Made by a program: the position numbers and the translations under genes
Shown here: positions 1 to 64,000 of the stretch, piece by piece
How the letters are laid out: each line of letters starts with the position of its first letter
Numbering within the stretch: the stretch's first letter is position 1
The notes under the pieces: generated by a model
Seen by the model: the letters and a program-made list of their open reading frames with translations, nothing else
Database searches by the model: none
What the model was told of the DNA's origin: nothing
IMG/VR virus record: IMGVR_UViG_3300023174_002543
Span: 1 to 64,000 of that record
Length of the DNA: 64,000 nt
Strand: one strand, 5' to 3'

Positions 1-167
1 GCGCCTGTAAACGTGCCCGGACTCCCCGTGCCTCCCGGATACGTACCCGAGCCACCGCCGCCGCCTAAGCCTCCACCAGCGCCGCCGCCGCCACCGGACC
101 CACCAACACTACACGCACATGCACCGCATGCTATCAATCTACGTTTTTTTATGTTATCTGAATTCAT
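1..167 (-). CDS. C-terminal half of split gp38-like adhesin no.1, with conserved Cys-rich leader (runs off the window edge)
   Basis: Not in the ORF track. Manual translation from ATG at 167: MNSDNIKKRRLIACGACACSVGGSGGGGGAGGGLGGGGGSGTYPGGTGSPGTFTG... SD-like GGAG in GGAGAATACTAATATG. Paralog of 6145..6561. Confidence 0.85.
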   Translation of the reverse strand, partial: MNSDNIKKRRLIACGACACSVGGSGGGGGAGGGLGGGGGSGTYPGGTGSPGTFTG

Positions 168-171
168 ATTA
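111..171. repeat. Direct repeat copy 1 encoding the KKRRLIACGACAC leader (copy 2 at 6505..6565)
   Basis: 111..152 is identical to 6505..6546 over 42 nt; 58/61 nt match over the full span. Confidence 0.95.
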
Positions 172-882
172 GTATTCTCCACCACCACCGCCACCGCCAC
201 CACCACCGGCGCCAATCAAACCTAGATTGGATATTGATGTGCTATATCCCACATATAATGCAGGTCCACCTCCACCACCCGAAGCTCCGGCGTTGCCTCC
301 TGCAACACCAATTGGTCCATTGCCGCCAGCACCGCCATTACCGCCTCTACCTACTATACAACCTTTATTTATGAGCGTTAAACTTGAACCTGCAGGAAAT
401 GATGGTGATATATAGAACGCATACGAACCGGTACTAGATGATACCACAAATTGACCCACATCAATAGTAACCGTAAATGCTAGAGGTGATGATCCTCCCC
501 AACCCAATGATATAGCAGTAGCCCTCATATCAAAATTATACGTAGTACCTGATATAAGATATGAAAGGGTAGTCAGACACGAAGGGCTATTTGCAATATT
601 ACTATTATAAGATCCAAATCTACCATCCGATAATGTTCGAACTAACGTACTGCCACTACAAACTTGATTTAATAATGTACCATACGGTTCAGGACCGGCT
701 TTATTACGCATGTCATTCATTGAGATAGCACCAGATGGTCTAGCCGCTAGTACTCTAACTAGATAATCATTGAATGATATAGTATTTGTTGGATAATTAG
801 TGGAGCCACTGGCGTTATTAGTCACATTTAGTGCTGTTCTAACGTCACTTGCTCTTATTATTCCGGATGGAGTAGTACTCAT
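169..882 (-). CDS. N-terminal half of Gly-rich gp38-like tail-fibre adhesin no.1
   Basis: LTLINKGCIVGRGGNGG...ISNLGLIGAGGGGGGGG matches the T-even gp38 glycine-rich motif layout. It ends in the poly-Gly run. Paralog of 6576..7277. Confidence 0.75.
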   Translation of the reverse strand: MSTTPSGIIRASDVRTALNVTNNASGSTNYPTNTISFNDYLVRVLAARPSGAISMNDMRNKAGPEPYGTLLNQVCSGSTLVRTLSDGRFGSYNSNIANSPSCLTTLSYLISGTTYNFDMRATAISLGWGGSSPLAFTVTIDVGQFVVSSSTGSYAFYISPSFPAGSSLTLINKGCIVGRGGNGGAGGNGPIGVAGGNAGASGGGGGPALYVGYSTSISNLGLIGAGGGGGGGGGGEY

Positions 883-886
883 CTTA

Positions 887-894
887 TATTTATT
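887..894 (-). promoter_or_regulatory. T4-type late promoter (AATAAATA), 4 nt before the ATG at 882
   Basis: Matches the TATAAATA late consensus; a gp55 homolog is encoded in the window. Confidence 0.55.
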
Positions 895-938
895 AAATAA
901 TAACCTTGACTATTTTGAAGTAGCATGTTAGGGTAGGT

Positions 939-946
939 TATAAATA
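939..946 (+). promoter_or_regulatory. T4-type late promoter (TATAAATA), 5 nt before the ATG at 952
   Basis: Perfect TATAAATA, divergent from the promoter at 887..894. Confidence 0.6.
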
Positions 947-951
947 TAACT

Positions 952-1614
952 ATGAAAGCAGTTATTATTTGGTCAGGTGGCAAAGATAGTGCATATGCAC
1001 TCTATAAGGCGCGGCAACAAGGAATCGATGTAAAGTACGCTATTACCGGTTACTTTAGAGATATGCTGGTTCCGCCTACAGAAGAAACGATTAAAGCACA
1101 GACTGCAGCAGTCGGATTAGAAAGTATAATACTATATTCCGATTTAATTACGTTTCAAATCGCAGTAGAACAAAAACTCAAAGAATTGATTGACAAAGAA
1201 AATATCGATTGTGTAATCCACGGCGAAGGTCATTCTATGTCTAATATAATTTGGTTTAGGGATATGTGCCGAACGTTAAAAGTCAAACCTATATTACCAG
1301 TGTTTACTATCCCTACCATTGATTTGATGAATGAATTATTTGACAATAATTTTAAATTTATAATAACTCGGTTTGTTGTAGCAGGGTTTGACGATCCTAT
1401 AGTAGCTGAATACGCCGGTAAAGATTATACTAGAAAAATTCTAAATGAAGTATTATCATCTTATCCACCAGAAGAACATGGTCTTGCACTTTCATCTAAT
1501 CCATTTGGTCCATCTGGATTGTTACAGACTTTTGTTTATGACGGGCCTATATTTACTAATCCGATATCGGTTAATTTAGAAATTAAACAGTTTGGTAGGG
1601 TAGTGCTACGTTAA
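952..1614 (+). CDS. Diphthine-ammonia ligase (Dph6)-like PP-loop ATP pyrophosphatase
   Basis: N-terminal PP-loop WSGGKDS, central CRTLKVKPILP and C-terminal QTFVYDGPIF motifs typical of the diphthamide synthase/DUF71 family. Confidence 0.75.
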   Translation: MKAVIIWSGGKDSAYALYKARQQGIDVKYAITGYFRDMLVPPTEETIKAQTAAVGLESIILYSDLITFQIAVEQKLKELIDKENIDCVIHGEGHSMSNIIWFRDMCRTLKVKPILPVFTIPTIDLMNELFDNNFKFIITRFVVAGFDDPIVAEYAGKDYTRKILNEVLSSYPPEEHGLALSSNPFGPSGLLQTFVYDGPIFTNPISVNLEIKQFGRVVLR

Positions 1615-2623
1615 AGACTTTGGCAAATTCATTAGTATAATCTACATTCAAATAATTTTTATTTAAATAAACTTCAGGTACACGCAAATCAATATTGATC
1701 GGGTATATGATTCCTTCTTTTTCTAAAACAGTTAGTGTGAAAAAAGTAGATGAAATTCCTAAGCCAACAATTACTTCAGTCAATATAGATTTAAGGTGTT
1801 CAGGACATGATACAAAATTTACAGTATCTTGACTCAAATCTAAACTATGCGTAACACTACCGATTGCAACAATTTTCTTTCCTGCAACAGTTTCTCGTAA
1901 CATAAAGGGACACAATGAATCGGTGTCCTCACTATACAAATATTCGTCCCATGTAAAATTATTTGAATAAGAATTTGTTATTTGTCTTTCATAAGAAATT
2001 GTATTTTCAGTACATGATTGACAATAATCATATAAAGGTGTTAATGTTACTTTTTTATGTTTAGCTATGAAATCTGATGCCTGTTCTTTATTAGAAGGAA
2101 CAACAAATTCTAATTGCCTAATGTTTAAGTTTTTTTCACAAGTATGCGTCAAGTACTGTGCTAATATTGCTTTATTAGTAATAGTTAAGTCACCACCCAA
2201 ATCAGCTATTCTATATCTTGCGTTCTCTGAAAAATACTTAAAAGACTTATAATTAATATAAATGAATCTATCGTAGAGTGATACTGGATTATAAATTAAT
2301 TTTACTCGTTTATCATTGACTAATGGAAGTAGTATATCTACCAAATATGGATATTTAGTAAAATCAGTATCATCTATGTATACCAAAGCGCATCCTGGAT
2401 TTTCATTTGACTTTTTACAAATTTGGTTTTTTTTATATTCTATGATATTACCATTAATCAATCCCAAAACATATTCTTCTAACTTTCCAGATCTGGATAA
2501 GGATTCATACATCTCCTGAGGACAGTCAAATAATATCGGATCTAGATTAAGGTCATAATTGTATATGATTTTGTTTTTTTTAAATGTTATCATCGATGGT
2601 AATGTCATTTGTGGTACTTTCAA
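1583..2623 (-). CDS. ATP-grasp-fold-like protein, degenerate
   Basis: Spacing follows ATP-grasp (NK..L; VVP..EQASDF...KVTLTP; FMLRETVAG; GLG...FFTL...IYPINIDLR), but the canonical KP and E-x-N-x-R residues are substituted. Confidence 0.45.
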   Translation of the reverse strand: MKVPQMTLPSMITFKKNKIIYNYDLNLDPILFDCPQEMYESLSRSGKLEEYVLGLINGNIIEYKKNQICKKSNENPGCALVYIDDTDFTKYPYLVDILLPLVNDKRVKLIYNPVSLYDRFIYINYKSFKYFSENARYRIADLGGDLTITNKAILAQYLTHTCEKNLNIRQLEFVVPSNKEQASDFIAKHKKVTLTPLYDYCQSCTENTISYERQITNSYSNNFTWDEYLYSEDTDSLCPFMLRETVAGKKIVAIGSVTHSLDLSQDTVNFVSCPEHLKSILTEVIVGLGISSTFFTLTVLEKEGIIYPINIDLRVPEVYLNKNYLNVDYTNEFAKVFNVALPYQTV

Positions 2624-3353
2624 TATGAATTAAAGTAGTGTGTATGGAGGAAAATTCAAATATTATATTATTGCCTTTACGGACAGTGGTTCTTCCTAAA
2701 TTATACTTGTCTGTATTTATCGTTTGGTTGGGCGTCAGTATTAATAGATTATCAAACTTAGTTTTGTTACTTAATGAAAACTCTATGGGGTAGTTTACAT
2801 AAGGTTGAATTTCACCAAATGCCGATGGGTTCAATAGTATATCGCAATTTTCATCTAGTACATAATCAACTAGTGTATTATCCATAGTCTCGCTACATAT
2901 CAATGTATTAAATTTTATGTTGTTTAATTCAAACTGTTTAGAAATTACTCCGCCGTATTTAAAGTCTATACAATAAGGATGTGATAGTTTTTTGTGCTGT
3001 TTTTTTTCTTTAATAAGTTGAAAATTATCTTTGTCGATATAGTAGTATGCAGAAACTGTTCCACTATCTGTATGATTGTTATATGCAAATGATCCTATGA
3101 CCATTGTAACACAGTATTGCTTAACTAAGTTATGTAACAATATATGAAATTTTTCCAATGATTGGGTGTTGCATCCTATAACCTCTATAGTTATATCTGA
3201 TGATAACACACAATATCCGGTAAGTGCAAATTCAGGGAATACAACTAATTCTGATCCACTTAGTACAGACCTTATGTAACTTTTTTTTATTTGATTAAAA
3301 TTATACTCAACATTACAAAATTCAATTTGTAAGTGCACCATAGACAATTTCAT
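2580..3353 (-). CDS. Carbon-nitrogen hydrolase (nitrilase superfamily)
   Basis: LVVFPEFALTGY (catalytic Glu), a KKQ region (Lys) and TLICSE (Cys) form a plausible E-K-C triad. Confidence 0.8.
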   Translation of the reverse strand: MKLSMVHLQIEFCNVEYNFNQIKKSYIRSVLSGSELVVFPEFALTGYCVLSSDITIEVIGCNTQSLEKFHILLHNLVKQYCVTMVIGSFAYNNHTDSGTVSAYYYIDKDNFQLIKEKKQHKKLSHPYCIDFKYGGVISKQFELNNIKFNTLICSETMDNTLVDYVLDENCDILLNPSAFGEIQPYVNYPIEFSLSNKTKFDNLLILTPNQTINTDKYNLGRTTVRKGNNIIFEFSSIHTTLIHIESTTNDITIDDNI

Positions 3354-3808
3354 TTTTTATTTGGCCATTCACCTTCCGCAGTGGGCCATATTATATCGTA
3401 GGGGAACCCTGGTTGCTGAGGTACATTACGCAGTTCTTGTCTAAATTTTTTAAATCGTGCAACAGCTTCATCTGAAAAGCCAGCATCAGACATCATTAAC
3501 CAATCACTAGCACGTAATCTTTCATCACGTTCAGCACGAATAGTTCTTGCTTTATCCATTCTTAATTCATCAATAGACCTGGTATCTAATGAACGTATAT
3601 AATCAATATTTTCTATACCTTCAATAATAGCTTTTTTCCTATCTACCGCCCAAACAGGATTAAATCCCTCAATGTATCGAACCAGTGGTTCGCCCTCAAG
3701 ATAACGATTATTTTCAATTGGTAGGTCAATGGCAATAGGATTAGGTAGTGCGTCAAATTTTACAATTAGTTGACCAGTTTCTTCAATAAAATTTAAAATG
3801 CTATACAT
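3350..3808 (-). CDS. Tail fibre assembly chaperone
   Basis: C-terminal IRAERDERLRASDW...FRQELRNVPQQPGFPYDIIWP motif. Confidence 0.85.
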   Translation of the reverse strand: MYSILNFIEETGQLIVKFDALPNPIAIDLPIENNRYLEGEPLVRYIEGFNPVWAVDRKKAIIEGIENIDYIRSLDTRSIDELRMDKARTIRAERDERLRASDWLMMSDAGFSDEAVARFKKFRQELRNVPQQPGFPYDIIWPTAEGEWPNKK

Positions 3809-3815
3809 TAACTTG

Positions 3816-5246
3816 TTATTCCGTAACTAGTGTTGGCATTTCATGTATGCCGTATTCTATTAATTCTACATCTTCATTAAACAAAATCCTAAATGATGCT
3901 TTTTGAATTTCTCCATACCAAATTTTTTCAACTTTACAATTTGTATAAAACGTTTCATCCGGTAACTTTATAGGACAACTGCTTCTACAAAGTAACTTAT
4001 TAGGGCAATTGCCACAGTGTGATTGCTTATCATTTAATGACAATGATAGTATACGAATACCTTTAATATTGTTTAGTGACCCGTATATATGGTCTTTGTC
4101 TGTATGGGGGCAAGTACGTATCATACCATCTACGTCTAATGAAATCACGTCCTGCATGTCAGCACCGCAGTTAGTTTTTTCTAATATAGGTTCACCTTGA
4201 ATCAATTTCCTAGCAAATTCTAATGCAGAATATGCGACTTGTTCTTCCATTAAATCACACAATAATAGCGGAAGTTCTTCAACTGATTTTTCATATATTG
4301 TAGGTGCACCGTCTACAAAACTTTCAATATATTGTTTATAGTGTTGTGACAAGAATTCACGCAATATCATTCTAAATTTATCAAGATTCTCACCATGTAT
4401 TACGTGTGTGAAACTCTCACTCTTTGGACCTTCAGTGGGTACTTCATTATCAATGATGTTACAACCCAAAGCATTTGCTGGATTATATGATGCTGATTCT
4501 TGGTATGTTCTACCCAACGAAAATTGAAGTGAACGAGACTTAAGACCGTTTTCTATAATTTTGTTTCTAAAGAAATCATTTATCTCAAACAAATCAAAAT
4601 TAGTATTTGTTACTGAACAAGAGAAGCCGTATACTATATGAGGTATCTCATCAAACATACGTAATGTTTCAATTACTCGAGGTCTGTTAAAAATTTCATC
4701 ACCACGTAATTGTTGTTGCTTCTCTGCATCATGTGACAAGTTCATGTTAATCATATAACATTTTATTGTTCTAAAAAACTCAGCATGTTTTGGAGACAAT
4801 GCTGAACCATTAGTAGAGATAACAAAGGTTACATTTTCATTTTCAAAGAACTTCATTATCTCTTGCATGTCATTCCAATATAAGAAGGGTTCACCTCCCC
4901 AAAGTTCAACACGTTTTAAATTAGACAAGTCTAAGTTATCTTTGATGTTTTGAAAGAATCGTTCTAAGTTTTCTCGTTTTGGTAATTCATTAGGATTACC
5001 TATATCTTTTTGCATACAATAAGTGCAACTGTAGTTACATGCATGTCCCATTAAGATACGCAATGCAATTGGCTTATTGTGTTTTTTACGTGAGTTATAA
5101 GTATCTACTGCAAACTTACTATATTCGCTCCAATCTTGGTCAGGAGTCAATTGTATACGTGAGCCGTCAAGTTCATGTAATTTGTTATTTACATTATCAT
5201 AGTAGAATTCTATACCTGATGTTGTTTTAAATTTGCTGTATTTCAT
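3816..5246 (-). CDS. Radical SAM protein with C-terminal SPASM domain (peptide/protein maturase-like)
   Basis: CNYSCTYC (CxxxCxxC), WGGEPF, STNG, and SPASM cysteines CGA...RTCPH...CGNCPNKLLCRSSCP...C. Confidence 0.9.
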   Translation of the reverse strand: MKYSKFKTTSGIEFYYDNVNNKLHELDGSRIQLTPDQDWSEYSKFAVDTYNSRKKHNKPIALRILMGHACNYSCTYCMQKDIGNPNELPKRENLERFFQNIKDNLDLSNLKRVELWGGEPFLYWNDMQEIMKFFENENVTFVISTNGSALSPKHAEFFRTIKCYMINMNLSHDAEKQQQLRGDEIFNRPRVIETLRMFDEIPHIVYGFSCSVTNTNFDLFEINDFFRNKIIENGLKSRSLQFSLGRTYQESASYNPANALGCNIIDNEVPTEGPKSESFTHVIHGENLDKFRMILREFLSQHYKQYIESFVDGAPTIYEKSVEELPLLLCDLMEEQVAYSALEFARKLIQGEPILEKTNCGADMQDVISLDVDGMIRTCPHTDKDHIYGSLNNIKGIRILSLSLNDKQSHCGNCPNKLLCRSSCPIKLPDETFYTNCKVEKIWYGEIQKASFRILFNEDVELIEYGIHEMPTLVTE

Positions 5247-6103
5247 TTTTTAAATAATTCTTTCAAGTCGTTCAGGAAAGGTGCATTAAACATAAACATC
5301 CCCTGTATTTGTGTTCTTTTCTCTGGGAGGGTACAAGTAATCTCTGGAAGTTTTGTCCAATGTAAACTAGGCTTTACATGATGTTCTTGATGATAACCAC
5401 TATTAAAGCAGAAAAAATTATAGAGTTTACCATATGATCCTATAGAGTCGCATCTAAAATTACTATGGTCTACTGCATTATAATGCTCTCCGTAACTGTT
5501 TGCGTTATTAGCAACCAATGTTAAAAATATTACCATGATATAAAACAAAGAATACCAAATATTTACAAACATGATAGATAAGAAATATAATACTATCATT
5601 GTATTTTCTATGCGTAGTTTTTTTCTATCAAGGGTTTTAAATTTAGTAGAGCATGTATTTTCTATGTCACGTTCAGAAATACCAGACAAATCTCTATATA
5701 ATCCATACACGATATATGACCAAACATTTTCACGTTTACCATTTTTACCATAACGATAAAAGGATATAGGATCTTTTACTATACCGTTTTTCTGCATGTC
5801 GTTATTGTATCTATGATGCGTTAAATGATAGTACTTCCATAACTGGAATGGAATAGTTGAGGGCATCCCCACAAATATCTCATATATTCTGTTAAAAATT
5901 TTACTATTGAATATGGGCGTGTGGGTATGATGATGCATTGATGTGTTCATCAATACCACGGTGTATATTATTTGAAATGGAGTTAACAACACCCAAAGCC
6001 AAATATTTTCAATGTAGAGTGCAATACCAAATGGTAACAAAAACCCAACCAATGCATATAGCACTAAAAATATATCTAATATCGAATTTCTAAATACTTT
6101 CAT
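5243..6103 (-). CDS. Membrane fatty acid desaturase family (di-iron His-box) protein
   Basis: His boxes HHHTH, HLTHH and HQEHH, plus hydrophobic transmembrane segments. Confidence 0.85.
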   Translation of the reverse strand: MKVFRNSILDIFLVLYALVGFLLPFGIALYIENIWLWVLLTPFQIIYTVVLMNTSMHHHTHTPIFNSKIFNRIYEIFVGMPSTIPFQLWKYYHLTHHRYNNDMQKNGIVKDPISFYRYGKNGKRENVWSYIVYGLYRDLSGISERDIENTCSTKFKTLDRKKLRIENTMIVLYFLSIMFVNIWYSLFYIMVIFLTLVANNANSYGEHYNAVDHSNFRCDSIGSYGKLYNFFCFNSGYHQEHHVKPSLHWTKLPEITCTLPEKRTQIQGMFMFNAPFLNDLKELFKK

Positions 6104-6108
6104 TAAAG

Positions 6109-6116
6109 TATTTATC
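6109..6116 (-). promoter_or_regulatory. Late promoter (GATAAATA), 5 nt before the desaturase ATG; heads the tailoring-enzyme operon
   Basis: GATAAATA-CTTTA-ATG with no SD. Confidence 0.55.
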
Positions 6117-6144
6117 CTTATAGTACTATCCTCATTTAAATAAA

Positions 6145-6561
6145 TTAACTCACTGCTCCGTGCCTAGTCCCGGTTACTATCCAGTTTACATTACTGTTAC
6201 CTACAATTGCAGCACCGGCCGCACCACCTGCACCACCATAGCCAGTACCATTACCAGTGCTGTTGCCGCCCGCTGCACCAGACGTGCCTAAGAAACCGCC
6301 GGTGCCACCGGTACCTCCTGTATACCCCGCTACACCACCGGTAATACCGGCACCGCCGGCGCCGCCTCCTGTTGCTGTGCCGTTCGCTCCGGTGCCGCCA
6401 GTTGGTCGGGTACTGCCATTTATGGTAACGGTTACGAGACTCGCACCTCCGGTCGCGCCAAGCCCATTGCCGGCACCTCCTCCCCCTCCTCCTCCGCCCC
6501 AATAACACGCACATGCACCGCATGCTATCAATCTACGTTTTTTTATAATATCTGTATTCAT
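6145..6561 (-). CDS. C-terminal half of split gp38-like adhesin no.2, with conserved Cys-rich leader
   Basis: Starts MNTDIIKKRRLIACGACAC, then poly-Gly; ends GAAIVGNSNVNWIVTGTRHGAVS like gp38-type adhesin C-termini. SD AAGGA upstream. Confidence 0.85.
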   Translation of the reverse strand: MNTDIIKKRRLIACGACACYWGGGGGGGGAGNGLGATGGASLVTVTINGSTRPTGGTGANGTATGGGAGGAGITGGVAGYTGGTGGTGGFLGTSGAAGGNSTGNGTGYGGAGGAAGAAIVGNSNVNWIVTGTRHGAVS

Positions 6562-6565
6562 ATTA
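6505..6565. repeat. Direct repeat copy 2 (leader-encoding)
   Basis: 42-nt exact match to 111..152. Confidence 0.95.
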
Positions 6566-6575
6566 ATATTGTTCC

Positions 6576-7277
6576 TTAGGCGGATGCGCCGCCACCGCCC
6601 CCGCCTCCTCCGCCACCAATAGTACCATTATTAGTTATTGATGTGCTATATCCCACATATAATGCAGGGCCACCGGCGGTGCCGGCACTGCCGGTTATTC
6701 TGGCGGCGCCACCGGCACCAATGCCGCCATCACCACCTTTACCAATTATATAACCATTATTTATGAGTGTTAAACTTGAACCTGCAGGAAATGTAGGAGA
6801 TATATAGACTGCATAAGATCCCGTACTAATTGAGGTAACGTATATGCCGGTTGCAATAGTAAGAGTTGCGTTTACTGCTTGTGTACCATTCCATCCAGCA
6901 TCTACTATAGCTTTTCTTAAGTCAAAATTATTGGTATTTGCTGGAATAGTATAATTATAAGTAAATCCGCAACTGGGGCTGTTTGCTATATCATTTATTG
7001 TAGAACCGTATTTCCCGTCTGCTATTGATTGCCTTAAGGTACTACCGACACAAATGCTACTTAAAACTGTTCCGGATGCTGTGGGGCCGGCTTTGTTACG
7101 CATATCACTCATTGAAATGGTAGATTTATCAGTGGGTTTTCCAGCCAATATTCTAACCAATGAATCATTAAATGTTAGTACAGCCGTGGCGCTTGGGTAA
7201 TTAGTAGATAATCCCTCGTTTAAGGTAGTCTCTACATTCTTAACACTTATAGCATTGGGTGCGGCTGGGGTAGGCAT
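6576..7277 (-). CDS. N-terminal half of Gly-rich gp38-like tail-fibre adhesin no.2
   Basis: LTLINNGYIIGKGGDGG...NNGTIGGGGGGGGG. Shares DNA blocks with 169..882 (e.g. 232..264 = 6636..6668). Confidence 0.75.
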   Translation of the reverse strand: MPTPAAPNAISVKNVETTLNEGLSTNYPSATAVLTFNDSLVRILAGKPTDKSTISMSDMRNKAGPTASGTVLSSICVGSTLRQSIADGKYGSTINDIANSPSCGFTYNYTIPANTNNFDLRKAIVDAGWNGTQAVNATLTIATGIYVTSISTGSYAVYISPTFPAGSSLTLINNGYIIGKGGDGGIGAGGAARITGSAGTAGGPALYVGYSTSITNNGTIGGGGGGGGGGASA

Positions 7278-7278
7278 G

Positions 7279-7830
7279 TTATTTAATATACTCTATAAAT
7301 TCTTCTTTTGTCAAAAATTTTTTCACTATATGTGATTTACATTCAATAATAAACTTATCAATGTATTCTAACAATTTTTCTATAGCACTATCTTTGGTAA
7401 TGAAGACTTCAAATTTTTCAGTTTTATAGTTAAAAATTTCATAATGATGCATTGGATTATTCATTGGTAATTTGTTGTATTCATCTGCACTCTCCAGTAA
7501 ATTGAAATAAGAGTTAGTGTATAATATTTCTTTATTATTATCAGTGTTGAATCGTATTACTGCAATTATGAATTTATGTTTGTTCTGTTGTAGTATTTCT
7601 TCGCGGTTTTCATAGTATAAATGGTCAATGATTATTGACATATTTTTATCTGCTGGTTTAGACGAACCTTGTGTTGGTTCAGTTGGCATATAAATTATAT
7701 TTGCAAATATATCATCATCAATATAATATGTAGAATCTAAAACATTATATGTTGAATCTGTAGGTAACTGATTGATATCATTTACAACAATATCGTATGT
7801 CTTTGATAAATGTTTCACCAAATATATCAT
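7279..7830 (-). CDS. Hypothetical protein, paralog of 8906..9196; possible fibre-associated accessory protein
   Basis: N-terminus MIYLVKH...IVVNDINQLP resembles MIYLLTD...IIVKDMRYLP. Each lies directly upstream of a Gly-rich gene. Confidence 0.6.
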   Translation of the reverse strand: MIYLVKHLSKTYDIVVNDINQLPTDSTYNVLDSTYYIDDDIFANIIYMPTEPTQGSSKPADKNMSIIIDHLYYENREEILQQNKHKFIIAVIRFNTDNNKEILYTNSYFNLLESADEYNKLPMNNPMHHYEIFNYKTEKFEVFITKDSAIEKLLEYIDKFIIECKSHIVKKFLTKEEFIEYIK

Positions 7831-8904
7831 TTAATACCCCCACCATATGAAAACGATGCCACCGGTGCCAGCTGCACCAGTTAGAATGTTATTTGAACCC
7901 CTATATACGTCAGATTGATTACATCCTCCACCACTTCCGCCGGCGCCAAAACCAGTTCCCGCAGTGGGAGTTACTCCTGAATTTTGCGTACATGACGGAC
8001 CATTACCATAGGCACCATAATTAACATTCCAATTATAAAAACCGTTACCAAGAGGAGATGCGTAATTAGGTCCGGCTACTATTCCATAGGCGCCGGCGCC
8101 TCCACCAGTAGTACCTGTTGGTGGAGGTTGGCCTTGGCCAGGTGTCATAAAACTACTACCTATACTTGCATAACCTGCACTAGCGTATGAATTAGTAGCC
8201 GGGGCGCGGCCGCCCCCCCATCCACCAGTAGCTTGACATTTTTGGTTTGGACCAACCCAAACAGTAGTAGTTCCGCCGCCGGCTCCCCCACTACCCCCGC
8301 CGTATTGCCCGTCACAAGGGCCTCCACCAGCACCACCGGTGCCTATCTGCCAACTAATACCTTGTCCTCTAGTAATAGGTACATTATATGCTACTGAAAT
8401 AGCACCTCCACCTCCACCTCCACCTCCAGTAAAGTAACCACTCCAACTAGTACGCCCAGACCCACCACCTCCGCCACCACCTCCGCCACATGCTATTATG
8501 TTTATAGATGTACCGGCCCAATCAGGAAGTGTATAGCTACCAGTTGCAGTAAAAACTAGATTACCGGGGACAGTTGCAACATATCCACACGTAGTACTAT
8601 TAGGTGTAGATGAGCCTACATATGTACCATAGTTACCATTACTATTTACAATGTTTAACGTGTATCCACTAGTACAATACTGAGATGAATAAGTTCCATA
8701 TGGATCAGGACCTGGTTTATTTCTAAGACTATCCATTGACATATAACTACTACCGGGGCTGGGCGTACCGCATGCAATTCCACTAGTAGCCACTTGTAAT
8801 CTCCTAACCATACTGTCATTCAAACTAATACGTGAATTATAGCCGTAATTTAAGGCAGTATTAAGATTTGCCATGCTTATTGGTTTATTTGGTGTATAAC
8901 TCAT
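7831..8904 (-). CDS. Gly-rich tail fibre/adhesin-like protein no.3 (unsplit)
   Basis: Shares the N-terminal SMxxxRNKxGP motif and Cys-pair module with the other two. Glycine-rich domain ends GTGGIVFIWW. Confidence 0.7.
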   Translation of the reverse strand: MSYTPNKPISMANLNTALNYGYNSRISLNDSMVRRLQVATSGIACGTPSPGSSYMSMDSLRNKPGPDPYGTYSSQYCTSGYTLNIVNSNGNYGTYVGSSTPNSTTCGYVATVPGNLVFTATGSYTLPDWAGTSINIIACGGGGGGGGGSGRTSWSGYFTGGGGGGGGAISVAYNVPITRGQGISWQIGTGGAGGGPCDGQYGGGSGGAGGGTTTVWVGPNQKCQATGGWGGGRAPATNSYASAGYASIGSSFMTPGQGQPPPTGTTGGGAGAYGIVAGPNYASPLGNGFYNWNVNYGAYGNGPSCTQNSGVTPTAGTGFGAGGSGGGCNQSDVYRGSNNILTGAAGTGGIVFIWWGY

Positions 8905-8905
8905 A

Positions 8906-9196
8906 TTAATTATTCATTATGTATATAAGATATGCAGAGAAAAAATCCAAACTATCAAATTTTTTAACCATAGAGTTTTTAAAAAAATGTTGCACAATGA
9001 TGCGAACTTCATCATCAGTGCCCGATACATCGTTAGGTATCGTTACTATGTCTGCAAAAGTACTATCATTTACCATAAAAAAATGCTTACCGTTTTCATG
9101 AGATATATTATACTGGTCATCAAAAGGAAGGTATCTCATGTCCTTGACAATGATTGTTTTATTTTTTGTAGTAGCGTCAGTTAATAGATATATCAT
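8906..9196 (-). CDS. Hypothetical protein, paralog of 7279..7830
   Basis: The ORF track starts at TTG 9214; ATG at 9196 aligns with the paralog start. Confidence 0.6.
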   Translation of the reverse strand: MIYLLTDATTKNKTIIVKDMRYLPFDDQYNISHENGKHFFMVNDSTFADIVTIPNDVSGTDDEVRIIVQHFFKNSMVKKFDSLDFFSAYLIYIMNN

Positions 9197-9229
9197 AAAC
9201 CCCAATAGGACCAAAATAGTTCCTATTAG

Positions 9230-9237
9230 TATTTATC
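9230..9237 (-). promoter_or_regulatory. Late promoter (GATAAATA)
   Basis: Intergenic match to the late consensus, upstream of the adhesin gene run. Confidence 0.5.
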
Positions 9238-9241
9238 GGCT

Positions 9242-11182
9242 TTACTTACTGTGATAATATTGGGTTAACCATTCCCAATCATAACTTAACATGAGTTTTT
9301 CCATGTTCCCGTCAACATGTTGATAGTAATTGACTGCATCTCTTGCACCCATTTTACTGTATTCTCCAAAATTCCCATTACCTTTGTTTAACCAAGCAGA
9401 ACCCCTATCAATTGATTCTTGGTCAGTATTAGCACATAACTTAATCATTTCTCTGAATGCAGTTCTCCAAGTATCATATTCGCTAGAATTATATGTACTG
9501 ATACCGGAATTAATATCTACAATTTCAGTTGGGCTATCCATAGTAAAGTCTAAGCCGTTGACCTCTGTATTCAATGTAAGTTTACGATTATTCACTACTA
9601 TTGCTTGATGTCCGTATTCTAAACTATTAACAGGGTTGGTACAAGTAAAGATATAGTGACGGCTACTTTTCATTCTGTTTGGTTGCCAATTAAAGTCAAA
9701 GTCATCTCTTACTCTTAACTTAGCATTAACTAGAAAGTACCACGGCGTTGTTGATATGTTTGCCGCGGCATGTTGGCTTTTAACACGACCATTTACTCTA
9801 TCAACTCTGTGTACTTTATTAGGTAAATTTTTTGTAATCTCTAATAAATGATTATAATTATCTTCCGCACAACTTTCACCGTTGCTAAAAAATACAATAT
9901 CTAATGGTTCTATTTTAGTCGGATATCGATGATGAAATACATATGAATAGTCTGAAAGTTTGTCATATAACTTATACACAACATCGCTAGGTACTACTGC
10001 TTCATACTCATTGAGTATATGTAAATATGGATTGTGTTCCATGTTTGGTAATATCTTTTGGTAATCTATTGTCGGCTTGTCTACATAAAAATGAACATAC
10101 TTACTTGAATATAAATGTTTTACCACTGCATCAAATATACTATCCTCAACCCGCACTTTAGGTATATCTAATTTAGCAACTACATCAGTCATGTACTTTG
10201 TACCCACGCTATCACGTTGTCTATAAATGACGGTTGGCATATTTTCAGGAGGAAAGTATTCATTACCAAATACATATGTATATGGTTCTTCTGTTTCATC
10301 CGGGTGCCAACTATAGTCAAAATCAACTACTGATTCTATAACTCTAAACTTCTTAGACATAGGAATACGAATACTGGACTGTGCGTCACAATACTTCTTA
10401 ATTGTTGCATTACGCATACTGTATATTGGTCCACCTGTCTTTTGCCATTGTGTACCAAACTCATACATGTAGGGTGGTTCAGTATCATCAGGATGCCAAC
10501 TAAAGTCAAAACTATCCATGTCAATACTTTCAGGTATTGACCAGCGTCTTAAATTAGGTAATCGTATAGCAATCTGAGTATCATTGTATTTTACAATCTC
10601 AGCATTATCAGGTGTGTATCTTGGTCCACCTGTCTTTTGCCATTGCGTTCCAAACTGATGTATCAAATTAGGTTCATGTGGACTGGGTCTCCAGCTATAG
10701 TCAAATGAATCTTCACTTAGACCCTCAGGTATATACCATTTTTCTATCTCAGGCAATAATGTTGCTTTGATGTTATCTATATACTTTTTATCAATGGCAC
10801 CTTTAACTCTATACTGAACGGTAGGCATTGTTGTACTATCATACCATTGATTACCAAATACGTATATGAATGGTGGTTCAGTGTCATCTGGATGCCAGCT
10901 ATAATCAAAGTTGATGTTACTAACTAAATTTCTATAGCATCTACTATTACTATCAGGTAGTTTCTTTGCTATTTGATGATTTTGATATTTGATACCTTCA
11001 CTTTCAGGTATAACAAATCTTGGACCACCTGTCTTTTGATGTTGTGTACCAAACTGATGTGTATATGGTCTATCGTATGGTTCGGGTCTCCAATCAAAAT
11101 CAAAATTGGTAGTATCTAAAAAATCAGGGACTTCCCAATACCCCTGTTTAAATAATTCTAATCTACGTTCAATATCTATCAT
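9242..11182 (-). CDS. Repeat protein (five FDxSWxP repeats) fused to a glycosyltransferase-like C-terminal domain
   Basis: Repeats FD[YF][SD]W[HR]P...FG[TN][QE]. C-terminal LDIVFFSNGE...HAAANISTTPWYFLVNA...WRTAFRE is homologous to 15010..15963. Confidence 0.65.
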   Translation of the reverse strand: MIDIERRLELFKQGYWEVPDFLDTTNFDFDWRPEPYDRPYTHQFGTQHQKTGGPRFVIPESEGIKYQNHQIAKKLPDSNSRCYRNLVSNINFDYSWHPDDTEPPFIYVFGNQWYDSTTMPTVQYRVKGAIDKKYIDNIKATLLPEIEKWYIPEGLSEDSFDYSWRPSPHEPNLIHQFGTQWQKTGGPRYTPDNAEIVKYNDTQIAIRLPNLRRWSIPESIDMDSFDFSWHPDDTEPPYMYEFGTQWQKTGGPIYSMRNATIKKYCDAQSSIRIPMSKKFRVIESVVDFDYSWHPDETEEPYTYVFGNEYFPPENMPTVIYRQRDSVGTKYMTDVVAKLDIPKVRVEDSIFDAVVKHLYSSKYVHFYVDKPTIDYQKILPNMEHNPYLHILNEYEAVVPSDVVYKLYDKLSDYSYVFHHRYPTKIEPLDIVFFSNGESCAEDNYNHLLEITKNLPNKVHRVDRVNGRVKSQHAAANISTTPWYFLVNAKLRVRDDFDFNWQPNRMKSSRHYIFTCTNPVNSLEYGHQAIVVNNRKLTLNTEVNGLDFTMDSPTEIVDINSGISTYNSSEYDTWRTAFREMIKLCANTDQESIDRGSAWLNKGNGNFGEYSKMGARDAVNYYQHVDGNMEKLMLSYDWEWLTQYYHSK

Positions 11183-12657
11183 GTATACACTTTGATACCA
11201 TACAGTTTTTCAAAACGTCTAGCATCACCCTTGTCATTGACCATTGGTTCACCTCGTATGTTTAAACTTGTATTAAGTAACATAGGGCATTCAGTCATCA
11301 CATACCATTTTTCAAGGAGCTCTCTAATTCCGCTTCCATCATCAGGGACAGTTTGTACACGACTAGTCCCGTCAACATGAACGATAGCAGGAAATAAGTC
11401 AGGATACCTACACTTAGCAACTGACTGCATATACCTGCTGTTATCGAAACCGCTAGGCATACTAAAGTACTTATTAGCATACTCCTCCAAAATAACTGGA
11501 GCAAAGGGTCTGAACTTTTGTCTACGTTTGATTTCATTTACTCTATCCTTAATTTCATTGCCTCTAGGGTCTGCCAATAAACTTCTATTACCCAATGCTC
11601 TCGGACCAAATTCTGCACGACCACTAGCAATACCAATAATTTCTCCGCGTAATAGTGCATCAAGTGCTTTATTAGTAGGATACTTACCCTCTATATTATA
11701 ACCAAGAAAGGCATTATTCCAGTTAACTCTATAGTTAAATCCAAGTGCGGCTGCGCCTAAACTACTACCTGCATCGCCCGGATTAGGCATAATCCATATA
11801 TGTTCAAAGTGTTTACCTAAATGTTGATTAGCAACACAATTCAATGCTACACCGCCGCCATATACTAGATTTCTACTATGTCCAAGAATTCTTGCACGTT
11901 GCATTACATTATAGATTAGTTGTTCAGCCAAAACTTGACTACTTGCAGCAATATCCATTTTGTCAGCATCTTGCATGTACGTTTCAGATACACCTAGATG
12001 TAAATTATCATTGAATTCTAAATCAACACTATAACTCAACATGTCTTGATGCATTTGGGCATAGTATTTAGGATCCCCGTATGCGCTCATACCCATTAAG
12101 ATATATTCTTCTTCGTTGGGTTTTAATCCTACACGCTTAGTCATTGCGCTATAAAACAATCCAATACTATTAGGATATTTTTGACTCCATAGTTTTTTAT
12201 ACTTAGGACCTTTAGATGTATATCGTGCATCCCAAATACTGATAGTATCAAATTCTCCTATTGCATCAATCACTACTATCGTTGCATCAACAAAACCACT
12301 AGTTTGAAATCCGGCTGCCGCATGTGTTAAATGATGGCTATGAGTATGAATCTTTTTATTGTAAAGCATATTATGAATATCTTTACCTATAATATTCTTA
12401 GCAAATAATGTGTTGAATCTTGGATTCTGTCCTGCTCGGAGTTGTCGTAGATATTTTAACGTTGGGTTTTCGTAGTAGTGAAGTTCATAATCACCCTTTA
12501 CATATGATAGTGCGTCTTCTACCAATCTTGGATGTAGATTTTTATCATTTTTAATTTTACTATATCGTTCTGAATGCCCGGCAAAAAGTATTTTGCCGCC
12601 GGCAATAACACTTATACTAGCATCGTGAAACCCAGCACTAATTCCTATGTAATACAT
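11179..12657 (-). CDS. Carbamoyltransferase (NodU/CmcH/TobZ family)
   Basis: GISAGFHDAS, HHLTHAA, GGVALNC, EFGPRALGNRSLLADP, RPFAP and LLNTSLN motifs. Confidence 0.95.
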   Translation of the reverse strand: MYYIGISAGFHDASISVIAGGKILFAGHSERYSKIKNDKNLHPRLVEDALSYVKGDYELHYYENPTLKYLRQLRAGQNPRFNTLFAKNIIGKDIHNMLYNKKIHTHSHHLTHAAAGFQTSGFVDATIVVIDAIGEFDTISIWDARYTSKGPKYKKLWSQKYPNSIGLFYSAMTKRVGLKPNEEEYILMGMSAYGDPKYYAQMHQDMLSYSVDLEFNDNLHLGVSETYMQDADKMDIAASSQVLAEQLIYNVMQRARILGHSRNLVYGGGVALNCVANQHLGKHFEHIWIMPNPGDAGSSLGAAALGFNYRVNWNNAFLGYNIEGKYPTNKALDALLRGEIIGIASGRAEFGPRALGNRSLLADPRGNEIKDRVNEIKRRQKFRPFAPVILEEYANKYFSMPSGFDNSRYMQSVAKCRYPDLFPAIVHVDGTSRVQTVPDDGSGIRELLEKWYVMTECPMLLNTSLNIRGEPMVNDKGDARRFEKLYGIKVYT

Positions 12658-12658
12658 A

Positions 12659-12772
12659 TCAATATATAAATGGATCTTTTTTCTTTAACTCTTTAAGTTT
12701 TTCTTTAAGTCGTTTACGATACTTATACTCTCTAACTATATTGTCATATATTTTTTTTAAAAAATCAATCAT
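12659..12772 (-). CDS. Small basic protein ending KKKDPFIY, directly upstream of the carbamoyltransferase
   Basis: Not in the ORF track. Manual translation MIDFLKKIYDNIVREYKYRKRLKEKLKELKKKDPFIY (37 aa) fills the gap exactly; its stop lies 1 nt before the next ATG. Confidence 0.7.
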   Translation of the reverse strand: MIDFLKKIYDNIVREYKYRKRLKEKLKELKKKDPFIY

Positions 12773-13592
12773 TAGGTATTACCTCAAAAAATTTAGTTAC
12801 TATTGAATCTTGATGCAGAAACCCCGGATGTGAGGTGTCAACATTTTTAATACTACTAATATCTCTTGCTCTATTAAAATGTAGACATTGAACGTTTTCA
12901 AATATTCCTTGTGACATTGGTAAATCACTTATAATGTCAGGATATTTATTACCAAATGTATCATTAACAACATCCTGATAAGTACTCATTTCAAACAACG
13001 GTATATTAGACAACTTACAAATTACTTGTATTGTTGTTCGTATAATATCAAATCTGTTAAAAACTTGATGATCCATTACGATAAAATCTTGATATGACCT
13101 TTTCCAATGACCATCATCAATCAAGTTTGGTAGCATAAATTGAGTATGTATTTCGTCAATCCAATAAAACGTGCGATACACACTAGGCCAATTTATAATT
13201 ACTGCTTTTGGTTTATTTGGCGCTTTGTTCATTAGATTTACAAAATTGTAATATACAAAATCAACACTACTACCGCCCATACTTGCATTAACGTAATCAA
13301 CACCGGCTTGTTCTGCTATTTTATATACATACGTATCTTCTAGTCTTAACCCAAATCCAGCAGTAAAACTACACCCAAAAAAAGCATAGTAGTTATTGTA
13401 ATCAACATCTTCTAATTGTTTCATCCTATAACCTAATCTGTTAAATTTATAGGTAATAGGATTCTTAGCGTAGTACCAATCACTACCATATTTCTTTAGA
13501 TTAAGTTTAAATGCTTCCTCTGAATCTGTGTGTGCAAAAGGGACTTCAACATCAATCAAATTTTCATGTGATGACCTGATTAAAAAATTCAT
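12765..13592 (-). CDS. SGNH/GDSL hydrolase-like protein
   Basis: FFGCSFTAG (block I), NASMGGSS (block II) and a C-terminal D..HP motif. Confidence 0.6.
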   Translation of the reverse strand: MNFLIRSSHENLIDVEVPFAHTDSEEAFKLNLKKYGSDWYYAKNPITYKFNRLGYRMKQLEDVDYNNYYAFFGCSFTAGFGLRLEDTYVYKIAEQAGVDYVNASMGGSSVDFVYYNFVNLMNKAPNKPKAVIINWPSVYRTFYWIDEIHTQFMLPNLIDDGHWKRSYQDFIVMDHQVFNRFDIIRTTIQVICKLSNIPLFEMSTYQDVVNDTFGNKYPDIISDLPMSQGIFENVQCLHFNRARDISSIKNVDTSHPGFLHQDSIVTKFFEVIPND

Positions 13593-15016
13593 TACAATCC
13601 CTTAAAATCATTATACATTTGTGTTAGTTCGGGAAATGTTTCTAAAAAGTTTGTTCCCCTTCTACGGTCATGTTCATCAACAAAGATGACAAAATCTTTA
13701 CGGTGCTTATCACGATTGCTATCAACATTTTTAAATTCGCTCGTAATAATATTATAGATACGTTGTAATTTGTAGATTTCATGGTCATAGAAACCCGTAT
13801 ACTCTTCACCGGGGATTCTACTTTCTTTGTTATCTTCCATAAACTTAAGTTGTTCTTCAACATAATGTATCAAGTATTCTGGCATGATATAACATGTTTG
13901 ATGTTCAGGATGACGTAAGTATGGCATGTCTAATCCGATAGGCATTCTATGATATTTGTATGCTTGCGGTCTATACTTCAATCTAATTCTTAACATATCT
14001 GCTAAGAAATCTTTGAATGTTGGTACACTTAATAGATTATAGGTACTCATTATACTAATAACTGCACTAGGTACTTCTTCTAACATACGTTCTATGTTGC
14101 TGATCCATTGGTCATAGTTCATACCATTGCGAATATATTCTGCTTGCTTACCATAGGCTTCGGCTGATGTAAATATTTGCAATCGTTGTATCAATTTACC
14201 TTCTTCTATAATCTTTAGTTTTTCAATGAACTTGTCATACAATTCATCGGGTACATTCATATTAGTGTTGACGCTAAATGTTAGATTAGGGTTAGGATTC
14301 TCAATAATATAGTCAAGTACTTTGAATGTATTCTTGTTTAGTAACGGTTCACCGCCGGTTATTCTAAACTGTTTTAGTTGGCTATACATATCGGGCCACC
14401 ATTTCCAAAACGCATCAACATATGGGTTATCTTGATTGTTTGGAATAGGCATTTGTTGATTCTGTTTGAACCACTCTAGGTTATTGAATTTTTGTGATGT
14501 AGGGTAGTGCCCATATCGTTCAATTTCTTCCATCCATTGACTACTGATGTTGGGACTACAATAACTGCATTTGAAGTTGCATACATTACTAAAACTAATC
14601 TCAACATAACTAGGGTCAATGTTAGCATCCCATGGGGTGGTTGCAATTTCTTCAATATGCGGCACTGCCCATGTTTTATCCGAACTCTTATATGTTCTAT
14701 CACTGTAACGATTACCACTATCTTCGGCGCGCCAACAATAATCACATTCGCTAGGGCGTTCACCCTCAAGCATTAGTTTACGTTGACTCTTTTTAAACTC
14801 TGTATTGTGAAGTGCAGTTGGGTTGCGTCTAATTTCTTCTAACGGAACTATATGCGTGTTAGGATGATGGCAACTATGTGTGTGTCCATTTTGCAAGTGC
14901 ATAGTTACTTGTTTCCACTTAGCTACACAAAAACTAGGACTTACTTTATTGATAGCAATATAAGTATTCTCTAAATGTTCGCCGTATTTGTCTTCTTCTG
15001 TTCTTTGCATTACCAT
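13592..15016 (-). CDS. Radical SAM protein with N-terminal twitch-like Cys cluster
   Basis: CNFKCSYC, ITGGEPLL and VNTN motifs; N-terminal FC...SCHH...ECDYCW. Start may be ATG 15010 (TAATG overlap). Confidence 0.85.
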   Translation of the reverse strand: MVMQRTEEDKYGEHLENTYIAINKVSPSFCVAKWKQVTMHLQNGHTHSCHHPNTHIVPLEEIRRNPTALHNTEFKKSQRKLMLEGERPSECDYCWRAEDSGNRYSDRTYKSSDKTWAVPHIEEIATTPWDANIDPSYVEISFSNVCNFKCSYCSPNISSQWMEEIERYGHYPTSQKFNNLEWFKQNQQMPIPNNQDNPYVDAFWKWWPDMYSQLKQFRITGGEPLLNKNTFKVLDYIIENPNPNLTFSVNTNMNVPDELYDKFIEKLKIIEEGKLIQRLQIFTSAEAYGKQAEYIRNGMNYDQWISNIERMLEEVPSAVISIMSTYNLLSVPTFKDFLADMLRIRLKYRPQAYKYHRMPIGLDMPYLRHPEHQTCYIMPEYLIHYVEEQLKFMEDNKESRIPGEEYTGFYDHEIYKLQRIYNIITSEFKNVDSNRDKHRKDFVIFVDEHDRRRGTNFLETFPELTQMYNDFKGL

Positions 15017-15963
15017 CCCTCAATCTTTCTTATTACATCCATCTCTCTAGTTAACGGACCCAAATTGTGTTTGTCATTGTTATAGTGACGTTTAAAAAAT
15101 CTGCTTTGTTCTTTAGATAAAGTACAAATAGGCAACCCCAGTTTACTTTCTAAATGACTACCTACTTCTTCTGCACAGTATTTAGGATCTTTACCTTCAC
15201 AGTATTCATTCCATATTTCAGGGTAATTATCAAACCATTGAACATTTTGTGCATCCCAATCATCTAATAGCATGGTCATAAAAGTTCCAAGTCTTGCACC
15301 ATATATAGCCCAATCACCGTTATCAGCATCTAGTCCTACATTGTGCCATATAGTTAAGTTATTGAAGTTACGTCCGGGAACATTACGTTTAAAATCTTCC
15401 ACACTAGGTTTCTTACCAGCAAGTAAACACATCTTAACACCTTCACGGAATCCTGCTCTCCATGCTTGAAACGGTGAGTAGTTAGGATATGTAGTTGAAT
15501 AACAATCGTACATACTCCAGTATATACTATTGCTATAGTCTAAACAAAAGTCAACCGTAGTGTTATCATTACCGTCACTAGCCTCATGTGTTTTCATATT
15601 CATTACATAGTCTTTTGTCCATGAACTGATACCACCGTTACCATAACGTAATCCGTTGATAGCGTTTATTGCTCTCCAACGATATTGTGCTTTTTTAAAT
15701 ACTGGATCTTTATCTGTATAATCTAATACAAGATTAAAGAATTTTAAATCAGGTAAGTTGTCACCGTCAATTAATATAAATCGTTCTGTATCGCTTGCTT
15801 GAGCTGCTGCTTTGTGTGCGGCATCACTACCCTTTACCCCGTCAACTCGTCTTGCCCATGGAACCATATTCTTAATCTTTAACCAAAATTCTTCTTTCTG
15901 TGGTTCATCATAACTTAGATAGATGCAATCTAAATCTGAAACATCAATAACGTCTTGATTCAT
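15010..15963 (-). CDS. Glycosyltransferase-like (GT-A) protein
   Basis: LSYDEP, GVKGSDAAHKAAA, FILIDGD (DxD) and WRAGFREGVKM. Confidence 0.6.
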   Translation of the reverse strand: MNQDVIDVSDLDCIYLSYDEPQKEEFWLKIKNMVPWARRVDGVKGSDAAHKAAAQASDTERFILIDGDNLPDLKFFNLVLDYTDKDPVFKKAQYRWRAINAINGLRYGNGGISSWTKDYVMNMKTHEASDGNDNTTVDFCLDYSNSIYWSMYDCYSTTYPNYSPFQAWRAGFREGVKMCLLAGKKPSVEDFKRNVPGRNFNNLTIWHNVGLDADNGDWAIYGARLGTFMTMLLDDWDAQNVQWFDNYPEIWNEYCEGKDPKYCAEEVGSHLESKLGLPICTLSKEQSRFFKRHYNNDKHNLGPLTREMDVIRKIEGW

Positions 15964-16252
15964 ATAACTTTTCTTTCCATTTCAATATAGGACCTATATA
16001 TTCTTTATCTACTATAATACCGATATCCTCAATTGCACATGTAGCTCCTTCATCCCCGATAACAAGTTTTACTACGTTAACAATGTTGCTGGGCTTAACT
16101 ACTTCTCTATTAATAACTCGTACATCCGGTCTGCCTTCGGCAAAAGTTGCACTATCAACGATTACATAATTCCCCTCAAGGTTTTCACAAGTATAACATA
16201 TACAGTCGCCATTGTCATCATAATATAACCTGAATTCAACCATAATATTCAC
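15944..16252 (-). CDS. Hypothetical protein
   Basis: Overlaps both neighbours in a tightly packed operon. Confidence 0.6.
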   Translation of the reverse strand: MNIMVEFRLYYDDNGDCICYTCENLEGNYVIVDSATFAEGRPDVRVINREVVKPSNIVNVVKLVIGDEGATCAIEDIGIIVDKEYIGPILKWKEKLYESRRY

Positions 16253-16991
16253 CTAAAACTTTACTAAAGTTTTTGATATGATAATGAAATGGATAATATT
16301 GCGGGAATGTATTGATTCTTAAGTGATCCTCACATTCATACACCAATTCATTTGTCCAATTATCACTTATCAAATCATTGACATGTTGTTTCATATGTAC
16401 CATTGAAAATTGAGTAAACATGGGTAGTGTAGTATTTTCTGTTCCCATAATGTGGCAAGCAATAGCATATACCCAATCAGTTGTGGCCGGTTCGCCGGTA
16501 TTACACCTAAAGATAACTTTGTATTCTTCCCAGTGTTCAAATATATTACGAACAAGTTTAAAGAATTTTTCTGCTGTTTCACTTTTCTTAAAATATGTAA
16601 CTGCATTATATACGTCCGGCAGTTCATTATTTGTAATGAAGTTGCGATATGCCTTACAGTCAGAAATTTCGCTTTTATAGTTTCGTATCGTATTGCTGAC
16701 TACTAAATCTCTATCACATAATATGTCCCACCAATAATCAATATTATATGGAACAATCATATCTGCTTCTAGTTTTATTGTATACTCATATGGACTTGCT
16801 TCATAGACTTGCCAATCATTGATTAGTTTCCAATCGCTGTCCGGTGCTTGATCTCCGTGTGGTAAATCAGTGATAATAGTAACATTTGCGTTGGGCATTA
16901 CCCTATATATGCTATTACGTAATACTTCAGCACAACCAACATAGTCGGTTGATACAGTATTCTGAGCCAATATGACATAACCTTTATTCAT
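16236..16991 (-). CDS. Nucleotide-diphospho-sugar transferase (GT8-like)
   Basis: SPYEYTIKLEADM (degenerate DxD) and VHMK; paralog of 16984..17778. Confidence 0.65.
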   Translation of the reverse strand: MNKGYVILAQNTVSTDYVGCAEVLRNSIYRVMPNANVTIITDLPHGDQAPDSDWKLINDWQVYEASPYEYTIKLEADMIVPYNIDYWWDILCDRDLVVSNTIRNYKSEISDCKAYRNFITNNELPDVYNAVTYFKKSETAEKFFKLVRNIFEHWEEYKVIFRCNTGEPATTDWVYAIACHIMGTENTTLPMFTQFSMVHMKQHVNDLISDNWTNELVYECEDHLRINTFPQYYPFHYHIKNFSKVLGEYYG

Positions 16992-17778
16992 CTACTAATT
17001 CCATAAAATTGCTTTTACTCATGCAATGAAAATCAGTATCTTTTATTTTTATATATTTTCGTTTTTCATCATGGTTAATCAACACATACTCAGTATTAAA
17101 AGGCATATCAGATACTCTATGTGCTTTAATTTCTTTACCTAAATGAACTAGTGACCAAGGCATATAATCCTTTTTGTTAATAGTATTTCCATTAACGATT
17201 CTCAGAGCAATTGTAATCGCATAGTCATTACGAAACATTCCAGAAGCAAAATGATATAGACTTGCATAATGCTCATAGTTCTTTTGTACCATTTCTAAAC
17301 ATTCAAATATTTGCTTGACTCTACTTGATTTACGAAATATAATAACGGTTGCCCACATTGTTGTAAAACTATAAGGACTTATCACTTCTTGTTCATCCCG
17401 ATCGCTCATTAAAAAACTTACATCTTTTGCACACATGAAGTCATCGTATAATTCAAATAGATGGTTTAATTTGTCACTATTAACTAAGTAATCAGTATCA
17501 AGTAATATAGTTTCATCATACGGGGTAAGTTCGTATGCTCTATATCTACCTTTGTTTAGCCAAATGTTTTTACCCTTTTTGTTAGTGTTATCCTCAGGTG
17601 CAATGACTATATTGTCAAACTCGTATTGCTGAATTTTAGGTAATGATTGTTCATTTGTTATTAGGGTGACGGGGAGATTTAAAAAATAGTTCACTCTTTT
17701 TGCACAGGAAACTGCCATTTCATAATAGTTGACATTTTCAATATTAAACGCAAATAACAACACTCCCTTTTTACTCAT
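16984..17778 (-). CDS. Nucleotide-diphospho-sugar transferase (GT8-like)
   Basis: TPYDETILLDTDYL (DxD) and FRNDYA. Confidence 0.7.
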   Translation of the reverse strand: MSKKGVLLFAFNIENVNYYEMAVSCAKRVNYFLNLPVTLITNEQSLPKIQQYEFDNIVIAPEDNTNKKGKNIWLNKGRYRAYELTPYDETILLDTDYLVNSDKLNHLFELYDDFMCAKDVSFLMSDRDEQEVISPYSFTTMWATVIIFRKSSRVKQIFECLEMVQKNYEHYASLYHFASGMFRNDYAITIALRIVNGNTINKKDYMPWSLVHLGKEIKAHRVSDMPFNTEYVLINHDEKRKYIKIKDTDFHCMSKSNFMELVDE

Positions 17779-18080
17779 CTATTCTTCTCTAGTTCAGTAA
17801 GTTCTTTGTGCCATTCTTCCATTACAGTATTATATGTTTCTCTTAACTTTTTTTGTAATTGATTAATGTCTACCTCTATAGGATTTTCGTATGCGTCTAA
17901 TACAACACCATGTGTTCTGTCACTAATGGACAAAAATCCTAGTAGTTCAGGTGTGGCTTTCCAAAGTCCGCCTTGATGTGCGACTAATAGTTTTGCTTGA
18001 TATTTGTCTTTGAGATATTGTTTGGCACTGTTGTGTTTAAAACGTGCCTTTACATCATTGATTAGTTGTTTAGTATCCAT
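17775..18080 (-). CDS. Hypothetical protein
   Basis: SD AGGAG upstream and a late-promoter-like ATTAAATA at 18096..18103; first gene of the glycosylation operon. Confidence 0.7.
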   Translation of the reverse strand: MDTKQLINDVKARFKHNSAKQYLKDKYQAKLLVAHQGGLWKATPELLGFLSISDRTHGVVLDAYENPIEVDINQLQKKLRETYNTVMEEWHKELTELEKNR

Positions 18081-18127
18081 AAATACTCCTAAAAGTATTT
18101 AATAATGATACCTATGCCCTAATAATT

Positions 18128-19180
18128 TTAACTACCTGATACTGCTACACTAACGACTGGATCAGTCCAAGATTTTGTCATACCGTTACGTAAGAATGGT
18201 GGGCGAACAGTTAACGTAGTTGTAGTACCAGCGGTAACTTGCAATCCATTTGGTATCTGTTCCCAAGTAGTAGAGACTGTAATTATGTTGCCGTTATCTC
18301 CATGCGTACCTTGAGGTCCGTTAGATTTAGCCCTTACTAGAATATACGACCCGTCATAATAATGATATCTTGGAGCACTACTAGGAAAGCCACCTACACT
18401 TTGTTTGAATATATCTTGATAACTAGAACTCATTCCATAATATCCACATGTTGTTAATATTTCATTGAATGATTGCACACCGTAACGTTCTGTAGTATAT
18501 CTTGGATCTAGCGATGCGGGGGCTGCACCACCTATTTTAGTAACACCCTTGTAATTTGTATTGGCAATTTTTATAGTTTCTATGTTAGGGCTACTAATAA
18601 CTACTGTACCTGCATTTTGTCCTAATGCCGCCATTAGTGCATTAATTTTTATCCCAGGAGGTGAAGAAAATGTCAGTGCTAATTGTCCGCCACAATTAAA
18701 GAAATATCTCGCAGATTCACCATTTGCAAAAGTAACAGTATGAGTGAACGTTACCGTATCTCTCCATATGCTACTATTGACTGCCGGGTAGTTTGCACTT
18801 GTACCTTGAGCGGCTGCATTTAAATGTTTATCATATAAATCTACGATACTATTTTTAGTTCTATTATAAACTTCAGCTTGAATCAAAGCTCCTTGATTAG
18901 GCATCAAGGGAGTATTTTGAATTTGTATTATTGATGTTCCTTGGTGTAGTCCGGACAGAGCAACTGCATCAACCAAATTAACCCACTTGTCGGATCTAAT
19001 AATATCATCAGTTAGAGTGACGGCAGGATTATCTAAATTAGGTAATGCGGGTTGACCATAACCGAATTTACCACTTCCAACTCCCCAAACTGCGTTAAAC
19101 GTATTTAGATTGGTTGTGGGATCATATCCAATTATGGAGTTATAGTCCGCCGCCGTTACTGTGTTTCCAAGTACACTCAT
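18128..19180 (-). CDS. Virion structural protein (tail/fibre associated)
   Basis: Thr/Gly-rich composition, ARYFFNCGG motif, structural gene context. Confidence 0.55.
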   Translation of the reverse strand: MSVLGNTVTAADYNSIIGYDPTTNLNTFNAVWGVGSGKFGYGQPALPNLDNPAVTLTDDIIRSDKWVNLVDAVALSGLHQGTSIIQIQNTPLMPNQGALIQAEVYNRTKNSIVDLYDKHLNAAAQGTSANYPAVNSSIWRDTVTFTHTVTFANGESARYFFNCGGQLALTFSSPPGIKINALMAALGQNAGTVVISSPNIETIKIANTNYKGVTKIGGAAPASLDPRYTTERYGVQSFNEILTTCGYYGMSSSYQDIFKQSVGGFPSSAPRYHYYDGSYILVRAKSNGPQGTHGDNGNIITVSTTWEQIPNGLQVTAGTTTTLTVRPPFLRNGMTKSWTDPVVSVAVSGS

Positions 19181-19189
19181 TACGTATCC

Positions 19190-20410
19190 TTATTTAATAA
19201 CAACTACAGCTAATAACAATTCTTCAGCTTCAACCGTCTTGTGTTCTAATGCACGACCTATAGTATTGAACATAGTTGCTTCACCTGGTTGAGCAGCACG
19301 TGCTTTACCATTACCTGCGCTCACCAATCGTTGACCTTTAACAACCTTGCCAACTGTTTTAACAGTAACACGACCTGCAAGAGCAATTTGTGGATGAGTC
19401 TCATCTGTTCCTGCAGGACCGTTCATTAAGTATGCAGCAGTTTTACTAACAACACCAAATACATTATCACTTAATTCAGCTACAACTGCGGTAACTTCCT
19501 TCTCACCGCCTAACTCAACAACTGTACCTACATCATATTCAGCATCGGCATGAAAGCGTTCTGCCAAGTCAGCGTATGTTGCTTGAATACGTGCACCACT
19601 TGCTAATGTCCATACACCGGAGATATCACCGCCACCTGCTAAGTGACTTGTAGTAACTTTAGTTGGAGCAATGTTTCCAGTAAATTGGGATACTCCGTTA
19701 GTACCAGTCAAATAATTAGATACATTAGCATTTGTGAAAGTTCCACTTGGATTGAATGGGTTACCGTTTGCGTACATATAGTTGTCGCATTTGATACCAT
19801 TAACGCTCTGTGCAGTGAATGCAATATTTCCTGATTGAACCGCAAATGCATTTCCACCAGTTTGTGCGTTACCTATTACTGACCAAGTACCAGTTAATGT
19901 ACCTGATGTTCCGGCAGAACCGGTTGTAATTGTTTGAGTGACTAAACTTTGAATAGTACCACTAGTAAAACTTGCAGTACATGCAGTGATAGTATCGCTA
20001 ATAGTAGCTAATCTAGCACTTAATATATCAGAACTGAATGCATTTGTAACTGCAATATTATTTGTTGTTACGTTGCCTGTTACAGTTACGTTACCTAATG
20101 TAGTACTACCACCGCTATTAACTGAAGTTAATGTCAACCAAGCAAGTGCATTAGTTTGATTATCGCTAGGACAAACATTCAATGTATTCAATGTAGTATT
20201 GAACCATAACTGACCTTTGATTGGGTTTGCTGGAGGAACGTCTGCGGCAAAATTCTCAGTAATTCTCACAAAGTTTGTGTTAATTGCTTGTCCATATCCT
20301 GCGTAGTTTCTACCGGGTAGACTTAATGAACTGCTAACAGTATTAATAGTACCGTCTTGAATAGTAGTAAGTGTGCTACCATTGCTTCTTATAATTGTAT
20401 ATCCTGCCAT
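19190..20410 (-). CDS. Tail fibre protein with C-terminal intramolecular chaperone/auto-cleavage (peptidase G2-like) domain
   Basis: N-terminal LPGRNYAGYG...ENFA...P.KGQLWFN; C-terminal YADLAERF...GTVV...IALAGRV...IGRALE. Confidence 0.7.
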   Translation of the reverse strand: MAGYTIIRSNGSTLTTIQDGTINTVSSSLSLPGRNYAGYGQAINTNFVRITENFAADVPPANPIKGQLWFNTTLNTLNVCPSDNQTNALAWLTLTSVNSGGSTTLGNVTVTGNVTTNNIAVTNAFSSDILSARLATISDTITACTASFTSGTIQSLVTQTITTGSAGTSGTLTGTWSVIGNAQTGGNAFAVQSGNIAFTAQSVNGIKCDNYMYANGNPFNPSGTFTNANVSNYLTGTNGVSQFTGNIAPTKVTTSHLAGGGDISGVWTLASGARIQATYADLAERFHADAEYDVGTVVELGGEKEVTAVVAELSDNVFGVVSKTAAYLMNGPAGTDETHPQIALAGRVTVKTVGKVVKGQRLVSAGNGKARAAQPGEATMFNTIGRALEHKTVEAEELLLAVVVIK

Positions 20411-20439
20411 TTTTAGATTTCTCCGATTGAATATTTATC

Positions 20440-21060
20440 TTAAATTGTCACCAAGTTCGTTAGACTCTGTATTCTGATTGTATAGTCTACTTGAATTTGT
20501 CTGTTTAAACTCTTTTGCACAGGGTGAAAAATTACATGAGTTATTAACTTAGTTAATTCATTCCCTGCATCATCTGTACCGTAATTTGATAATAGCCCGA
20601 TTTCATCAAACACAAAAGAGCTATCCATTGATGTTCCATTATCAAATGCATATTGTCCGGTTGGTTCACCGTAATCTAATAAACATTGAACAACAATGTC
20701 TGTGTATACTTTACCAGTAGAATGATTTACACTCATCTTATTCTTAATAGGATTATTGTTTAAAATGCTAGTATCGTCAATAATCTTTGAATAAGTTTGG
20801 CTATATAAACTAGCGTTTTGACCAGTTGTGTTTGTAGGTAAATATGTAATAATACCGGTCTGGTCTACACTACTACCACCGTTCCCCAATGCCAATTTGA
20901 ATATATTACCGACACCTCTGCTACTTAGTGCGTCTGCGATTGCAATACTGATATTTTCATAATGGATAGCATTGGTTCCGTCAAAAAAGACTTCGCCATT
21001 GTTTGGATCATAAACTTTTAAAAATCCACGAATTTCTACTGGAATATTAACTGTTGACAT
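20440..21060 (-). CDS. Baseplate/tail-fibre attachment structural protein
   Basis: FDEIGL and HVIFHPVQKSLNR...YTIRI motifs; baseplate context. Confidence 0.55.
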   Translation of the reverse strand: MSTVNIPVEIRGFLKVYDPNNGEVFFDGTNAIHYENISIAIADALSSRGVGNIFKLALGNGGSSVDQTGIITYLPTNTTGQNASLYSQTYSKIIDDTSILNNNPIKNKMSVNHSTGKVYTDIVVQCLLDYGEPTGQYAFDNGTSMDSSFVFDEIGLLSNYGTDDAGNELTKLITHVIFHPVQKSLNRQIQVDYTIRIQSLTNLVTI

Positions 21061-21218
21061 TAGTAATCGCCTCGCATTTGCACTAATATTTCTTTGGTAT
21101 TAGGATCAGATATCTTTATTGCTGAACTGAATACAAATCCGCCCTTGTCATCTACCGGGGATTCTTGTCTTTCAGCTTGTATTTTTGGTGTTTCCACCTT
21201 ATCTAAATTTTCATTCAT
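21060..21218 (-). CDS. Small hypothetical protein (52 aa)
   Basis: Not in the ORF track. MNENLDKVETPK...IKISDPNTKEILVQMRGDY; TAATG overlap with the next gene; GATAAATA 4 nt upstream. Confidence 0.7.
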   Translation of the reverse strand: MNENLDKVETPKIQAERQESPVDDKGGFVFSSAIKISDPNTKEILVQMRGDY

Positions 21219-21232
21219 AATTTATTTATCTT

Positions 21233-24200
21233 TTAATAATGTCCGTATCTCAGAAATGTAGCCGCTTTAGTGTTGCTTATTTGTAAAGGATCTCCAAAAT
21301 TATCTGCATAATTACTAGAATTCCATATAACTGAGTTATATTTTGAATCTAATGTGCGATTTTTAGTCAGCCCATAGACTTCATTATATCTTGGATTATA
21401 TAGCACTGGTCCTGTACCCAAAACACCTCGGGTTAGTCCACCGATTGTATTAAGCACAAAGTCAACTTGAGTATAGCGTATCTTTTCTCCGTTCAATTCT
21501 ATAGTATTTCCTATATTTAAGGTTACAGATAACTGATCTCCTAAACTTACTTGACTAGTATTCTCAAATACTAGTGCCGATCTACCACGTATAACTTGTA
21601 AATTATAATTAGTAACAATACTACTTGTAGTCACATCACGCACCGTTGAACGTCTTACTTGAGTTGCGTCACACTCAATATACGCAATTATTAATGAGTC
21701 CTCAGAAATAACAGTAGAATCCTGAATTACTGTATCCATGATTGGGGTAACGTCATGCAGGTGCATAACTGTATCACCTAAATTAAAGTCCTCAGTTAAC
21801 CAAGTACCATCACCGTCATTGGTACGATAGACAGTTGTTTGTCCATATCTATCAACATCTATGTTAAATTGCATTCTATTTGGAGTATCACCGTCAGTTG
21901 TTACAGATATCATAACAATATCGCCGGCACTAATAGATGCATTAATTGTTAAATGATTTGCATTGTCATAACTTAATTTACTTGATCCTACTCTTTTTCC
22001 ATTAATAGTAACCCATGCTTTATTGACATCGGTATAATAAATATTATCCTTAGTCACATCAGTTACAAATTGTTCTAAATCAAATACAGTTTGGCTTGCG
22101 GTAGCAGTATAAATCATTGTTTCTAAGAACAGTCTATCAGTTTCATTGAAGGTTGTTACTGAAATTGTATCTGAAGTTATTGGATTAGATACTAATGTCA
22201 TAGTACTTGTTGCAAAGTCTATTGAATAATCAACAACAGGTACTAATCGTAATCCGTTCTTTTCAACAATAGCATTATCAATATTTGAACCACCCAAATT
22301 ATTAGTTAATAGTTTGGTTTTACTTGTACTTCCTGTAAATGTTTGTGTTTCAGGAATACTATATGTTACTTCAGAATCTCTAAAGTCACTAATACTAGTA
22401 TCAAGTATTGTCCAAGTAATATAATCAGTATCTTCATCATATAGTGTATGGAAAACTAATTTTGATAGATTAATATCTTCGGTGAAACTTAAATCATAGT
22501 CTGTTTGGAATAATAATTGTACTCCATTATGATATACGACCGGGGCAATTATTAACGGTGCAAATGGTTTGTTGATGTATACTTCTGAGTAACCGGTATT
22601 ACTATCAACTCGCAATGGAGTATATGTAGTGCTACCTCTAGCAGTTTGTTTACCGTTACCTACTTCATATGCTTCAACCATTAATGTTTTGCCAGCTGGT
22701 AAGCTGCTAGTTAGTGTCACTACTTTAGTAATCCAATTAACGGTGTACCCGGTATATATTCTATTACCTAATTTAGTTACACTATCGATTAAGAATACGC
22801 TAACCTGTGCTGGATTCTTTAATAGCTTACCAAAGTTAACAGTATTAGTTGTACTAGTGATAGACTTCATACCAAAACTAGTATTTTGATAATAGGCTGA
22901 CGCTGGTAGTAACGGAGTATCATCCCAACTTGCACCGGGACTAGTTACAACTTTAATTGATAATGATTCTGTCATTAAGCCAGGCACTAGTTCTTCAGGA
23001 CCATATCCATATAAGAAATCATCACCAGCAACAACACTATCCGGTTCAGCAGGATTTAACAAACTAACATTTACCCAATTGATAGTATTTGAACTTCTAA
23101 TAATAGTTGCATTATTACCAACAATGTAATAATATAGTCCGTCATACATCACATTAGATAAATTATCTACAGTCAATGAATTATCTGTACGTTGTGTCCA
23201 ATTTATACCATCTGTACTAGTAAGTATTGTTCCGTGTTCTCCCACAACAATGAATCTACTATTTTGATATACTCCTGAATTTAATGTATATGTAATAGGC
23301 GAACCAGCAATTATACATGACAACCAATTGTACCCGTTAACACTATACCATAATTTGCCATTTGACCCACCAACTACAACAACATCGCTATTACTAATTA
23401 CTAAGTTTAACGCTGATGGAGTTAGATATGGAGTTTGTAGTGTCCACACTCTTCCATCAAGGCTATTAATAATTACACTAGCTTTAGTGACAGTAGGTGC
23501 TGCGGTGTCCGCTCCGGATAATATTTGATTGCCGGAACCAACTGCAATAAAACCCTTAAAGGCTGCAGTATTCACTTCAGCTATATCATAGATAGTGTTT
23601 AAAGTTTTAGTACCAAAATCATATTGTTTATACCAAACAATTCCGTCAACACTACGTGTAACGAAGGAGCCTACTCCGTAATAGAAATTATCACTACCGT
23701 AAATTACTTTGTTTACATTATCAGCCGGATATGATTGAGGACTACTGTCAAAATTATCGTTATCATAACCTATATTGCTATCAAATAATGTTGCTTCACC
23801 TTGACCCGCCCACGTAGTTCCGTTGTAACTAATTAACATTGGATTGTTGGTAGACCTTGTGGATACTAGATATTTCTCATCAGCATAAATGATATCAGTT
23901 ACATTCAATGAATTTTCTGATAAAATATGACTATTCCATGATATTCCATCTACACTGGTCAAGAATAATGAATTTGTATCACTTTCACCAATCGCTACAT
24001 ATTGGTACTTGTATGCACTAGTTATTATATTATCACCAATATAAGGACTTGCTAACGTAATACTATAATTGTTTCTAACATCAACAACAACATACTCAAC
24101 TTCATCAATGTATATACTAGCATCATATGACAACTCAGCATTAAATAATGTACCTATACCTGTTACATCGGAACTGCCATTTACTAAAGATAGTGCCCCG

Positions 24201-27200
24201 GTTAATAATATCGTGTTATTAATAATAACTTTAATGTTCAATGTTCTAGGATATAATTCTTGACCCTTCAAGGTTACATCAATTGGAATAATATCTTCTG
24301 GGCTAAAACTGTTACCGTAATAAACATTACCCGGATAACTAATACCTCTGACCAACTGTTGCAAATCTTTAGCTGGCATATTAATTGCCGGTGTATAATA
24401 TGCAACAATTCTGTCTAATGCATTAATTGATCGGTCATCACTGCTCAATTCTACCCACTTATAAGGATCAAAAAACGTATCGTTATTACTATCGATGCAA
24501 CGCCAAATTCTATTAGCGTATGTTACAATAGAACTAAAATCATACTTATAGCTTAAGCCAAGCGTAAACGGTTCTGGTATGTATGCAAAATCAGATATGT
24601 TGGTTAAACCATGAGTTTGATATTCTACTAAGTAGTCTACTTCAGTGCCGGCGGTCTCCGGGGTATAGTCAACAAAATCAATATTATGTTTGTAATTAAA
24701 ATCATTATACTTAACTGGTCTCATCATTCCAGGATCAGAAAACACTTGTACTTCTGACAAACTAATAGGATGAACGTAATAGATATCGAATACTTTAGCA
24801 CTTATTCCAGTTACTGTTGCCTCAGCAATGCCACCAATAAATCCATATGTAAGGTTAGATACTGGATCGCTTATTTGTTGTACAGTAATAATTACATCAT
24901 TTAATCCGGTTGTTCCACCTAATAATGCACCTGGCACAATTACTTCTTGGTTCACATGATATGTTGAACCACCGTTGATAATTTTAATGAAGTATCCAAG
25001 AGTTACATCATATGGATTAAACTTAGGTCTATTTATTTCTATACGTGTACCATCTGTATCAGTATATAGATAAGGTGCTGAATTGTGATAGAAATATGTT
25101 TTTGCACCTTGAATCTGACCTGGTTCTAGCGAACTAGGGAAATAGTCTAATCTAACAATTACATTCCCAGATATATCTTGTGTCACACCATGGTCATTAT
25201 TAACTGATAATATAGGCATAACAGCACCTTGCAAACTAGCAAAGTTACTATCTAATGCTATACCACTTACAGTAAATGTTTTAATAGAACCCTTCATGAC
25301 CGCAGTGCCCAAGCCCAATCCAGTTGCAGCTGCCGCAAGTAAAATTTTACCGTTACCATCAACCCTACTGACGTTGATAGTTAGGTCATTTGCAGGGCTA
25401 GTGCCATTCAATCTATCACCAGTAATTTTTATAGTATCACCTTGAGCATAACCTGAACCAGGATAGAATACACTATCTATTTCTGCTACATATTCTGATA
25501 CTGCAACTCTAGCAGTATACGTACCCGAAGCTCCGGTGTATCCAGTAGTTAATGTAAGTTTAACATTGAAATCAGGATCGCTACTTACATTAGCCGGTAC
25601 TGATGCCACCGTACATTGCACTCCATTAATATGTATAATAGAACCAGCAGCTACTTCAGTATAAAATAATGTATTAGTGCCGGTCACAGTAATACTACCG
25701 TTAGTTACGGTTAGTGTTCCAGTTAATTCTTCACTATAACCATTCACTGTAATATTAAATCTAGCATTAGTACCAGTACCAGTTGTAGTATCTTGTAATA
25801 AATCACGGTAAAATGAAGATACCGTGCTAACATTTATATAACAGTTGTGTGTAGGGGTTATACCAGATAAAGTTGAACCAGGTATAGTAATTTTATCAAA
25901 TACTCCGTAATTACTTCCACTGTTTGTCATTGTTGCATTGTACGTGCCTCCTAACAATACGTTAGTTACTGTGAATATAGCACCGGTACCGGTGCTATTT
26001 CCTGGATTAGTTACAGTGCCAGTTAAACCGGGATACGGTTTACCATAATACAATGATACGTTGCTACTAGTAGAATTAATATTTTCAATTCCATACTGGA
26101 AGTATTGGCTTCCCCAGAACTTGTTAGGTTCCCATGGCACAACTTTTGGTATATAACTTGTTCTATCAAAACGTAGTGTGTTTCGTATGCCACGAACATT
26201 TAAATTAGTAGTAATTGCAATGGCTCGGGCGGTAATACTAAACACATATTCATTACCGGTAATAGTTGTATTAACCGTACCTGGATTAAGTTTTATCCTA
26301 TTGCTACCTATTAAACTTGCACTTAATGTTTTATGTAATGTTATTGAAATTAATTCTTGACCTTCAAGTTGTGCAATAACATACACATAATAATATCCAT
26401 CTTTAATAGATCCGACCCCATCTATACATTTAGCTTTGATTAGATCACCGGTATCCAGTATAGTACTAGGAATAAGAATAGTATTATTTATAAAGTTAAG
26501 ATTAGTTTGTGTAAAAGATACATCATAGCTACTAGTAAATAAAATTTCAGGAGTTACGGAATAATTTTCTCCTGGATCTAAAATATCAATTGCAATAACT
26601 TTTCCACCAGACATAACAGGTTGCAATACTGCTTCACGTGTGGGTGCTGGATATTTAGTTGTATCAATATATGCAGTTACCCTAGGCGGGTCAATATAGC
26701 CTCTACCAGAATCTAATACTACAGCTCCGGGCAAGTCTGTTGTAATTATTAATCCTGGATAATGGTCTGACACGAATGAGTTATTGATACCTCTAGTTAA
26801 ACCTGACACTAATCCAGTTTCTCTATTGACACTAGCATAACCAACAATTTCATTTTCAATGTATAATATACCTGTGTCTGGCATTCCTCTAGCATTATCA
26901 ATCGTTAATGTATTGCTAGTAGGAGTCATGTAGAAAGTTAATACACCTAGTTCAAATCCAGGAATACCATTCAATGCTAATCCATAATGATTATACCAAT
27001 TGATATAATTACTATCATTCCATACAGCATCACCTACATTATATTCATTTTTATAATTATTTGGATTGATAAATTTCATTTGCGGGCTTGTGAATTTACC
27101 TGTTTTAGAATTATAAACTGGGGGTATATCAAAGTCACTGGTGTTAGAATACACTACATCAGTATTAGTATATCTTAAATCAAAGTCTTTGATAACAGTA

Positions 27201-30200
27201 TGGTATGGTTTTACCTCATTGATATAATCACCCAATAAAGTAGTGTTATCTACATGATAGTTTACTTCTTGTTGTAATTCACGTACGGTGTATGTTACAT
27301 CCGCAAAGCTAGTTTTATTCAACCATGGTAAATAGTTATTTCCATCATCGTTCTCGCTTTGAATATATTCAAACATCAATATCAAACTCTTGTTACGATG
27401 CTCTAGTAACGGTCCGGTAAAGATTTGTTCATTTAAAGCGCGGATAATATAATAAGTTTCTACTGCAGGGAATGTATCGAACACATCAGTATCAAAGAAG
27501 TTGTCTCCAAATCCAATCTTATTAATTTGGTAATCCCATAATTTATTTGAGAATTCAATTGTACCATCTTGTAAACCAATACGTTTCCATGCACCGTTTG
27601 TGTACAAATGTACTTCACGTTTGCCTTGACCATTTTTAGCTACGCCGGCTATCAACCCCTCAACTGCATCTAACTTATATAAGTCAGAGTACATACCTAC
27701 TTCAACTTTTGTCTTCGTCTTATTATCATAACCGGTTGCCCACCAGTATATATTTGACCAATATATACTAGCATCAAAATAAGCACCGGTTGCTGACAAA
27801 TATGTTAGATTACTAAACTCATTAATGGGGTATTTGGATAGTATGTCATTGGCGTATTCTAAGTAATTTTTTAATGCTCCAAATCTATCAATAAACATAC
27901 TCTGTCTTGGTCTTACACCAATACCAGTTTGCATATAGTCCGGTAATGTGTAATTAGGTACGCTAGCACCAGTCTCATCTATACCAGCAAAACTTTCTAA
28001 GAATCTATTATACAATCCTTCAGGGTTAATTTGTCCAAAAGCATAGTTTGGCAATCCAGGTAAGAAGTCACTAGGACTATTACTTTGAATCAATCTAAAT
28101 TGGTTTTGTATTGTTGACTCGCTTGTTCCAGTGCTAAACCCAAGATGCATATTTGTATTCACACCATTAATATAATCACGTACATTATATAATGCAAAGG
28201 TATCACTACGTAAAGGTGACATGTATGCAATTCCTGAATTTTGAGGACTTGTAATATATCTTTCTAGGATGCTATCAGTTAACGTTTTGTCACCGTGTAA
28301 CTTATTAGTATTTCTTACCCAATAAAAATATTTCTGCACTAAACCGTTATTGTTATTAACACCATACGCAGTTGCATATTTTGTTAGATTATAGGGAGTG
28401 CCTGGTCCTGTGTAATTTACAGGAGTAACACTACTTTCAATCCAAGTATATACAGTTACATCACTACCCGGGAATATTTGACCCCAGTACTTAGCGTTGT
28501 ATGCCAAATCATTTTGATGGTAGTTTAAAAACTTAGTTGTACTAGTATTGAACCAAGTTTTACCTACTTGCTTGATGCTCCATAACATTGAGTTAGTCAT
28601 TGAATTAGTAGTATTGTATCCTGCTGGATCAGTGATGCCAATAAAATCTAAATTCTGTCTTACTGCACCCAATAACTTACCACGTAACGGATCAATATAA
28701 TCTAAGCTAACTAGATTTGCATCTGTAATGTTGTTATATAATTGAACCTTTTGTATTTGATTTACATCTACAACGTTTGTTGAAGTTCTGTGTATGCTCC
28801 AGTTTTGATTTCCAGAAGTATTTTCAAATACATTAACTCTTCCACCAATTGTTCCTTCTCTGAAACCAGGACTACCGATCATTACGATATTATCATTGAA
28901 TGATACACTATTACCATATAAAGGCTCAGCACCATATACTAGTGTATTATCATTGACTGGTTGTGCGTAAACATACTGACCTGAGTTTGCAAAACTTTCA
29001 TTATATGGTTTGATATAATCAAACATATATGCGGCGCCTGCGTTATAGAATACATCTTCAAACGTAGTAAGATTCAAATCAAACACAGTATTATAATGTA
29101 TATCATCACTAAATTTGTCAAAGAATGTGCCTGCATAGCGATTTGATTTCGGTGCAGTAACTACAAAACTGTTTTGCTCATTAAACGCAACTCTATATCC
29201 AAACATACTATTATGCTGCGGATGAGGTTCTCTGATTATTTGAGTTTTAGTATAAGGTGCCATTCCTAATTCATAGAAATAGTTACCATTAAATGCGGTC
29301 ACGTTAAGTTTGTTATTGTCAGAACCCAATTCAACGTTTAATAAACGTATTACTAATCTACCATCTTCGGTTACATAAGCAAATACATTTGGTACTTGAG
29401 TATTATTAATCTGATCCGCAATGTAATATGCATCACGGTCAACTGATATATCTAAGTATACTGAGTATCCATTGATAAACAAGTAAGTAACATCACTATT
29501 GATATGCGCTATGTTTGCTCCTATCAATGCAATCATATATCCATAACGCTTGCCTTCATTAGTAAAGCGGTATACTGCTCCCTCTTGTCCAGGAACAGTG
29601 TGGTCGTATGGAGTACCAATCAATACTTCACTACCGGTTGTGTTCGTTGCAATACTAGTACCAAAACGCTGACTAGGTATAACACCGTTAATATCTTCAT
29701 AACTTGACATTACTTGCATCAACACTAGGTTAGGACTGCTTACAGTAACAAGGTCACCGGCTTTAACTCTAACTGCAAGTTGTATAGCAATGCCACCTAC
29801 AATTGCATATTGTTTACTTGATAATGGCACACCGTTTAGTGTTACAATAGTAGTTGGAGCAAAGTTCCACGGCAATACAACTGCAAAATCTTCAAATTCT
29901 TGAGGGGTATATTGAACTTGGAATGTTTCTATTAATCTATCGAATACCCAAACAACACCAACGTCCGGTACAGGTGGAACTTGTACATCTGGGCTTAGTC
30001 TTACATGATAAGTAGGCGAACCAATGAATATTTTACTTGCATCATGGTTTACAGCAATAGTTGCACCAAAGTTGTCATCACTCTGATGTATTACTGAATT
30101 GCTTGTTGGATCGTCAGGATCACTTAAATCACCGGGGTTCTTACCTAAGTTAAACGCATCGTAACTTAACATATTGAAAGAACCAATGAAATTAAATTGA

Positions 30201-33200
30201 TTGTTTACTGTATTGATATACGTGTCATATACGTACTTTTCTGGATTAGGAGTATTACCATCTAATGAAGGTATACGTGTAATGCTAATGCTATAACCAA
30301 TACGCTCTACAGTATGAATTTTAGTCGTGTCAGTAGTTGCATCATATTCACCAGTCAATACTGTCAAATACGTAGGTAACATATTGGTGTATGTGAATAC
30401 TTTAGCTGAAAGTCCAGTAAATGACGTTTGTGCGTACTGATCCAAAGCTATGAATAATTGTGCATACATGACGGCTGCAAAAAATTCATTAATGTATACC
30501 TTTGTGGTATTACTACCACTACTATAAAAAGCATTAACATTCTTAGTAGTTACATAATCTTTATTATCAACAGAGGGATCTAACGCAAAGTGGGTTCCCG
30601 ATTCACTTATATCACCGGTAATCACGACATAATATTTTCTACGGTCTGTACCAAAGATTCCATTAGCTGAATCTATAGTAGCAGCCTTTGCTGCGTTGGT
30701 AGACCAGGTTACAGATGCTTCACCCGAACCAGTTTGTCCTGTATAATTAGTGTTTAATGTTATGGTTTTTGTAGTAGTTCCGGTTACATTAGATATAGTG
30801 TAATTATTACCACTAATTCTAATTGCACTACCTATCATAGCAGTGCTAACAGTAGATGATGTACTGGTTGTGATAGAACTACCATTTGTTACAGATATTT
30901 GTATATTGATTGAATTATTATCGTATCCAAATCCCTGCAATACACTTAGACCGGTGCTTGTTTCAAGTTGTCTATATTGCAAGAATGTAATTCGTTTACC
31001 TGCAGGGATAGCGTTAACTGCGTTTCCTTTAACAACAAAGAATTTATCCAATGGATTAGTAGTAGCTATCAATTGTCCTACTTCTGGTTGAGGGTCATAT
31101 GTCATTGTTCCATATGTACCATTTTCACCTTTAGTCCATGTACCTGCTATAGTAACTTCAATTGAAATTACTTGATTTGCAAAACCTGGCTTAGTAGTAA
31201 TACCAGTAACAACATGATTTTTGTTAATTTTTACGCCGGTGCTAGTTACTGCAGGAGTAAATCCTGATAATGTTACAGTAGTACCAACATTTACCTTACT
31301 AGTAAGTGCAAAACTAGTACCAGCAAATCGGAAAGTCATTGTACCTGCTGTAGGGGTATTTGCGGTTACACTACTTATAGCTAATAGAGAACTGTTAGTA
31401 ACTGCGGCTGGCAATAATGTATAATCAACTTGTTTCTGGAAATAGAACACACTATTGATTTTAGGTGCACCAACAAACAGATAGTTACTATCACCACTGA
31501 ACGCCATACTAGTACCAACATAGGTTCCACTAACTGTTAATACTTGTTCAGCAACTAATGCTTCAACCTCAGGTAGTGCAACAATTCTATAAATGTGTAA
31601 TTTACTTACTGTGTCACTTGGTTCACTAATAATCATAAACTCGCTATTGCGAGCCATAGCAGTTCCGTAACCTACGCCATGAGTTATTGTATCAGTTTTC
31701 AAATCACCCTGACCACTGCGAATGTATTTGTAAACTTTACCTTTGCCTGGATCACTTATATAGTAACCTAAAGGTGGCATATATGCTACTGCTGCACCCA
31801 ATGAACCGTTATTAATATCAAATATATCGAAACCAATATCTTTATAATTATTAGTCTTTTGATAAACTGCCCAATTGTTTATTGATGCTTGGTCTATCCA
31901 AACTTTTGCACTGTCATATTCGAAATTAATCAATGGCAATGTGTTTATTTTAGTTGGTGAGCTAATTCTTAATGACTGGAACTTATATAACAATGACTGC
32001 TTGGTAAATGTTATAGTTGTTACATTAGATTGTAATGAAAGATTAATTGATACTGCTGTATTACTTACAACTTGCTGTACAATATAAAATCCATTTACAA
32101 TAGTGTTAGTAATAGGATCACTGTTAACAATTGCTATAACATCGTTTGTAACTAAGCCATGTGGTAACAAAAATACTAAAATACAAGTATCATTTAAATT
32201 GTTGACCAGTGACACAAGACGATTAGCCAAGCCAACTGGAGTGTAAATATTCCAATCATTTAGTTTATCTGCTATCCAAATATAATCATTTTTATAAACA
32301 TAATTGATTACACTGTCAGATATACGTTCAACTGTGTATGAATATAATCTAACGTCATCTAAATTAGCATAGCCTGCACTAGGTAACTTAGTTATGCTAC
32401 TATCAGTAACAGTAGGTAATATGTTTGAATTCGCTATTAATCTGCCATAATTCTTTATAGTATAAAGCGGCACTTGTTGTTGTGATATGTCTACATGATT
32501 GCCTCTTGTTATACTAACAATAGCCGGGTTACCAGTTAGTAGGTGTTCGTCTAAGGTAAATTCTATAAAGTTGTGGTTTAGTATGCCTCCATATTCGGCA
32601 GTCTTAATAGACCAATTTTCTTTTACATCGTATGCTAGATTATTGTTTTGTATAGTAGCGCCTTGGAACATGTTGACAACATCTAATGTTCCTTTTTCTG
32701 CTATCATATTTTTGTATATGTTTACCTGAGATACATCATCCAAATCTGCGCTGCTAAGGTAACTACGTGGTCTGTAACCAATCAACGAGAATCCTAATAT
32801 GTCTCCGTCATTTTGAATGTTGCTTCTATGTGTATCATAGTAATACTCTGCTTCGCTTGCACGTGTGCTAGGGTTAGCTAATATACCGGTACTAATTTTA
32901 TCGTAACTAGTCAATATCCAATCGTTATAATCAAAAACATTACTTGGGACTATTACTAACTTATTAGCCATCCAATATTTGCGTTTGTACAATACAATTG
33001 TACCTTTGGTATACTTAGTATTTTCTTTCCAATTGACTACATTATTTTGATTTTGAATAAAGCCAGGTGCATATAATGTGCCATCCCATTGATTAGTTTT
33101 ATTTCCTCTGATATACAATCTTTGCTGACGCAATCCAGTAATTAGATTATAGAGAATATCATTGAATACTGTCTGGTTATCAAAAATAACTATGTGTTCT

Positions 33201-36200
33201 GAAATACTAGTATCTGCACGTAGATAACTAATTGTATCCCCGTTAGTAAGTACCTTCATTTGAAACGTGGTATTTTTTCTGTAGATAGCCAAATCATTTA
33301 GTTTTATAGGTACTAAATTCTGATTCAATACAAAGTTTTGTTGATACAATGTAAATGGTTGCAGAATTCCAACTTCTTTTTCTACGTGAAAATAATTTGA
33401 ACATGGATTCAAATTAATAACACTTCCTGTTTCCCAACCAGTACGAACCCAATATAGCATTTCTGCTATCATTTGATTCCAGTCAAGTACTGTGTTATTT
33501 TCTACATCATCAAACACTACACCGCGGGACTCTAAGTAGTTACCATAACCTGCTAAGAAATTAGCTAACTCTGTTATAGTTTTAAATTGATGTCCATACG
33601 TTACATACTGTAGTTGGGTTGAAAAATCAGTATCTACATAAACTAGTAAATCAATAACTTTTATTAATTTTTGTTTTGTTTTTGGATTAGGTACACTTGA
33701 AATAAAGTATGTTTGGTTTTGACTATTTCCATATACTCTATAACCATATTCAGTTTTTTGTATAATAACAGAACTATAAATGATACTATCATTTGGTTCA
33801 TTTTGATAATGTAAAATGGTGTAGCTGTCATCAGGTACAACCAATGAAGTATTAGAACTGTTCGGTGATCCTTTTTCTATATAGAAGTTTATTTTGTCTT
33901 TATCGGTATATCCACTAATTCTATACGACAATCTAACATCTACATATGCAAGTAAATCTTCAATAATAGTAGTACCTGCTAAACCATATTGGTATAGATA
34001 ATCAATAATCCAGTTCGTATAACTGTGTTTGACGCTTCTATCATCATGTCCGTATAGTTTAGGTTGTACACCCGTACTTCTAAATCTATCGTAAACTAAG
34101 TATTGACGGAATTCGTAGTTATATTTGTAAACATCTAAATCTAAACCTAATGTAAAGAATTGTGCTGGCTTTGCTAATGCAAATATTCGCATTAAATCAA
34201 ATGGCCATGTTGAACTTTTTAGATAGCTATACTCTGCTGGACCCACATCACCGATTGCCCATTCATTATTGAATGTCATTTTGCTATAGTTACGAACCAC
34301 AGATTCAAACGGGCTTATTAGTTCACCTTTGCTATTGACCGGTAGTACGTCTAATAATTTAGGGCGAGCATATCTATCATCAACATATGGATTACCATTA
34401 TTGTATATGTAGCCGTTACTTAAATCAGTCCACAATAATAAATTATCACTTGTGTATGGGCCTAGACCATAACGGTCGTCCCACCATATTGGTTTAACTG
34501 GTAAGCCTAACATCTCCCAGGGAGTGGCATGAGGTGATGCAGTATCATAGAACCATAAATAGATACCTCTCCAGTTACCTTGTTTGAAAGCTGTGTTATC
34601 TACTTTATTTTTTGCTTTATTATAATTCCATGTATACTCATTTGAAGTATCATAGTACTGTACTGCAATATCTACACGATTCAATCCTATCCAGTTTAAG
34701 AAACTGGTAGTATATAATTGCATAACTTGGTCATACGTATAATCTGTAGTTCTAAATTGGCCCGGGAACACATCTGCATATGTTAATGGGATTTTAGCAT
34801 CAACTTTAATGTTATTATAGATTCTGCATTCAAACTCAAATAATACCTTATCCCTAAAATCAATTAGATTACCATAATCATCAAAACCATCATATAATTT
34901 TGTTAGACTACCATCATGTCCCTTAATAAAATATGTAGGTCTCAAATAAGTTTGGTCTAAGATAATTTCAGGAATAAATTTAGGATATAGTCCTAATTTG
35001 GTAGGAGTGTTAGGAATATAACTACCATATGTTTGACTATATTCTTTAACTGTTACAACATCTCCGTCTTGTAACTGAGTCGAAATTATTAGATATGGTT
35101 GAGATTCGTTAACAAAATAATCAACATCCTTTAATAATTGTGAATATCGCATTATTCCGTTAACCATTTTACTAACATAAATTAATACCGATTCATAATT
35201 TGCAATAGTAAAGTTGTATACTTTTGATAACGGATAAACTGTATTACTAATACCAATTGCAAACGTATAACTGTTTACGACAGTAGGAGTTTTACACGGT
35301 AACATGTCTCCCCAAAAGAATGGGGTTGATTGAGTTTTTGAACTAGATATAATGTCTAATACATCATCTAGCATATTACTAGCACTATCGTAAGGTGTAT
35401 AGTCTTGTGAGTTTACTGTGTTAACTAATAATGATTTAAACTTTACATACTCGGTTGCATTATAACCAAGGCTATTAAAAAAGTTTGTGTCTTGTCTACG
35501 AATAAATGCTGCTGATGTTACAATAGATGCGCTATTTTGAATAATTCTAGTACCGTATGGTACTGGATTACCTAAATCTCTATAATTATTTGCACCAAAA
35601 CTTTCGCCGGCTAAGTTAGGTATATTATTACAAATGCTCTTATAGTGGCCTCTTATGTCACCTGCATTAATTGTAGTGGTTTGATAATTGAATGGATTTT
35701 GTTGTAAGTTACTTGGTACCTCATAGTATCCAATATTACTTACGCTATCGCTATATACTTTAACTGTTACCGAGTCACCAGGAGTTAAAGTTTTTGTAAT
35801 AGTCACATGTGTTTCATCACCTACTATAGCGGTAGTATATTCAGAAATCCTAGCATTGTTTACATAAACTACGCTTGTAGGCCAAGCAGTAGAGAAGCTA
35901 TCTTTAATTGGAACATCTAATACAAATGTATTGTTTGTGTTATTATTATAGAATGTAAAATTGAAGATTTGATATTGAAAACTCGTATCAGCCGCAGTCT
36001 CCCATCCTATTTTTCTAATATAATGTGTTTTATCTACGTATTGATATGCATAGCCGTAGTTTACCGGTTGGTTAATACTTTGACCATTATATACAAAATT
36101 AAATGTTTTGCTATTCAAAGTAGCTTCAAAGTTAATATCGTTTAAATTTCCTACACCACTATATTGAATAGGCAAACCTAATACAGGATCTTTAACTCCT

Positions 36201-38416
36201 GATCCAACACTATACTGGAATAAGGTACATCCATTAAAATCTGTTCCTGGATAATAATTACCATCACTAAAACTTATACCGTTACTATCAAACAAATCAA
36301 ATAATGGTGCTTGATTTACCGTGGTTTTAGTTTGACTAACTATCCAACCATACCCGTCGTACTTGTAATTATAGCCCTTATTAGTTACTCCGTTAACTAT
36401 TACTATTTGGTCATCAAACAAAATGTCGCCGTCACTGGCTTTAGTTAATGTAACAACTCTAGCATTATTAACTGTTGCAATAGTTGTTACAAAAATTTTA
36501 TTTCTTACTTCTATATCAGCATCATTAGCAAATATAATTCTACATCCATCAAACAATGCTGAATCTTCACCGTCCGGTAAATAATCATCAAAGCCTCCGC
36601 CTGTTATAGTAGCTAACGCATCAATGGTTGTAGTATCAATATAATCAACTGGGGCTTTACCAAAGTTACCGTGATATAATAATTTTAAATTTGGATAGAA
36701 TTCAATAATAGGTCTTTTTGCTCTACTAGAACCAGCGGTCAATGCTTTATTAGCAATAGGACTTAGCAGGTTATTATCTACGATTGTTTTTAATACATCT
36801 ACATGGAACCAACGATTACCCCTAGTCCAACCATTTCTGTCAAGGCTACTACGATTGATAGTAATATAATCAGGAGTATAAGGTAAATTAATTACATCAC
36901 TAAATCCAATTTGGTCAAATGCACTTGCAGGATCGTCAAAGGGAGCCCCAAATGCTTGACTATATAATTCTGGAACAATTAACTCACTACTAGGTATAAG
37001 TTGTATACTAGTACCTACGCCCTCTACATAATATGAATCATTTAAATAATTAGTTGGAAAAATATTTCCTGTAAACTTAACTCTTAGTCCGTTTGAGAAT
37101 TTAATGCCATTAGGACTGGTGTATGACTTTTGACCTATTATATCAAATATATCAATTACTGCATCAACAGCATTATCTATAAGTTTAATCTTACCAAATT
37201 TATTCGGGCTAGCTTCGTCCTGGTAGTATAGAGTACTAAGTGTTGCGGTATTAGGCGGAATCAATAATATTTCACCATAACTATTTTTAACAAAACTTCT
37301 ACCTATATATTCTACACCACTACCAATTACAATATTATTATTATCTGCAATGACACTACTAGGGATTAGTTTAACAACTGGATAAGCGTCATCACCTACT
37401 AATGTGATTTTAAATACAGTACCTGTTACGGGTTCATTTTCATAACCATCATAACCCGGTGTAGGAGAATTAGAATCATCAAATCCATTACTATCAAAAA
37501 ATTCACCAATAGCAACTCTATTGTTAGGATCTTCTCCGTAGAATATTAATGTTTTACCATTAATATCAACTACTCCGTCAATGTTTTTAATTTCACTTAG
37601 TGCTACACCGTTAACTTTATCAAAACTCAATGTAGATACTAAATCTACAGGTATTAAACCAGGAAACTTATAACTATCTTGTGCGTCACTTTCAGGCACA
37701 TTATATACAAATCTTCCTGAACTTAAACCGTTAAATTCAATACCACTAATATCTCTAGTACTAAAATTAGTTTTATTTGGATCTACACCGTCCATGCCAG
37801 GTAATGACTGAATCCAAAATTTACTTGTATCATCAACTATAAATGTATAAGTACCACCGCGAACTAATGTCAACGTTGGATTTTTTGTAGGTAATAATTT
37901 TCCGTTAACTTCAAATTGGTATGTGTTGACATTAGAAATAACTTTAATAGTTGCAACTTCTAATACTGTTTCGGTTGTAATATCAACACTTTCAGGACCT
38001 TCTGGAATCCAATAGTATTGACCAAAATTAATTAGTTTATCTAAATCAACAAAACTATCCCAACTATAAAACTCATTCTTAAACAAACTATTATGATTAG
38101 GTTGCAATCCGCTTTCTAATCTAAGTGCATCAATGATGCCTGGATAAGTGATTGCGTCTTTTACTTTTCCTGTAACAGAATCTGTTATTACAACAGTTGG
38201 ATCTAATTGATAATTGGTTTTATCAAGGGTGGGTTCTTGTACGTACTGATCCGTTGACTTTACTCCATATCCAAACTTACTACCAATGTATCCTTGTACT
38301 TTTCTGAAGTCCGGCGGTTGAACTAATTGATCCAATGTTGCAGCTAAAAACTGGTCATTGGTGTTTGTTTGAAATATTTCTGGTAAGAAATCAATGGTTC
38401 TTATTCTTGTTGCCAT
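21233..38416 (-). CDS. Giant (5727 aa) baseplate wedge/fibre structural protein (gp7-like position)
   Basis: Uninterrupted 17.2-kb ORF after gp6. Contains YINEVKPYHT, FG-GAP-like propeller repeats, SxDGxxW Asp-box repeats and repeated fibre modules. Confidence 0.7.
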   Translation of the reverse strand: MATRIRTIDFLPEIFQTNTNDQFLAATLDQLVQPPDFRKVQGYIGSKFGYGVKSTDQYVQEPTLDKTNYQLDPTVVITDSVTGKVKDAITYPGIIDALRLESGLQPNHNSLFKNEFYSWDSFVDLDKLINFGQYYWIPEGPESVDITTETVLEVATIKVISNVNTYQFEVNGKLLPTKNPTLTLVRGGTYTFIVDDTSKFWIQSLPGMDGVDPNKTNFSTRDISGIEFNGLSSGRFVYNVPESDAQDSYKFPGLIPVDLVSTLSFDKVNGVALSEIKNIDGVVDINGKTLIFYGEDPNNRVAIGEFFDSNGFDDSNSPTPGYDGYENEPVTGTVFKITLVGDDAYPVVKLIPSSVIADNNNIVIGSGVEYIGRSFVKNSYGEILLIPPNTATLSTLYYQDEASPNKFGKIKLIDNAVDAVIDIFDIIGQKSYTSPNGIKFSNGLRVKFTGNIFPTNYLNDSYYVEGVGTSIQLIPSSELIVPELYSQAFGAPFDDPASAFDQIGFSDVINLPYTPDYITINRSSLDRNGWTRGNRWFHVDVLKTIVDNNLLSPIANKALTAGSSRAKRPIIEFYPNLKLLYHGNFGKAPVDYIDTTTIDALATITGGGFDDYLPDGEDSALFDGCRIIFANDADIEVRNKIFVTTIATVNNARVVTLTKASDGDILFDDQIVIVNGVTNKGYNYKYDGYGWIVSQTKTTVNQAPLFDLFDSNGISFSDGNYYPGTDFNGCTLFQYSVGSGVKDPVLGLPIQYSGVGNLNDINFEATLNSKTFNFVYNGQSINQPVNYGYAYQYVDKTHYIRKIGWETAADTSFQYQIFNFTFYNNNTNNTFVLDVPIKDSFSTAWPTSVVYVNNARISEYTTAIVGDETHVTITKTLTPGDSVTVKVYSDSVSNIGYYEVPSNLQQNPFNYQTTTINAGDIRGHYKSICNNIPNLAGESFGANNYRDLGNPVPYGTRIIQNSASIVTSAAFIRRQDTNFFNSLGYNATEYVKFKSLLVNTVNSQDYTPYDSASNMLDDVLDIISSSKTQSTPFFWGDMLPCKTPTVVNSYTFAIGISNTVYPLSKVYNFTIANYESVLIYVSKMVNGIMRYSQLLKDVDYFVNESQPYLIISTQLQDGDVVTVKEYSQTYGSYIPNTPTKLGLYPKFIPEIILDQTYLRPTYFIKGHDGSLTKLYDGFDDYGNLIDFRDKVLFEFECRIYNNIKVDAKIPLTYADVFPGQFRTTDYTYDQVMQLYTTSFLNWIGLNRVDIAVQYYDTSNEYTWNYNKAKNKVDNTAFKQGNWRGIYLWFYDTASPHATPWEMLGLPVKPIWWDDRYGLGPYTSDNLLLWTDLSNGYIYNNGNPYVDDRYARPKLLDVLPVNSKGELISPFESVVRNYSKMTFNNEWAIGDVGPAEYSYLKSSTWPFDLMRIFALAKPAQFFTLGLDLDVYKYNYEFRQYLVYDRFRSTGVQPKLYGHDDRSVKHSYTNWIIDYLYQYGLAGTTIIEDLLAYVDVRLSYRISGYTDKDKINFYIEKGSPNSSNTSLVVPDDSYTILHYQNEPNDSIIYSSVIIQKTEYGYRVYGNSQNQTYFISSVPNPKTKQKLIKVIDLLVYVDTDFSTQLQYVTYGHQFKTITELANFLAGYGNYLESRGVVFDDVENNTVLDWNQMIAEMLYWVRTGWETGSVINLNPCSNYFHVEKEVGILQPFTLYQQNFVLNQNLVPIKLNDLAIYRKNTTFQMKVLTNGDTISYLRADTSISEHIVIFDNQTVFNDILYNLITGLRQQRLYIRGNKTNQWDGTLYAPGFIQNQNNVVNWKENTKYTKGTIVLYKRKYWMANKLVIVPSNVFDYNDWILTSYDKISTGILANPSTRASEAEYYYDTHRSNIQNDGDILGFSLIGYRPRSYLSSADLDDVSQVNIYKNMIAEKGTLDVVNMFQGATIQNNNLAYDVKENWSIKTAEYGGILNHNFIEFTLDEHLLTGNPAIVSITRGNHVDISQQQVPLYTIKNYGRLIANSNILPTVTDSSITKLPSAGYANLDDVRLYSYTVERISDSVINYVYKNDYIWIADKLNDWNIYTPVGLANRLVSLVNNLNDTCILVFLLPHGLVTNDVIAIVNSDPITNTIVNGFYIVQQVVSNTAVSINLSLQSNVTTITFTKQSLLYKFQSLRISSPTKINTLPLINFEYDSAKVWIDQASINNWAVYQKTNNYKDIGFDIFDINNGSLGAAVAYMPPLGYYISDPGKGKVYKYIRSGQGDLKTDTITHGVGYGTAMARNSEFMIISEPSDTVSKLHIYRIVALPEVEALVAEQVLTVSGTYVGTSMAFSGDSNYLFVGAPKINSVFYFQKQVDYTLLPAAVTNSSLLAISSVTANTPTAGTMTFRFAGTSFALTSKVNVGTTVTLSGFTPAVTSTGVKINKNHVVTGITTKPGFANQVISIEVTIAGTWTKGENGTYGTMTYDPQPEVGQLIATTNPLDKFFVVKGNAVNAIPAGKRITFLQYRQLETSTGLSVLQGFGYDNNSINIQISVTNGSSITTSTSSTVSTAMIGSAIRISGNNYTISNVTGTTTKTITLNTNYTGQTGSGEASVTWSTNAAKAATIDSANGIFGTDRRKYYVVITGDISESGTHFALDPSVDNKDYVTTKNVNAFYSSGSNTTKVYINEFFAAVMYAQLFIALDQYAQTSFTGLSAKVFTYTNMLPTYLTVLTGEYDATTDTTKIHTVERIGYSISITRIPSLDGNTPNPEKYVYDTYINTVNNQFNFIGSFNMLSYDAFNLGKNPGDLSDPDDPTSNSVIHQSDDNFGATIAVNHDASKIFIGSPTYHVRLSPDVQVPPVPDVGVVWVFDRLIETFQVQYTPQEFEDFAVVLPWNFAPTTIVTLNGVPLSSKQYAIVGGIAIQLAVRVKAGDLVTVSSPNLVLMQVMSSYEDINGVIPSQRFGTSIATNTTGSEVLIGTPYDHTVPGQEGAVYRFTNEGKRYGYMIALIGANIAHINSDVTYLFINGYSVYLDISVDRDAYYIADQINNTQVPNVFAYVTEDGRLVIRLLNVELGSDNNKLNVTAFNGNYFYELGMAPYTKTQIIREPHPQHNSMFGYRVAFNEQNSFVVTAPKSNRYAGTFFDKFSDDIHYNTVFDLNLTTFEDVFYNAGAAYMFDYIKPYNESFANSGQYVYAQPVNDNTLVYGAEPLYGNSVSFNDNIVMIGSPGFREGTIGGRVNVFENTSGNQNWSIHRTSTNVVDVNQIQKVQLYNNITDANLVSLDYIDPLRGKLLGAVRQNLDFIGITDPAGYNTTNSMTNSMLWSIKQVGKTWFNTSTTKFLNYHQNDLAYNAKYWGQIFPGSDVTVYTWIESSVTPVNYTGPGTPYNLTKYATAYGVNNNNGLVQKYFYWVRNTNKLHGDKTLTDSILERYITSPQNSGIAYMSPLRSDTFALYNVRDYINGVNTNMHLGFSTGTSESTIQNQFRLIQSNSPSDFLPGLPNYAFGQINPEGLYNRFLESFAGIDETGASVPNYTLPDYMQTGIGVRPRQSMFIDRFGALKNYLEYANDILSKYPINEFSNLTYLSATGAYFDASIYWSNIYWWATGYDNKTKTKVEVGMYSDLYKLDAVEGLIAGVAKNGQGKREVHLYTNGAWKRIGLQDGTIEFSNKLWDYQINKIGFGDNFFDTDVFDTFPAVETYYIIRALNEQIFTGPLLEHRNKSLILMFEYIQSENDDGNNYLPWLNKTSFADVTYTVRELQQEVNYHVDNTTLLGDYINEVKPYHTVIKDFDLRYTNTDVVYSNTSDFDIPPVYNSKTGKFTSPQMKFINPNNYKNEYNVGDAVWNDSNYINWYNHYGLALNGIPGFELGVLTFYMTPTSNTLTIDNARGMPDTGILYIENEIVGYASVNRETGLVSGLTRGINNSFVSDHYPGLIITTDLPGAVVLDSGRGYIDPPRVTAYIDTTKYPAPTREAVLQPVMSGGKVIAIDILDPGENYSVTPEILFTSSYDVSFTQTNLNFINNTILIPSTILDTGDLIKAKCIDGVGSIKDGYYYVYVIAQLEGQELISITLHKTLSASLIGSNRIKLNPGTVNTTITGNEYVFSITARAIAITTNLNVRGIRNTLRFDRTSYIPKVVPWEPNKFWGSQYFQYGIENINSTSSNVSLYYGKPYPGLTGTVTNPGNSTGTGAIFTVTNVLLGGTYNATMTNSGSNYGVFDKITIPGSTLSGITPTHNCYINVSTVSSFYRDLLQDTTTGTGTNARFNITVNGYSEELTGTLTVTNGSITVTGTNTLFYTEVAAGSIIHINGVQCTVASVPANVSSDPDFNVKLTLTTGYTGASGTYTARVAVSEYVAEIDSVFYPGSGYAQGDTIKITGDRLNGTSPANDLTINVSRVDGNGKILLAAAATGLGLGTAVMKGSIKTFTVSGIALDSNFASLQGAVMPILSVNNDHGVTQDISGNVIVRLDYFPSSLEPGQIQGAKTYFYHNSAPYLYTDTDGTRIEINRPKFNPYDVTLGYFIKIINGGSTYHVNQEVIVPGALLGGTTGLNDVIITVQQISDPVSNLTYGFIGGIAEATVTGISAKVFDIYYVHPISLSEVQVFSDPGMMRPVKYNDFNYKHNIDFVDYTPETAGTEVDYLVEYQTHGLTNISDFAYIPEPFTLGLSYKYDFSSIVTYANRIWRCIDSNNDTFFDPYKWVELSSDDRSINALDRIVAYYTPAINMPAKDLQQLVRGISYPGNVYYGNSFSPEDIIPIDVTLKGQELYPRTLNIKVIINNTILLTGALSLVNGSSDVTGIGTLFNAELSYDASIYIDEVEYVVVDVRNNYSITLASPYIGDNIITSAYKYQYVAIGESDTNSLFLTSVDGISWNSHILSENSLNVTDIIYADEKYLVSTRSTNNPMLISYNGTTWAGQGEATLFDSNIGYDNDNFDSSPQSYPADNVNKVIYGSDNFYYGVGSFVTRSVDGIVWYKQYDFGTKTLNTIYDIAEVNTAAFKGFIAVGSGNQILSGADTAAPTVTKASVIINSLDGRVWTLQTPYLTPSALNLVISNSDVVVVGGSNGKLWYSVNGYNWLSCIIAGSPITYTLNSGVYQNSRFIVVGEHGTILTSTDGINWTQRTDNSLTVDNLSNVMYDGLYYYIVGNNATIIRSSNTINWVNVSLLNPAEPDSVVAGDDFLYGYGPEELVPGLMTESLSIKVVTSPGASWDDTPLLPASAYYQNTSFGMKSITSTTNTVNFGKLLKNPAQVSVFLIDSVTKLGNRIYTGYTVNWITKVVTLTSSLPAGKTLMVEAYEVGNGKQTARGSTTYTPLRVDSNTGYSEVYINKPFAPLIIAPVVYHNGVQLLFQTDYDLSFTEDINLSKLVFHTLYDEDTDYITWTILDTSISDFRDSEVTYSIPETQTFTGSTSKTKLLTNNLGGSNIDNAIVEKNGLRLVPVVDYSIDFATSTMTLVSNPITSDTISVTTFNETDRLFLETMIYTATASQTVFDLEQFVTDVTKDNIYYTDVNKAWVTINGKRVGSSKLSYDNANHLTINASISAGDIVMISVTTDGDTPNRMQFNIDVDRYGQTTVYRTNDGDGTWLTEDFNLGDTVMHLHDVTPIMDTVIQDSTVISEDSLIIAYIECDATQVRRSTVRDVTTSSIVTNYNLQVIRGRSALVFENTSQVSLGDQLSVTLNIGNTIELNGEKIRYTQVDFVLNTIGGLTRGVLGTGPVLYNPRYNEVYGLTKNRTLDSKYNSVIWNSSNYADNFGDPLQISNTKAATFLRYGHY

Positions 38417-38428
38417 TATCTATGCCTG

Positions 38429-41400
38429 TTAAATTGAACTCGTATATGCACTAGTTTGTAACTGCGCCGGTGTTAGTGATGAAATGATTGATATATCAGT
38501 AGCCTGAGCACAGTTTACAAATATTTCATATGGTGCTGAACGTATCTCGTATAAATCTCCAAATACTAAATTAGGATCATTAGGTACTAATATAACTGAA
38601 TTGATATAATCACCTAATACATTATGTAAGTATGCTGCCAATTCACTGAAGTAGAAGACATCTCCAAAGTCCCAATTGTCAATACTAAAATAATTATTCA
38701 TTTCTGCTAATACACTTGTGCGAATTTCACTATCACTGGCTGTAGTACCTTGATTTTTAATAACTTTAATAGTAGCTTGTAAGTTAGGTTCTGCTTTAAT
38801 ACCAAATAATGGTTTAAATTTAACACTATTCATAATTACGCTATCTGTTAGCATCTTATAATTATTCAAATCACTATACAATTGTGTTAATTCATTAATA
38901 TTAGGTGCAGTTGGTTCTATAACAGTACCAGTAGTATCTTTGACCCAATTTTGATATTGAGTATAATAACTTTGAGTAACTAGATACAAATCAATAATGT
39001 TTGTGCTGGCGGGATTAATACGTGTAGTATTATCACTTATGTGTTTATATTGGAAGTATAGGCCCTGACGACCTGTCATTGCGCTATACGTAGACAATAT
39101 TGTTAAATTGTATATATTGGCACTAGTAGTTGGGTCAGTTACACTTTGATAAAAATTATTTTCAAATACTGCATAGAAGATAGTACCTAATGGATATTCG
39201 TATTTTACTACATTAACATCAGAGATAGTGCCATAATTATAAATTATTTCACTGCTAGGTATTATTACTTTTCTAGTCAACATATTAGCATCAGTGATTG
39301 TTTGGAAGAATACAAAGAATTGAATATTTGTTGTACCAGTACTATAACCAGTCACTTCACTAAAGAAATCAGGATTGCTTAATGTTCCCGGCAAGTTAGC
39401 ATTTATAGTAGATATTTCAACGGCATAATCATCAACATAACCGTCTGACTCAACTGGTTGACCAACTACATATAATTTTTTGTCTTTAGCTAACGGCCAA
39501 TTACTAAATGGTTGGCTATTGCTTTTCATTATACTAACATAATCTTGCATAATTTTACCACTTAGTGGATCATATATAACTTTTTCTCTGTCATAATTAA
39601 ATCTAACTTGCTTTACACTAGCAAAATAATATGCAAGACAGCGATATGTTACAGTATAACTAGAACCACCTAAACTTTGAAATCTAACAAATGAGCTAGT
39701 ATCATTGTAATCACCTACACTCCATCGATTTTGATTAGCAAGTAATGTATTGTTGAACACCAATGAGAAATTTTGATTTAAGTTTATTAATGCGATACAT
39801 TCTTGTACTACAGAGTTAGGAATCAGATTAGTAAAACTAGGAACAATGGTAGCCAATACACATCCATATGGTACTGTGCTTGTTAATGCAACCGGGCCAA
39901 TACCATTACTTAAGTTACCCAATCCATTATTACTTCCGTCACCGGTCACACTTCCTACACTTACCCAAATATACGTAATATCGCTTGGGCCAGGAATTCC
40001 TGATACCAATTGATTAGTGCTATCAAAGAAATAACCACTTGGTGCAACAAATTTTAATAATGCACCTTCAGTAATATAGGATGTATTTCCACCGCTATAT
40101 ATACCTACTTGTACAGGACCTGCTGCATTATAAAAATATCCAGTTGTTTCTTCTGAATTGAAACTAGTTTGATGCCACATATATGTGTACAATGGACTAT
40201 AGGTAAGTGGTTGAAATATCCATGGAAAGTATTCTACATAGTATTGCAACACTCTACTACTATTCAAAACTGTACTCAATGTTTCTGTAAGGAAATTTAC
40301 AATTTCACTGGTGCTAGACGGATAGAAGGTTATAAAACCCAAACTATCATCAACAAACACGCCACCGTCATCAGCAAAATCATTTGTTGAACTATACTTT
40401 GCGCTTGGGTCTTGTAAGTCAAAGTTACGACTTACACCAACGCTAACGCGGTTAAGTGCCTTGCTCTTGATGATTGAACTATACAATGTGAATGGGAAGT
40501 TATTATAATCTTCTCCGTTAACCATACGGTTTTGTGTATAGAATCTTTGCGGTGCACGTGTTTTGATATTTTGTAATGTTTCACGTTGTTGTGCAGTAGT
40601 AACTGGTAACTGCAATTCTAATGCCATTGACAATGTTTCTGTACGTCCGGTTCTAGTAATATACTTAATATTAATTATAATCCCGGTGAATTCAGTTGGA
40701 TCAATTGTATACGTTAGTGCATTACCTGTTCTTACATATGATACAAAATTACCTGTCGGTATTTCACCAAACACACCGTCGCCAAAATTATATGTAACTT
40801 GGTCATTAAATCTACTAGTGACACTATAAATCTTTTTGTTAATGTTTTTAGTTTGTTGCGAGTAAATGCTGTCCACTTGTGTCCATGGAATATATGCATT
40901 TGTTGTAGTATCAATGCTATATAACCACGTATCTGTATTATTGACACCTTGAATATTGATATCAATCTTTTGATTACTTACTTGTTCAGGTACATTAAAT
41001 GAATATGTACCCAATGTACCTTGTTTAAAGTACATAAAGAAACCAGTATTAGGGCTACCAAATCCTAAATTATCGTTACGATACAACATGTTAAAGGTGC
41101 CGTTTGGTGCTGGTGATTTTTCATATAGTGATGAACTATTCATACTAGTCATGCTGACACATTCGAATACCATACTAACACCATCAATAGTGGCACCAAA
41201 ACTACTAGTTGGTAGTGCTCCTGGTGGAATCCTTATTGAATATTCATCGGTTTTTACATCTAATAAAGTTTGGCTATTGCCAGGTTTACCTACCCGTTGA
41301 CTATCAATCAATACTGCATTAACTACTGTATTAAATTGTTCTTGCCAATTTGGATTTGCAGGATCATTCCATAGTATAGTTAATCCACTTAGGTTAAGAC

Positions 41401-41800
41401 CATTAATATCTTTTAATTGTTCAGTTGTTTGTACACTAGTTATTTTTAAAAAGCCCTGGCCAGCAATATTACGTTTAGGTGTGTATCCAACTAAATTAGC
41501 TAATTTTACTACAGAGTCTCGGCGCTCGGCAGTATCAATGAAATTTTCACGTGTGTTTAAATCGTCACGAAAACTCATGGCTTGGCCCATGAATGCCATA
41601 ATATCTAATAATGCTACATATTCGCTTGACTCAGTATAGTCATTAAATGTTTCTGGATAATAGGCGCGGAGATAATCTACGAAAGTTTTACGTAGGGACT
41701 CATAATCATAGCTTTGAAAATCAGCTTGACTATATGTTTTATAGATTGATTTCCAATCATTGACACCAAAAATACTACTTTGTCTTGAACTTGTGGCCAT
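38429..41800 (-). CDS. gp6: Baseplate wedge protein (T4 gp6-like)
   Basis: FNDYTESSE...ENFIDTAERRDSVVKLANLVGY and TQNRMVNGEDY motifs; follows gp25. Confidence 0.85.
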   Translation of the reverse strand: MATSSRQSSIFGVNDWKSIYKTYSQADFQSYDYESLRKTFVDYLRAYYPETFNDYTESSEYVALLDIMAFMGQAMSFRDDLNTRENFIDTAERRDSVVKLANLVGYTPKRNIAGQGFLKITSVQTTEQLKDINGLNLSGLTILWNDPANPNWQEQFNTVVNAVLIDSQRVGKPGNSQTLLDVKTDEYSIRIPPGALPTSSFGATIDGVSMVFECVSMTSMNSSSLYEKSPAPNGTFNMLYRNDNLGFGSPNTGFFMYFKQGTLGTYSFNVPEQVSNQKIDINIQGVNNTDTWLYSIDTTTNAYIPWTQVDSIYSQQTKNINKKIYSVTSRFNDQVTYNFGDGVFGEIPTGNFVSYVRTGNALTYTIDPTEFTGIIINIKYITRTGRTETLSMALELQLPVTTAQQRETLQNIKTRAPQRFYTQNRMVNGEDYNNFPFTLYSSIIKSKALNRVSVGVSRNFDLQDPSAKYSSTNDFADDGGVFVDDSLGFITFYPSSTSEIVNFLTETLSTVLNSSRVLQYYVEYFPWIFQPLTYSPLYTYMWHQTSFNSEETTGYFYNAAGPVQVGIYSGGNTSYITEGALLKFVAPSGYFFDSTNQLVSGIPGPSDITYIWVSVGSVTGDGSNNGLGNLSNGIGPVALTSTVPYGCVLATIVPSFTNLIPNSVVQECIALINLNQNFSLVFNNTLLANQNRWSVGDYNDTSSFVRFQSLGGSSYTVTYRCLAYYFASVKQVRFNYDREKVIYDPLSGKIMQDYVSIMKSNSQPFSNWPLAKDKKLYVVGQPVESDGYVDDYAVEISTINANLPGTLSNPDFFSEVTGYSTGTTNIQFFVFFQTITDANMLTRKVIIPSSEIIYNYGTISDVNVVKYEYPLGTIFYAVFENNFYQSVTDPTTSANIYNLTILSTYSAMTGRQGLYFQYKHISDNTTRINPASTNIIDLYLVTQSYYTQYQNWVKDTTGTVIEPTAPNINELTQLYSDLNNYKMLTDSVIMNSVKFKPLFGIKAEPNLQATIKVIKNQGTTASDSEIRTSVLAEMNNYFSIDNWDFGDVFYFSELAAYLHNVLGDYINSVILVPNDPNLVFGDLYEIRSAPYEIFVNCAQATDISIISSLTPAQLQTSAYTSSI

Positions 41801-41817
41801 ATTTAATCTCTCTTACA

Positions 41818-41825
41818 TATTTATC
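41818..41825 (-). promoter_or_regulatory. Late promoter (GATAAATA) with upstream T-tract
   Basis: Intergenic; reads ...TTTTTTGTACGATAAATA on the - strand. Confidence 0.55.
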
Positions 41826-41844
41826 GTACAAAAAAACCGTGTTT

Positions 41845-42294
41845 TTATACTGATGTTGCAGTTTTTGAACCTTGGTCAAATAATACAGCCATCTGAGTAG
41901 CATTGTTAAAGGGTGCTATAGCTAATTCCATTTCAATTAATATTCCTGATTCCGTACTGGTAGTTTGTATGTTGTTTAATATAATTCTAGGATCCATTTG
42001 AACTACTCTTGCAATTTCTTGCTCAAGTTGTTTTCTAACATCTACTGTGTTTGGTTCAAATATATAACTCCACAATGTTGTACCATATTCAGGTTTGCCG
42101 GGCTTTTGACCCTGGACGATATTAAAAGAATTTAACAAATCTTGCATTACTAATTCTTCATCAGTGGTCCTAAACTTCTTACCAGAACGCTGAATTTTAT
42201 CGGTGTTACCTACTGTCTGATTAATACCTCTAACAAATCCGGCTGTTCTTACATTTTCCACGTGTTGTGTACTAAATCCCATGTATATTGGCAT
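41845..42294 (-). CDS. gp25: Baseplate wedge subunit (gp25/GPW family)
   Basis: GQKPGKPEYGTTLWSYIFEP...DPRI motif. Confidence 0.85.
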   Translation of the reverse strand: MPIYMGFSTQHVENVRTAGFVRGINQTVGNTDKIQRSGKKFRTTDEELVMQDLLNSFNIVQGQKPGKPEYGTTLWSYIFEPNTVDVRKQLEQEIARVVQMDPRIILNNIQTTSTESGILIEMELAIAPFNNATQMAVLFDQGSKTATSV

Positions 42295-42304
42295 AGTTGT
42301 TCCT

Positions 42305-45300
42305 TTAAATTGTTACTATTTTTTCTGCTTGTTTTGTTAATTTATCTAGTTTTTCTGCACTTGAATGTAGCGAGTTATATGCAGTTTTAGCTTGTGCGCT
42401 GTCAGCTCCATATTTAGATGATGCAATTTCGTACTTTTCATTTAGTTTTTCATAGTTAGCCAATTCAGTTACTAATTGTTCTGATATGCTGGCTAATTTA
42501 GTTTCAGCAGAAACATTGGGTTCAGGAGCTTTATTAGTACCAAATGAAGGTGAGGGTATTTTACTGTCACCTAATAATGACTTAGCCTGTGATTTTAAAC
42601 CGCTCACGTTAAAAGTATCTGATGATATCTTAGGCAATGAAATGTTTAGGGCACCGTGACCAATAGAACTAAACAAACTATTTAAACTACTTAATTTTGA
42701 GGGATCAAGACCTTTCATAGCAACTGCTGCAAGTGAGGCTCCTCCCACTACAGATTTGGCCGCAGCTAATTCAGAACCAAATTGACTACCACTTACATTT
42801 CCTGCTATGTTTTTAACTGCACTTGATATATTACTCATCCCTGTACTAGTTACCGGATTGCTAGAGTTGTTAGTTATAGAATCCATGCCGCCCGGTAGAC
42901 CTCCTAAGCTAGATACGTTAACTCCGGGTATTGCTGAATCAAGTTGAGACTGCACTAATGAATTAGCATTTATACCTTGTCCGCTTGAGGCAGCAGATGC
43001 CGCTGTAATTGCAAGGCCTGCGCCCGGTACGCTTGCTTCTAATGCAGTCTTTGCTAATCCTTGTACTTGAGGATCGTTTGCAATTTTTACTGCTGCATCA
43101 GCCGCCGTGCCAGCGGCGTTGGCAAGTGCAGTTACATCTCCTGCCGCACTGGCTACACTTGTTGGATCAGGCGGTGCATTGATAGCATTTAAATTTTGAG
43201 GAACATTAGGCTTCAATGGTTTAAATGCAGACACTACACTAGAATATAGACTTGAAGCAAAACCTTTAACTGCTTTAGCAACGTCAATTCCACCTAACTT
43301 AATTCCACTAAGTGCAACTAGAGACTTGTCTGCTAAGCCAGCTGCAAAATTACCACCTGAGATAATTTGACTTGCTGAGCCGGCCATACCTCCAGGAATC
43401 TTATCGGCTAATTCTGCTGGACTCAATCCAACTGAACCTGATGCAGAATTAGATGCTAAAAAGTTTGAAGTGGCTTTCAGTCCCAAAGATGCAGTGCTCA
43501 TAATCAATCCTGCTGTTTGAGTTGAATGTTCATTGCCGCTTATTATACCAGAAGATTTTAATTTATTTTCACCATCTACTAATAATGACGCAGCAGCTTT
43601 AGTTTGTGAACTAGTGTCATTTAAAAATTGATTCAAATTAGTGACACCATTTTGACCCGTAAAAATATTATTAGGCATTGCTTGTTCTAACGTTTTACCA
43701 CTATTCAATGCATAATTAACTGCAATGTCACTGCCTGGTTTAATTATACCAGCGTTGCTCATCTGAGTAGCGTTTAATCCAAAACTACCTACACCGGCTA
43801 CTTTTATACCTTGTCCGTTATCTAAAATTCCAGCGCCACCATTAAGTACTGCAGGACCTAGTGGACCCAATGCAGCTTGAACTGCCATTTGACTAACCAT
43901 ACTAGTTACTGCAGGATTACTTAGTGTAGTGGCTAATCCTTTAGTAAGATTAGTAACATCTGTTATTCCAGGAACTGTAGCTGCGAATGTACTATTAGTA
44001 ACATTGTCAGGTGACTGGGGCACTGCTGCATTTACTGAACTTATTGCTGAACTGGGTGAAGACGGAAATGCATCACTTGCACTTTTATTTGTTTTCTTAT
44101 CAACACCTTTACCTGCTTCTGCCCATGGCATATGAGCCGGAGCACGGTTAACAATACTTGCTAATTTAGCCGGGGCAGGATTATATCCTTTACTATCATC
44201 AAGTAGTGTATCGGATAGTACGCTTACATCAATTTGTTTAACTTCTTTAGGTGTTGTAGAAATTTCACCACTGTTAATTTTTACGTTTGGTTTCTTTTTT
44301 CCACCATTTATATAAACGGTACCTTTTGTTTTAGTTCCTATATCACCAGCTGCTTCTACGGCATAATTACTTTCAGTTTTAATTGTATAGTCACCCTTTG
44401 AATAGCTCTGTAGTGTGTCGCCTGCATATTGAGTTACTGTCTGTAAACCTTCAACTTTAGTATTTTTACCAGACATCTTTAAATCACCAACTGCATTAAT
44501 GTTTATGTTTCTATCAGCATGTAAATTTAAATCACCTTCAGTTCTTATGTTAACGCTATTAGTAGAGTACATATCAATAGTGCCCTCACGACCTAATTCA
44601 ATATAACTCTGTCCATTAGAATGCATTATCATTAATGTTTGAGCATAGTCATTCATTAATATCATGTGACCTGTTGCCGTGCGTAGTCTTATAAGTTGAT
44701 CTTTACCATATAAGTCCCCATCATCCATGACTAGGCTATGTCCACCTCTGCGACCAATAATTTTAAAGTTCTCGTCTTTTGCATCTGCTTTGATAGCGTC
44801 ACCAATACTCTTGTCATCATACCCACCTTGATATATTGGTCTACCGGGCGTACTTATCCCAAACACATGACTTGGGCTTTCACGCATACTTGAACTACTG
44901 ATGGTTCCCCTGTCTGGATCTTTTATTAATCCTTGATTGAACAATATGTCTGCTTGCCAACTATGAACTGGTCTAGGATTAGTTGCAATTGTAGGACTAT
45001 CTTTAATTGACTTCTTTGCATTGTTTACTTCCGTTACTGGTAATAATTTTGCGCCACCGTAACTTTTTGCTTCGCCTTCATTAGCTATAACATTAGCACT
45101 CGATCCTACTGCAGGAACCATGTGTGTCATTCCCGGTTTAGGTAATGAGCCAATATAATAACCAAAGTTAATGTCACCGTTTAAGAAAACACATAATACT
45201 TCTGTATCAATGTCAGGAGGTGTCATCCACATACCATAACTATTGGGATTACCTAAATATTTTCCATTATCATCACTACTAGATGTATTACCTGTATATC

Positions 45301-45526
45301 CAAAGAAAGGACTCATATAGTTAACAGGGGTCCAACTAGCCGGACTATCTTGATTTGATGAATTCCCTCTTAGTAAGAAAACTTCTATTCTACCTGAGCG
45401 AGTTGGATCAACGTTGTTTTTCACAATGCCTATAACTGCACTGGGTATGGTTTGTGCGCCGCCCCTAGTATCTTTGTTACTATTAAACGACCCACTTAGT
45501 TTAATATTATTTTCATTAGCTGACAT
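42305..45526 (-). CDS. gp5: Baseplate hub spike protein (gp5/VgrG-like) with a long Ala/Ser-rich C-terminal extension
   Basis: OB-fold GIVKNNVDPTRSGRIEV...YGMWMTPPDIDTEVLCVF, then RTATGH and beta-helix repeats. Confidence 0.7.
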   Translation of the reverse strand: MSANENNIKLSGSFNSNKDTRGGAQTIPSAVIGIVKNNVDPTRSGRIEVFLLRGNSSNQDSPASWTPVNYMSPFFGYTGNTSSSDDNGKYLGNPNSYGMWMTPPDIDTEVLCVFLNGDINFGYYIGSLPKPGMTHMVPAVGSSANVIANEGEAKSYGGAKLLPVTEVNNAKKSIKDSPTIATNPRPVHSWQADILFNQGLIKDPDRGTISSSSMRESPSHVFGISTPGRPIYQGGYDDKSIGDAIKADAKDENFKIIGRRGGHSLVMDDGDLYGKDQLIRLRTATGHMILMNDYAQTLMIMHSNGQSYIELGREGTIDMYSTNSVNIRTEGDLNLHADRNININAVGDLKMSGKNTKVEGLQTVTQYAGDTLQSYSKGDYTIKTESNYAVEAAGDIGTKTKGTVYINGGKKKPNVKINSGEISTTPKEVKQIDVSVLSDTLLDDSKGYNPAPAKLASIVNRAPAHMPWAEAGKGVDKKTNKSASDAFPSSPSSAISSVNAAVPQSPDNVTNSTFAATVPGITDVTNLTKGLATTLSNPAVTSMVSQMAVQAALGPLGPAVLNGGAGILDNGQGIKVAGVGSFGLNATQMSNAGIIKPGSDIAVNYALNSGKTLEQAMPNNIFTGQNGVTNLNQFLNDTSSQTKAAASLLVDGENKLKSSGIISGNEHSTQTAGLIMSTASLGLKATSNFLASNSASGSVGLSPAELADKIPGGMAGSASQIISGGNFAAGLADKSLVALSGIKLGGIDVAKAVKGFASSLYSSVVSAFKPLKPNVPQNLNAINAPPDPTSVASAAGDVTALANAAGTAADAAVKIANDPQVQGLAKTALEASVPGAGLAITAASAASSGQGINANSLVQSQLDSAIPGVNVSSLGGLPGGMDSITNNSSNPVTSTGMSNISSAVKNIAGNVSGSQFGSELAAAKSVVGGASLAAVAMKGLDPSKLSSLNSLFSSIGHGALNISLPKISSDTFNVSGLKSQAKSLLGDSKIPSPSFGTNKAPEPNVSAETKLASISEQLVTELANYEKLNEKYEIASSKYGADSAQAKTAYNSLHSSAEKLDKLTKQAEKIVTI

Positions 45527-45543
45527 TGTATTCTCTCTTAAAT

Positions 45544-48171
45544 TTACGCAAAATTATCTTCGCGGCCGCCTTCATTTATGGCATTATCATTAACTAAAAA
45601 CATCTTATCATCATTAGCAACATTAAAAGAAGATTCTGGTTTTTCTGGAGGTATTGTAGTACGCAATGGACCAAGGTCACTAACTTGTAATCTTGGTGTT
45701 GTTTCGGAAGGGGTGAATGTATTGGATGATATTGCCTTGTCTGTTGATTCAGGGTTAGTAGTTGCCACTGTATCAAATCCAGTAGGTGTTGGTGCAGGAT
45801 ATCGTGCTAACAATGAGTCAGTTTCTCTAGCATTTTCAGCAATTTCAGATTTATTTGCAGGCTTGTCACTTACAAAAGGCGGTATACAAACTTTCAATTC
45901 TTGTTGAAATACACCTCTGCTAAATGTACTAATCACTTGCCACACCATATAGATGGTGCCTTGTACGTCTTTCTTAATACTATCAGGATATTTCCAAAAT
46001 AATATATCACCGTCTTGACTAGGATTTAACAATCCTGCATTTTTAGCATTGATTCCGGCATAGTCTTCTGCATCTCTAAAATCAATTTCAATAAACACTT
46101 GACCTGAACTAGGATTAATACTTTGGTCAGTACCAAACCACTTAGTAATAGCTTCCTGATATCCTTTAGTAGTACTAGTCATTAGATAATCAGGATCACC
46201 TAATATAACAATTTTAGCTTTAAGTTGGTCAGCAGGACTATAAAGAAATGTTTTAAATGGTCCAATCGCTTTATCAAAATACCCCGGAGCTTTTCCTTGC
46301 GGATTACTTCCACCTGATAAATTTGCAACTGGTGCTTTGTCATCTGTCTCATCTAATGGTGCATCTGTTCCATAGCCTGCTAAATTAAAATACAATAAAT
46401 TGTATGTTACATCATAGCTTATAATTTCTTTTTGATGCTGTGAGTTCTCCTTGTCTAAGTCGTTACTCATAAACCAATGTTTATATCGTTTCACTGGGCC
46501 ATAGTATGGAGTTCTTTTGCCTAATTGTAAGCCTCTGATATAAGGAACTTCATAACGTTTAATAATATATGTTATTTCACTTGCAAACACATTTCTCTTT
46601 TTGTCAAAACCCAATAACGTAACTTGTGGGATGACTGAATACCATCCGATAGTACCAGGAGTATTTTTGGTATAATCATCATCTTGTTGTTTTACTTGTT
46701 GAAATTCTTCAGTAGTAGTTATTTTTAATGCTTTTGTTACATAAGAACTTTGTGAAATAATTTGGTCTATAACCTGTAATATACTATCACCTTTATTAAT
46801 ACTAATAGGACGAGTTCTTTTTTGTATGACTGGTGCTTTACTTGAAGTTTTTACATTAGAGCCGGCTGCGCTAGTGACACCTGTATTAGGTGATTTTTCA
46901 TTTGGATTATTATCAACATCTACTAGAAATGCCGTATCTATGCCCGTGTTTGATTCAAATTTTATTATATACTTGTCTTTAACCAATATCTGTTCATCTT
47001 TAAACAATTGATCTTGGATTTCATTTAACCGTTGCATTAACCCAATAGCATTTGGATTTTTATTATTGCCGTCTGATCCCTGAAGTGCATCTTTTACTGT
47101 CTCACCCTTTATGGTTATATTTTCAGGTATTTCTAATTTGCTTTTTCCCATAGCAACTTGTTCGGAAACTAGTTTAGCTTTTACATTATATGTAACCATT
47201 TTAGGATCTAATTTAAAATCAAATCCATATATCTGTATAGGGAAACTACGTTGATAGTCGTCCTCTGACACCACATTACCTTTGCTGTCGTAACCATAAA
47301 ATTTTATAACAATTAAATAATGTGTCTGTAACGCGGTTATACTTTCGTTAACTTCTCTTTGTATTTGACTTTCTGCCTGTACTTTAGTTGCAGCCTTTAT
47401 TAGTTTTGTAGGGAATGAAAAACCATAAGGTTCGTGTATTTGAAAACTTATATCAAAAACATTAGATGCGCTATATGTTTCTTTGCTACTAATTGCGGTA
47501 GATATTCTTAGATTATCAATATAATAGTCTAACTCGAACCCGGGTGCTCTCCAATTTTCAGCATTCGGGCCTCCTCCATTATCACCGCTATTATTGATAC
47601 CACCACTACGACAAATTAATTTCCAATCTTTAGGAATAGTCTGTCCACCTTCACTATATAAATTGAAGTTATCTGGGTTTATCATATACAAACTTATATT
47701 GTATGTGCTGCTAGAATACTTTGATAGAGGATTAGGTCTAATAGGCCCTACTTTATTACTGCCTGTATTAGGACTATCTACATTTATATTTTCAGTAGGC
47801 TTTTTTTCCGTTTCAGCTGCATTATCATCATTAGTTTCCGGCTGTGTTGCAGGTGCCGGGGGCGGCGGCGGGGCATCGGTAACGGGGTTTGCGATTGGTG
47901 GTGTTTCAGCTATTGTTACTGGTTGTGCTGGCGCTGGTGGTTTATCAGGTTGCGGTGATGGTTGTGATTGCGACTCTGCATTAGTTTTCCATTTATCAAC
48001 AATGCCACTAAGTGTGTCACCTTTTTGTACAGTTACAGTACTTCCATCAGGTAACGATATTGTTTGACCTGGTGTGATTAAATTAGCATTTTTAAGGCTG
48101 TTGTCTCCTGCAACCTTAGTTACGGTCTGTGAAAATGATAGATTACTACTAGGATACTTATATGTGGCCAT
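45544..48171 (-). CDS. Baseplate hub protein (gp27-like) with N-terminal LysM domain
   Basis: LysM-like NLITPGQTISLP / TVQKGDTLSGI; C-terminal IVILGDPDY...IYMVWQVISTFSRGVFQQEL. Confidence 0.6.
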   Translation of the reverse strand: MATYKYPSSNLSFSQTVTKVAGDNSLKNANLITPGQTISLPDGSTVTVQKGDTLSGIVDKWKTNAESQSQPSPQPDKPPAPAQPVTIAETPPIANPVTDAPPPPPAPATQPETNDDNAAETEKKPTENINVDSPNTGSNKVGPIRPNPLSKYSSSTYNISLYMINPDNFNLYSEGGQTIPKDWKLICRSGGINNSGDNGGGPNAENWRAPGFELDYYIDNLRISTAISSKETYSASNVFDISFQIHEPYGFSFPTKLIKAATKVQAESQIQREVNESITALQTHYLIVIKFYGYDSKGNVVSEDDYQRSFPIQIYGFDFKLDPKMVTYNVKAKLVSEQVAMGKSKLEIPENITIKGETVKDALQGSDGNNKNPNAIGLMQRLNEIQDQLFKDEQILVKDKYIIKFESNTGIDTAFLVDVDNNPNEKSPNTGVTSAAGSNVKTSSKAPVIQKRTRPISINKGDSILQVIDQIISQSSYVTKALKITTTEEFQQVKQQDDDYTKNTPGTIGWYSVIPQVTLLGFDKKRNVFASEITYIIKRYEVPYIRGLQLGKRTPYYGPVKRYKHWFMSNDLDKENSQHQKEIISYDVTYNLLYFNLAGYGTDAPLDETDDKAPVANLSGGSNPQGKAPGYFDKAIGPFKTFLYSPADQLKAKIVILGDPDYLMTSTTKGYQEAITKWFGTDQSINPSSGQVFIEIDFRDAEDYAGINAKNAGLLNPSQDGDILFWKYPDSIKKDVQGTIYMVWQVISTFSRGVFQQELKVCIPPFVSDKPANKSEIAENARETDSLLARYPAPTPTGFDTVATTNPESTDKAISSNTFTPSETTPRLQVSDLGPLRTTIPPEKPESSFNVANDDKMFLVNDNAINEGGREDNFA

Positions 48172-48172
48172 A

Positions 48173-48487
48173 TTATAAACTTAAAGCGTTTTTTAAATTA
48201 TTAAATTGTGGCAAGTAGATATATGTACCGGTGGTAAAATCAAACAATGGATCTTTTAATGTATTTGGATTTCTTTGTGTGAATACCCACCACAATCTAC
48301 TGTCACTGTATAAGTCATGTGCTAACAAGTCAGGGCGATAATTATAAGTAACTGTTATCTGCCAATATACGTCAGTGGTGTCCGGTGGTATACTTCTATT
48401 AACCATGTTATCTAAAAATACGTTTTTATATACCTTAGTAAGATAGTACGGACTTGTTTGTGGATATGTTATATTAGTCATTACCAC
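48173..48487 (-). CDS. gp53: Baseplate wedge protein (gp53-like)
   Basis: YRPDLLAHDLY...LWWVF motif. Confidence 0.75.
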   Translation of the reverse strand: MVMTNITYPQTSPYYLTKVYKNVFLDNMVNRSIPPDTTDVYWQITVTYNYRPDLLAHDLYSDSRLWWVFTQRNPNTLKDPLFDFTTGTYIYLPQFNNLKNALSL

Positions 48488-50064
48488 ATTCCTCGTGTTT
48501 TAACCAAGTCACCAGATGAATAGCTGTTTTTACCATTTAACTTGAAGTTTTCGCTTATGTCTAGCCTAGTAACTATTGGGTGTGCAGTTAATTGAATTTG
48601 TATTTTACTCGGAACATATGTTACTTGTGAATCGCTAGAAGTTAGACTTTTAAAGTTGGGTCCTGAAGGTACTGCATTTTTATTTAAGTTAGAGCCTGAT
48701 AATCTATGCTTTGATAAAAAATCATTGAATGGATTACTTTTTTTCTGTTGTGCGTTTTGTTTTCTAACTGGAATTCCTCCAGCGGTAAATGCATCAAAAG
48801 TTTCAGTTCGTATGTAATCAACATCATTAGGTAAGTTATATTGAAACATACTTAATACTAAAGGATGATTTTTAAATTGATATGAACCAAATCCGCTTAG
48901 ATAACATAAAGGCGGAGGAGTACCACCACGTGGATTAATATCTTGTCCATAAAACATTTTAGTAACACTCTTAAAAAAGTGTATTACTGCTAACATATAT
49001 TTTGCTTCAACATTATCCTGTGCAGTAAATTCAGCAATTATTGTGATATCATCCAGGCTACTGTTTGTATAAAAATAATTTTTATAGTTAGTGTGTGTTA
49101 TTTCTACTGGAGCATAGTTTGCCCTGTATGACATGTTAATTTGTGGTAAGTAAGGAAATATAACACCATCAGTATCTTTCAATGGAAAAAGCACATCGTT
49201 ATATGATATATCCGAACTACGATATAAGTAGTCTGCTCCCGGGGCCAAACTTAATCTTACACGCCAATCATCTGGTTGTTTATTAACTCCCGAAACCTCC
49301 ACTTTAGGTACTGAGACAGCAGTTTCACTGAGATTAACATTTGCTACGGGTCTACTTCCAGTGCCAGGTGTTACTGTTTCTGTGAGTGGTTGACCATTTT
49401 CATTTTGCGGTTTTGCCATTTCTTTGGCTCTAGCAAAAGTATCCTTAGAATCCATATTGCCTGCTATGGATGCATCAGAATTTGATTTTATTGCAGATTG
49501 GTCGTTTGAGTTAGGACTAGTCGCAGTTGAAGTTCCATTAGTATCGCCGTATGCTTGTGCGGTTGCTCCAGCCGGAGTATTATCTACTTCTTTTACTTTT
49601 GCCTCTGCTGTCCTGAGGGTTGTAGCGTGATTAGCTATTTCCCGTGTTTGGTCATCATACTCTTTTATTAATTGTTTTCTTTCACTTAATAACTCTTGTT
49701 CTTTATTTGTATACTCATCAAGTTTTGATTGTGCTTTGTCTGCCTTTCTTGACGCAGCTTGGGCAGTATCGTAATGTAGATCCGCAACGGTTTGATGTTG
49801 TTCTCGTTCAAGCGAACCCGGTGGCGCATTTTTTGCTTTTTCTGCATATTGATTAGAAAGGTCTTGGTATTTGTCTCTCTGTGCGGAATAATTTTCTAAC
49901 TTGGTTCGCTCAGTGTCTTGTACCACTCTAGCATTTTTTAGGTCATATGAAGTTAAGGTTATTTTTTGGTCAGTGGCAGCCTTTGCTTCTTTGGCAACTC
50001 GTATAGACTCATAGGCAGCATCAACTTGACCCTGGGCTTGTTTCTTAATATCTTGATTATCCAT
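48481..50064 (-). CDS. Baseplate tail-tube cap/initiator-like protein (gp48/gp54-like) with N-terminal coiled coil
   Basis: C-terminal GVIFPYLP...HFFKSVTKMFYG...GTPPPLCYL...LPNDVDYI. Confidence 0.6.
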   Translation of the reverse strand: MDNQDIKKQAQGQVDAAYESIRVAKEAKAATDQKITLTSYDLKNARVVQDTERTKLENYSAQRDKYQDLSNQYAEKAKNAPPGSLEREQHQTVADLHYDTAQAASRKADKAQSKLDEYTNKEQELLSERKQLIKEYDDQTREIANHATTLRTAEAKVKEVDNTPAGATAQAYGDTNGTSTATSPNSNDQSAIKSNSDASIAGNMDSKDTFARAKEMAKPQNENGQPLTETVTPGTGSRPVANVNLSETAVSVPKVEVSGVNKQPDDWRVRLSLAPGADYLYRSSDISYNDVLFPLKDTDGVIFPYLPQINMSYRANYAPVEITHTNYKNYFYTNSSLDDITIIAEFTAQDNVEAKYMLAVIHFFKSVTKMFYGQDINPRGGTPPPLCYLSGFGSYQFKNHPLVLSMFQYNLPNDVDYIRTETFDAFTAGGIPVRKQNAQQKKSNPFNDFLSKHRLSGSNLNKNAVPSGPNFKSLTSSDSQVTYVPSKIQIQLTAHPIVTRLDISENFKLNGKNSYSSGDLVKTRGMW

Positions 50065-50085
50065 GTCTAAACCTTTACTAAATAG

Positions 50086-50093
50086 TATTTATC
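50086..50093 (-). promoter_or_regulatory. Late promoter (GATAAATA) heading the baseplate operon
   Basis: Reads ...TTTTTTGTGCGATAAATA, the same context as 41818. Confidence 0.6.
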
Positions 50094-50126
50094 GCACAAA
50101 AAATCACCATTTTTTACCATATACTG

Positions 50127-50155
50127 TTGTATTTCTACAACCGTTATGCTATACT
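50127..50155 (+). promoter_or_regulatory. Sigma70-type promoter for gp55 (TTGTAT-17-TATACT, extended TG)
   Basis: -35 at 50127..50132, 17-nt spacer, TGc followed by TATACT at 50150..50155. Confidence 0.65.
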
Positions 50156-50180
50156 CAATTCATCAAAACTACGGAGAAAT

Positions 50181-51077
50181 ATGAGTTTACCAAGCAAAAA
50201 ACCAGTCAACTATTTAAACAATAAAGACATATTAAAAGAGATTCATTCAAGCAAAAACACATATTGTGTATTCTTAAAACCAGAGGACCATAGATACGAT
50301 TTCATAGTAGACATGCCCACTGAGTCTATGGAAAAAAGTTTAGAGTTCGCATATAAGCCAGAAAATATTCAATTAGCCCGCGAAACTAGGGCCACAAGAT
50401 TGAGTTTAGAGGCAGGGGAAAAGGATTCAGTAGATCCATTAAGTATCCCAATGACAGATTTAGTATTTAGGGTAATGACTTGGGATCATATTCCGGTCGC
50501 ACCAAAACAACCCCGCAAAGTAGATAAAAAGAAAACTGCAAAAGATTTCTTTGAGTTTGACAGTGACCAAGATGAAATCTTCTCAGACTTAGAAGATCCA
50601 GCTACTATAAAAGAAATTGATGATATGGTTCATGTCAAAGTTAATTTCCCACCATTCCAACATTTTCGACTAGACAAGAACAACACATTCAAGTGTATTG
50701 GTAAGAGTCATTGGATTGGTGATTTGAAAAAAGGTGAATTCAGTAAAGACCAAGGTAATATTACTAACAAACTTGCCCGTATGTATATTATGATGTGTGA
50801 AAAGTATGCTATGAAATTCAATTGGCGCGGATATACATACAACGATGAAATGCGTAACAGTGCCATTCTACAGCTTACATATGTTGGGTTACGATTCAAC
50901 GAAGCAAAAAGTGCCAATCCTTTCGCATACTACACAGCTGCAATTACAAATAGTTTCTGTCGTGTATTAAACAGTGAAAAGCGTAACCAGAATATAAGGG
51001 ATGACATTTTAGAAATGAATGGACTAAACCCAAGTTGGAGTCGTCAGGGTACTTCAAGTACGGTTTATGAAGAATAG
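50181..51077 (+). CDS. gp55: Late-transcription sigma factor (T4 gp55-like)
   Basis: VNYLNNKDIL and NWRGYTYNDEM...NPFAYYT motifs. Start refined to ATG 50181 (SD GGAG) because the track's TTG 50127 coincides with the -35 box. Confidence 0.85.
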   Translation: MSLPSKKPVNYLNNKDILKEIHSSKNTYCVFLKPEDHRYDFIVDMPTESMEKSLEFAYKPENIQLARETRATRLSLEAGEKDSVDPLSIPMTDLVFRVMTWDHIPVAPKQPRKVDKKKTAKDFFEFDSDQDEIFSDLEDPATIKEIDDMVHVKVNFPPFQHFRLDKNNTFKCIGKSHWIGDLKKGEFSKDQGNITNKLARMYIMMCEKYAMKFNWRGYTYNDEMRNSAILQLTYVGLRFNEAKSANPFAYYTAAITNSFCRVLNSEKRNQNIRDDILEMNGLNPSWSRQGTSSTVYEE

Positions 51078-51090
51078 GTTACCAACGTTG

Positions 51091-51119
51091 TTGATTTCGT
51101 ATAGAGAAAAGTATACAAT
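51091..51119 (+). promoter_or_regulatory. Sigma70-type promoter for gp47-gp46 (TTGATT-17-TACAAT)
   Basis: 17-nt spacer; the ATG at 51126 lies 6 nt after the -10 box. Confidence 0.6.
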
Positions 51120-51125
51120 CACTTG

Positions 51126-52139
51126 ATGAGTAATTTATTTAAAAAAGCCGCAGTCTTTACTGACATTCACTTTGGTCTAAAAAGCAACAGTTTACAGCAC
51201 AATTTAGATTGTGAGGGATTCGTTGATTGGTTTATACAAAAAGCCAAATCAGAGAATTGTGAAACTTGTTTCTTTTTAGGCGACTGGCATCATCACAGAG
51301 CCAGTATCAACTTGCACACACTACAGTTTAGTTTGCAGGCAATAGAAAAATTAAGCAAGAATTTTGATCGGGTATTCTTTATACCCGGTAATCACGACCT
51401 CTACTACAGAGACAAGCGTGATGTACATAGTGCTGAGTGGGCTAAACATATTCCAAACATTACAATCGTCAATGACTTTTATAGTGAAGGTGATGTAGTT
51501 ATTACTCCGTGGCTAGTACAAGACGATTACAAGAAAGTTCAAAAACTAAGTGGCAAATATATGTTTGGTCATTTAGAGTTACCTAGATTCTATATGAATG
51601 CTATGGTAGAAATGCCCGATCACGGTGAGATTAATGAAAATCATATGGGTGGCTTTGAAAAAGTATTTTCAGGTCATTTTCATAAACGACAAGCACGTAA
51701 AAATATTTGGTATATAGGTAACAGTTTCCCGCACAACTACGCTGACGCTGGCGATGATGCACGTGGCATGATGATACTAGAATGGGGTAGCGAACCTGTT
51801 TTTCATGCATGGCCTAGACAACCAGTTTTCCGTGTACATAAACTTAGTGATGTATTAGACAATGAACAAGGTTTGCTATTGATTGATAGTTATGTTAGAA
51901 TACATTTAGACACCGAGATTAGTTATGAAGAGGCTAATTTCTTACGTGAAACATGGATACCCGAATACAAACTACGTGAAATGGCACTTATCCCCATGAA
52001 GGTAGAACAAGCCGAGCAAGCAAACATGGACGGCGTTAAGTTTGAAAGTGTAGACCAAATTGTTATTGACCAAATCAATTCAATTGAAAGTCAAGGCTTT
52101 GACAAGAAGATGTTATTGGAAATTTACAACAATCTATGA
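51126..52139 (+). CDS. gp47: Recombination endonuclease subunit (gp47/Mre11/SbcD)
   Basis: Metallophosphoesterase motifs DIH, GD, GNHD, GH and SGHFH. Confidence 0.9.
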   Translation: MSNLFKKAAVFTDIHFGLKSNSLQHNLDCEGFVDWFIQKAKSENCETCFFLGDWHHHRASINLHTLQFSLQAIEKLSKNFDRVFFIPGNHDLYYRDKRDVHSAEWAKHIPNITIVNDFYSEGDVVITPWLVQDDYKKVQKLSGKYMFGHLELPRFYMNAMVEMPDHGEINENHMGGFEKVFSGHFHKRQARKNIWYIGNSFPHNYADAGDDARGMMILEWGSEPVFHAWPRQPVFRVHKLSDVLDNEQGLLLIDSYVRIHLDTEISYEEANFLRETWIPEYKLREMALIPMKVEQAEQANMDGVKFESVDQIVIDQINSIESQGFDKKMLLEIYNNL

Positions 52140-52357
52140 AGATACCTAGAGAAGTTAGAGAACTAGAATCATTGATAAAAGTAAACAAACATTTGGGTAT
52201 TGCTTTGTCTGAGTTAACTAATACTCATTCCTATCTGGGTAGTTTAAGAGAACAAAAGACCTTGATTTCAGTTAAACTGAAATTAGAAGGTATAATAGAA
52301 CGAACATTGCAGGCTGAAAAATTAGCCAAAGATAGTTTTTTTAGAAAATTAAAATGA
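52136..52357 (+). CDS. Hypothetical protein between gp47 and gp46
   Basis: ATGA overlaps at both ends. Confidence 0.6.
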   Translation: MKIPREVRELESLIKVNKHLGIALSELTNTHSYLGSLREQKTLISVKLKLEGIIERTLQAEKLAKDSFFRKLK

Positions 52358-54423
52358 TATTATTAAAGAACATTACATTAAAAAACTTCCTTTCAATTGG
52401 GCAAGTAACACAAGCAGTTAACTTTGACAAACAAGAACTAACATTAATTTTAGGTGAGAACCTAGACTTAGGTGGCGACGGTGCTAGAAACGGTACTGGT
52501 AAGACCACATTGATTCAGGGCTTGTGCTATGCATTGTTTGGAGTACCAATCAATAACATTCGTAAAGATAACTTAGTTAATAGAACTAACGGTTCTAAGA
52601 TGTTAGTAACTTTAGAGTTTAGTGTAAATGGCATTGAATATAAGATTGACCGTGGTCGTAAACCAAACTTGTTAAAGTTCTATGTGAACGACCAACAAAA
52701 AGGTGCAGACGATGCACAGGGCGAGAACAAAGAAACACAAGTACATATTGAAAAAGTCATCAATATGAGTGTTGACATGTTCCGTCATATTGTAGCATTG
52801 AATACATATTCAGAACCATTCTTAGCACTTAAAAATAATGAACAACGTGCTATCATTGAACAGTTATTGGGTATTACGTTGCTTTCAGAAAAAGCAGATG
52901 TGGTTAAAGAACTGATTCGTAATAGCAAAGATAATATACAAGCTGAAGAATTCCGTGTTAAGGCGGTGGATGAGGCTAACAAGCGTGTTAAAGAACAAAT
53001 TGATAGTCTAAAACGCAGACAAACATTATGGACCAATAAACATACTAGTGACTTGGCATATCTAGTTGCACAATATGATGAACTAAGTAAAATTGATATT
53101 GACAAAGAGTTATTAGCACACAAAGATTTAGTAGTTTGGAATGAAAAGAAAAAGCAACAGGATGCATATAATGCATTATTGGCTAGACAAGTTGCTTGGA
53201 AACAAAAACAAGATAAAGACTTGTATGATTTAGAAGATAGTTTATTTAAACTAAACCACATTGATATTGTAACTGAGATACTTGCACATAGGGCATTAGC
53301 TGAGTACAATACAAAAACGGCTGAGTTAGCTGCACGTGATAAAGAACTAGCAAGGCTACAGAAAGATATTGATAAAGAAAACAAGTTAATTAAAAAACTT
53401 GAAGCGGAAGTTGAAACATTACGAAATCACACCTGTTATGCTTGTGGTCAAGATTTTCACGATGAACAACATACCAAAGTTCTACATGATAAAGAATATA
53501 TGTTGCTTGAGGCAAATAATCACGTAACTACATTGTTGAATCAATATAAAGAGCAAAGTGATAAAGATGTTGTCCCAGGTGATAAGCCCAAGACACATTA
53601 CAAGACAGAAGCAGAAGCAATTCGTCATGGTAGTAATGCTGAGAACATTCGCACAAAGATACTTGAAAAAGAAAAAGAAACAGATCCTTATTCTGACCAA
53701 CTTAAAGAGTTAACAGTAATTACACTGGGTCCCATGCCAATCACAATTTATGATACTGAAACTCAAGCGATTGAACACAGGTCTAAAGTTGAAAACTTAT
53801 TGAACAGCATTGCAAATAAAGACGCAGAAACTGATCCATATTCAGAGCAAATAACTGAGATGGAAAGTCAAGCACTACAAAGTGTTGATTTTGAAGCAAT
53901 AAACAAATTAACACGTGCAATGGAACATCAAAAGTTCTTACTTGACTTATTAACTAGTAAAGATAGTTTTGTTCGCAAGAAGATTATTGACCAAAACTTA
54001 AGTTATCTCAATAGTAGACTAACACACTACTTAGACAAAATCGGTTTACCCCATCAAGTTATCTTTAAGAATGATTTAGAAGTTGAAATTACAGAGTTAG
54101 GACGTGAACTTGACTTTGATAACTTGAGTCGTGGTGAACGCAATCGTTTAATCTTGGGCTTAAGTTTTGCTTTCCGTGATGTTTGGGAATCATTATACAG
54201 TCCTATCAATACATTGTTTATTGACGAATTGATTGACAGCGGGCTAGACACAATGGGTGTTGAAAACTCTATTGCTATTCTTAAGGACATGTCACGTAGG
54301 CGTCAAAAGTCTATTTGGCTTGTTTCTCACCGTGAAGAATTAGCTGGTAGAGTACCCAATGTATTAAAAGTAGTCAAAGAAGGTGGTTTTACAACATATT
54401 CTACTGCGGTAGACATAGAATAA
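52354..54423 (+). CDS. gp46: Recombination ATPase subunit (gp46/Rad50/SbcC)
   Basis: Walker A NGTGKTT, zinc hook CYAC, signature LSRGE, Walker B FIDE and VSH. Confidence 0.92.
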   Translation: MILLKNITLKNFLSIGQVTQAVNFDKQELTLILGENLDLGGDGARNGTGKTTLIQGLCYALFGVPINNIRKDNLVNRTNGSKMLVTLEFSVNGIEYKIDRGRKPNLLKFYVNDQQKGADDAQGENKETQVHIEKVINMSVDMFRHIVALNTYSEPFLALKNNEQRAIIEQLLGITLLSEKADVVKELIRNSKDNIQAEEFRVKAVDEANKRVKEQIDSLKRRQTLWTNKHTSDLAYLVAQYDELSKIDIDKELLAHKDLVVWNEKKKQQDAYNALLARQVAWKQKQDKDLYDLEDSLFKLNHIDIVTEILAHRALAEYNTKTAELAARDKELARLQKDIDKENKLIKKLEAEVETLRNHTCYACGQDFHDEQHTKVLHDKEYMLLEANNHVTTLLNQYKEQSDKDVVPGDKPKTHYKTEAEAIRHGSNAENIRTKILEKEKETDPYSDQLKELTVITLGPMPITIYDTETQAIEHRSKVENLLNSIANKDAETDPYSEQITEMESQALQSVDFEAINKLTRAMEHQKFLLDLLTSKDSFVRKKIIDQNLSYLNSRLTHYLDKIGLPHQVIFKNDLEVEITELGRELDFDNLSRGERNRLILGLSFAFRDVWESLYSPINTLFIDELIDSGLDTMGVENSIAILKDMSRRRQKSIWLVSHREELAGRVPNVLKVVKEGGFTTYSTAVDIE

Positions 54424-54455
54424 TTTGGAATAAGAAATTACAGATAAGTAAGAAT

Positions 54456-55028
54456 ATGCCAAGTCCACAAAAAGCAAAAGGTTCAGGATACGAGAGAGAA
54501 GTAGCTAAGTTTCTTAGCGAATTGTACGGTGAAAGTTTCATCCGCGCTCCTGGATCCGGTGCTTATGTGGGTGGCAAGAATCAAGCAAGAACCGAAATCT
54601 TGCACGAAGGTCAGATACGTTCATTCAAAGGAGACATTGTTCCAGGACAAAGTTTCAGTAAAATGAATGTAGAATGTAAATTCTATGCTGACTTTCCGTG
54701 GCACTTAACCCTTACAGGGGAGTGTAAACAACTTGATTCGTGGCTAGACCAACTACTTGATGTTGAAGACATAGGAGATTTTAATATCCTCTTTATGAAA
54801 TTCAATCGTAAAGGTCAATATGTCGCAGTACAACCCAAACTTACTTGGATAGCAGACAATCATGTTTTCTATGCAAGTAAAGAGTACGGTGATTGGCTCA
54901 TCATGGAAAAGGATAGCTTTTTCAAACATAATGCAGAATTAGTAAAAACATATTCAGGCACATCAACAGACACAACGTCAACCAAAAATACAGAACCCTT
55001 GATTTTAGATAAAAAATTAGCAGTCTGA
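54456..55028 (+). CDS. Holliday junction resolvase (Hjc-like PD-(D/E)XK nuclease)
   Basis: KGSGYERE...RAPGSG...GDI...VECK. Confidence 0.8.
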   Translation: MPSPQKAKGSGYEREVAKFLSELYGESFIRAPGSGAYVGGKNQARTEILHEGQIRSFKGDIVPGQSFSKMNVECKFYADFPWHLTLTGECKQLDSWLDQLLDVEDIGDFNILFMKFNRKGQYVAVQPKLTWIADNHVFYASKEYGDWLIMEKDSFFKHNAELVKTYSGTSTDTTSTKNTEPLILDKKLAV

Positions 55029-55420
55029 GTTGTCAGACCTCCTTGAGATTGTACAGATTGTGCTGTGCCGTCAGATTCTGGAGTATGCATGTATTAGCAT
55101 GTATCTATTATATATGGTAGCGAATATATAATGTTTACAATGTTAGCATGGAACACCGAGAAGGCTCTTCAGATAGGAAACCTTCAATGAGTCTATATTT
55201 TACTCCATCAATTGGAATATAGAACATGCGTTGCTGAGATGTTAAATGATTTTAAGTTTAATAGTCTCACTACAGACCCATAATTAGCTTATAGGGCAAC
55301 CGGTGTCACATAGTAACTAAAGGCGTTGACTATGTGGGGTATAGATGGCAAAGGATGACGGGCATGGCAAGTTTTTCCATTGGTAGTGCTTAGACTGCAC
55401 TACCATGGCTTCTAAGCGGC
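55023..55420 (+). ncRNA. Putative large structured non-coding RNA, family unidentified
   Basis: No credible ORF. Nested long-range helices (55061-73/55356-69, 55153-58/55301-06, 55230-35/55295-300) and at least six hairpins; G-U pairs favour the + strand. Confidence 0.6.
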
Positions 55421-55484
55421 AAATAGTATTAAAGCATATAAGATATGCCTAAAGTAATTAAGAGTAAAGGAAGAGTTGTAAGAC

Positions 55485-55545
55485 TAACCGAATCTAATTA
55501 CGAACGAAGTGAGTAATTAGTGAAGGTTAATGACCGAAGGTCATT
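55485..55545. other. Tandem GAA-loop hairpins between convergent transcription units
   Basis: CTAATTAC/GTAATTAG (55494-501/55513-20) around ACGAAGT, and AATGACC-GAA-GGTCATT (55529-45). Confidence 0.5.
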
Positions 55546-55591
55546 CGTAATGAGTTAGGACTTAATGATAAATGAATAGGTACGGATATGA

Positions 55592-55768
55592 TTAGAAGAA
55601 TGGTAAGCCCGTTTTCTTTGTAGTATCCATATTTTCTGATATAAGTTGTGCAATCATGTTTCGTTCATCAATGCTCATATTCATGATATCGGTATAGCTA
55701 ACACCGCCCCTCATATGCCATGTTAGTTTAAGTGACTGATTTTTTATATTAGCCACTTCTTTTTCCAT
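55592..55768 (-). CDS. Baseplate hub assembly protein (gp51-like); probably also the -1 frameshift extension of gp26
   Basis: Not in the ORF track. MEKEVANIKNQSLKLTWHMRGGVSYTDIMNMSIDERNMIAQLISENMDTTKKTGLPFF; the frame stays open back to the slippery site. Confidence 0.75.
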   Translation of the reverse strand: MEKEVANIKNQSLKLTWHMRGGVSYTDIMNMSIDERNMIAQLISENMDTTKKTGLPFF

Positions 55769-55815
55769 TTGCGATATTAGGCTCTTAATTTCTTCGGAAT
55801 TAGAAAGTAAAAGCC

Positions 55816-56646
55816 TTAACCGAAAAAAGTTGAAACGTTGATTACAAATCCTTGTTCATATTGATGTGAACAATGCATACATGATATTTGTAATGGTTTA
55901 GCTTCAGCCTCAGTTCTAAGTTGAATATTAGATTCTTTTATGATATTGAAAGTATTCTTATCACAGTTTCTTAAAAATTCTTCAATATGTTCTTTTTCAA
56001 GTACAGTTGCACTTGGTGTTTTGATATATTCTATCGTAGATAGTAATAATGTTATTGTCATTTCATTCAATCTTTTTATGACAGATGTAGTTTGCTTACT
56101 TTTTTCTTCCTCATCTGTTATGGCTTGTAGATTAGCCATTAATCGTTGAACTTCAAATTGCAATATATTCGAATCGTTAACTTCACTGTATTTCAATGGT
56201 TTGAATTTTACACCCAATTCTCCTACTGTCAATAATTTACTATAGTCACTAGGTTTGAAACTTGCTAATACCCCAGTAAGGTTTACATCATATTTTGCTT
56301 CTTCTTCACAACTTGGGCAAGTTGTTTCTATTTCCATCTTATCACCGTTACTTGCGGCACGGATTGCAATTAGTATCGGGTCTAAATCTATAACAGGTAT
56401 ACTCCATGGGTCAATGATATTTGGAACACAGCTTCTGATTATATCAGCTACTGCCGTTCCATTAAACAATGCATCCGGGGTTCTGCTGGTAATCTCATCA
56501 ATTGTAGTCATTGGATAAATAGGTACTTCTCCGTTATCGGGTAAGTTTATACTACCTTCTTCATATCCCAATCCTCCGCTAGGTAGCTTTAAGTATACTG
56601 CTGGTCTACGAAAATATTGTTGTAATGGGTTTACTGCTTCACTCAT
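55816..56646 (-). CDS. gp26: Baseplate hub assembly chaperone (gp26-like)
   Basis: YLKLPS, PMTTIDE, DLDPILIAIRAAS, two CxxC motifs and a C-terminal FFG. Confidence 0.75.
   Translation of the reverse strand: MSEAVNPLQQYFRRPAVYLKLPSGGLGYEEGSINLPDNGEVPIYPMTTIDEITSRTPDALFNGTAVADIIRSCVPNIIDPWSIPVIDLDPILIAIRAASNGDKMEIETTCPSCEEEAKYDVNLTGVLASFKPSDYSKLLTVGELGVKFKPLKYSEVNDSNILQFEVQRLMANLQAITDEEEKSKQTTSVIKRLNEMTITLLLSTIEYIKTPSATVLEKEHIEEFLRNCDKNTFNIIKESNIQLRTEAEAKPLQISCMHCSHQYEQGFVINVSTFFG
55822..55828 (-). other. Putative -1 programmed frameshift slippery heptamer T TTT TTC
   Basis: X XXY YYZ pattern in the correct phase just before the gp26-like stop codon; the -1 frame runs into the gp51-like ORF. 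Confidence 0.65.
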
Positions 56647-56676
56647 GTTTAATCCTTATTTTGGTTAATTTTTTGT

Positions 56677-56704
56677 ACTAAATACTATGTATTTTCTATT
56701 TATA
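56677..56704. promoter_or_regulatory. Divergent late promoters: ACTAAATA (+, 56677..56684) and TATAAATA (-, 56697..56704)
   Basis: Both lie in the intergenic gap between the divergent gp26 and tape measure genes. Confidence 0.5.
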
Positions 56705-56729
56705 GGTAAAAAAACATGGGATTTAATAA

Positions 56730-59096
56730 ATGATAGCCGCTGCAGCCGCAATTGAAGAAGCCTTAGCATTACTGTCCGCAGGTACTGCTGAAGCCAGCGC
56801 CGGCGCCAGAGCAGCTGGTGCAGGTCTAAACGATTTAGATAAATCTACCAATACCGTCAGCCGAACGTTAGGGGTTGATTTTGTAAAATCAATTAGAGAA
56901 ACTATTAAAAAATTAGATGAATTAGCTGACGAAATTATTCAACTAAAAGGCGGTGCAGAAAAATACGGAAAGCAAAACGACTCGCTAATTGCCGGAGCGA
57001 TAATTTATGACCAAATATTAAAAGAAAACTATAAATCAGCAATGGGCATGACAGCCGCTGCTTTGGTCTTTAATGATACGTTAATGTCTTTTACTAAGGC
57101 TGCGTTAAAACAAAATGACCTATTAGTTAAAGGATATCAAAAATTAAGTGAATTTGGTGCAGTAGATAGTACGGGATTACGCGGAGTATTAGATACTATT
57201 AAGCGTGTAGGAGCATCACCTGAGACAATGGATTTTGTGCTGTCTACTATTCAAAGGCATAGTGAAGACCTAGCAATATTTGGTGGCACTGTGTCACAAG
57301 GAGCAAAGAGATTTACTTCTGTAGTAGAAGGTTTATTAGATCCTGCTGACAGCGCATACCAAGCATTAACTAATTTAGGCTATACCAACGAAGACATATT
57401 AAAATATGCCGGTAGTTATGCATCGCAAACATCTAGGATGATGAATTCATCAGCTAAAGATACTGCTTTGTTAAAACAAGAAACAATGGCATATTTGGTA
57501 ACTCTGGCTGAATTAGCAGAATTGACTGGCGTAAGTCGTGACCAACAAATGGCCGCAGCAGAAGAATTAAAAAGAACAACTGAATGGAGATTATACCTTC
57601 GACAACTAGAACAATCAGGTCAGGGAGATCTAGCAAACACATTACGTGAATCTATGACAATTATTATGGCTAAGAATAAAGACCAAGGTTTAGCTATTCT
57701 AGACAGGATATTGAATAAAGGCCCGACAACTGAGAAAAGTGCCGCAATGGGGTTGCAAGTAGATAATGCAACAAGAGTAATGATGGACCTAGCTAGGTCC
57801 GGTGCAGATGCTGCTACAATTACTAGTGGTACTATTAAACGACTAGGGACCGATTCAGCTAAAGTGCTGGATACATTTGGTACTACTCTAGGGTTAAGCA
57901 AAGAATTTCAACAACGCATGGGTGTAACAGATAAAACGTTTGACATGGAGGCTCTGAGTAAGGGACAAGATGCAGCACTTGCGTCAGTTAAGGCAAACAC
58001 TAAACTAATGACAGAGACAGGCGATGCAGCTCTAAACTCTGAGGCAAGACGTAAACAGCTAGAAATGGCTTATGCAAATTATCAACAAGAACTGTATTTT
58101 AACATGGCTAAAACAGCAGTACCTGCAATGGAACTGTTTGTACAGGGTTTAATTAAATTGGCTAAAGGAATGGATTATGTTTATCCAGAACTACTAAGAC
58201 CAGCTGAAGCCCTTAAGGAATTTGACAAACTAGATAAAGCAAATAAGTTAAACGATATAACAAAAGAGCAGATTGAAACTACACAAAAATTAATTGCAAA
58301 TCAAAAATCAATTATAGAACAAGAAAAAATAATAGCACAAGAAAAAGCAAAGGGGCAGGCGGGAGATGCTGATGCTCAAAAAAGATTAGCCCAACATAAT
58401 GAAAAACTTAAAGAACTTCAACGTCAAAGAGAACAATTAGAAAAAACAGCTAATGAAGCAAATGAAAAATCTAATAAACTTAAACAAGCTAGTAATACTA
58501 CTCAATCATCTAATAATACTCAAAATGTAAATGAGTTACTGGCAGGATTAAGAATTAAACAAGGACCTGAGGGTGCATTAAGACCGGGTGGAACAGTTCT
58601 ACCCGAAACTGCAAAAGCTGCACAAGAATTTGCTAAACTGTTTCCTAACTATACACAATTCAATGCATTTGATGACAAGCATCATCAGGGTAAAGGTGGT
58701 AGTCTACATCCAACAGGTAGAGCGTTTGATGTAGGTGTTACTGAAAAACCAAGTGATGCAGTACTAAATGACCTTAAAGAAAAATTAAAAGAGTTTGGTG
58801 TTACTAATTTAAAATACGAATCAAAAGGTGAACAAGGGTCAACTGGTAATCATATTCATGTTGAAGTAGATCCAACTCAGTTTAAGAGTAAAAAAGTTTC
58901 TATGAGTGTACCTGACTATAGTACAATGGATAACACTAATATGGCAAAAACAAATATACAACCAAATTCAGTTGTAGGTCAAGTGGGTCAAGACAATACA
59001 ATAATGGTATCAAAACTAGATGATTTAAAAACATTATTTGATAAGTCATTGAGAGTACAAGAGGAAATTCTTACTCATACCAAGCTATTAGCATAA
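56730..59096 (+). CDS. Tape-measure-like protein with C-terminal M15/LAS-type Zn peptidase domain
   Basis: Ala-rich helical body; SLHPTGRAFDV...GNHIHVEV (H-x6-D and HxH). Confidence 0.65.
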   Translation: MIAAAAAIEEALALLSAGTAEASAGARAAGAGLNDLDKSTNTVSRTLGVDFVKSIRETIKKLDELADEIIQLKGGAEKYGKQNDSLIAGAIIYDQILKENYKSAMGMTAAALVFNDTLMSFTKAALKQNDLLVKGYQKLSEFGAVDSTGLRGVLDTIKRVGASPETMDFVLSTIQRHSEDLAIFGGTVSQGAKRFTSVVEGLLDPADSAYQALTNLGYTNEDILKYAGSYASQTSRMMNSSAKDTALLKQETMAYLVTLAELAELTGVSRDQQMAAAEELKRTTEWRLYLRQLEQSGQGDLANTLRESMTIIMAKNKDQGLAILDRILNKGPTTEKSAAMGLQVDNATRVMMDLARSGADAATITSGTIKRLGTDSAKVLDTFGTTLGLSKEFQQRMGVTDKTFDMEALSKGQDAALASVKANTKLMTETGDAALNSEARRKQLEMAYANYQQELYFNMAKTAVPAMELFVQGLIKLAKGMDYVYPELLRPAEALKEFDKLDKANKLNDITKEQIETTQKLIANQKSIIEQEKIIAQEKAKGQAGDADAQKRLAQHNEKLKELQRQREQLEKTANEANEKSNKLKQASNTTQSSNNTQNVNELLAGLRIKQGPEGALRPGGTVLPETAKAAQEFAKLFPNYTQFNAFDDKHHQGKGGSLHPTGRAFDVGVTEKPSDAVLNDLKEKLKEFGVTNLKYESKGEQGSTGNHIHVEVDPTQFKSKKVSMSVPDYSTMDNTNMAKTNIQPNSVVGQVGQDNTIMVSKLDDLKTLFDKSLRVQEEILTHTKLLA

Positions 59097-59099
59097 ATA
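59092..59099 (+). promoter_or_regulatory. Late promoter (CATAAATA), 6 nt before the portal ATG
   Basis: CATAAATA-TTACAT-ATG with no SD. Confidence 0.55.
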
Positions 59100-59105
59100 T
59101 TACAT

Positions 59106-60908
59106 ATGACATATAAAAAGCGTTTTCACGGCCCCAATACTACAGGGGCATTGAGCCCTATTTCAGGTAGAAGTAGTAACACTGGTGCTTGGAACGGTAA
59201 TGACTATCCCACAGATACAGGTGGACCAGTTAGAGATGGCTACAATAATCAAGATTTTGGCTATAAAAACTATCAAAGCCGTTTGCCAGAAGTTTATACA
59301 GGTCACCCTAATCGCATTGAACGATACAATCAATATGAAATGATGGACGTAGATGCTGAAATTAATGCATGTTTAGACATTATTGCTGAGTTCAGTACAC
59401 AGAAAAATGAACAAAATAACACACCTTTTGAGATAGTTTTCCATGAAGATCCAACTCCCCATGAAGTAGAACTAATCAAAAAACAGTTACAACAATGGTG
59501 TAAACTCAATGATTTTGATACACGTATATTCAAAGTCTTCCGTAATAGTTTAAAGTACGGGGATCAGGTTTTTATTCGTGATCCCGAAAACTTCAAGTTA
59601 TACTGGGTTGACATGACCAAAGTTACTAAAGTTATTGTTAACGAAAGTGAAGGTAAAAAGCCTGAGCAATATGTTATCAAAGATATCAATCCAAATTTAC
59701 AGAACTTAACAGTAGCAGAGAAGGTAAGTACTGACTTTGCAGCCAATCCCAGTACAGGTTTCGGTGGTACAGGCGGAGGCGGAGCCGCCCAAGGTTACAC
59801 TGTTCCAAGCATGCCTGCAGGTACTGCAGGTAGTCGTTTTAGTTTAGCATTAAATGAAGCGGCTATTGAAGCTAAACATATACTACATCTTAGTTTAACT
59901 GAAGGTTTAGATAGATTTTGGCCTTTTGGTCAAAGTGTTTTAGAAAATATTTTCAAAGTATACAAACAAAAAGAGTTATTGGAAGATGCTATTCTAATAT
60001 ATCGTGTACAACGTGCTCCGGAACGTAGAATTTTTAAGATTGATGTAGGTAATATGCCAAGTCATATGGCTATGGCTTTTGTTGACAGAATTAAGAATGA
60101 GATACATCAAAGACGTATTCCAAGTATTCAAGGTGGCGCAAGTATTATGGATGCAACATATAATCCATTAAGCATGAACGAAGATTACTTTTTTCCAGTA
60201 AGTGAAGGTGGTAGAGGATCTGATGTTACCACACTTCAAGGTGGACAAAACTTAGGTGAAATTAGCGATTTAACATATTTTAACAATAAGTTAGCACGTG
60301 GTCTACGTGTCCCAAGTAGTTATTTACCACAAGGTCCAGAAGATAATCCAGTAGCATTAAATGACGGTCGTGTTGGAACTGCTATGATTCAGGAGTTTCG
60401 TTTTAATCAATATTGCGAAAGACTACAAAACTATCTAGCACAGAAATTGAATGAAGAATTCAAGTTATTCATGCGCTGGAGAGGACTAAACATTGACGGT
60501 GGACTATTTGACTTAAAGTTCAATGCACCCCAAAACTTTGCTGCTTATCGTCAAAGTGAACTAGATACTGCACGTGTTACTATATTTCAAACAATGGAAG
60601 CATTTCCTTACATCGCTAAACGTTTTGCAATGGAACGTTTCTTAGGCTTAACTAAGGAAGAGATTGAAGAAAATAGCAAAATGTGGTTTGAAGAACGTGA
60701 AAAACCCGAAGATAGTGAAGCACAAGGTAGTGATTTACGTAGTATTGGTATCAATCAAGGTGATATTGAAAGTGATACAGATACTGCAGAGGCTATGGAA
60801 GAACCACCAATGGAACCAGGCATGGAAGGCATGCCACCAGCAGTTGCAGGCCCAGAATCTATGCCTGCAGGCGCAGCAGGTGCACCGGCGGGCGCACCAA
60901 ATATGTGA
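59106..60908 (+). CDS. gp20: Portal protein (T4 gp20-like)
   Basis: LLEDAILIYRVQRAPERRIFKIDVGNMP, EDYFFP and GGQNLGEI motifs. Confidence 0.95.
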   Translation: MTYKKRFHGPNTTGALSPISGRSSNTGAWNGNDYPTDTGGPVRDGYNNQDFGYKNYQSRLPEVYTGHPNRIERYNQYEMMDVDAEINACLDIIAEFSTQKNEQNNTPFEIVFHEDPTPHEVELIKKQLQQWCKLNDFDTRIFKVFRNSLKYGDQVFIRDPENFKLYWVDMTKVTKVIVNESEGKKPEQYVIKDINPNLQNLTVAEKVSTDFAANPSTGFGGTGGGGAAQGYTVPSMPAGTAGSRFSLALNEAAIEAKHILHLSLTEGLDRFWPFGQSVLENIFKVYKQKELLEDAILIYRVQRAPERRIFKIDVGNMPSHMAMAFVDRIKNEIHQRRIPSIQGGASIMDATYNPLSMNEDYFFPVSEGGRGSDVTTLQGGQNLGEISDLTYFNNKLARGLRVPSSYLPQGPEDNPVALNDGRVGTAMIQEFRFNQYCERLQNYLAQKLNEEFKLFMRWRGLNIDGGLFDLKFNAPQNFAAYRQSELDTARVTIFQTMEAFPYIAKRFAMERFLGLTKEEIEENSKMWFEEREKPEDSEAQGSDLRSIGINQGDIESDTDTAEAMEEPPMEPGMEGMPPAVAGPESMPAGAAGAPAGAPNM

Positions 60909-60919
60909 TAAATAATATT

Positions 60920-61147
60920 ATGAAACTATTTGAAATGTTTGACCAAGCTGTCTCAGGATACCAAGACACCGGTACGGACAATAGCAAAATCAAATGGAAA
61001 GAAAGTCGAAAGACCAAATTAACACTACGTCAAATACGTAAACTACGTAAAATGAATGACGTTCGTAATTTCGAACACGTATCAAATCTTAAAAAAGTTC
61101 GCAAACAATATGCACCGGCGCCAGCAGAAGGCGCACCAACTCTGTAA
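60920..61147 (+). CDS. Small prohead-associated protein
   Basis: RKTKLTLRQIRKLRKMND motif; lies between portal and protease. Start refined to ATG 60920, 5 nt after GATAAATA (60907..60914). Confidence 0.6.
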   Translation: MKLFEMFDQAVSGYQDTGTDNSKIKWKESRKTKLTLRQIRKLRKMNDVRNFEHVSNLKKVRKQYAPAPAEGAPTL

Positions 61148-61256
61148 AATATTACAGATTTATATCAAAAACGCAAAAAAATAGCACTTATTGAGTGATT
61201 TATTAGTATAGTCACTAAATAACTCTACAAAGCCATTTACATTCAGGAGACAAACA

Positions 61257-62168
61257 ATGGACAACAAAAAATTTGAAAAGTTAATTGATTTAATTATCAA
61301 TGAGAATGAAGAACAAGCACGTGCTTTATTTCACGATATCGTAGTTGAGAAATCACGCCAAATTTACGAAGGCCTAATGGACGAAGAAATGGGCATGAAC
61401 CAATCTATGGGTATGCTTGATGAGTTAAGCGCACAAAATGATGCCGAAGAACAAGGCGCATTTGAAGCTGATGAAGAATTTGATGACATCGAAGTTGGTG
61501 ACGATGGTATGGGTGACGAAGAAGTTGACCTAGACAGTGACGAATTCGATGACGAAGAAGGTGAAGAAGATTTAGAAGACCGCGTTGTTGACTTAGAAGA
61601 CAAACTAGACCAGTTAATGGCTGAGTTTGAAGAAATCATGGGTCAAGAAGGCGAAGAAGGCGACGACATGGACGGTGACGACATGGACGGAGAAGAATTC
61701 GGCGGCGAAGAAGATGACGAAATGATGGAAGCTAAAGATGATGATGAAGAATCATTAGAAGAAGCTGACGATTCAGAAGATGATGACGCATTAGAAGAAT
61801 CTGTACAATTACAAAAAGTTAAAAATGTAACACATGGTGACAACGGTCAAAATACTAAATCTATCGTTAGCGGTGGACCAAAAGTATCAGGTAACGGTGC
61901 ATCAGCAGCTAACTTGAACAAAGGTTATCAAGATAGCGGTAAAGGTGGTACACAAGGTGGTGTTTTAGCTCCAACTACTAAAGACATTAAACATGCTGGC
62001 GCATATGGCAATAGTCCAAACAGCTTTAAGTTCAAAGAAAAGGGCGAAGCAGCACCAAAAGCAAAACACGGCGATGACGGTCAAAATACTAAGTCTATTG
62101 TAGGCGAAGGTAAAAAGTCTGTTAAAAAACCAGTAGCTAAAACTACAACAAAGAAAATTGTTAAGTAA
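61257..62168 (+). CDS. Acidic prohead core/scaffold-like protein
   Basis: Very Asp/Glu-rich; strong SD AGGAG; lies in the head morphogenesis cluster. Confidence 0.6.
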   Translation: MDNKKFEKLIDLIINENEEQARALFHDIVVEKSRQIYEGLMDEEMGMNQSMGMLDELSAQNDAEEQGAFEADEEFDDIEVGDDGMGDEEVDLDSDEFDDEEGEEDLEDRVVDLEDKLDQLMAEFEEIMGQEGEEGDDMDGDDMDGEEFGGEEDDEMMEAKDDDEESLEEADDSEDDDALEESVQLQKVKNVTHGDNGQNTKSIVSGGPKVSGNGASAANLNKGYQDSGKGGTQGGVLAPTTKDIKHAGAYGNSPNSFKFKEKGEAAPKAKHGDDGQNTKSIVGEGKKSVKKPVAKTTTKKIVK

Positions 62169-62182
62169 GGTAACCTGAGATA

Positions 62183-62818
62183 ATGGCTTTGTATCTTAAG
62201 GAAAATTTAACATTCGACCGTGCAAGCATGGTGGTTGAGTCCGTTAAAGAAGACGGTGATAAAAAGAGCCTTTACATGAAAGGCATCTTCATTCAGGGTG
62301 GGGTTAAAAACGCTAATGAGCGTGTTTACCCCGTTTCTGAAATTGAAAACGCAGTACAAACATTAAACGAACAAATATCAGAAGGTAATTCAGTTCTTGG
62401 TGAAGTGGATCATCCTGATGATTTAAAAATTAACCTAGACCGTGTATCACATATGATTACATCTATGTGGATGGACGGAGCTAATGGTTTCGGTAAATTA
62501 AAGATTTTACCAACTCCAATGGGACAACTAGTATCAACTATGTTAGAAAGTGGAGTGAAGTTAGGAGTAAGTTCCAGAGGCAGCGGCAACGTTGATGAAG
62601 GATCAGGCAAGGTTAGTGACTTTGAAATAGTCACTGTGGATATTGTCGCACAGCCAAGTGCACCTAATGCATACCCTAAAGCAATTTATGAAGGAATGAT
62701 GAACTTACGTCATGGTCATAGAATGTTGGATATTGCAAAAGATGCACAAACTGACAAAAAAGTACAGAAATATTTGAAGGATGAGGTAACTCGTCTTATC
62801 AATAATCTGAAGTTATAA
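62183..62818 (+). CDS. gp21: Prohead protease (T4 gp21-like)
   Basis: KNANERVYP, GEVDHP, LGVSSRGSG and DIVAQPSAP. Confidence 0.95.
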   Translation: MALYLKENLTFDRASMVVESVKEDGDKKSLYMKGIFIQGGVKNANERVYPVSEIENAVQTLNEQISEGNSVLGEVDHPDDLKINLDRVSHMITSMWMDGANGFGKLKILPTPMGQLVSTMLESGVKLGVSSRGSGNVDEGSGKVSDFEIVTVDIVAQPSAPNAYPKAIYEGMMNLRHGHRMLDIAKDAQTDKKVQKYLKDEVTRLINNLKL

Positions 62819-62829
62819 AGGGGAACAGC

Positions 62830-63930
62830 ATGTTTGATGCTATCAAACCATTACTTGATACAGGAATCATCAATGAAGAAACCAGCCAAGCTATAAACGA
62901 AGCATGGGAATCTAAATTGAATGAGGCTAAGGAACAAGTACGTGCAGAATTGAGAGAAGAATTTGCACAACGTTATGACCACGATAAAAGCATAATGGTA
63001 GAAGCCCTAGATAAAATGGTTACAGAAGGCTTGACAGCAGAAATTGAAGAATTTCAAGCTGAAAAGGCTGCAATGAACGAAGACCGTGTGAAAGCACATC
63101 AAAAACTACGTGAAAACGCAAGTAAATTCAATGAATTCATGGTAACAAAGTTATCAGAAGAAATCAAAGAACTACGTAGTGAGCGTAAACTACAACTAGA
63201 AAGTCAGCAAAAGTTAGAGCAATTTATTGTTCATGCTTTAGCAAGAGAAATTAAAGAATTCTCACAAGACAAACAAGCAGTAGTTGAAGCAAAGGTTAAG
63301 TTAGTTGCAGAAGGACGTAAACAGTTAGAAGCATTGAAAGCAAAATTTGTTGCTGAAAGTGGAAAACGTGTTAACGAATCTGTTGCTAAACATCTAAAAG
63401 GCGAATTAAGCCAATTAAAAGAAGATATTAAGACCGCACGTGAAAACGATTTTGGTCGCCGTATTTTTGAAAGTTTCGCTAGTGAATTCAGTACAACTCA
63501 TTTAAATGAGAAGGCTGATACTCGTAAGTTAATGCAAGCATTAGCTCAAAAGGAAGAACAATTAGCAGAATCCACACAGAAAATAGCCGAAGCTAAGAAA
63601 TTAGTTGAAAGCAAAGAACGTGAAGTTCGTATTATCAAAGAATCTAGTAGCCGTCAAAAAGCTATGGATGAGTTGTTATCTACTCTAAATGAGGAAAAAG
63701 CAACTGTAATGCGTGACTTACTAGAAAGCGTCCAAACACCTCGTCTACAGGCCGCTTTCGATAAGTATTTACCAAGTGTTTTGAATACAATTACAGAAAA
63801 GAAAGAAAGTAAAAAAGCTGTCTTGTCTGAGAGTGTAAAAGAAGTTACTGGTAATAAATCTGCCACAAAACAAGTTGAAGCCGAAGACCGTAATAACGTT
63901 ATCGACCTTAGACGTTTGGCAGGGCTTTAA
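62830..63930 (+). CDS. gp22: Prohead scaffolding protein (gp22-like)
   Basis: Glu/Lys-rich coiled coil located between protease and capsid genes. Confidence 0.8.
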   Translation: MFDAIKPLLDTGIINEETSQAINEAWESKLNEAKEQVRAELREEFAQRYDHDKSIMVEALDKMVTEGLTAEIEEFQAEKAAMNEDRVKAHQKLRENASKFNEFMVTKLSEEIKELRSERKLQLESQQKLEQFIVHALAREIKEFSQDKQAVVEAKVKLVAEGRKQLEALKAKFVAESGKRVNESVAKHLKGELSQLKEDIKTARENDFGRRIFESFASEFSTTHLNEKADTRKLMQALAQKEEQLAESTQKIAEAKKLVESKEREVRIIKESSSRQKAMDELLSTLNEEKATVMRDLLESVQTPRLQAAFDKYLPSVLNTITEKKESKKAVLSESVKEVTGNKSATKQVEAEDRNNVIDLRRLAGL

Positions 63931-63960
63931 TCAAAAAAGACATATTAGGAGAATATAAAA

Positions 63961-64000
63961 ATGTCACAAGTTCTATTAGAAAGCCGTTGGGATGAGACTA
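63961..64000 (+). CDS. gp23: Major capsid protein (gp23-like), 5' end only
   Basis: SD AGGAG, then MSQVLLESRWDET, in the canonical position after gp21-gp22. Only 13 codons are visible. Confidence 0.65.
   Translation, partial: MSQVLLESRWDET

What the first reader, a model, noticed from the sequence alone, without database searches (positions are those of the whole stretch)
1..7277. Split gp38-like adhesins whose C-terminal halves carry a conserved RiPP-like leader (MNxDxIKKRRLIACGACAC), bracketing a radical SAM/SPASM tailoring cluster
Seen in sequence: two paralogous Gly-rich genes (169..882, 6576..7277) stop at the same poly-Gly run. Each is followed, in a different frame (gaps of 1 and 14 nt) and with its own SD, by an ORF that resumes the poly-Gly pattern; the complete copy (6145..6561) also supplies the gp38-type C-terminus. 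Both second ORFs begin with the same 19-aa extension (17/19 identical) ending C-G-A-C-A-C and diverge immediately after it. Between the cassettes lie a radical SAM/SPASM enzyme, desaturase, C-N hydrolase, ATP-grasp-like protein, Dph6-like ATPase and fibre chaperone. Established: T-even gp38 is a single chain whose glycine-rich motifs are joined by hypervariable receptor-binding loops, and SPASM radical SAM enzymes often modify leader-bearing Cys-containing peptides (sacti-/ranthipeptides) or convert Cys to formylglycine (anSMEs). Inference: the adhesin is opened at a tip loop so that a leader-directed, enzymatically modified Cys motif is displayed or used to rejoin the halves. This would be RiPP-type chemistry applied to a virion receptor-binding protein.
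Basis: partly seen in the sequence, partly recalled or inferred. Interest (0 to 1): 0.92.

Follow-up and report, generated by a model that had tools for sequence, protein, structure and literature searches.

The report
Split phage adhesin, radical-SAM-targeted cysteines
In a 367-kb environmental jumbo phage, two tail-fibre-tip adhesins are each encoded as two separate genes. The second gene starts with a cysteine motif that, across many phages, always sits beside one family of radical-SAM enzymes, which points to an undescribed enzymatic modification of the protein a virus uses to recognise its host.

Summary
Two gp38-type adhesin genes (169..882 and 6576..7277, minus strand) stop just after the first poly-Gly motif. 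Each is followed by a separate ORF that begins MN(S/T)D(N/I)IKKRRLIACGACAC and then resumes poly-Gly.

- **Split.** It is neither an assembly error nor a frameshift. At least 14 independent contigs carry it, with gaps of 1-40 nt, all three frame offsets, or whole genes between the halves.
- **Leader.** It is translated: orthologous copies differ only by synonymous changes.
- **Position.** Profile comparisons place the break in hypervariable segment 1 of gp38.
- **Linkage.** Every split gp38 found beside a homologue of the 3816..5246 radical SAM/SPASM enzyme has the Cys motif. Nineteen unsplit relatives have neither the motif nor the enzyme.
- **Wider pattern.** The enzyme family's constant partner is an alternating-Cys (C-x)n motif at a free chain end of tail-fibre-associated proteins. 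This holds in viral contigs, in Ralstonia phage RP12, in Achromobacter phage JWF and in Rhodobacteraceae, Bradyrhizobium and Ewingella genomes.

The chemistry (thioether is my best guess), the fate of the leader and the role of the other enzymes remain untested. I found no description of this in the literature searched.

The parts
169..882 (-). Cassette A, N-terminal fragment of a gp38-type adhesin (237 aa); ends in poly-Gly plus EY
   Evidence: Pfam GP38, 30 bits; alignments; the N-half family equals columns 1-177 of the unsplit family, E 2e-50
1..167 (-). Cassette A, start of the C-terminal fragment (ATG at 165..167); cut by the contig end. The 19-codon leader is 111..167
   Evidence: the complete orthologue is P0001 / L008:10049-10456
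952..1614 (+). Dph6-like PP-loop ATPase (accessory; present in 4 of 18 related loci)
   Evidence: Pfam Diphthami_syn_2, 7e-22; NCBIfam Dph6_archaeal, 68.5 bits, below its cut-off; distribution
1583..2623 (-). 346-aa protein of unknown fold; its first ~50 residues resemble the N-terminal module of the fibre chaperone
   Evidence: no family hits; hhalign against the chaperone family gives probability 66%, E 6e-5; model unusable
2580..3353 (-). Carbon-nitrogen hydrolase; best NCBIfam hit is the glutaminase part of NAD+ synthase. The window's copy matched no ORF in the other loci by phmmer
3350..3808 (-). Tail-fibre assembly chaperone (Phage_tail_APC); core member of the module
   Evidence: Pfam, 1.7e-20; PHROG tail fiber assembly; present in 16 of 18 related loci
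3816..5246 (-). Radical SAM/SPASM enzyme with CX3CX2C at C70/C74/C77 and seven invariant SPASM Cys (C360...C437); core member of the module
   Evidence: model pLDDT 83.7; nearest folds are CteB, TigE and SkfB
5243..6103 (-). Membrane fatty-acid-desaturase-type di-iron enzyme; overlaps the rSAM start by 4 nt (accessory; in 7 of 18 loci)
   Evidence: Pfam, 2e-27; it lies between the two adhesin halves in L012 and L076
6145..6561 (-). Cassette B, complete C-terminal fragment (138 aa): leader 6505..6561, then poly-Gly motifs and the gp38-type C-terminus
   Evidence: the C-half family equals columns 216-300 of the unsplit family, E 1e-17
6576..7277 (-). Cassette B, N-terminal fragment of a gp38-type adhesin (233 aa); ends in poly-Gly plus ASA
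   Evidence: Pfam GP38, 26.1 bits
7831..8904 (-). Unsplit glycine-rich paralogue (357 aa) with the same N-terminal domain; no Cys leader
   Evidence: (Gly_rich_2, below its cut-off)

Best explanation
Each cassette encodes a two-piece gp38-type adhesin. The chain is broken in hypervariable segment 1, between glycine-rich motifs 1 and 2. The N-fragment supplies the fibre-attachment and beta-helix part plus motif 1. The C-fragment supplies motifs 2-5 and the C-terminal strand, so the two must co-fold, helped by the adjacent tail-fibre chaperone.

The break turns the loop into a free N-terminal peptide, M-x(5-12)-(K/R)RL(I/V)(A/G)-CGAC(AC). This peptide is the substrate of the neighbouring radical SAM/SPASM enzyme. 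The enzyme belongs to a phage-borne family whose constant partner is an alternating-Cys motif at a free end of a fibre-associated protein.

The most likely chemistry (inferred, not shown) is radical formation of thioether cross-links from the Cys thiols to neighbouring carbons, as CteB, PapB and SkfB do. That would give a rigid, reduction-proof element at the receptor-binding tip.

Shown here: the split, translation of the leader, the position of the break and the three-way genomic linkage. Inferred: substrate identity, chemistry and co-folding.
For: Split is real and old:
- At least 14 independent loci carry it, with gaps of 1-40 nt, all three frame offsets and their own SD-like sites. In L010/L011 the rSAM gene, and in L012 the desaturase plus rSAM genes (L076 likewise, cut by its contig end), lie between the halves.

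Leader is a peptide, not an RNA element:
- Window copy A against its L008 orthologue shows 6 synonymous and 0 non-synonymous codon changes.
- Over 14 copies, the 9-residue core is written with 2-7 different codons per position.
- There is no Rfam hit and no significant RNA fold.

Position of the break:
- The N-half profile equals unsplit profile columns 1-177 (E 2e-50) and the C-half profile equals columns 216-300 (E 1e-17).
- The unsplit profile hits solved gp38 structures 9v85 and 6f45.
- gp38 hypervariable segments form the tip loops (PMC12032242).

Linkage:
- All loci whose rSAM is 56-62% identical, plus L034, L036, L044 and L056, show a split gp38 with a Cys start and the chaperone wherever the contig extends far enough to show them.
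- Nineteen gp38 relatives found from the N-half side are unsplit and have no rSAM.
- An exhaustive HMM search with the C-half profile found 12 of about 13 short C-half clusters starting with the Cys motif. About 135 unsplit hits match only after it.

Wider rule:
- A terminal (C-x)n ORF occurs in 57 of 79 viral and 21 of 35 bacterial-genome rSAM loci, against 0 of 45 loci with generic SPASM enzymes.
- It is also present in phage RP12 (an unannotated ORF) and in JWF gp028, just before a Hint domain.
- In the tree, the split-gp38 enzymes form one clade nested among the C-terminal-motif enzymes.

Enzyme:
- It has CX3CX2C plus 7 invariant SPASM Cys. Seven ligands for two auxiliary clusters leave one open site, which by my recollection of CteB is where the substrate Cys binds.
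- The nearest structures are CteB, TigE and SkfB.
- A paralogous rSAM in the three-rSAM clusters best matches the PapB ranthipeptide maturase.
Against: - There are no biochemical data, so the product is unknown.
- The enzyme scores far below every curated NCBIfam cut-off (PapB 49.9 bits against 340; anSME 34.6 against 349). TM-scores to CteB are only about 0.5.
- Its N-terminal extension is about 60 residues (three strands and one helix), shorter than a canonical RiPP recognition element.
- A split lineage starting MSACDCC has no rSAM on a 24-kb contig.
- L027 has the rSAM and the chaperone but no Cys-motif ORF in view.
- Co-folding of the halves could not be modelled, because the tools take single chains only.
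- The rSAM-side sample was collected through the enzyme, so the linkage is partly ascertained. The N-half-side and C-half-side searches mitigate this.
Confidence: 0.6

Rival explanations
1. The Cys motif is a structural metal-binding or disulfide clasp at the broken loop and is not enzymatically modified. The radical SAM enzyme acts on something else, such as the glycine-rich region, the chaperone or a small molecule.
For: - CxxC and CxC are classic metal and redox motifs.
- Some unsplit gp38 relatives without the enzyme carry Cys in their variable loops (L097, L104, L105).
- The MSACDCC lineage has no rSAM on its contig.
- Fibre-associated partners in the other groups carry HxH motifs next to the Cys run.
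Against: - The (C-x)n run is the only feature shared by the partners of this enzyme family across gp38 fragments, 65-90-aa proteins, about 220-aa Rhodobacteraceae proteins and the JWF fibre. Poly-Gly is absent from most of them.
- Generic SPASM loci show 0 of 45.
Confidence: 0.15
2. The enzyme, alone or with the ATP-grasp-like or PP-loop enzymes, covalently joins the two fragments, for example a Cys of the C-fragment to the tail of the N-fragment, and so restores one chain with a non-peptide bridge.
For: - The two new ends must lie next to each other in the fold.
- A weak ATP-grasp (YheCD) family is present in 11 of 18 loci, and in L015 it lies in one tightly packed gene row with the rSAM.
Against: - The N-fragment tails have no conserved residue and vary from 0 to 6 residues.
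- To my knowledge no intermolecular cross-linking by a SPASM enzyme is known.
- In the other groups the motif sits on a small protein with no split partner.
Confidence: 0.1
3. The split is a neutral scar of a gene cassette (rSAM with or without desaturase) that inserted into gp38 at the recombination-prone poly-Gly run. The fragments merely complement each other, and the enzyme is an unrelated passenger.
For: - The rSAM lies between the halves in L010, L011, L012 and L076.
- gp38 glycine motifs are reported recombination hot spots (PMC12032242).
- The cassettes share blocks of 100% nucleotide identity.
Against: - It does not explain the conserved Cys peptide under purifying selection.
- It does not explain the same enzyme family sitting beside (C-x)n ends in unrelated proteins.
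- Gene order is shuffled while membership is kept.
Confidence: 0.08
4. The stops are assembly or sequencing errors in homopolymer-like poly-Gly DNA, or are bypassed by programmed frameshifting or hopping, so one chain is made.
For: - GC-rich repetitive runs are error-prone.
- An A7 run lies inside the leader of both window copies.
Against: - Independent assemblies from JGI, ENA and Logan share the split, with different gaps and all three frame offsets.
- The A-run is broken by a synonymous change in L008.
- There is no significant RNA structure.
- Whole genes separate the halves in four loci.
Confidence: 0.02

Closest known systems
T-even-type gp38 tail-fibre adhesin (Salmonella phage S16, PDB 6F45; E. 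coli phage PP01, PDB 9V85; Pfam PF05268)
   Same: N-terminal attachment and beta-helix part, alternating glycine-rich motifs and variable segments, and a conserved C-terminal strand. Pfam and PDB profile hits.
   Different: Encoded as two genes broken in variable segment 1. The new N-terminus carries a conserved Cys peptide. It is linked to a radical SAM enzyme, sits in a 367-kb jumbo phage, and differs at its N-terminus.
Thioether-forming radical SAM/SPASM peptide maturases (CteB for SCIFF, PapB for ranthipeptides, SkfB and AlbA for sactipeptides)
   Same: CX3CX2C plus the seven-Cys SPASM motif. They are the nearest solved structures by sequence and by fold. The gene sits next to a Cys-bearing substrate candidate.
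   Different: Scores lie far below the family cut-offs and the N-terminal domain is short. The substrate is a 120-150-residue fragment of a virion protein with the motif at its N-terminus, not a small secreted peptide. No protease or exporter is present.
QhpD/QhpC (quinohemoprotein amine dehydrogenase maturation)
   Same: From my own knowledge: a SPASM enzyme that installs Cys thioethers in a protein subunit that then assembles with partner subunits. NCBIfam quino_hemo_SAM is among the weak hits of the paralogous rSAM.
   Different: It matures a bacterial redox enzyme, its acceptors are Asp/Glu, and it has no relation to virions.
Anaerobic sulfatase-maturating enzyme (anSME)
   Same: A SPASM enzyme acting on a Cys of a folded-protein substrate. 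The JWF homologue was annotated this way in GenBank.
   Different: TIGR03942 scores 34.6 bits against a cut-off of 349. The window motif lacks the C-x-(P/A)-x-R consensus. By my recollection anSME has fully ligated auxiliary clusters.
His-Xaa-Ser (HXS) system: rSAM-matured repeat protein
   Same: A radical SAM/SPASM enzyme paired with a protein whose only conserved feature is a two- or three-residue repeat (title and abstract of PMC13128918). HxsB is among the weak hits.
   Different: HXS is a bacterial anti-phage system with HxS repeats. Here a phage encodes the enzyme and the repeat is C-x on its own fibre proteins.

Membership tests
gp38 adhesin (PF05268) | Sequence match to the family model above its curated threshold | tested here: met
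   N-halves score 30.0 and 26.1 bits against a cut-off of 25. The unsplit relatives' profile hits 9v85_A (5e-5) and 6f45_D (4e-3).
gp38 adhesin (PF05268) | Glycine-rich motifs alternating with variable segments, followed by a conserved C-terminus | tested here: met
   Alignments; hhalign.
gp38 adhesin (PF05268) | A single polypeptide chain | tested here: not met
   Two ORFs with stop codons, separate starts and different frames, conserved in at least 14 loci.
gp38 adhesin (PF05268) | [quoted passage not shown] | not testable with these tools
   Needs virion structure or adsorption assays.
Radical SAM / SPASM subfamily | CX3CX2C cluster motif and the C-terminal motif CX9-15GX4C...CX2CX5CX3C...C | tested here: met
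   C70/C74/C77 and C360, C379, C411, C414, C420, C424, C437 are invariant in 28 homologues. Pfam Radical_SAM and Fer4_12 hit.
Sacti-/ranthipeptide maturases (CteB, PapB, SkfB) | Match to a curated equivalog model | tested here: not met
   PapB 49.9 bits against 340; SCIFF maturase 33.7 against 425.
Sacti-/ranthipeptide maturases (CteB, PapB, SkfB) | Overall fold with an N-terminal peptide-recognition domain | tested here: inconclusive
   Foldseek top hits are 5wgg, 8vpo and 6efn with probability 1.0 but TM about 0.5. The N-terminal extension is only about 60 residues.
Sacti-/ranthipeptide maturases (CteB, PapB, SkfB) | Cys-containing substrate encoded nearby | tested here: met
Sacti-/ranthipeptide maturases (CteB, PapB, SkfB) | Thioether product | not testable with these tools
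   Needs mass spectrometry or NMR.
RiPP pathway in the strict sense | A leader that is recognised and then removed, releasing a small product (protease or exporter in the cluster) | tested here: not met
   The conserved module (rSAM, chaperone, two adhesin fragments) holds no protease or transporter for the peptide. Distant members have no leader (L056 and P0165). The motif is followed by a 120-residue structural domain.
Anaerobic sulfatase maturase | Equivalog model and the substrate motif C/S-x-P/A-x-R | tested here: not met
   34.6 bits against 349. The window motif is CGACAC followed by YW or SV.
Bacterial lipoprotein signal (lipobox) | A hydrophobic h-region before L-x-(A/G)-C | tested here: not met
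   L-I-A-C fits the box, but it is preceded directly by KKRR with no hydrophobic stretch. Distant members lack the L.

The most novel reading that the evidence does not exclude
Many unrelated tailed phages and prophages use a dedicated radical SAM/SPASM enzyme to convert a run of alternating cysteines, placed at a free chain end of their fibre tip, into a non-proteinogenic cross-linked or metal-chelating element that takes part in receptor recognition. These include jumbo phages, Ralstonia phage RP12, Achromobacter phage JWF, and Rhodobacteraceae and Bradyrhizobium elements. On this reading the gp38 gene here was split specifically to give the enzyme access to the loop. A bolder form follows from the phage-borne TonB-dependent receptor and Tct transporter genes next to the module: the modified tip mimics a metallophore.
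Probability: 0.15. Interest if true: 0.92.

Novelty: new variant of a known kind. Interest (0 to 1): 0.82.

Why it matters
Receptor-binding proteins of phages are treated as plain polypeptides whose specificity is read from sequence. If a virion adhesin is matured by radical chemistry on a dedicated Cys motif, two things follow. Host-range prediction from sequence and adhesin engineering would miss a chemical layer. RiPP-type enzymology would also gain a new substrate class, namely structural proteins of viruses.

The genetic signature found here is simple enough to test at once: one enzyme family plus a terminal (C-x)n run. It also occurs in cultivated systems (Ralstonia phage RP12, Achromobacter phage JWF, Rhodobacteraceae and Bradyrhizobium strains). 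It further offers a natural example of a beta-helix/polyglycine domain that assembles from two chains.

Tried and rejected
- **Frameshift, hopping or RNA element at the junction.** Rejected: frame offsets differ, the A-run is not conserved, there is no Rfam hit and the fold z-scores are -0.9 and +1.5.
- **Assembly artefact.** Rejected.
- **Lipoprotein or Tat signal.** Rejected by inspection: there is no h-region.
- **Megablast of 1..9300 against isolated phages.** No match.
- **Back-translated full leader against IMG/VR.** Found only the window's own contig.
- **The search for related loci with the C-half alignment.** Failed because the chosen patterns were poly-Gly.
- **Word-based protein search with the C-half.** Gave only 3 hits for the same reason.
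- **Search for the missing end of cassette A at the other contig end.** No match.
- **ATP-grasp identity of the 346-aa protein.** No family or PDB hits; hhalign against the weak ATP-grasp family gave probability 0.8%; the AlphaFold model has pLDDT 40 and was not used for a fold search.
- **Literature.** Eight full-text searches found no paper linking a radical SAM enzyme to a phage fibre or adhesin. A cyanophage paper merely lists such a gene as 'antibiotic synthesis'.

Full report
**What is in the window**

The window begins at base 1 of a 367,104-bp IMG/VR contig. The contig is AT-rich (about 35% GC). It carries a 5,727-codon ORF and other large minus-strand genes and has no close relative among isolated phages.

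On the minus strand of the first 9 kb, reading from high to low coordinates, lie:
- an unsplit glycine-rich fibre protein (7831..8904);
- an adhesin N-fragment (6576..7277) and its C-fragment (6145..6561);
- a desaturase (5243..6103);
- a radical SAM/SPASM enzyme (3816..5246);
- a tail-fibre chaperone (3350..3808);
- a CN hydrolase (2580..3353);
- a 346-aa protein (1583..2623);
- a convergent Dph6-like ATPase on the plus strand (952..1614);
- a second N-fragment (169..882), and the start of its C-fragment from 167 down to the contig end.

From the desaturase to the 346-aa gene, starts and stops overlap or lie 7 nt apart, which suggests one transcription unit.

Both N-fragments hit Pfam GP38 above threshold and end in the same poly-Gly run. 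The second ORFs start 1 nt and 14 nt after the stops, in different frames, behind GGAG or AAGGA. They share 17 of 19 residues. The motif pattern occurs twice in the window against zero expected by chance.

**The split is genuine and the leader is a peptide**

A related ENA contig (L008) has the same two cassettes plus an unsplit paralogue.
- Between the window and L008, the cassette-A leader differs by six synonymous and no non-synonymous codon changes.
- One of those changes breaks the A7 run that could have suggested slippage.
- Over 14 copies from 12 contigs, the core (K/R)RL(I/V)(A/G)CGAC is written with 2-7 different codons per position.
- Junctions in 17 cassettes have gaps of 1-40 nt in all three frame relations. 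In L010 and L011 the rSAM gene separates the halves, and in L012 the desaturase and rSAM genes do. L076 starts the same way but ends inside the rSAM gene.
- No Rfam family and no unusual RNA fold is present.

Frameshifting, hopping and assembly error are therefore excluded.

**Where the chain is broken**

Profile-profile comparison maps the N-fragment family onto columns 1-177 of unsplit relatives (E 2e-50). It maps the C-fragment family onto columns 216-300, up to the last residue (E 1e-17). The unsplit profile in turn hits the solved gp38 adhesins of PP01 and S16.

In that alignment the break falls between glycine-rich motifs 1 and 2, which is hypervariable segment 1. Published work describes these segments as the loops at the receptor-binding tip. 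It also describes the beta-helix domain as built from both the N- and the C-terminus (PMC12032242). Each fragment therefore contributes to both domains, and the two must co-fold. That last step is inference.

**Linkage to the enzyme**

The enzyme has more than 300 metagenomic homologues. Eighty viral loci were fetched with a family alignment.
- In every locus whose enzyme is 56-62% identical and whose contig extends far enough, and in L034, L036, L044 (about 43%) and L056 (34%), there is a split gp38 and a chaperone. The C-fragment starts with a Cys motif just before poly-Gly.
- Clustering gives a core module: enzyme 18 of 18, chaperone 16, N-fragment 15. The accessory genes are a weak ATP-grasp family (11), desaturase (7), a TctC-like protein (7), TctA (5) and a Dph6-like protein with a 267-343-aa partner (3-4).

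Two searches that did not start from the enzyme agree with this.
- Nineteen gp38 relatives recovered through the N-fragment are all unsplit and have no such enzyme in their flanks.
- An exhaustive HMM search with the C-fragment profile returned about 135 unsplit proteins that match only from profile position ~20, which lies after the Cys motif. It also returned about 13 short C-fragment clusters, 12 of which begin with a Cys motif.

One exception is a lineage starting MSACDCC, whose 24-kb contig has no radical SAM gene.

**A wider rule**

Looking at all loci with a homologue, the constant neighbour is not gp38 but a run of alternating cysteines at a chain end.
- In the multi-rSAM loci, proteins of 63-93 aa end in a run like C-E-C-Q-C-A-C-A-C followed by GRG and one or two more residues.
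- In Bradyrhizobium and related viral contigs, proteins of about 77 aa end in ...CACDCNCACGK.
- In Rhodobacteraceae, proteins of about 220 aa end in ...NCNCNCRC, beside collagen/Peptidase_S74 fibres.
- In L078 and L086, one protein carries about 30 C-K/C-Q repeats.
- Isolated Ralstonia jumbo phage RP12 has the three-rSAM cluster and an unannotated ORF of this kind.
- In Achromobacter phage JWF, the fibre gp028 carries the Cys run immediately before the first Cys of a Hint autoprocessing domain, next to the rSAM gene. Cleavage there would leave the run at a new C-terminus.

With a strict definition, a terminal motif ORF is present in 57 of 79 viral and 21 of 35 genomic loci. The controls give 0 of 45 loci of generic SPASM enzymes, 0 in the other 55 kb of the window, and 3 spurious hits in 20 unsplit-gp38 loci. 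Many misses are contig-end truncations.

A tree of 98 enzymes puts those associated with split gp38 in one clade (SH-aLRT 93). That clade is nested among enzymes associated with C-terminal motifs. Use on a split adhesin is therefore a derived state.

**The enzyme**

- It has CX3CX2C and exactly seven invariant Cys in the SPASM pattern.
- The model is confident (pLDDT 83.7).
- The nearest solved structures, by sequence and by fold, are CteB (thioether), TigE (cyclopropylglycine) and SkfB (thioether), at modest TM-scores.
- No curated family claims it, and PHROGs lists it only as a radical SAM protein.
- Seven ligands for two auxiliary clusters imply one open iron site. From my recollection of the CteB work, that is where a substrate cysteine binds.

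This, together with Cys being the only conserved substrate feature, is the basis for favouring thioether formation. It remains inference, and formylglycine or another outcome is not excluded.

**How it most likely works**

1. Late in infection the N-fragment, C-fragment, chaperone and enzyme are made together.
2. The enzyme binds the free N-terminal peptide of the C-fragment and modifies its cysteines.
3. The fragments co-fold on the fibre tip.

A chain end seems to be what the enzyme family needs, and splitting the gene provides one inside a loop.

The KRLIA stretch may be a recognition element. It is absent from distant members, so it is not a general leader, and nothing indicates that it is removed.

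The CN hydrolase plus Dph6-like pair resembles the two halves of a glutamine-dependent amidating enzyme: the CN hydrolase best matches the glutaminase part of NAD+ synthase. The pair could amidate a carboxylate, perhaps the new C-terminus. That is speculation.

**Verdict**

The finding is real, statistically robust and, as far as eight literature searches show, undescribed. Its details (RiPP leader, rejoining, the role of the other enzymes) are not established.

Noticed in passing
window 13592..15016 (-), 11179..12657 (-): Just upstream of the adhesin cassettes lie a second, unrelated radical SAM enzyme (NCBIfam N_Twi_rSAM, 349 bits, above its cut-off) and a carbamoyltransferase (Carbam_trans_N/C). 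No Cys-run ORF was found near them.
   Followed up: partly
window 21233..38416 (-): A single ORF of 5,727 codons, followed by ORFs of 1,123, 1,073 and 875 codons. These are giant virion-type genes of a jumbo phage and were not analysed.
   Followed up: no
L111:3972-4193 (Ralstonia phage RP12, NC_041911.1, about 82864-83085): An unannotated ORF between ORF074 and ORF075 ends in an HxH motif followed by a C-N-C-N-C-A-C run. It lies just upstream of three radical SAM genes flanked by virion structural genes.
   Followed up: partly
L112:4802-6253 (Achromobacter phage JWF gp028): A tail-fibre protein in which an 11-residue alternating-Cys run ends exactly at the first Cys of a Hint (intein-like) domain (Pfam Hom_end_hint from residue 308). 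The next gene but one is the rSAM homologue.
   Followed up: partly
L003:11401-14890; L027:6100-9582; L010:13813-14625; L017:5941-7236: Several phage contigs carry a TonB-dependent receptor and TctA/TctB/TctC-like transporter genes directly beside the adhesin/rSAM module. That is an odd cargo for a tail-fibre region.
   Followed up: no
window 1583..2623 (-) and 3350..3808 (-); L008:6956-7987, L008:10456-11550: The 346-aa protein and its relatives share their first ~50 residues with the N-terminal module of the tail-fibre chaperone (hhalign probability 66%, E 6e-5). This hints that they dock on the same partner.
   Followed up: partly
window 111..167 versus 6505..6561, and blocks within 169..882 versus 6576..7277: The two cassettes share stretches of 100% nucleotide identity (the leader at 55 of 57 nt, plus two blocks of 33-40 nt) amid about 60-70% identity elsewhere. 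This suggests gene conversion or recombination between the paralogues.
   Followed up: partly
L078:3817-4524, L086:3828-4550: Proteins of 235-240 aa contain about 30 consecutive C-K / C-Q / C-A dipeptide repeats and lie about 5 kb from a distant homologue of the enzyme.
   Followed up: no
L015:2221-7466: One tightly packed gene row, with five overlapping junctions and one 6-nt gap: N-fragment, C-fragment, chaperone, a 147-aa protein that looks cupin-like by eye (no Pfam hit for its relative), rSAM, a weak ATP-grasp-like protein and the desaturase. This argues that these accessory enzymes belong to one pathway in that lineage.
   Followed up: partly
L097:3305-4129; PDB 9v85 alignment: Some unsplit gp38 proteins carry Cys in variable segment 1 (L097 has C-R-C-N-S-C), and PP01 gp38 has a Cys immediately before glycine motif 2. 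A Cys at this spot may therefore predate the split.
   Followed up: no

Follow-up and report, generated by a model that had tools for sequence, protein, structure and literature searches.

The DNA analysed here, referred to below as the window, is a stretch of 64,000 nucleotides (positions 1 to 64,000 of IMG/VR record IMGVR_UViG_3300023174_002543) derived from a freshwater jumbo T4-like phage. Close to its left end lies a locus for a tail-fibre adhesin of the Gp38 type, which is encoded in two pieces, and within this locus are found three adjacent genes for a PP-loop ATPase of the DUF71 family (PF01902), a protein with a predicted ATP-grasp fold, and an amidase of the nitrilase superfamily (Table 1). 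According to the initial annotation, the region contains an ATP pyrophosphatase with an SGGKDS motif, which is the only plus-strand gene in the first 50 kb and has its own perfect late promoter, and a nearby nitrilase-fold protein, the two forming a possible two-gene glutamine-dependent amidation module. The observation itself was confirmed, although the gene located between the two had been overlooked, whereas the proposed function is supported only in part.

Table 1 Features of the adhesin locus and of other regions mentioned in the text (window coordinates)
Position	Strand	Feature	Length	Observations
1..167	-	5' part of the second Gly-rich adhesin C-half (C2)		Starts at the ATG at 167-165 with the motif KKRRLIACGAC; cut off by the start of the record; full gene (147 aa) in the 100%-identical contig L020; near-identical complete homologue P0021
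169..882	-	Second Gp38-like adhesin N-half (N2)	237 aa	Ends in poly-Gly followed by EY; Pfam GP38 30.0 bits (cut-off 25); PHROG tail fibre/host specificity
887..893	-	ATAAATA, late-promoter-like element		4 nt upstream of the N2 ATG (coordinates derived from this distance); divergent from the element at 939-946
939..946	+	TATAAATA octamer, candidate T4-type late promoter		5 nt upstream of the PP-loop ATG
952..1614	+	DUF71/PF01902 PP-loop ATP pyrophosphatase	220 aa	Starts MKAVIIWSGGKDS; WSGGKDS at residues 7-13
1583..2608	-	Orphan protein with predicted ATP-grasp fold		ORF listed from a TTG at 2623, but homologues and the Atlas record start at the ATG at 2608; 3' end overlaps the PP-loop gene convergently by 32 nt
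2580..3353	-	Nitrilase-superfamily (C-N hydrolase) amidase	257 aa	CN_hydrolase 31.4 bits (cut-off 23.2)
3350..3808	-	Tail-fibre assembly chaperone (Phage_tail_APC/Tfa-like)	152 aa
3816..5246	-	Radical-SAM enzyme with complete SPASM cysteine pattern		Most conserved protein of the locus
5243..6103	-	Membrane fatty-acid-desaturase-family di-iron protein	286 aa	Pfam FA_desaturase 97 bits; ATAAATA 5 nt before the ATG; conserved in most of the loci
6145..6561	-	Gly-rich adhesin C-half (C1)	138 aa	N-terminal motif KKRRLIACGAC followed by poly-Gly; C-terminus resembles the end of unsplit Gp38
6576..7277	-	Gp38-like adhesin N-half (N1)	233 aa	Ends in Gly10 followed by ASA; Pfam GP38 26.1 bits (cut-off 25)
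11179..15016		Carbamoyltransferase and a second radical-SAM enzyme
50127..51077		gp55-like late sigma factor

Sequence and predicted structure of the encoded proteins

The PP-loop gene is the only credible plus-strand gene before position 50127. Its product matches the Pfam model Diphthami_syn_2 with 78.4 bits (cut-off 23.2), residues 1-209 being aligned to model positions 1-200 of 219, and retrieves the PDB entries PH1257 (E = 4.8e-8) and PF0828. Within the PP-loop, W7, S8, G9, G10, K11, and D12 are invariant in 12 sequences. The octamer preceding this gene is not enriched in the window, as it occurs three times whereas 15.8 occurrences are expected from shuffled sequences. The 7-mer ATAAATA, however, recurs 4-6 nt before the ATGs at 952, 882, 6103, and 59106 and 17-21 nt before three more, a gp55-like late sigma factor is encoded in the window, and a homologous locus has CATAAATA 24 nt upstream of its PP-loop gene, followed by a GAGGAG ribosome-binding site. 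A late promoter, inferred from sequence alone, is therefore plausible.

The nitrilase-superfamily assignment is based on the Pfam match and on an AF2 model (pTM 0.81), which matches amidases, Nit2, and the NadE glutaminase domain over its full length (Foldseek E = 1e-13 to 1e-10, TM 0.6-0.67). The residues E41, K115, K117, and C153 (in ICSE), which provide the Glu-Lys-Cys triad with either K115 or K117 as the lysine, are invariant in six homologues down to 37% identity, and the Cys and Glu columns align to those of glutamine-dependent NAD+ synthetase (NadE).

For the protein encoded between these two genes, neither a Pfam search nor a PDB search with its sequence profile gave a match, and only about five true relatives were found among 1.84 billion representatives. 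The ATP-grasp fold is deduced from an AF2 model (pLDDT 73), which retrieved PurK, PsnB, MdnC, LysX, Ddl, and ITPK1 from the PDB (Foldseek probability 1.0, E about 1e-7), from Atlas features (0.96) and structure (TM by query 0.55-0.68), and from ATP-grasp hits in BFVD. In sequence alignments, the position corresponding to the conserved Lys in the VKPxYG motif of family B of the ATP-grasp-like proteins is T195 in the window's protein and Lys in some homologues, the E243-equivalent varies as E, K, or Q, the QE-like and Mg-ligand-like positions vary among homologues, and D312 is invariant but not within an E-x-N context, so that this protein may not be catalytic.

The radical-SAM enzyme contains CX3CX2C (C70/C74/C77) and the seven-cysteine SPASM pattern typical of peptide maturases (C360-X13-G-X4-C379; C411-X2-C414-X5-C420-X3-C424; C437), all of which is invariant in seven homologues, although no equivalog cut-off was reached. 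The GP38 matches of both N-halves cover only model positions 4-117 of 218. Searches of the PDB with the N-half and the C-half gave no usable hit from which the split could have been mapped onto the solved S16 Gp38 structure. The sequence L-I-A-C in the C-half resembles a lipobox, but on inspection no hydrophobic core precedes it, and a lipoprotein signal peptide was therefore rejected.

Conservation and exchange of the three-gene module

PP-loop homologues with 43-94% identity are located in the metagenomic loci L002-L011, each of which shows the PP-loop gene convergent with the ATP-grasp-like gene, followed by the C-N hydrolase gene, next to a Gp38 N-half ending in poly-Gly, a Gly-rich C-half carrying the motif RRL-x-x-CGAC, and a radical-SAM/SPASM enzyme, usually together with the chaperone and the desaturase-like protein. 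The initial annotation had named independent occurrence of the genes, of each other and of adhesin loci, as a result that would speak against its proposal, and this was not observed: all six independent loci with a PP-loop homologue of at least 43% identity and sufficient flanking sequence also carry the nitrilase-fold gene and the split adhesin. As the two-gene design of the adhesin recurs in many independent assemblies, it is an old, conserved architecture and not a fresh break, an assembly artefact, or a recent pseudogene. In contig L018, the tail-fibre chaperone is fused to an ATP-grasp-like protein.

In a close relative (L019), which is 81-89% identical in nucleotides on both flanks and whose radical-SAM enzyme is 95% identical at the protein level, exactly the region 900-3352 of the window is replaced by genes for a 343-aa protein of ATP-grasp size, a convergent 210-aa PP-loop protein, and a 2OG-Fe(II) oxygenase. 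In contig L020, which is 100% identical to the window, 2,901 bp that are missing from the record just beyond the window start contain a second convergent pair of an ATP-grasp-like gene (361 aa) and a DUF71 gene (253 aa, L020 13938-14699) right after N2/C2. The two ATP-grasp-like families align collinearly (hhalign E = 3e-4). The constant partner of the PP-loop gene is therefore the ATP-grasp-like gene and not the nitrilase gene, which is absent from the sister modules; these carry a 2OG oxygenase and an Asp/Asn beta-hydroxylase.

The module is nevertheless accessory, since the split adhesin and the radical-SAM enzyme occur without the trio in locus L016 and in the P0023 contig. The presence of the radical-SAM enzyme follows that of the RRLxxCGAC motif in the loci inspected, and locus L017 lacks both. 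Near-identity and protein searches of a phage collection revealed no near relative, one weak PP-loop hit, and none for the C-N hydrolase. A scan of IMG/VR with the PP-loop alignment gave a single unrelated high-GC locus, which was judged irrelevant, and scans of genome contigs with the ATP-grasp-like and C-half alignments gave nothing, the module being found in no bacterial genome among 185,579 species representatives. A scan of viral contigs with the C-half was also negative, probably because of the low complexity of this sequence. Literature searches on radical SAM or SPASM, ATP-grasp, and tail fibre or gp38 retrieved no description of such a locus.

Comparison with characterized systems

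Dph6, the diphthine-ammonia ligase (DUF71, COG2102), shares its fold family and PP-loop motif with the phage protein. The only characterized DUF71 enzyme adenylates and amidates a protein-bound carboxylate, and members of this family draw ammonia from varying partner domains (PMC3541065). However, the strictly conserved Dph6 motif EGGE/DxE188 (PF0828 numbering) is replaced by G-P-[SA]-G-x-x-Q-T in the whole phage clade, Val is present at the position of H48, and the score against TIGR03679 is only 68.5 (cut-off 197.3), so that a true Dph6 was rejected; the substrate cannot be diphthine. The ENGE[FY]H188 motif of the DUF71-B12 subfamily is likewise absent from the window's protein, which has Gln at the 188-equivalent position, and the clade thus forms a third subfamily, whereas the second DUF71 protein of this phage has N-E-Y-H. 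The phage gene also differs from Dph6 in its pairing with an ATP-grasp-fold gene.

NadE likewise combines a nitrilase-fold glutaminase with a PP-loop ATP pyrophosphatase, and the best NCBIfam and PDB profile matches of the phage C-N hydrolase are, though weakly, NadE glutaminase domains (PRK13981, 29.3 bits, cut-off 479). In the phage, the two proteins are encoded by separate genes on opposite strands with the ATP-grasp-like gene between them, and the PP-loop protein belongs to DUF71 rather than to the NAD synthase family. A complex prediction for the PP-loop protein and the C-N hydrolase scored 0.01, which is evidence neither for nor against binding.

In clusters for RiPP maturation with SPASM radical-SAM and ATP-grasp enzymes (sactipeptide/ranthipeptide and graspetide types), as in the phage locus, a SPASM enzyme is found next to a small protein with a Cys motif, and the model of the ATP-grasp-like protein matches the macrocyclases PsnB and MdnC, CdnC-type ligases, and LysX/ArgX, the LysX/LysW or RimK C-terminal ligases being a further system for comparison. 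The presumed phage substrate, however, is a structural adhesin fragment of 126-205 aa and not a short secreted peptide, the ATP-grasp-like protein matches no sequence profile and, judged from sequence alignments, appears to have non-canonical residues at the expected ATP-binding positions, and a DUF71 protein and a nitrilase are not known as parts of such clusters.

With the T2/S16-type Gp38 tip adhesin (PF05268), the phage proteins share the architecture of glycine-rich motifs and the location at the distal end of a tail-fibre gene string in a T4-like phage. The GP38 model matches the N-halves, some C-halves, and the unsplit relatives, and the C-half profile retrieves unsplit PF05268 proteins. 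The phage adhesin differs in being encoded by two genes, split in a loop between poly-Gly tracts, in the Cys-motif leader of the C-half, and in the accompanying enzymes.

Possible role of the module

The region 900-3352 is best explained as a discrete, horizontally exchangeable module. The analysis establishes its composition, conservation, and synteny and shows that it is exactly replaced by another module in a close relative, and that an ATP-grasp-like gene is paired with a convergent PP-loop gene after each of the two adhesin pairs of this phage. Everything concerning function is inferred from gene context. In the explanation that we favour, although only tentatively, the module acts on the adhesin or its assembly complex and not on a free metabolite, its most likely role being ATP-dependent tailoring of a carboxylate on the split adhesin, possibly amidation. 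The PP-loop enzyme would adenylate a protein-bound carboxylate, as Dph6 does on EF-2, the most accessible candidate being the new C-terminus of the N-half just after its poly-Gly strand, and the activated carboxylate would be resolved by a nitrogen nucleophile, in this module ammonia released by the nitrilase-fold protein acting as glutaminase or amidase. The ATP-grasp-fold protein would recognize and present the substrate or perform a second ATP-dependent ligation, and the SPASM enzyme would separately modify the CGAC motif of the C-half. The proposal of the initial annotation that the PP-loop and nitrilase-fold proteins amidate or ligate a carboxylate on the adhesin is thus partly supported: the association with the adhesin and the ammonia-donor idea find support, but the block comprises three genes, and no direct evidence exists for amidation or for the C-terminus of the adhesin as substrate.

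A protein substrate is suggested by the full SPASM pattern and its correlation with the Cys motif, by the protein amidation catalyzed by the characterized DUF71 enzyme, by the replacement with neutral residues of the acidic residues that DUF71 uses near cationic diphthine, by the RiPP macrocyclases and LysX among the top structural matches of the ATP-grasp model, by the chaperone fusion, and by the 2OG oxygenase and Asp/Asn beta-hydroxylase of the sister modules. On the other hand, no modification has been observed, the C-N hydrolase is not a constant component, its structural neighbours are generic small amidases as much as NadE, and C-N hydrolases and the DUF71-B12 subfamily usually act on small molecules. 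Receptor-binding tips decide the host range of phages and are generally treated as unmodified gene products. If a conserved, swappable set of ATP-dependent and radical enzymes is dedicated to a two-piece Gp38-type adhesin, host recognition in these phages would depend on post-translational chemistry as well as on sequence, and the locus would offer a first functional handle on a third DUF71 subfamily, an orphan ATP-grasp family, and a new partner arrangement for a nitrilase-fold amidase.

Alternatively, but less likely, the three enzymes might, with the desaturase-family protein and possibly the nearby carbamoyltransferase, make or modify a non-protein compound, such as a lipid or sugar decoration of the fibre, or alter the host surface or receptor late in infection. 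This view is in line with the typical action of C-N hydrolases on small amides (the nearest structures being PH0642, Nit2, and aliphatic amidases), the predicted action of the DUF71-B12 subfamily on a cobamide (PMC3541065), the B12-like E-Y-H motif of the second PP-loop protein, the action of FA_desaturase-family enzymes on lipids, the carbamoyltransferase and second radical-SAM enzyme, and glycosyltransferases near related loci. It is opposed by the strict placement of the modules directly after each adhesin pair, the correlation of the peptide-type SPASM enzyme with the Cys motif, the chaperone fusion, and the absence of the module from the bacterial genomes searched.

It is unlikely that the genes are unrelated accessory genes (morons or auxiliary metabolic genes) accumulating in a recombination hot spot between tail-fibre genes. 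The wholesale swap between close relatives, the existence of split adhesins without the module, its low GC content (ATP-grasp-like gene 0.288 and C-N hydrolase gene 0.295, compared to 0.354 for the window), and a homing-endonuclease-like insertion in a related PP-loop gene, which marks a mobile region, would fit this view. However, the three genes stay together with overlapping 3' ends beside the adhesin and radical-SAM genes while PP-loop identity falls to 43% and backbones differ, the replacement modules have the same design of an ATP-grasp-sized plus a PP-loop protein, and the chaperone fusion also argues against it.

Least likely, though not excluded, is a covalent joining of the adhesin halves into a full-length adhesin assembled from two genes, in which the C-terminal carboxylate of the N-half would be activated by the DUF71 and/or ATP-grasp-like protein and joined to an amine of the C-half, and/or the SPASM enzyme would staple a Cys of the CGAC motif to the poly-Gly strand, a protein-ligation or RiPP-like maturation route for a virion structural protein in which exchangeable enzyme modules would match exchangeable adhesin halves; no precedent is known for protein-protein ligation by these families, non-covalent complementation of two halves of a poly-Gly sandwich would suffice, and the trio is absent from some split-adhesin loci. 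Compatible with it are the presence of two predicted ATP-dependent carboxylate activators, the conserved Lys/Arg-rich, Cys-containing N-terminal motif of the C-halves, and the ends of the N-halves, which in trio-bearing loci lie only 2-3 residues after poly-Gly compared to 6-9 residues in two trio-less loci, a contrast resting on very few loci. In addition, the unsplit homologues P0025 and P0026 have a loop exactly where the split lies.

Genomic setting and the enzyme genes

The window represents the first 64 kb of a 367,104-bp IMG/VR virus record, contig Ga0214921_10000014, and carries T4-type core genes for baseplate wedge and hub, portal, a gp46/47-like nuclease, and a gp55-like late sigma factor. 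A search of the phage collection revealed no record close to it. A 513-kb ENA contig (designated L020), however, is 100% identical to window 1-12623 and to the last 5.5 kb of the record, and shows that the record lacks 2,901 bp between its end and its start. The genome is therefore about 370 kb and circularly permuted or concatemeric in assemblies.

The initial annotation had described a PP-loop ATP pyrophosphatase gene with its own late promoter, the only plus-strand gene of the first 50 kb, and a nearby gene for a nitrilase-fold protein, and these genes were confirmed. The PP-loop gene encodes a 220-aa protein starting with MKAVIIWSGGKDS, which matches PF01902 at 78.4 bits (cut-off 23.2) as well as the solved DUF71 proteins PH1257 and PF0828, and it is the only credible plus-strand gene before position 50127. 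The protein encoded by the second gene belongs to the nitrilase superfamily (31.4 bits in Pfam, cut-off 23.2); its residues E41, K115/K117, and C153 are invariant, and its AF2 model (pTM 0.81) gave full-length Foldseek matches which include the PH0642 amidase, Nit2, and the glutaminase domain of NadE. With respect to the promoter, the octamer TATAAATA is located 5 nt before the ATG of the PP-loop gene, but it is rarer in the window than expected by chance (3 occurrences against 15.8 expected). The 7-mer ATAAATA is found 4-6 nt before the starts at 952, 882, 6103, and 59106, which, if it is a promoter, implies leaderless or very short-leader late transcripts, and 17-21 nt before three others. 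In a homologous locus, CATAAATA is located 24 nt upstream of the PP-loop gene and is followed by a GAGGAG site. A late promoter is therefore plausible, but not demonstrated.

A third gene located between these two had been overlooked in the initial annotation. Its product has no sequence match in Pfam, NCBIfam, PHROG, or PDB, yet its AF2 model (pLDDT 73) has a predicted ATP-grasp fold. A profile search of 1.84 billion representatives yielded only 14 hits, about five of which are real, and the family is thus an orphan. The 3' end of this gene overlaps the convergent PP-loop gene by 32 nt, and the same convergent overlap, comprising 14-32 nt, is present in every related locus.

Features of the locus and of related contigs
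Source	Coordinates	Strand	Feature
Window	1-167	-	Start of a second C-half (C2)
Window	169-882	-	Second Gp38 N-half (N2)
Window	887-893		ATAAATA
Window	939-946		TATAAATA before the PP-loop gene, containing ATAAATA
Window	952-1614	+	PP-loop gene (DUF71/PF01902)
Window	1583-2608	-	ATP-grasp-like protein (predicted fold)
Window	2580-3353	-	Nitrilase-fold protein
Window	3350-3808	-	Tfa-like chaperone
Window	3816-5246	-	Radical-SAM enzyme (rSAM) with a complete, invariant SPASM cysteine pattern
Window	5243-6103	-	Desaturase-family membrane protein
Window	6109-6115		ATAAATA
Window	6145-6561	-	Gly-rich C-half (C1), starting with KKRRLIACGAC followed by poly-Gly
Window	6576-7277	-	Gp38 N-half (N1), ending with Gly10-ASA
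Window	11179-12657		NodU/CmcH-type carbamoyltransferase
Window	13592-15016		Second radical-SAM protein
Window	21233-38416	-	Single ORF of 5,727 aa
L020 (ENA contig)	12624-15524		Piece missing from the record: rest of C2, 361-aa ATP-grasp-like gene, convergent 253-aa DUF71 PP-loop gene
L005 (phage contig with split adhesin)	7379-9175		TonB-dependent receptor gene
L017 (phage contig with split adhesin)	11401-13452		TonB-dependent receptor gene
P0023 contig (split adhesin)			TonB-dependent receptor gene
L008 (relative)	5832-7088		Extended Gp38 N-half
L019 (close relative)	8653-9309 and 14127-14663		2OG-Fe(II) oxygenase (PF13759) and Asp/Asn beta-hydroxylase-family protein
L015	8484-9194 (record about 365588-366298)		Acyl-CoA-type desaturase-family gene (236 aa)

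A split adhesin and an exchangeable module

The small Gly-rich protein is encoded by a conserved gene in all related loci and is homologous to the C-terminal part of unsplit Gp38-like proteins. All N-halves end just after a Gly10 tract, apart from that of the relative L008, in which the N-half continues past the poly-Gly tract into an extension of ~190 aa with hydrophobic stretches and no Pfam match, while a separate C-half gene is still present. The split is therefore an established two-gene design, placed in a loop between poly-Gly tracts.

Ten homologues of the PP-loop protein with 43-94% identity were identified, and the contigs of five of them were inspected. Together with the window, these give six independent loci with enough flank, and every one carries the same trio (PP-loop, ATP-grasp-like, and nitrilase-fold genes) next to the split adhesin and the rSAM. 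Occurrence of the PP-loop and nitrilase-fold genes independently of each other and of adhesin loci had been set beforehand as evidence against a two-gene amidation module in the tail-fibre locus, and this was not observed. One PP-loop homologue (P0011) is 61% identical over its first ~80 residues and then continues into repeated KYG-x-E-x-x-SQ modules and a Cys/His-rich tail, which looks like a homing-endonuclease-type insertion or fusion. A second cassette type adds a second DUF71 paralogue and a second ATP-grasp-like protein.

The close relative L019 shares 81-89% nucleotide identity with the window in both flanks, and its rSAM is 95% identical at the protein level, but the homology breaks at window positions ~900 and 3353. 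Between these points, L019 has a 343-aa protein, a convergent 210-aa PP-loop protein, and a 2OG-Fe(II) oxygenase. This sister locus carries the oxygenase and an Asp/Asn beta-hydroxylase-family protein next to further Gp38 genes, including an unsplit Gp38 of 332 aa. In the window's own phage, the missing 2.9 kb holds the 361-aa protein and the convergent DUF71 protein directly after N2/C2, and this second ATP-grasp-like family aligns collinearly with the first one (hhalign E = 3e-4). Each adhesin pair is thus followed by an ATP-grasp-like/PP-loop pair, whereas the nitrilase is a clade-specific third member. A second desaturase-family gene lies near the record end, about 3.4 kb beyond the second PP-loop pair in the bridged genome.

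Conversely, split adhesin plus rSAM occurs without the trio in locus L016 and in the P0023 contig, and L017, whose C-half lacks the RRLxxCGAC motif, also lacks the rSAM. In three separate contigs (L005, L017, and the P0023 contig), genes for TonB-dependent receptors (Plug plus beta-barrel) are located next to the adhesin/enzyme cassette, which is unusual for phages.

Family placement and inferred function

In the DUF71 literature, Dph6 is defined by the motif EGGE/DxE188 and the B12 subfamily by ENGE[FY]H (PMC3541065). The clade of the window's protein has G-P-[SA]-G-x-x-Q-T instead and Val at the H48 position, which makes it a third subfamily; we infer that the loss of the acidic cluster fits a substrate that is not cationic. 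The best profile hits of the nitrilase-fold protein are the glutaminase domains of NadE, but these matches are weak. The ATP-grasp-like protein has Thr at the position where family B, the second ATP-grasp-like family, keeps the Lys of VKPxYG, and its other expected catalytic positions vary, so that any catalytic role remains hypothetical.

The initial annotation had proposed that the PP-loop and nitrilase-fold proteins may amidate or ligate a carboxylate on the adhesin, and this interpretation is partly supported by our analysis. In the best-supported reading, which is nevertheless tentative, the adhesin would be tailored: the DUF71 enzyme would adenylate a protein-bound carboxylate, ammonia from the nitrilase-fold amidase would resolve the activated carboxylate, the ATP-grasp-like protein would recognise the substrate or perform a second ligation, and the SPASM rSAM would act on the CGAC motif of the C-half. 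Whereas the composition of the module, its recurrence beside the adhesin genes, and its replacement in L019 were directly observed, the substrate and each of these activities are inferred, and all the evidence for them is contextual; the complex prediction was uninformative. A protein substrate is supported by the SPASM signature and the tracking of rSAM presence with the motif, by the precedent of Dph6, by the RiPP-type and LysX-type structural neighbours of the ATP-grasp-like model, by a contig of low coverage in which the chaperone is fused to the ATP-grasp-like protein, and by the protein hydroxylase-type enzymes of the sister modules. Our literature searches retrieved no description of such a locus. 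The enzyme families themselves are known, and what is new is their combination, their apparent dedication to a split Gp38 adhesin, and the modular swapping.

As an alternative, a small-molecule, lipid, or glycan route has to be considered, which nitrilases, desaturase-family enzymes, and the nearby carbamoyltransferase fit equally well. This carbamoyltransferase and the second radical-SAM protein are encoded upstream in the same gene string, flanked by ORFs without a family match, and may represent a further tailoring set. The single ORF of 5,727 aa is located upstream of the baseplate genes.

Follow-up and report, generated by a model that had tools for sequence, protein, structure and literature searches.

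We identified a strongly conserved structured RNA of about 400 nt with many helices and pseudoknots in the gene-free gap downstream of the resolvase gene of an uncultured jumbo phage, which was found only in a clade of uncultured freshwater jumbo myoviruses distantly related to the Rak2/121Q/Atu_ph07 group and which matches no described RNA family. The element covers positions 55023-55424 on the + strand of the analysed window, i.e. the 64,000-nucleotide stretch corresponding to positions 1 to 64,000 of IMG/VR record IMGVR_UViG_3300023174_002543. It is assigned as an RNA gene by comparative evidence, whereas the evidence for its expression is weak and its function is unknown. The initial annotation had proposed a ribozyme-sized, possibly undescribed structured RNA on the + strand co-transcribed with the resolvase. 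Our data strongly support the structured RNA, while its architecture has to be corrected and co-transcription is only weakly indicated.

Results

The gap at 55029-55591 (563 nt) is the largest ORF-free stretch in the window, the next largest being 348 nt at 60909-61256. The upstream gene (54456-55028, +) encodes an Hjc-like PD-(D/E)XK endonuclease (Pfam PDDEXK_15; PHROG 'RusA-like Holliday junction resolvase') and is the last gene of the gp47(SbcD)-gp46(SbcC)-nuclease block, its TGA stop lying inside the first hairpin of the RNA. Downstream, a convergent conserved ORF of 58 aa of unknown function (55592-55768, -) is followed by the baseplate-hub gene (55816-56646, -). All stems listed in the initial annotation are present in the sequence. 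However, a single-sequence fold is only modestly better than shuffles (z = -2.5 on the + strand and -3.2 on the - strand), so the window sequence alone proves little. The comparative data settle this. The region is conserved at nucleotide level in about 95 of the first 106 related loci, the family was found in over 190 related IMG/VR phage loci, and the element is present in 214 of 226 fetched loci, giving 127 distinct full-length sequences of about 365-420 nt, always between the nuclease gene and the 58-aa ORF and hub gene.

RNAalifold gives 67 pairs, 39 of them compensatory, and a mutual-information analysis recovers all helices plus two pseudoknots, a base triple and a same-base tertiary pair, the latter four having been missed in the initial annotation. 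In a curated model, 84 pairs are 92% paired compared to 78% in shuffles, with 62 of them being compensatory. On a covariance-model alignment of 76 sequences of the central part, 39 pairs are 98.6% paired compared to 78.8% in shuffles, 33 pairs show compensatory changes, 0 of 500 shuffles are as high and slid controls give 30-37% pairing, although the shuffle controls do not fully correct for phylogeny. Covariation supports GTCTGA/TCAGAC, the base of the long hairpin, ACACCG/CGGTGT, GAAGG/CCTTC, TCTATATT/AATATAGA, GTTGCT/GGCAAC, GAGA/TCTC and CACATAGT/ACTATGTG, whereas TGGTAGTGC/GCACTACCA is invariant and its only change (A to G) gives a G-U pair on the + strand. G-U pairs outnumber A-C pairs 544 to 149, placing the RNA on the + strand. 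Of 353 columns, 90 are at least 98% conserved, against 3% of third codon positions in the adjacent gene, indicating purifying selection.

Comparative analysis supports ten helices, arranged as three 5' hairpins, a central four-way domain locked by two pseudoknots and a probable base triple, and a 3' domain, rather than as a simple nest closed by an outer helix. Hairpin H1 (55023-55038; GUCUGA/UCAGAC) is 86% paired compared to 63% in shuffles, with 5 of 6 pairs being compensatory, and always directly abuts the CUCCUYGAG block, even in the most divergent members. A terminator scan flags H1 plus a T-run on the minus strand in the window, but the A/T-run is absent in divergent members while H1 stays fused to CUCCUYGAG, and we therefore rejected H1 as a minus-strand terminator. 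H2 (55039-55083) is a long irregular hairpin with the base helix CUCC (55039-42):GGAG (55080-83), an internal loop carrying invariant tandem G-A/A-G (55045-46 with 55074-75) and an upper stem (55047-56/55063-72) with compensatory changes at 9 of 9 pairs. The CCUCC resembling an anti-Shine-Dalgarno sequence is not exposed as a single strand but paired with GGAG, as position 55042:55080 is C-G in 124 and U-A in 3 sequences and 55044 x 55078 is U/C in 121 and C/U in 6 sequences, excluding an anti-Shine-Dalgarno mimic. H3 (55086-55152) is a hairpin of variable length whose base (55088-92/55146-50) covaries, and which carries a lineage-specific AT-rich extension of about 45 nt occurring only in the window and a few relatives.

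The 13-bp outer helix of the initial annotation (55061-73/55356-69) is not supported. It is 83% compatible across the family, equalling the shuffle expectation (0.828), residues 55063-72 lie in the covarying local hairpin, and family members lacking the 5' strand keep the 3' strand. Likewise, the long-range helices GGAGU/GCUUC and GCYG/CGGC suggested by RNAalifold are invariant or no better than shuffles, and the 3 sequences with A at 55080 give C-A mismatches.

In the central domain (55153-55306), H4 (ACACCG/CGGUGU) closes a junction with three arms, i.e. H5 (55160-64/55181-85 plus 55168-70/55177-79), H6 (55187-89/55225-27 plus 55192-99/55216-23) and H7 (55230-35/55295-300), with H7 carrying H8 (55236-39/55265-68 plus 55242-44/55259-61) and the linker ACUACAG (55269-75) being invariant. 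It is followed by hairpin H9 (55307-55336; CACAUAGU/ACUAUGUG), for which 9 of 9 model pairs are compensatory. The segment after H9 (55337-55348) docks back into the central domain and holds the 3' strands of both pseudoknots, separated by AUA. In PK1, CCAUC in the H6 loop (55205-55209) pairs with GAUGG (55344-48), with all 5 pairs being compensatory and 99% paired compared to 83% in shuffles. In PK2, ACCC in the linker between H8 and H7 (55276-55279) pairs with GGGU (55337-40), position 55276:55340 being U-A/A-U/C-G/G-C with 97% paired. Support for PK2 is weaker than for PK1, as a register slid by one is also 93% compatible. Position 55288 is the third base of a probable major-groove base triple with the H4 pair 55154:55305 (triplets U.U-A in 64, C.C-G in 24 and A.A-U in 11 sequences), the triple geometry being inferred. 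The 3' domain (55349-55424) holds long conserved single strands (GGAUGACGGKCAUGGCAA and AUGGCUUCNAAKCGGCAA) around the invariant hairpin H10 (55381-89/55397-405). Much of this domain is invariant, so its pairing cannot be tested by covariation, but positions 55362 and 55416 covary as identical bases (G/G 81, U/U 32, C/C 2, A/A 2), suggesting a same-base tertiary pair of inferred geometry.

An AT-rich spacer (55425-55484), conserved neither in sequence nor in length, separates the element from two conserved hairpins with C(GAA)G triloops (55485-55545), the first of which also has tandem G-A pairs. Their stems covary among relatives, 111 of 123 relatives have one or both, and the loop is GAA in 150 of 177 hairpins. 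This is probably the 3' end or terminator module of the rightward transcript, although the terminator role is inferred and the U-tract is weak. The hairpin type is not a general terminator style in this window.

Searches against Rfam 15 in gathering mode gave 0 matches in the whole window, only noise at E of 4 or more was obtained for 54900-55900 in permissive mode (E up to 10), and 0 matches at E up to 5 were found in four other family members and their flanks. A blastn search of 54400-55900 against 50,697 cultured-phage records gave no match. The hub protein places the phage near Rak2/121Q/Atu_ph07-type jumbo phages at about 30% identity, and Atu_ph07 has the same synteny without the RNA. 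Scanning bacterial and archaeal genomes with the H10 motif gave two hits (Chitinophaga, Massilia), both being chance matches inside GC-rich coding sequence. A covariance model of the central domain found no homologue in distant loci (L095-L105 and Atu_ph07) nor, with filters off, in the gap of locus L096. No description was found in the literature, although the IMG/VR catalogue of more than 10,000 candidate phage RNAs (PMC10690425) could contain it.

A protein-coding gene, also in an alternative code or degraded, is effectively refuted, as is a chance or assembly artefact. Nothing beyond short ORFs of 30-73 codons in the window copy speaks for it. There is no conserved frame, all six frames hold 6-9 stops of all three kinds, and recoding any one stop leaves stops in most family members. 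Furthermore, the substitution pattern is compensatory by helix and not by codon, and the element occurs in over 100 independent assemblies.

Co-transcription with the resolvase is only weakly indicated. The strands agree, no conserved promoter lies in between, and one metatranscriptome contig of a relative runs from the resolvase 3' end into the RNA. The late-promoter-like motif of this phage is ATAAATA upstream of late genes, and the ATAAAAAT preceding H1 does not fit it and is not conserved in divergent members. No direct evidence shows a discrete transcript, its ends or its abundance. Metatranscriptome contigs of relatives cover the 5' half of the element, but at low depth (2.7-5.4), similar to a resolvase fragment, DNA carry-over cannot be excluded, and word shares are ambiguous. 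The RNA is not tied to the resolvase family, as in locus L161 a GIY-YIG-like gene replaces the PDDEXK gene and the RNA is retained.

Discussion

The model we favour, although it is about as likely to be wrong as right, is that the element is a 3'-UTR-embedded RNA made by read-through from the gp47-gp46-nuclease operon and ending at the paired C(GAA)G hairpins. Its compact, pseudoknot-locked fold would make it a stable, discrete molecule acting in trans through that fold and its invariant unpaired nucleotides, as a scaffold or decoy for a phage or host protein or for a small ligand, with catalysis as the less likely variant, and not by simple antisense pairing or as a cis regulator. The trans-acting mode is inferred from the architecture alone, as no partner protein, ligand or reaction is identified. 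Against a regulatory leader, no + strand gene follows the RNA and the next genes are convergent.

An alternative, which we regard as possible but less likely, is a cis-acting 3'-UTR or transcript-boundary element protecting the gp47-gp46-nuclease mRNA from 3' exonucleases or insulating this operon from the convergent late operon. The position at the 3' end of the rightward operon facing convergent late genes, the lack of a detectable own promoter, the contig bridging the resolvase 3' end and the RNA and the conserved hairpins following it are in agreement with this. However, about 400 nt with two pseudoknots, a triple and 90 near-invariant columns are far more than exonuclease blocking or termination needs, Atu_ph07 has the same gene arrangement without such an element, and conservation is independent of which nuclease gene lies upstream.

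A ribozyme, either self-processing and releasing itself from the operon transcript or catalysing another reaction, is unlikely on present evidence. The size, the double-pseudoknot core with the base triple and the invariant unpaired nucleotides at junctions are typical of large ribozymes, and the order PK2 5' strand, H7/H4 3' strands, H9, PK2 3' strand may loosely recall the P7-P3-P8-P7 order of group I cores. In contrast, no ribozyme family of Rfam matches even at E up to 10, the element is intergenic without exon context, and no cleavage-site signature or heterogeneous ends were seen in the metatranscriptome contigs, the depth of which is too low to judge. Group I intron and RNase P RNA cores share the size class and a pseudoknotted core, and apparent short look-alikes of RNase P CR-I and CR-V flank H4 (GGAAUACCGAG and ACAGAGCAACCGGU). 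However, the helix topology differs, H4 being a nested junction helix unlike the P4 pseudoknot, there is no P1/P10 context, no tRNA genes are present in the window, and the ACAG lies inside or next to H7 rather than in a joining strand.

A ligand-sensing or ligand-sequestering RNA, riboswitch-like or a sponge for a host signalling nucleotide and possibly switching between alternative pairings, is still more doubtful. Mutually exclusive, highly conserved pairings exist, as GGUAGUG can pair with either of two CACUAC copies (55268-73 in the linker region or 55398-403 in the 3' strand of H10) and the 55061-70 segment can pair locally or with 55359-69, but these alternatives have no covariation support, the RNA is much larger than known aptamers and no riboswitch family matches. 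A DNA-level element such as a replication origin, primer-RNA region, packaging or recombination site is very unlikely. The element sits next to the recombination genes and the hub gene, near where T4 probably has ori(uvsY) beside genes 25/26/51, and hairpins could also form in single-stranded DNA, but the strand asymmetry of wobble pairs, the pseudoknots and the U.A-U / C.G-C type triple point to a folded single strand of fixed polarity, and the conserved core contains no iterons or AT-rich unwinding repeats.

Large RNAs with complex tertiary structure are rare, and those whose function was worked out (ribosome, RNase P, introns, riboswitches, tmRNA) each changed the field, while orphans such as OLE, GOLLD, ROOL and raiA are under active study. 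The element resembles the large orphan RNAs GOLLD, ROOL, OLE and HEARO-type RNAs in its several hundred nucleotides, many covarying helices, pseudoknots, blocks of invariant nucleotides and unknown biochemical function, being likewise found by comparative genomics. However, it has no sequence or structure match to any of their Rfam models, it is smaller than GOLLD, ROOL and OLE, and it is restricted to one clade of freshwater jumbo myoviruses and fixed at one syntenic position at the end of the recombination-nuclease operon. It is a well-supported family from viruses in which almost nothing non-coding has been described, and the alignment is already deep enough to guide structural and mutational work. 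GOLLD and ROOL are often phage- or prophage-borne and form RNA-only multimers (10.1101/2024.12.08.627333). For our element, the only hint of multimerisation is an invariant palindrome CCAUGG at 55403-08. Tentatively, it could represent a new class of large functional RNA specific to jumbo phages, either a ribozyme or an RNA machine or decoy, for example sequestering a host defence protein or signalling nucleotide or assembling into an RNA-only multimer, in which the double-pseudoknot and triplex core and the invariant 3' domain would form the active or binding site. The phi29 pRNA, a phage-encoded structural RNA acting as a protein-bound part of the packaging motor, offers a functional analogy as a lead only. 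The portal gene lies 3.7 kb away, but there is no similarity, and this phage group has, as it appears, T4-type packaging genes for which no RNA component is known.

Interestingly, the Polynucleobacter-1 RNA motif (RF01718), an orphan structured RNA known from freshwater sequences, was found (66 bits against a gathering score of 37) in the distant relative L104 in the analogous position, i.e. an ORF-free gap of about 480 nt just downstream of a small nuclease-like (GIY-YIG-like) gene, about 2 kb beyond the hub gene. This motif of about 140 nt (141-position model) has a different architecture, gives no hit in the window at E up to 10 or in the other family members searched at E up to 5, and our model of the central domain does not hit L104. 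This is a positional analogy only and not demonstrated homology. It hints that this genomic position may be a recurrent home for phage RNAs.

Genomic context of the structured RNA element

The window is part of the IMG/VR contig IMGVR_UViG_3300023174_002543 (367 kb), a jumbo myovirus with T4-type core genes. The rightward genes encode a gp47/SbcD-like protein (51123-52139), a gp46/SbcC-like protein (52354-54423) and a 190-aa Hjc-like PD-(D/E)XK nuclease (54456-55028; Pfam PDDEXK_15, PHROG 'RusA-like resolvase'), on which a conserved 58-aa ORF (55592-55768) and a baseplate-hub gene (55816-56646, Pfam T4_baseplate) converge from the right. The hub protein is about 30% identical to those of Agrobacterium phage Atu_ph07, Sinorhizobium phage Phosso and the E. 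coli 121Q/PBECO4 group. The 58-aa ORF on the minus strand has no Pfam or PHROG hit but is conserved with 43-79% identity next to the hub gene in essentially all related loci, including distant ones; it is a real small gene of unknown function, likely tied to the baseplate module. The 563-nt stretch 55029-55591 between the nuclease gene and this ORF is the largest ORF-free gap in the window. Apart from this region, a single 5,727-aa ORF, followed by ORFs of 1,123, 1,073 and 875 aa, is located on the minus strand (21233-38416) in what looks from the neighbouring genes like the structural module.

The non-coding stretch is conserved across related phage loci

All stems proposed in the initial annotation are present in the sequence. 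Folding of the window copy alone is only modestly better than that of shuffled sequences on either strand (z = -2.5 and -3.2), so that the decisive evidence is comparative. We searched IMG/VR with the nuclease and hub proteins, resulting in 106 loci, and blastn found the non-coding stretch to be conserved in about 95 of these at 65-97% identity. A profile built from the alignment finds the element in 214 of 226 loci, giving 127 distinct full-length sequences. Wherever flanks are present, the order is always nuclease gene, RNA, 58-aa ORF (minus strand) and hub gene (minus strand).

Comparative analysis supports ten helices

Three methods, i.e. RNAalifold (67 pairs, 39 compensatory), a mutual-information analysis with APC correction and direct pair counts, agree on ten helices on the + strand. 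H1 is formed by 55023-28/55033-38. H2 is a long irregular hairpin with a base of CUCC (55039-42) and GGAG (55080-83), an internal loop with invariant tandem G-A/A-G (55045-46 with 55074-75) and an upper stem of 55047-56/55063-72, while H3 is variable in length and has its base at 55088-92/55146-50. H4 (55153-58/55301-06) closes a junction carrying H5 (55160-64/55181-85 plus 55168-70/55177-79), H6 (55187-89/55225-27 plus 55192-99/55216-23) and H7 (55230-35/55295-300), the latter carrying H8 (55236-39/55265-68 plus 55242-44/55259-61). These are followed by H9 (55307-14/55329-36) and by H10 (55381-89/55397-405), which is invariant. We aligned a covariance model of the central part (R1) to 76 sequences that are less than 93% identical to one another. 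On this alignment, 39 pairs are 98.6% paired compared to 78.8% in shuffles, 33 pairs have changes on both sides and the covariation score is 0.595 against 0.195. None of 500 shuffles reaches these values, and partners slid by 1-3 columns give only 30-37% pairing.

The comparative data led us to correct the initial annotation in several respects. The proposed 13-bp outer helix (55061-73/55356-69) is compatible in 83% of cells, which is exactly what is obtained with shuffled columns (0.828). Its 5' strand belongs to H2, in which all 9 upper-stem pairs have compensatory changes, and thirteen alignment members replace this 5' segment with a short GCN/NGC hairpin yet keep the 3' strand. The outer helix may be an alternative conformer, but it has no support. 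The invariant CCUCCUUGA resembles the 3' end of 16S rRNA, but it is not free: position 55042:55080 changes from C-G to U-A in three sequences and 55044/55078 swaps from U/C to C/U in six, which places CUCC opposite GGAG. The 45-nt AT-rich top of H3 is specific to the window and a few relatives.

Pseudoknots and further tertiary contacts

We identified additional contacts that could not be seen in the initial annotation. In the pseudoknot PK1 the H6 loop CCAUC (55205-09) pairs with GAUGG (55344-48), with all five pairs being compensatory (for example U-A 49.7 / C-G 32.5 weighted counts) and 99% being paired. In the pseudoknot PK2 ACCC (55276-79) pairs with GGGU (55337-40), and position 55276:55340 shows U-A, A-U, C-G and G-C. 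Position 55288 tracks the H4 pair 55154:55305 as U with U-A (64 sequences), C with C-G (24) and A with A-U (11), which is the pattern of a major-groove triple, although the geometry is inferred. Positions 55362 and 55416 covary as identical bases (G/G 81, U/U 32, C/C 2, A/A 2), which fits either a symmetric non-Watson-Crick tertiary pair or a shared recognition partner. Moreover, the invariant hexamer CACUAC occurs twice, once as an unpaired linker (55268-55273) and once as the 3' strand of H10 (55398-55403). The H10 5' strand could therefore pair with either copy, giving a possible conformational switch or a duplicated recognition site, all three segments being invariant and thus without information from covariation.

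Strand, selection and coding potential

In the supported helices, G-U pairs outnumber A-C pairs 544 to 149, and the only change in H10 is A to G, resulting in a G-U pair. The folded molecule is therefore the + strand; an explanation as a DNA-level element appears very unlikely to us. Ninety of 353 columns are at least 98% conserved, compared to 3% of third, 37% of first and 51% of second codon positions in the adjacent nuclease gene across the same 116 genomes. No frame is conserved, every frame of the window copy has 6-9 stops of all three kinds, and recoding any single stop codon does not open a frame across the family. A coding gene or an artefact is the least likely of the explanations considered, and we regard it as almost certain that the element is a genuine functional structured RNA on the + strand.

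Boundaries and transcription

Conservation starts at H1, which stays fused to CUCCUYGAG even in the most divergent members, whose upstream sequence differs. In the window and in about five close relatives, the nuclease ORF reads through the usual TAA and stops at a TGA inside H1 (55026-55028), adding about 7 residues, whereas in most relatives the stop lies 13-45 nt upstream of H1. Conservation ends at GCGGCAAU (about 55424), followed by a variable AT-rich spacer and by two conserved, adjacent hairpins with C(GAA)G triloops (55485-55545), the stems of which covary across the family. The first of these also has tandem G-A pairs and GAA-rich flanks (ACCGAA ... UGAAGGU). One or both of these hairpins are present in 111 of 123 relatives, and they are not a general hairpin type in the 64-kb window, the only other one of this type being a 6-bp hairpin at about 16139 on the minus strand. 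We take them to be the 3'-end module of the rightward transcript, which is an inference, and the U-tract is weak; they could be a protein-binding module rather than a plain terminator.

No conserved promoter precedes H1. A recurrent (G/C)ATAAATA motif lies 15-40 nt upstream of many presumed late genes of this phage (upstream of the genes ending or starting at 6103, 9214, 20410, 41800, 50064 and 56646), which fits a T4-type late promoter recognised by a gp55-like sigma factor, and the ORF at 50127-51077 sits where Atu_ph07 has its late sigma factor. The A-rich run before H1 neither fits this late-promoter-like motif, ATAAATA, nor is it conserved. With the nuclease stop codon lying inside H1 in the window, read-through from the nuclease operon is the simplest source of the RNA. 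Logan contigs from four lake metatranscriptomes, all from relatives, cover 55012-55237 at depth 2.7-5.4, and one extends 55 nt into the nuclease gene. This fits co-transcription, although DNA carry-over is not excluded. A role as a cis-acting 3'-UTR or boundary element remains possible, but we consider it less likely than the model described below.

Relation to known RNAs and a model for its function

We found no Rfam 15 family match at gathering score in the window, at E up to 10 in the region or at E up to 5 in other members, and ARAGORN finds no tRNA or tmRNA. There is no match in cultured phages, a motif scan of 185,579 species genomes gave only two chance hits, and model R1 finds nothing in more distant relatives or in Atu_ph07. 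Full-text searches found no description, although the element could sit unnamed among the more than 10,000 candidates of PMC10690425. By its size, covarying helices and pseudoknots, the element belongs to the large orphan structured RNAs, often phage-borne, such as GOLLD, ROOL and OLE, but it is not a member of any family for which we found a description.

The element is an RNA under strong purifying selection with a compact fold locked by pseudoknots, at a fixed genomic position and independent of which small nuclease gene precedes it. In one family member (locus L161), the gene upstream of the RNA is a 147-aa GIY-YIG-like protein (6718-7161), preceded by a radical-SAM-like ORF, instead of the PDDEXK nuclease. 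We suggest a model according to which the RNA is released from, or stably survives at, the 3' end of the early/middle recombination-nuclease transcript and then acts in trans through its tertiary structure and its invariant unpaired nucleotides (ACUACAG, GGAUGACGGKCAUGGCAA, AUGGCUUCNAAKCGGCAA) by binding a protein or small molecule, or less likely by catalysis. This mechanism is inferred, and we regard it as about as likely as not. A ribozyme is unlikely, and a ligand sensor or sponge is more doubtful still.

Distant relatives hint that this genomic position may hold other RNAs. The GIY-YIG-like family found in L161 also sits upstream of the ORF-free gap in two distant relatives (loci L101 and L104), suggesting interchangeable small nucleases. 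L101 (5532-6043) and a further distant relative, L096 (5041-5555), have ORF-free gaps of about 500 nt at the same syntenic position, which show no detectable homology to this RNA by nhmmer, by model R1 or by Rfam. L096 shares only short strings (CUGUGGAGUAAG, CAACUAGUCU) and the same downstream hairpin, and these gaps may contain further unrelated or very divergent RNAs. In L104, the hub protein of which is 33% identical, we discovered the Rfam orphan Polynucleobacter-1 RNA (6011-6149, minus strand of the locus; 66 bits, gathering score 37) within an ORF-free gap of about 480 nt directly downstream of the GIY-YIG-like gene and about 2 kb beyond the hub gene, suggesting that this 'bacterial/lake' motif is phage-borne and that the position after the small nuclease gene can hold an RNA.

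What the first reader, a model, noticed from the sequence alone, without database searches (positions are those of the whole stretch)
55592..56646. Probable -1 ribosomal frameshift fusing gp26-like and gp51-like ORFs (lambda G/GT-type tail chaperone logic in a T4-like phage)
Seen in sequence: the gp26-like gene ends ACT TTT TTC GGT TAA. Slipping -1 on T TTT TTC gives FF-RLRLLLSNSEEIKSLISQ-MEKEV..., open straight into the unannotated 58-aa ORF, which has no convincing SD. The fusion would be about 351 aa. The pair is adjacent (divergent) to the tape measure gene. Established: tail assembly chaperones next to tape measure genes are commonly made as frameshift pairs (lambda G/GT, P2 E/E'). Inference: these ORFs are such a chaperone pair.
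Basis: partly seen in the sequence, partly recalled or inferred. Interest (0 to 1): 0.62.

Follow-up and report, generated by a model that had tools for sequence, protein, structure and literature searches.

The report
Frameshifted tail chaperone gene, T4-type
A freshwater jumbo phage makes a short and a long form of its T4-type tail assembly chaperone from one gene by slipping back one base on a run of T's; the signal is real and strongly conserved, but this arrangement has already been described for T4-like phages.

Summary
On the minus strand, a 276-aa gp26-like gene (56646..55816, Pfam PF12322) ends ACT TTT TTC GGT TAA. The -1 frame is open from the heptamer (55828..55822) to 55595, giving a 351-aa fusion. 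The signal is conserved well beyond chance. In 99 non-identical relatives, the codon before the run always ends in T, although it is one of 8 different codons. The second Phe codon is always TTC, against 24% elsewhere in the same genes. The -1 peptide is conserved even where no start codon exists. A stem-loop follows 5-6 nt downstream. T4 carries two paralogues instead: gp26 (short) and gp51 (the same domain plus a C-terminal tail). The window's genome and four other genomes that carry the run have one copy each. So the 0-frame product corresponds to gp26 and the transframe product to gp51. This matches a published account (Vladimirov, Gautam and Davidson 2022), which I could read only through citing papers. 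The window is a new, unannotated member of a known kind. Still open: whether the shift is ribosomal (favoured) or transcriptional, and whether the 788-aa neighbour is the tape measure protein (probable).

The parts
55816..56646 (-). Zero-frame gene, 276 aa including the stop codon. It is the short isoform, a T4 gp26-like tail assembly chaperone (TAC-N).
   Evidence: PF12322 E 4.5e-19 and phrog_150 E 3.2e-23. AF2 model pLDDT 88.7. BFVD fold matches to gp26/gp51-type baseplate hub proteins of many myoviruses. It is the only PF12322 gene in the 367-kb genome.
55822..55828 (-). Slippery heptamer T_TTT_TTC, in X_XXY_YYZ register in the zero frame. The zero-frame stop follows one codon later.
   Evidence: In 99 non-identical relatives the preceding codon is NNT in 99/99 (8 different codons) and the second Phe codon is TTC in 99/99, against 24% TTC elsewhere.
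55779..55816 (-). Stem-loop (9 + 5 bp with a 1x1 internal loop) that begins 5 nt 3' of the heptamer. It is the candidate frameshift stimulator.
   Evidence: MFE -15.3 kcal/mol, z -3.5. The 50 nt downstream of the heptamer fold better than control windows across relatives. In 10 close relatives, 89% of cells are paired against 41-67% when slid, with 7 double-sided changes reached by 0/500 shuffles.
55595..55828 (-). -1 frame coding stretch of 78 codons, including the two shared Phe codons. It comprises a linker and a helical C-terminal domain; its stop is at 55592-55594.
   Evidence: The peptide is conserved across relatives: FFR.RLL..SE.IK.LI...W[YH]MRGG.SY.D..NMS..ER..I..II.EN.ETTKK..LPFF. 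Differences by -1-frame codon position run 3rd > 1st > 2nd, also in the linker. AF2 model is helical, pLDDT 83.
55592..55768 (-). The 58-aa ATG-started ORF that a gene caller would report. It is best read as the 3' part of the long isoform, not as a gene of its own.
   Evidence: Its ATG is not conserved (Tyr in L003, Leu in L004-L008), while the peptide upstream of it is. It has no Pfam or PHROG hit.
56730..59096 (+). Divergent 788-aa neighbour, a probable tape measure protein. It may carry an M15/VanY-like peptidase domain near residues 600-714.
   Evidence: The nearest named atlas clusters are tape measure proteins (scores 0.88-0.90, a lead only). It is syntenic with 720-800-aa virion proteins of RaK2, 121Q, PA5oct and GAP32. 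No significant pairwise similarity to T4 gp29 or to the RaK2 or PA5oct proteins.
56697..56704 (-). TATAAATA, the T4 late-promoter consensus, 51 nt upstream of the chaperone's ATG.
   Evidence: It is one of only 3 copies in 64 kb, against 15.8 expected. No function is shown.

Best explanation
One gene gives two nested proteins. Most ribosomes read the zero frame and stop at 55816, making a 276-aa gp26-like chaperone. A minority slip back one base on U_UUU_UUC. Both Phe-tRNAs re-pair with UUU, helped by a stem-loop 5-6 nt downstream. These ribosomes continue with Arg (CGG) in the -1 frame and make a 351-aa protein that carries an extra helical C-terminal domain of about 75 aa. The pair corresponds to T4 gp26 (short) and gp51 (long), which T4 encodes as two paralogous genes. 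By analogy with lambda G/GT and the T4 genetics, the short form would coat or hold the tape measure protein or hub components, and the rarer long form would act in small amounts to couple them to the growing hub and tube. Neither would end up in the virion. Shown here: the sequence features, their conservation, and the homology to gp26 and gp51. Inferred: that the shift is ribosomal, its efficiency, and the binding partners.
For: The heptamer and the open -1 frame are present in every relative examined in the jumbo-phage and cyanophage groups. In many loci the -1 frame is closed by TGA immediately 5' of the run and has no start codon before the conserved domain. There is nucleotide-level constraint at synonymous sites. 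Substitutions in the linker and the domain follow the coding pattern of the -1 frame. A downstream hairpin is enriched (mean z -2.1 vs -0.3, p 2e-5; cyanophage type -2.3 vs -0.5, p 9e-16) and shows compensatory changes in close relatives. T4 gp26 and gp51 both match PF12322 and resemble each other (BLASTP E 2e-6). The gp51 tail and the cyanophage -1 extension both match phrog_634. T4 has two PF12322 copies; the window's genome, S-PM2, RaK2, PA5oct and LIS04 have one each. In SP-15 and LIS04 the homologue sits in the classical chaperone slot, sheath-tube-X-tape measure. The best 120 of 3,779 homologues are all 274-300 aa, apart from one 217-aa sequence; none is about 350 aa, so the interrupted form is the rule among close relatives. 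Citing papers report that Vladimirov et al. 2022 identified the short and long chaperones of T4-like phages and poly-T slip sites in the short-form genes.
Against: No protein or RNA data exist for this phage; only DNA contigs were found. Homology between the window's extension and the gp51/cyanophage tail is marginal at sequence level (profile-profile E about 1e-3, probability 18%; E 0.033 against T4 gp51 alone). It is firm only as far as the RaK2 group (E 1e-14). About half of the relatives lack a clearly stable downstream hairpin, and a fixed-register covariation test over 15 divergent sequences was not significant. In the Thornevirus relatives the homologous extension is in the +1 frame, which -1 ribosomal slippage cannot reach. 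[quoted passage not shown]
Confidence: 0.72

Rival explanations
1. The long form arises by transcriptional slippage. RNA polymerase adds one extra U on the T run, so a fraction of mRNAs encode the fusion in a single frame and the ribosome does not slip.
For: The site is a pure homopolymer. Some lineages have longer runs: T7 in CM1 and Xoo-sp13, T8 in Melnitz, T9 in RsoM2USA. Thornevirus phages need the opposite shift (+1) at a T6 run, and polymerase slippage can give either direction. The title of Vladimirov et al. [quoted passage not shown]
Against: T6 is short for bacterial RNA polymerase slippage, which to my knowledge usually needs 8-9 or more. The run is held at exactly six T's followed by C in 99/99 sequences rather than lengthening. 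The enriched structure lies 3' of the run at the classical spacing for ribosomal stimulators, whereas known slippage-stimulating hairpins lie 5' of the run (my knowledge).
Confidence: 0.2
2. The 58-aa ORF is a separate small gene, as GenBank records annotate its homologues. It would be translated from its own ATG or by re-initiation after the upstream stop.
For: The window has an ATG at 55768. S-PM2, Phosso, 121Q and others have a start codon at or near the stop, and their records carry a separate CDS.
Against: The ATG is replaced by Tyr or Leu codons in close relatives, while the 18 residues upstream of it stay conserved with a coding substitution pattern. The window has no usable Shine-Dalgarno site. 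This reading does not explain the synonymous-site constraint on the heptamer. T4 gp51 shows that the tail is used as a covalent C-terminal extension of the PF12322 domain.
Confidence: 0.05
3. The break is an assembly or sequencing error in a homopolymer, or a decaying gene.
For: Homopolymers are error-prone.
Against: The same interrupted arrangement appears in more than 100 independent assemblies and cultured genomes. Contigs from two studies are identical there. Both frames are under purifying selection.
Confidence: 0.01

Closest known systems
T4 gp26 and gp51 (baseplate hub assembly chaperone and 'catalyst'); reported as the short and long tail assembly chaperones of T4-like phages by Vladimirov, Gautam and Davidson, Virology 2022, as cited in PMC10885494 and PMC12846349
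   Same: Same Pfam domain, PF12322. The short form ends at the same ..FF motif (T4 gp26 ends ..KEFFELL). The long form is the same domain plus a C-terminal tail of about 50-75 aa with the motif SY/YSL..I..M.P.ER. The gene lies next to the hub and tape measure genes.
   Different: T4 and 1,375 Straboviridae-type records carry the long form as a separate in-frame gene, and T4 gene 26 has no slippery run. The window has one gene and needs a shift. The window's tail is only marginally similar in sequence to the gp51 tail.
Cyanophage 'gp26' plus small 'gp51' ORFs (S-PM2 and other Kyanoviridae)
   Same: Same heptamer T_TTT_TTC followed by G or A. The zero-frame stop falls within a few codons, followed by a -1 ORF of about 60 aa and a downstream hairpin.
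   Different: A different virus family with smaller genomes, and the extension belongs to phrog_634. In S-PM2 the genes run in the same direction as a large downstream gene, rather than divergent from it as in the window.
Lambda G/GT and P2 E/E+E' tail assembly chaperones (Levin 1993; Christie 2002; Xu, Hendrix and Duda 2004; from my knowledge and the reference lists seen)
   Same: Two isoforms share an N-terminus. The long one is made by a -1 shift close to the 3' end of the short gene. The genes are associated with the tape measure gene, and the products are assembly factors absent from virions. As I recall it, P2 also slips on a T run (TTTTTTG).
   Different: No sequence or fold similarity was detected: no tail-chaperone Pfam hit and no PDB match. 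The short form here is 276 aa with Cys pairs, far larger than lambda G. In the window the gene is not between the tube and tape measure genes.
Tail assembly chaperone locus of Pakpunavirus and Andersonviridae phages (PMC12846349)
   Same: [quoted passage not shown]
   Different: The motif given there is GTTTTT. I did not test whether those proteins are related to PF12322.

Membership tests
T4 gp26/gp51 family (Pfam PF12322, phrog_150) | Match to the family profile above the curated cut-off | tested here: met
   69.4 bits against a cut-off of 24.5, covering profile positions 9-218 of 219. phrog_150 E 3.2e-23. BFVD fold matches with TM up to 0.91.
T4 gp26/gp51 family (Pfam PF12322, phrog_150) | A short form ending at the conserved FF motif and a long form that continues past it | tested here: met
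   F274 and F275 are invariant in 59 sequences. The -1 continuation is conserved. This holds at sequence level only; no protein was seen.
T4 gp26/gp51 family (Pfam PF12322, phrog_150) | C-terminal tail homologous to the gp51 tail (phrog_634) | tested here: inconclusive
   The window's tail has no phrog_634 hit at E up to 1. Profile-profile comparison with cyanophage tails gives E 1.4e-3, probability 18%, collinear; against T4 gp51 residues 221-246 it gives E 0.033. The link to RaK2-type tails is firm (E 1.3e-14).
Lambda-type tail assembly chaperones (G/GT) | Sequence or fold similarity to known chaperones | tested here: not met
   No tail-chaperone Pfam family at E up to 0.1. No PDB sequence match. 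Foldseek best E 0.5. The VIA-align 2 wide search matched only a generic helical hairpin, residues 150-205.
Lambda-type tail assembly chaperones (G/GT) | [quoted passage not shown] | tested here: met
   The heptamer lies 3 codons before the stop, and a conserved -1 ORF follows.
Lambda-type tail assembly chaperones (G/GT) | Gene located between the tail tube and tape measure genes | tested here: not met
   In the window the gene is divergent from the probable tape measure gene, with recombination nuclease genes on its other side. No PF06841 tube gene was found in the genome. The feature is met in the homologous loci of SP-15 and LIS04.
Lambda-type tail assembly chaperones (G/GT) | Short form binds the tape measure protein; the extension binds the tube protein | not testable with these tools
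Canonical -1 programmed ribosomal frameshift signal | X_XXY_YYZ heptamer in the zero frame | tested here: met
   T_TTT_TTC at 55828..55822. It is conserved in register in 99/99 sequences.
Canonical -1 programmed ribosomal frameshift signal | Stable structure 5-9 nt downstream | tested here: met
   Spacer of 5 nt, -15.3 kcal/mol, z -3.5. Enrichment and covariation in relatives. It is absent or weak in about half of the distant relatives.
Canonical -1 programmed ribosomal frameshift signal | Transframe product detected | not testable with these tools
   No RNA or protein data; only DNA contigs were found.
Transcriptional slippage site | Long homopolymer run (usually 8-9 or more; my knowledge) | tested here: not met
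   The window and 99/99 compared sequences have T6 followed by C. Only a few distant relatives have T7-T9.

The most novel reading that the evidence does not exclude
The shift is a hairpin-assisted ribosomal -1 frameshift on U_UUU_UUC that is shared by jumbo RaK2-like phages, their freshwater relatives and cyanophages. In this reading it is the ancestral way of making the long chaperone, and the separate gp51 gene of T4 arose later by duplication and fusion. The small 'gp51' and 'hypothetical' ORFs in hundreds of public genomes would then be mis-annotated gene fragments. How much of this the 2022 paper already states I could not check.
Probability: 0.5. Interest if true: 0.4.

Novelty: new member of a known kind. 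Interest (0 to 1): 0.3.

Why it matters
It corrects the gene model. The 58-aa ORF is not a gene of its own; it is the end of a 351-aa isoform. The same correction applies to about 20 GenBank records inspected here, none of which annotates a joined CDS. It extends the T4 gp26/gp51 chaperone logic to a 367-kb freshwater jumbo phage and to the RaK2, 121Q, PA5oct and Atu_ph07 groups. It also supplies comparative evidence, from synonymous-site constraint and a downstream hairpin, on whether the shift is ribosomal or transcriptional. That question could be tested in cultivated relatives.

Tried and rejected
RNAalifold gave no useful consensus on 15 divergent sequences or on 10 close ones. The stems sit in two registers, and in a coding region the alignment cannot absorb that with gaps.

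A fixed-register pair count on the divergent set was not better than shuffles. A register taken from L004, applied to the close set, was; the caveat is that I derived that structure from one of those sequences.

DNA-level search of the phage collection found nothing.

The 788-aa neighbour showed no pairwise similarity to T4 gp29 or to the syntenic RaK2 and PA5oct proteins, and no Pfam or PHROG hit. Its tape-measure label therefore rests on position, size and atlas neighbours only.

No tube gene was found with PF06841.

PDB sequence and fold searches for both domains were blank or generic.

It gives no evidence either way.

No RNA runs hold this DNA, so slippage at RNA level could not be examined.

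The Vladimirov 2022 paper is not held.

I did not hand the 351-aa fusion to any tool as typed letters. The two frames were analysed by reference, so the fused protein itself was neither folded nor searched.

Full report
**What is there**

The minus strand of the window carries a 276-aa ORF (56646..55816). It ends ...GTT TCA ACT TTT TTC GGT TAA. Read one base back from T_TTT_TTC (55828..55822), the sequence gives FF-RLRLLLSNSEEIKSLISQ-MEKEV... and stays open to 55595. It therefore runs through the 58-aa ATG-started ORF 55768..55592. The small ORF has no usable Shine-Dalgarno site: the only purine-rich stretch is about 13-17 nt before its ATG.

**What the proteins are**

- The 276-aa protein belongs to the T4 gp26 family: PF12322 at 69 bits against a cut-off of 24.5, and phrog_150.
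- An AlphaFold model built on 59 sequences is confident (pLDDT 88.7). It matches predicted structures of "baseplate hub" and "hub assembly" proteins from many myoviruses.
- It matches no solved structure.
- The 78-residue -1 stretch has no family hit. It is predicted to be helical (pLDDT 83).
- The window is the first 64 kb of a 367,104-bp IMG/VR virus record rated complete. That genome has only this one PF12322 gene.
- Nearby genes are T4-type: portal, prohead protease, late sigma factor, gp46/47-like nuclease, and gp5-, gp25- and gp6-like baseplate proteins.
- The DNA occurs in lake and freshwater metagenomes. Contigs from two studies are identical across the run, with no indel.

**Conservation of the signal**

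- All 24 IMG/VR relatives with a complete 3' end (33-79% protein identity) keep TTTTTTC two to five codons before the stop. All keep an open -1 frame of about 78 codons encoding a conserved peptide.
- In many of them the -1 frame is closed by TGA directly 5' of the run. In several, the window's ATG is replaced by a Tyr or Leu codon. The extension therefore cannot be started independently.
- Pairwise differences fall mostly on third positions of the -1 frame, in the linker as well as in the domain.
- The arrangement recurs in cultured jumbo phages. Atu_ph07, 121Q, PA5oct, RaK2, Phosso, GAP32 and XbC2 have T_TTT_TTC. RsoM2USA, CM1 and Xoo-sp13 have T7-T9 runs.
- Several of these phages share the window's gene order: portal, a 720-800-aa virion protein, then the divergent chaperone gene.
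- The arrangement also recurs in cyanophage S-PM2, in phage Melnitz, and in 80 of 80 cyanophage-type IMG/VR loci.
- Over 99 non-identical genes, the codon before the run is one of eight different codons but always ends in T. The second Phe codon is always TTC, although TTC makes up only 24% of Phe codons elsewhere in the same genes. That constraint acts on the nucleotides, not on the zero-frame protein.
- About 20 GenBank records were inspected. None annotates a joined CDS: they show two separate genes or nothing.

**A downstream structure**

- In the window a 14-bp interrupted stem-loop begins 5 nt after the heptamer (-15.3 kcal/mol, z -3.5).
- Across relatives, the 50 nt after the heptamer fold more stably than control windows from the same genes. 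Mean z is -2.1 against -0.3 (p 2e-5) for the jumbo group, and -2.3 against -0.5 (p 9e-16) for the cyanophage group.
- In ten close relatives a two-part stem of 7 + 5 bp is paired in 89% of cells, against 41-67% when the partner columns are slid. It shows seven double-sided changes, which no shuffle reached.
- The evidence has limits. About half of the distant relatives show no clearly stable hairpin. A fixed-register test on the divergent set failed. The sequences are related to one another, and the arms also encode conserved peptide.

**Relation to T4**

- T4 gp26 (208 aa) and gp51 (249 aa) both match PF12322 over its full length (E 9e-64 and 4e-52). They resemble each other directly (E 2e-6).
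- gp51 continues beyond the domain with a tail that matches phrog_634. The -1 extensions of S-PM2 and Melnitz match the same family (E 8e-29 and 1e-27).
- T4 gene 26 ends ..GAG TTC TTT GAG TTA CTA TAA. The FF motif is there, but the slippery run is not, and gene 25 follows at once.
- T4 has two PF12322 genes. S-PM2, RaK2, PA5oct, LIS04 and the window's genome have one each.
- In-frame gp51 homologues occur in 1,375 Straboviridae-type records.
- The picture is one gene with a shift in most lineages and two paralogous genes in T4 and its close kin.
- The window's own tail is firmly homologous to the RaK2-type tails (E 1e-14). It is only marginally similar to the cyanophage and gp51 tails (E about 1e-3, collinear motif SY..I.NM.P.ER).

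**Chaperone role**

In Bacillus phage SP-15 and Listeria phage LIS04 the PF12322 gene lies in the order sheath, tube, this gene, tape measure. That is the classical slot for a tail assembly chaperone. T4 reviews list gp26 and gp51 as hub assembly chaperones, with gp51 required for assembly but absent from the particle (PMC3004832). In the window the divergent 788-aa neighbour is probably the tape measure protein. That rests on position, size and atlas neighbours, which are leads only; no direct similarity was found.

**Prior knowledge**

My first six literature searches found nothing. A later one led to PRFect (PMC10885494) and a 2025 phage paper (PMC12846349). Both cite Vladimirov, Gautam and Davidson, Virology 2022;566:9-15.

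- According to PRFect, some T4-like phages carry one short chaperone gene and one long gene that fuses the short part with the downstream part, instead of frameshifting.

I could not read the 2022 paper itself. The kind of element is therefore already described. This window adds an unannotated member from a freshwater jumbo phage.

**Mechanism**

I favour ribosomal -1 slippage. The run is in X_XXY_YYZ register, it is held at six T's plus C rather than lengthening, and the enriched structure lies 3' of it at the classical spacing.

Transcriptional slippage remains possible, at about one chance in five. The site is a homopolymer, and some lineages have T7-T9. SP-15 and LIS04 place the homologous extension in the +1 frame after a T6 run, which -1 ribosomal slippage cannot explain. 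The 2022 title also points away from translational frameshifting.

Independent translation of the small ORF is unlikely, and a sequencing error is excluded in practice.

**Not done**

No RNA data were available. The fused 351-aa sequence was not handed to any tool, because it has no reference.

Noticed in passing
window 21233-38416 (-): A single ORF of 5,727 aa, followed by baseplate genes: a gp6-like gene of 1,123 aa, a gp25-like gene, and a gp5-like gene of 1,073 aa.
   Followed up: no
L130:1434-2373 (Bacillus phage SP-15) and L039:1986-2931 (Listeria phage LIS04): The PF12322 gene lies between the tube and tape measure genes. Its homologous C-terminal extension (motif YYIPG.TW...ES.A.FER.E.Y) is in the +1 frame after a T6 run, not the -1 frame. 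It is unannotated in LIS04 and only partly called in SP-15.
   Followed up: partly
window 56730-59096 (+): This 788-aa probable tape measure protein has atlas structure neighbours pointing to an M15/VanY-like peptidase domain at about residues 600-714.
   Followed up: partly
window 56697-56704 (-): TATAAATA, the T4 late promoter consensus, is strongly depleted in the window: 3 copies against 15.8 expected. One copy lies 51 nt upstream of the chaperone gene's start.
   Followed up: partly
window 55029-55591: About 560 nt between two convergent genes has no ORF of 30 aa or more apart from short chance frames. It contains a short inverted repeat (AATGACC..GGTCATT) near 55530. No tRNA and no Rfam match were found.
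   Followed up: partly
L035:3803-4090 (T4 gene 26'): T4 also makes a second, shorter product from gene 26 by internal initiation (annotated 26', 95 aa). T4 thus has nested products at this locus by yet another route.
   Followed up: no
public records seen: Names given to this family are erratic. They include 'Lead, cadmium, zinc and mercury transporting ATPase' (Yersinia phages fHe-Yen9-03 and fHe-Yen9-04) and 'predicted glutamine amidotransferase' (P0095). One record uses the apt 'tape measure protein assembly chaperone' (Acinetobacter phage Berthold).
   Followed up: no
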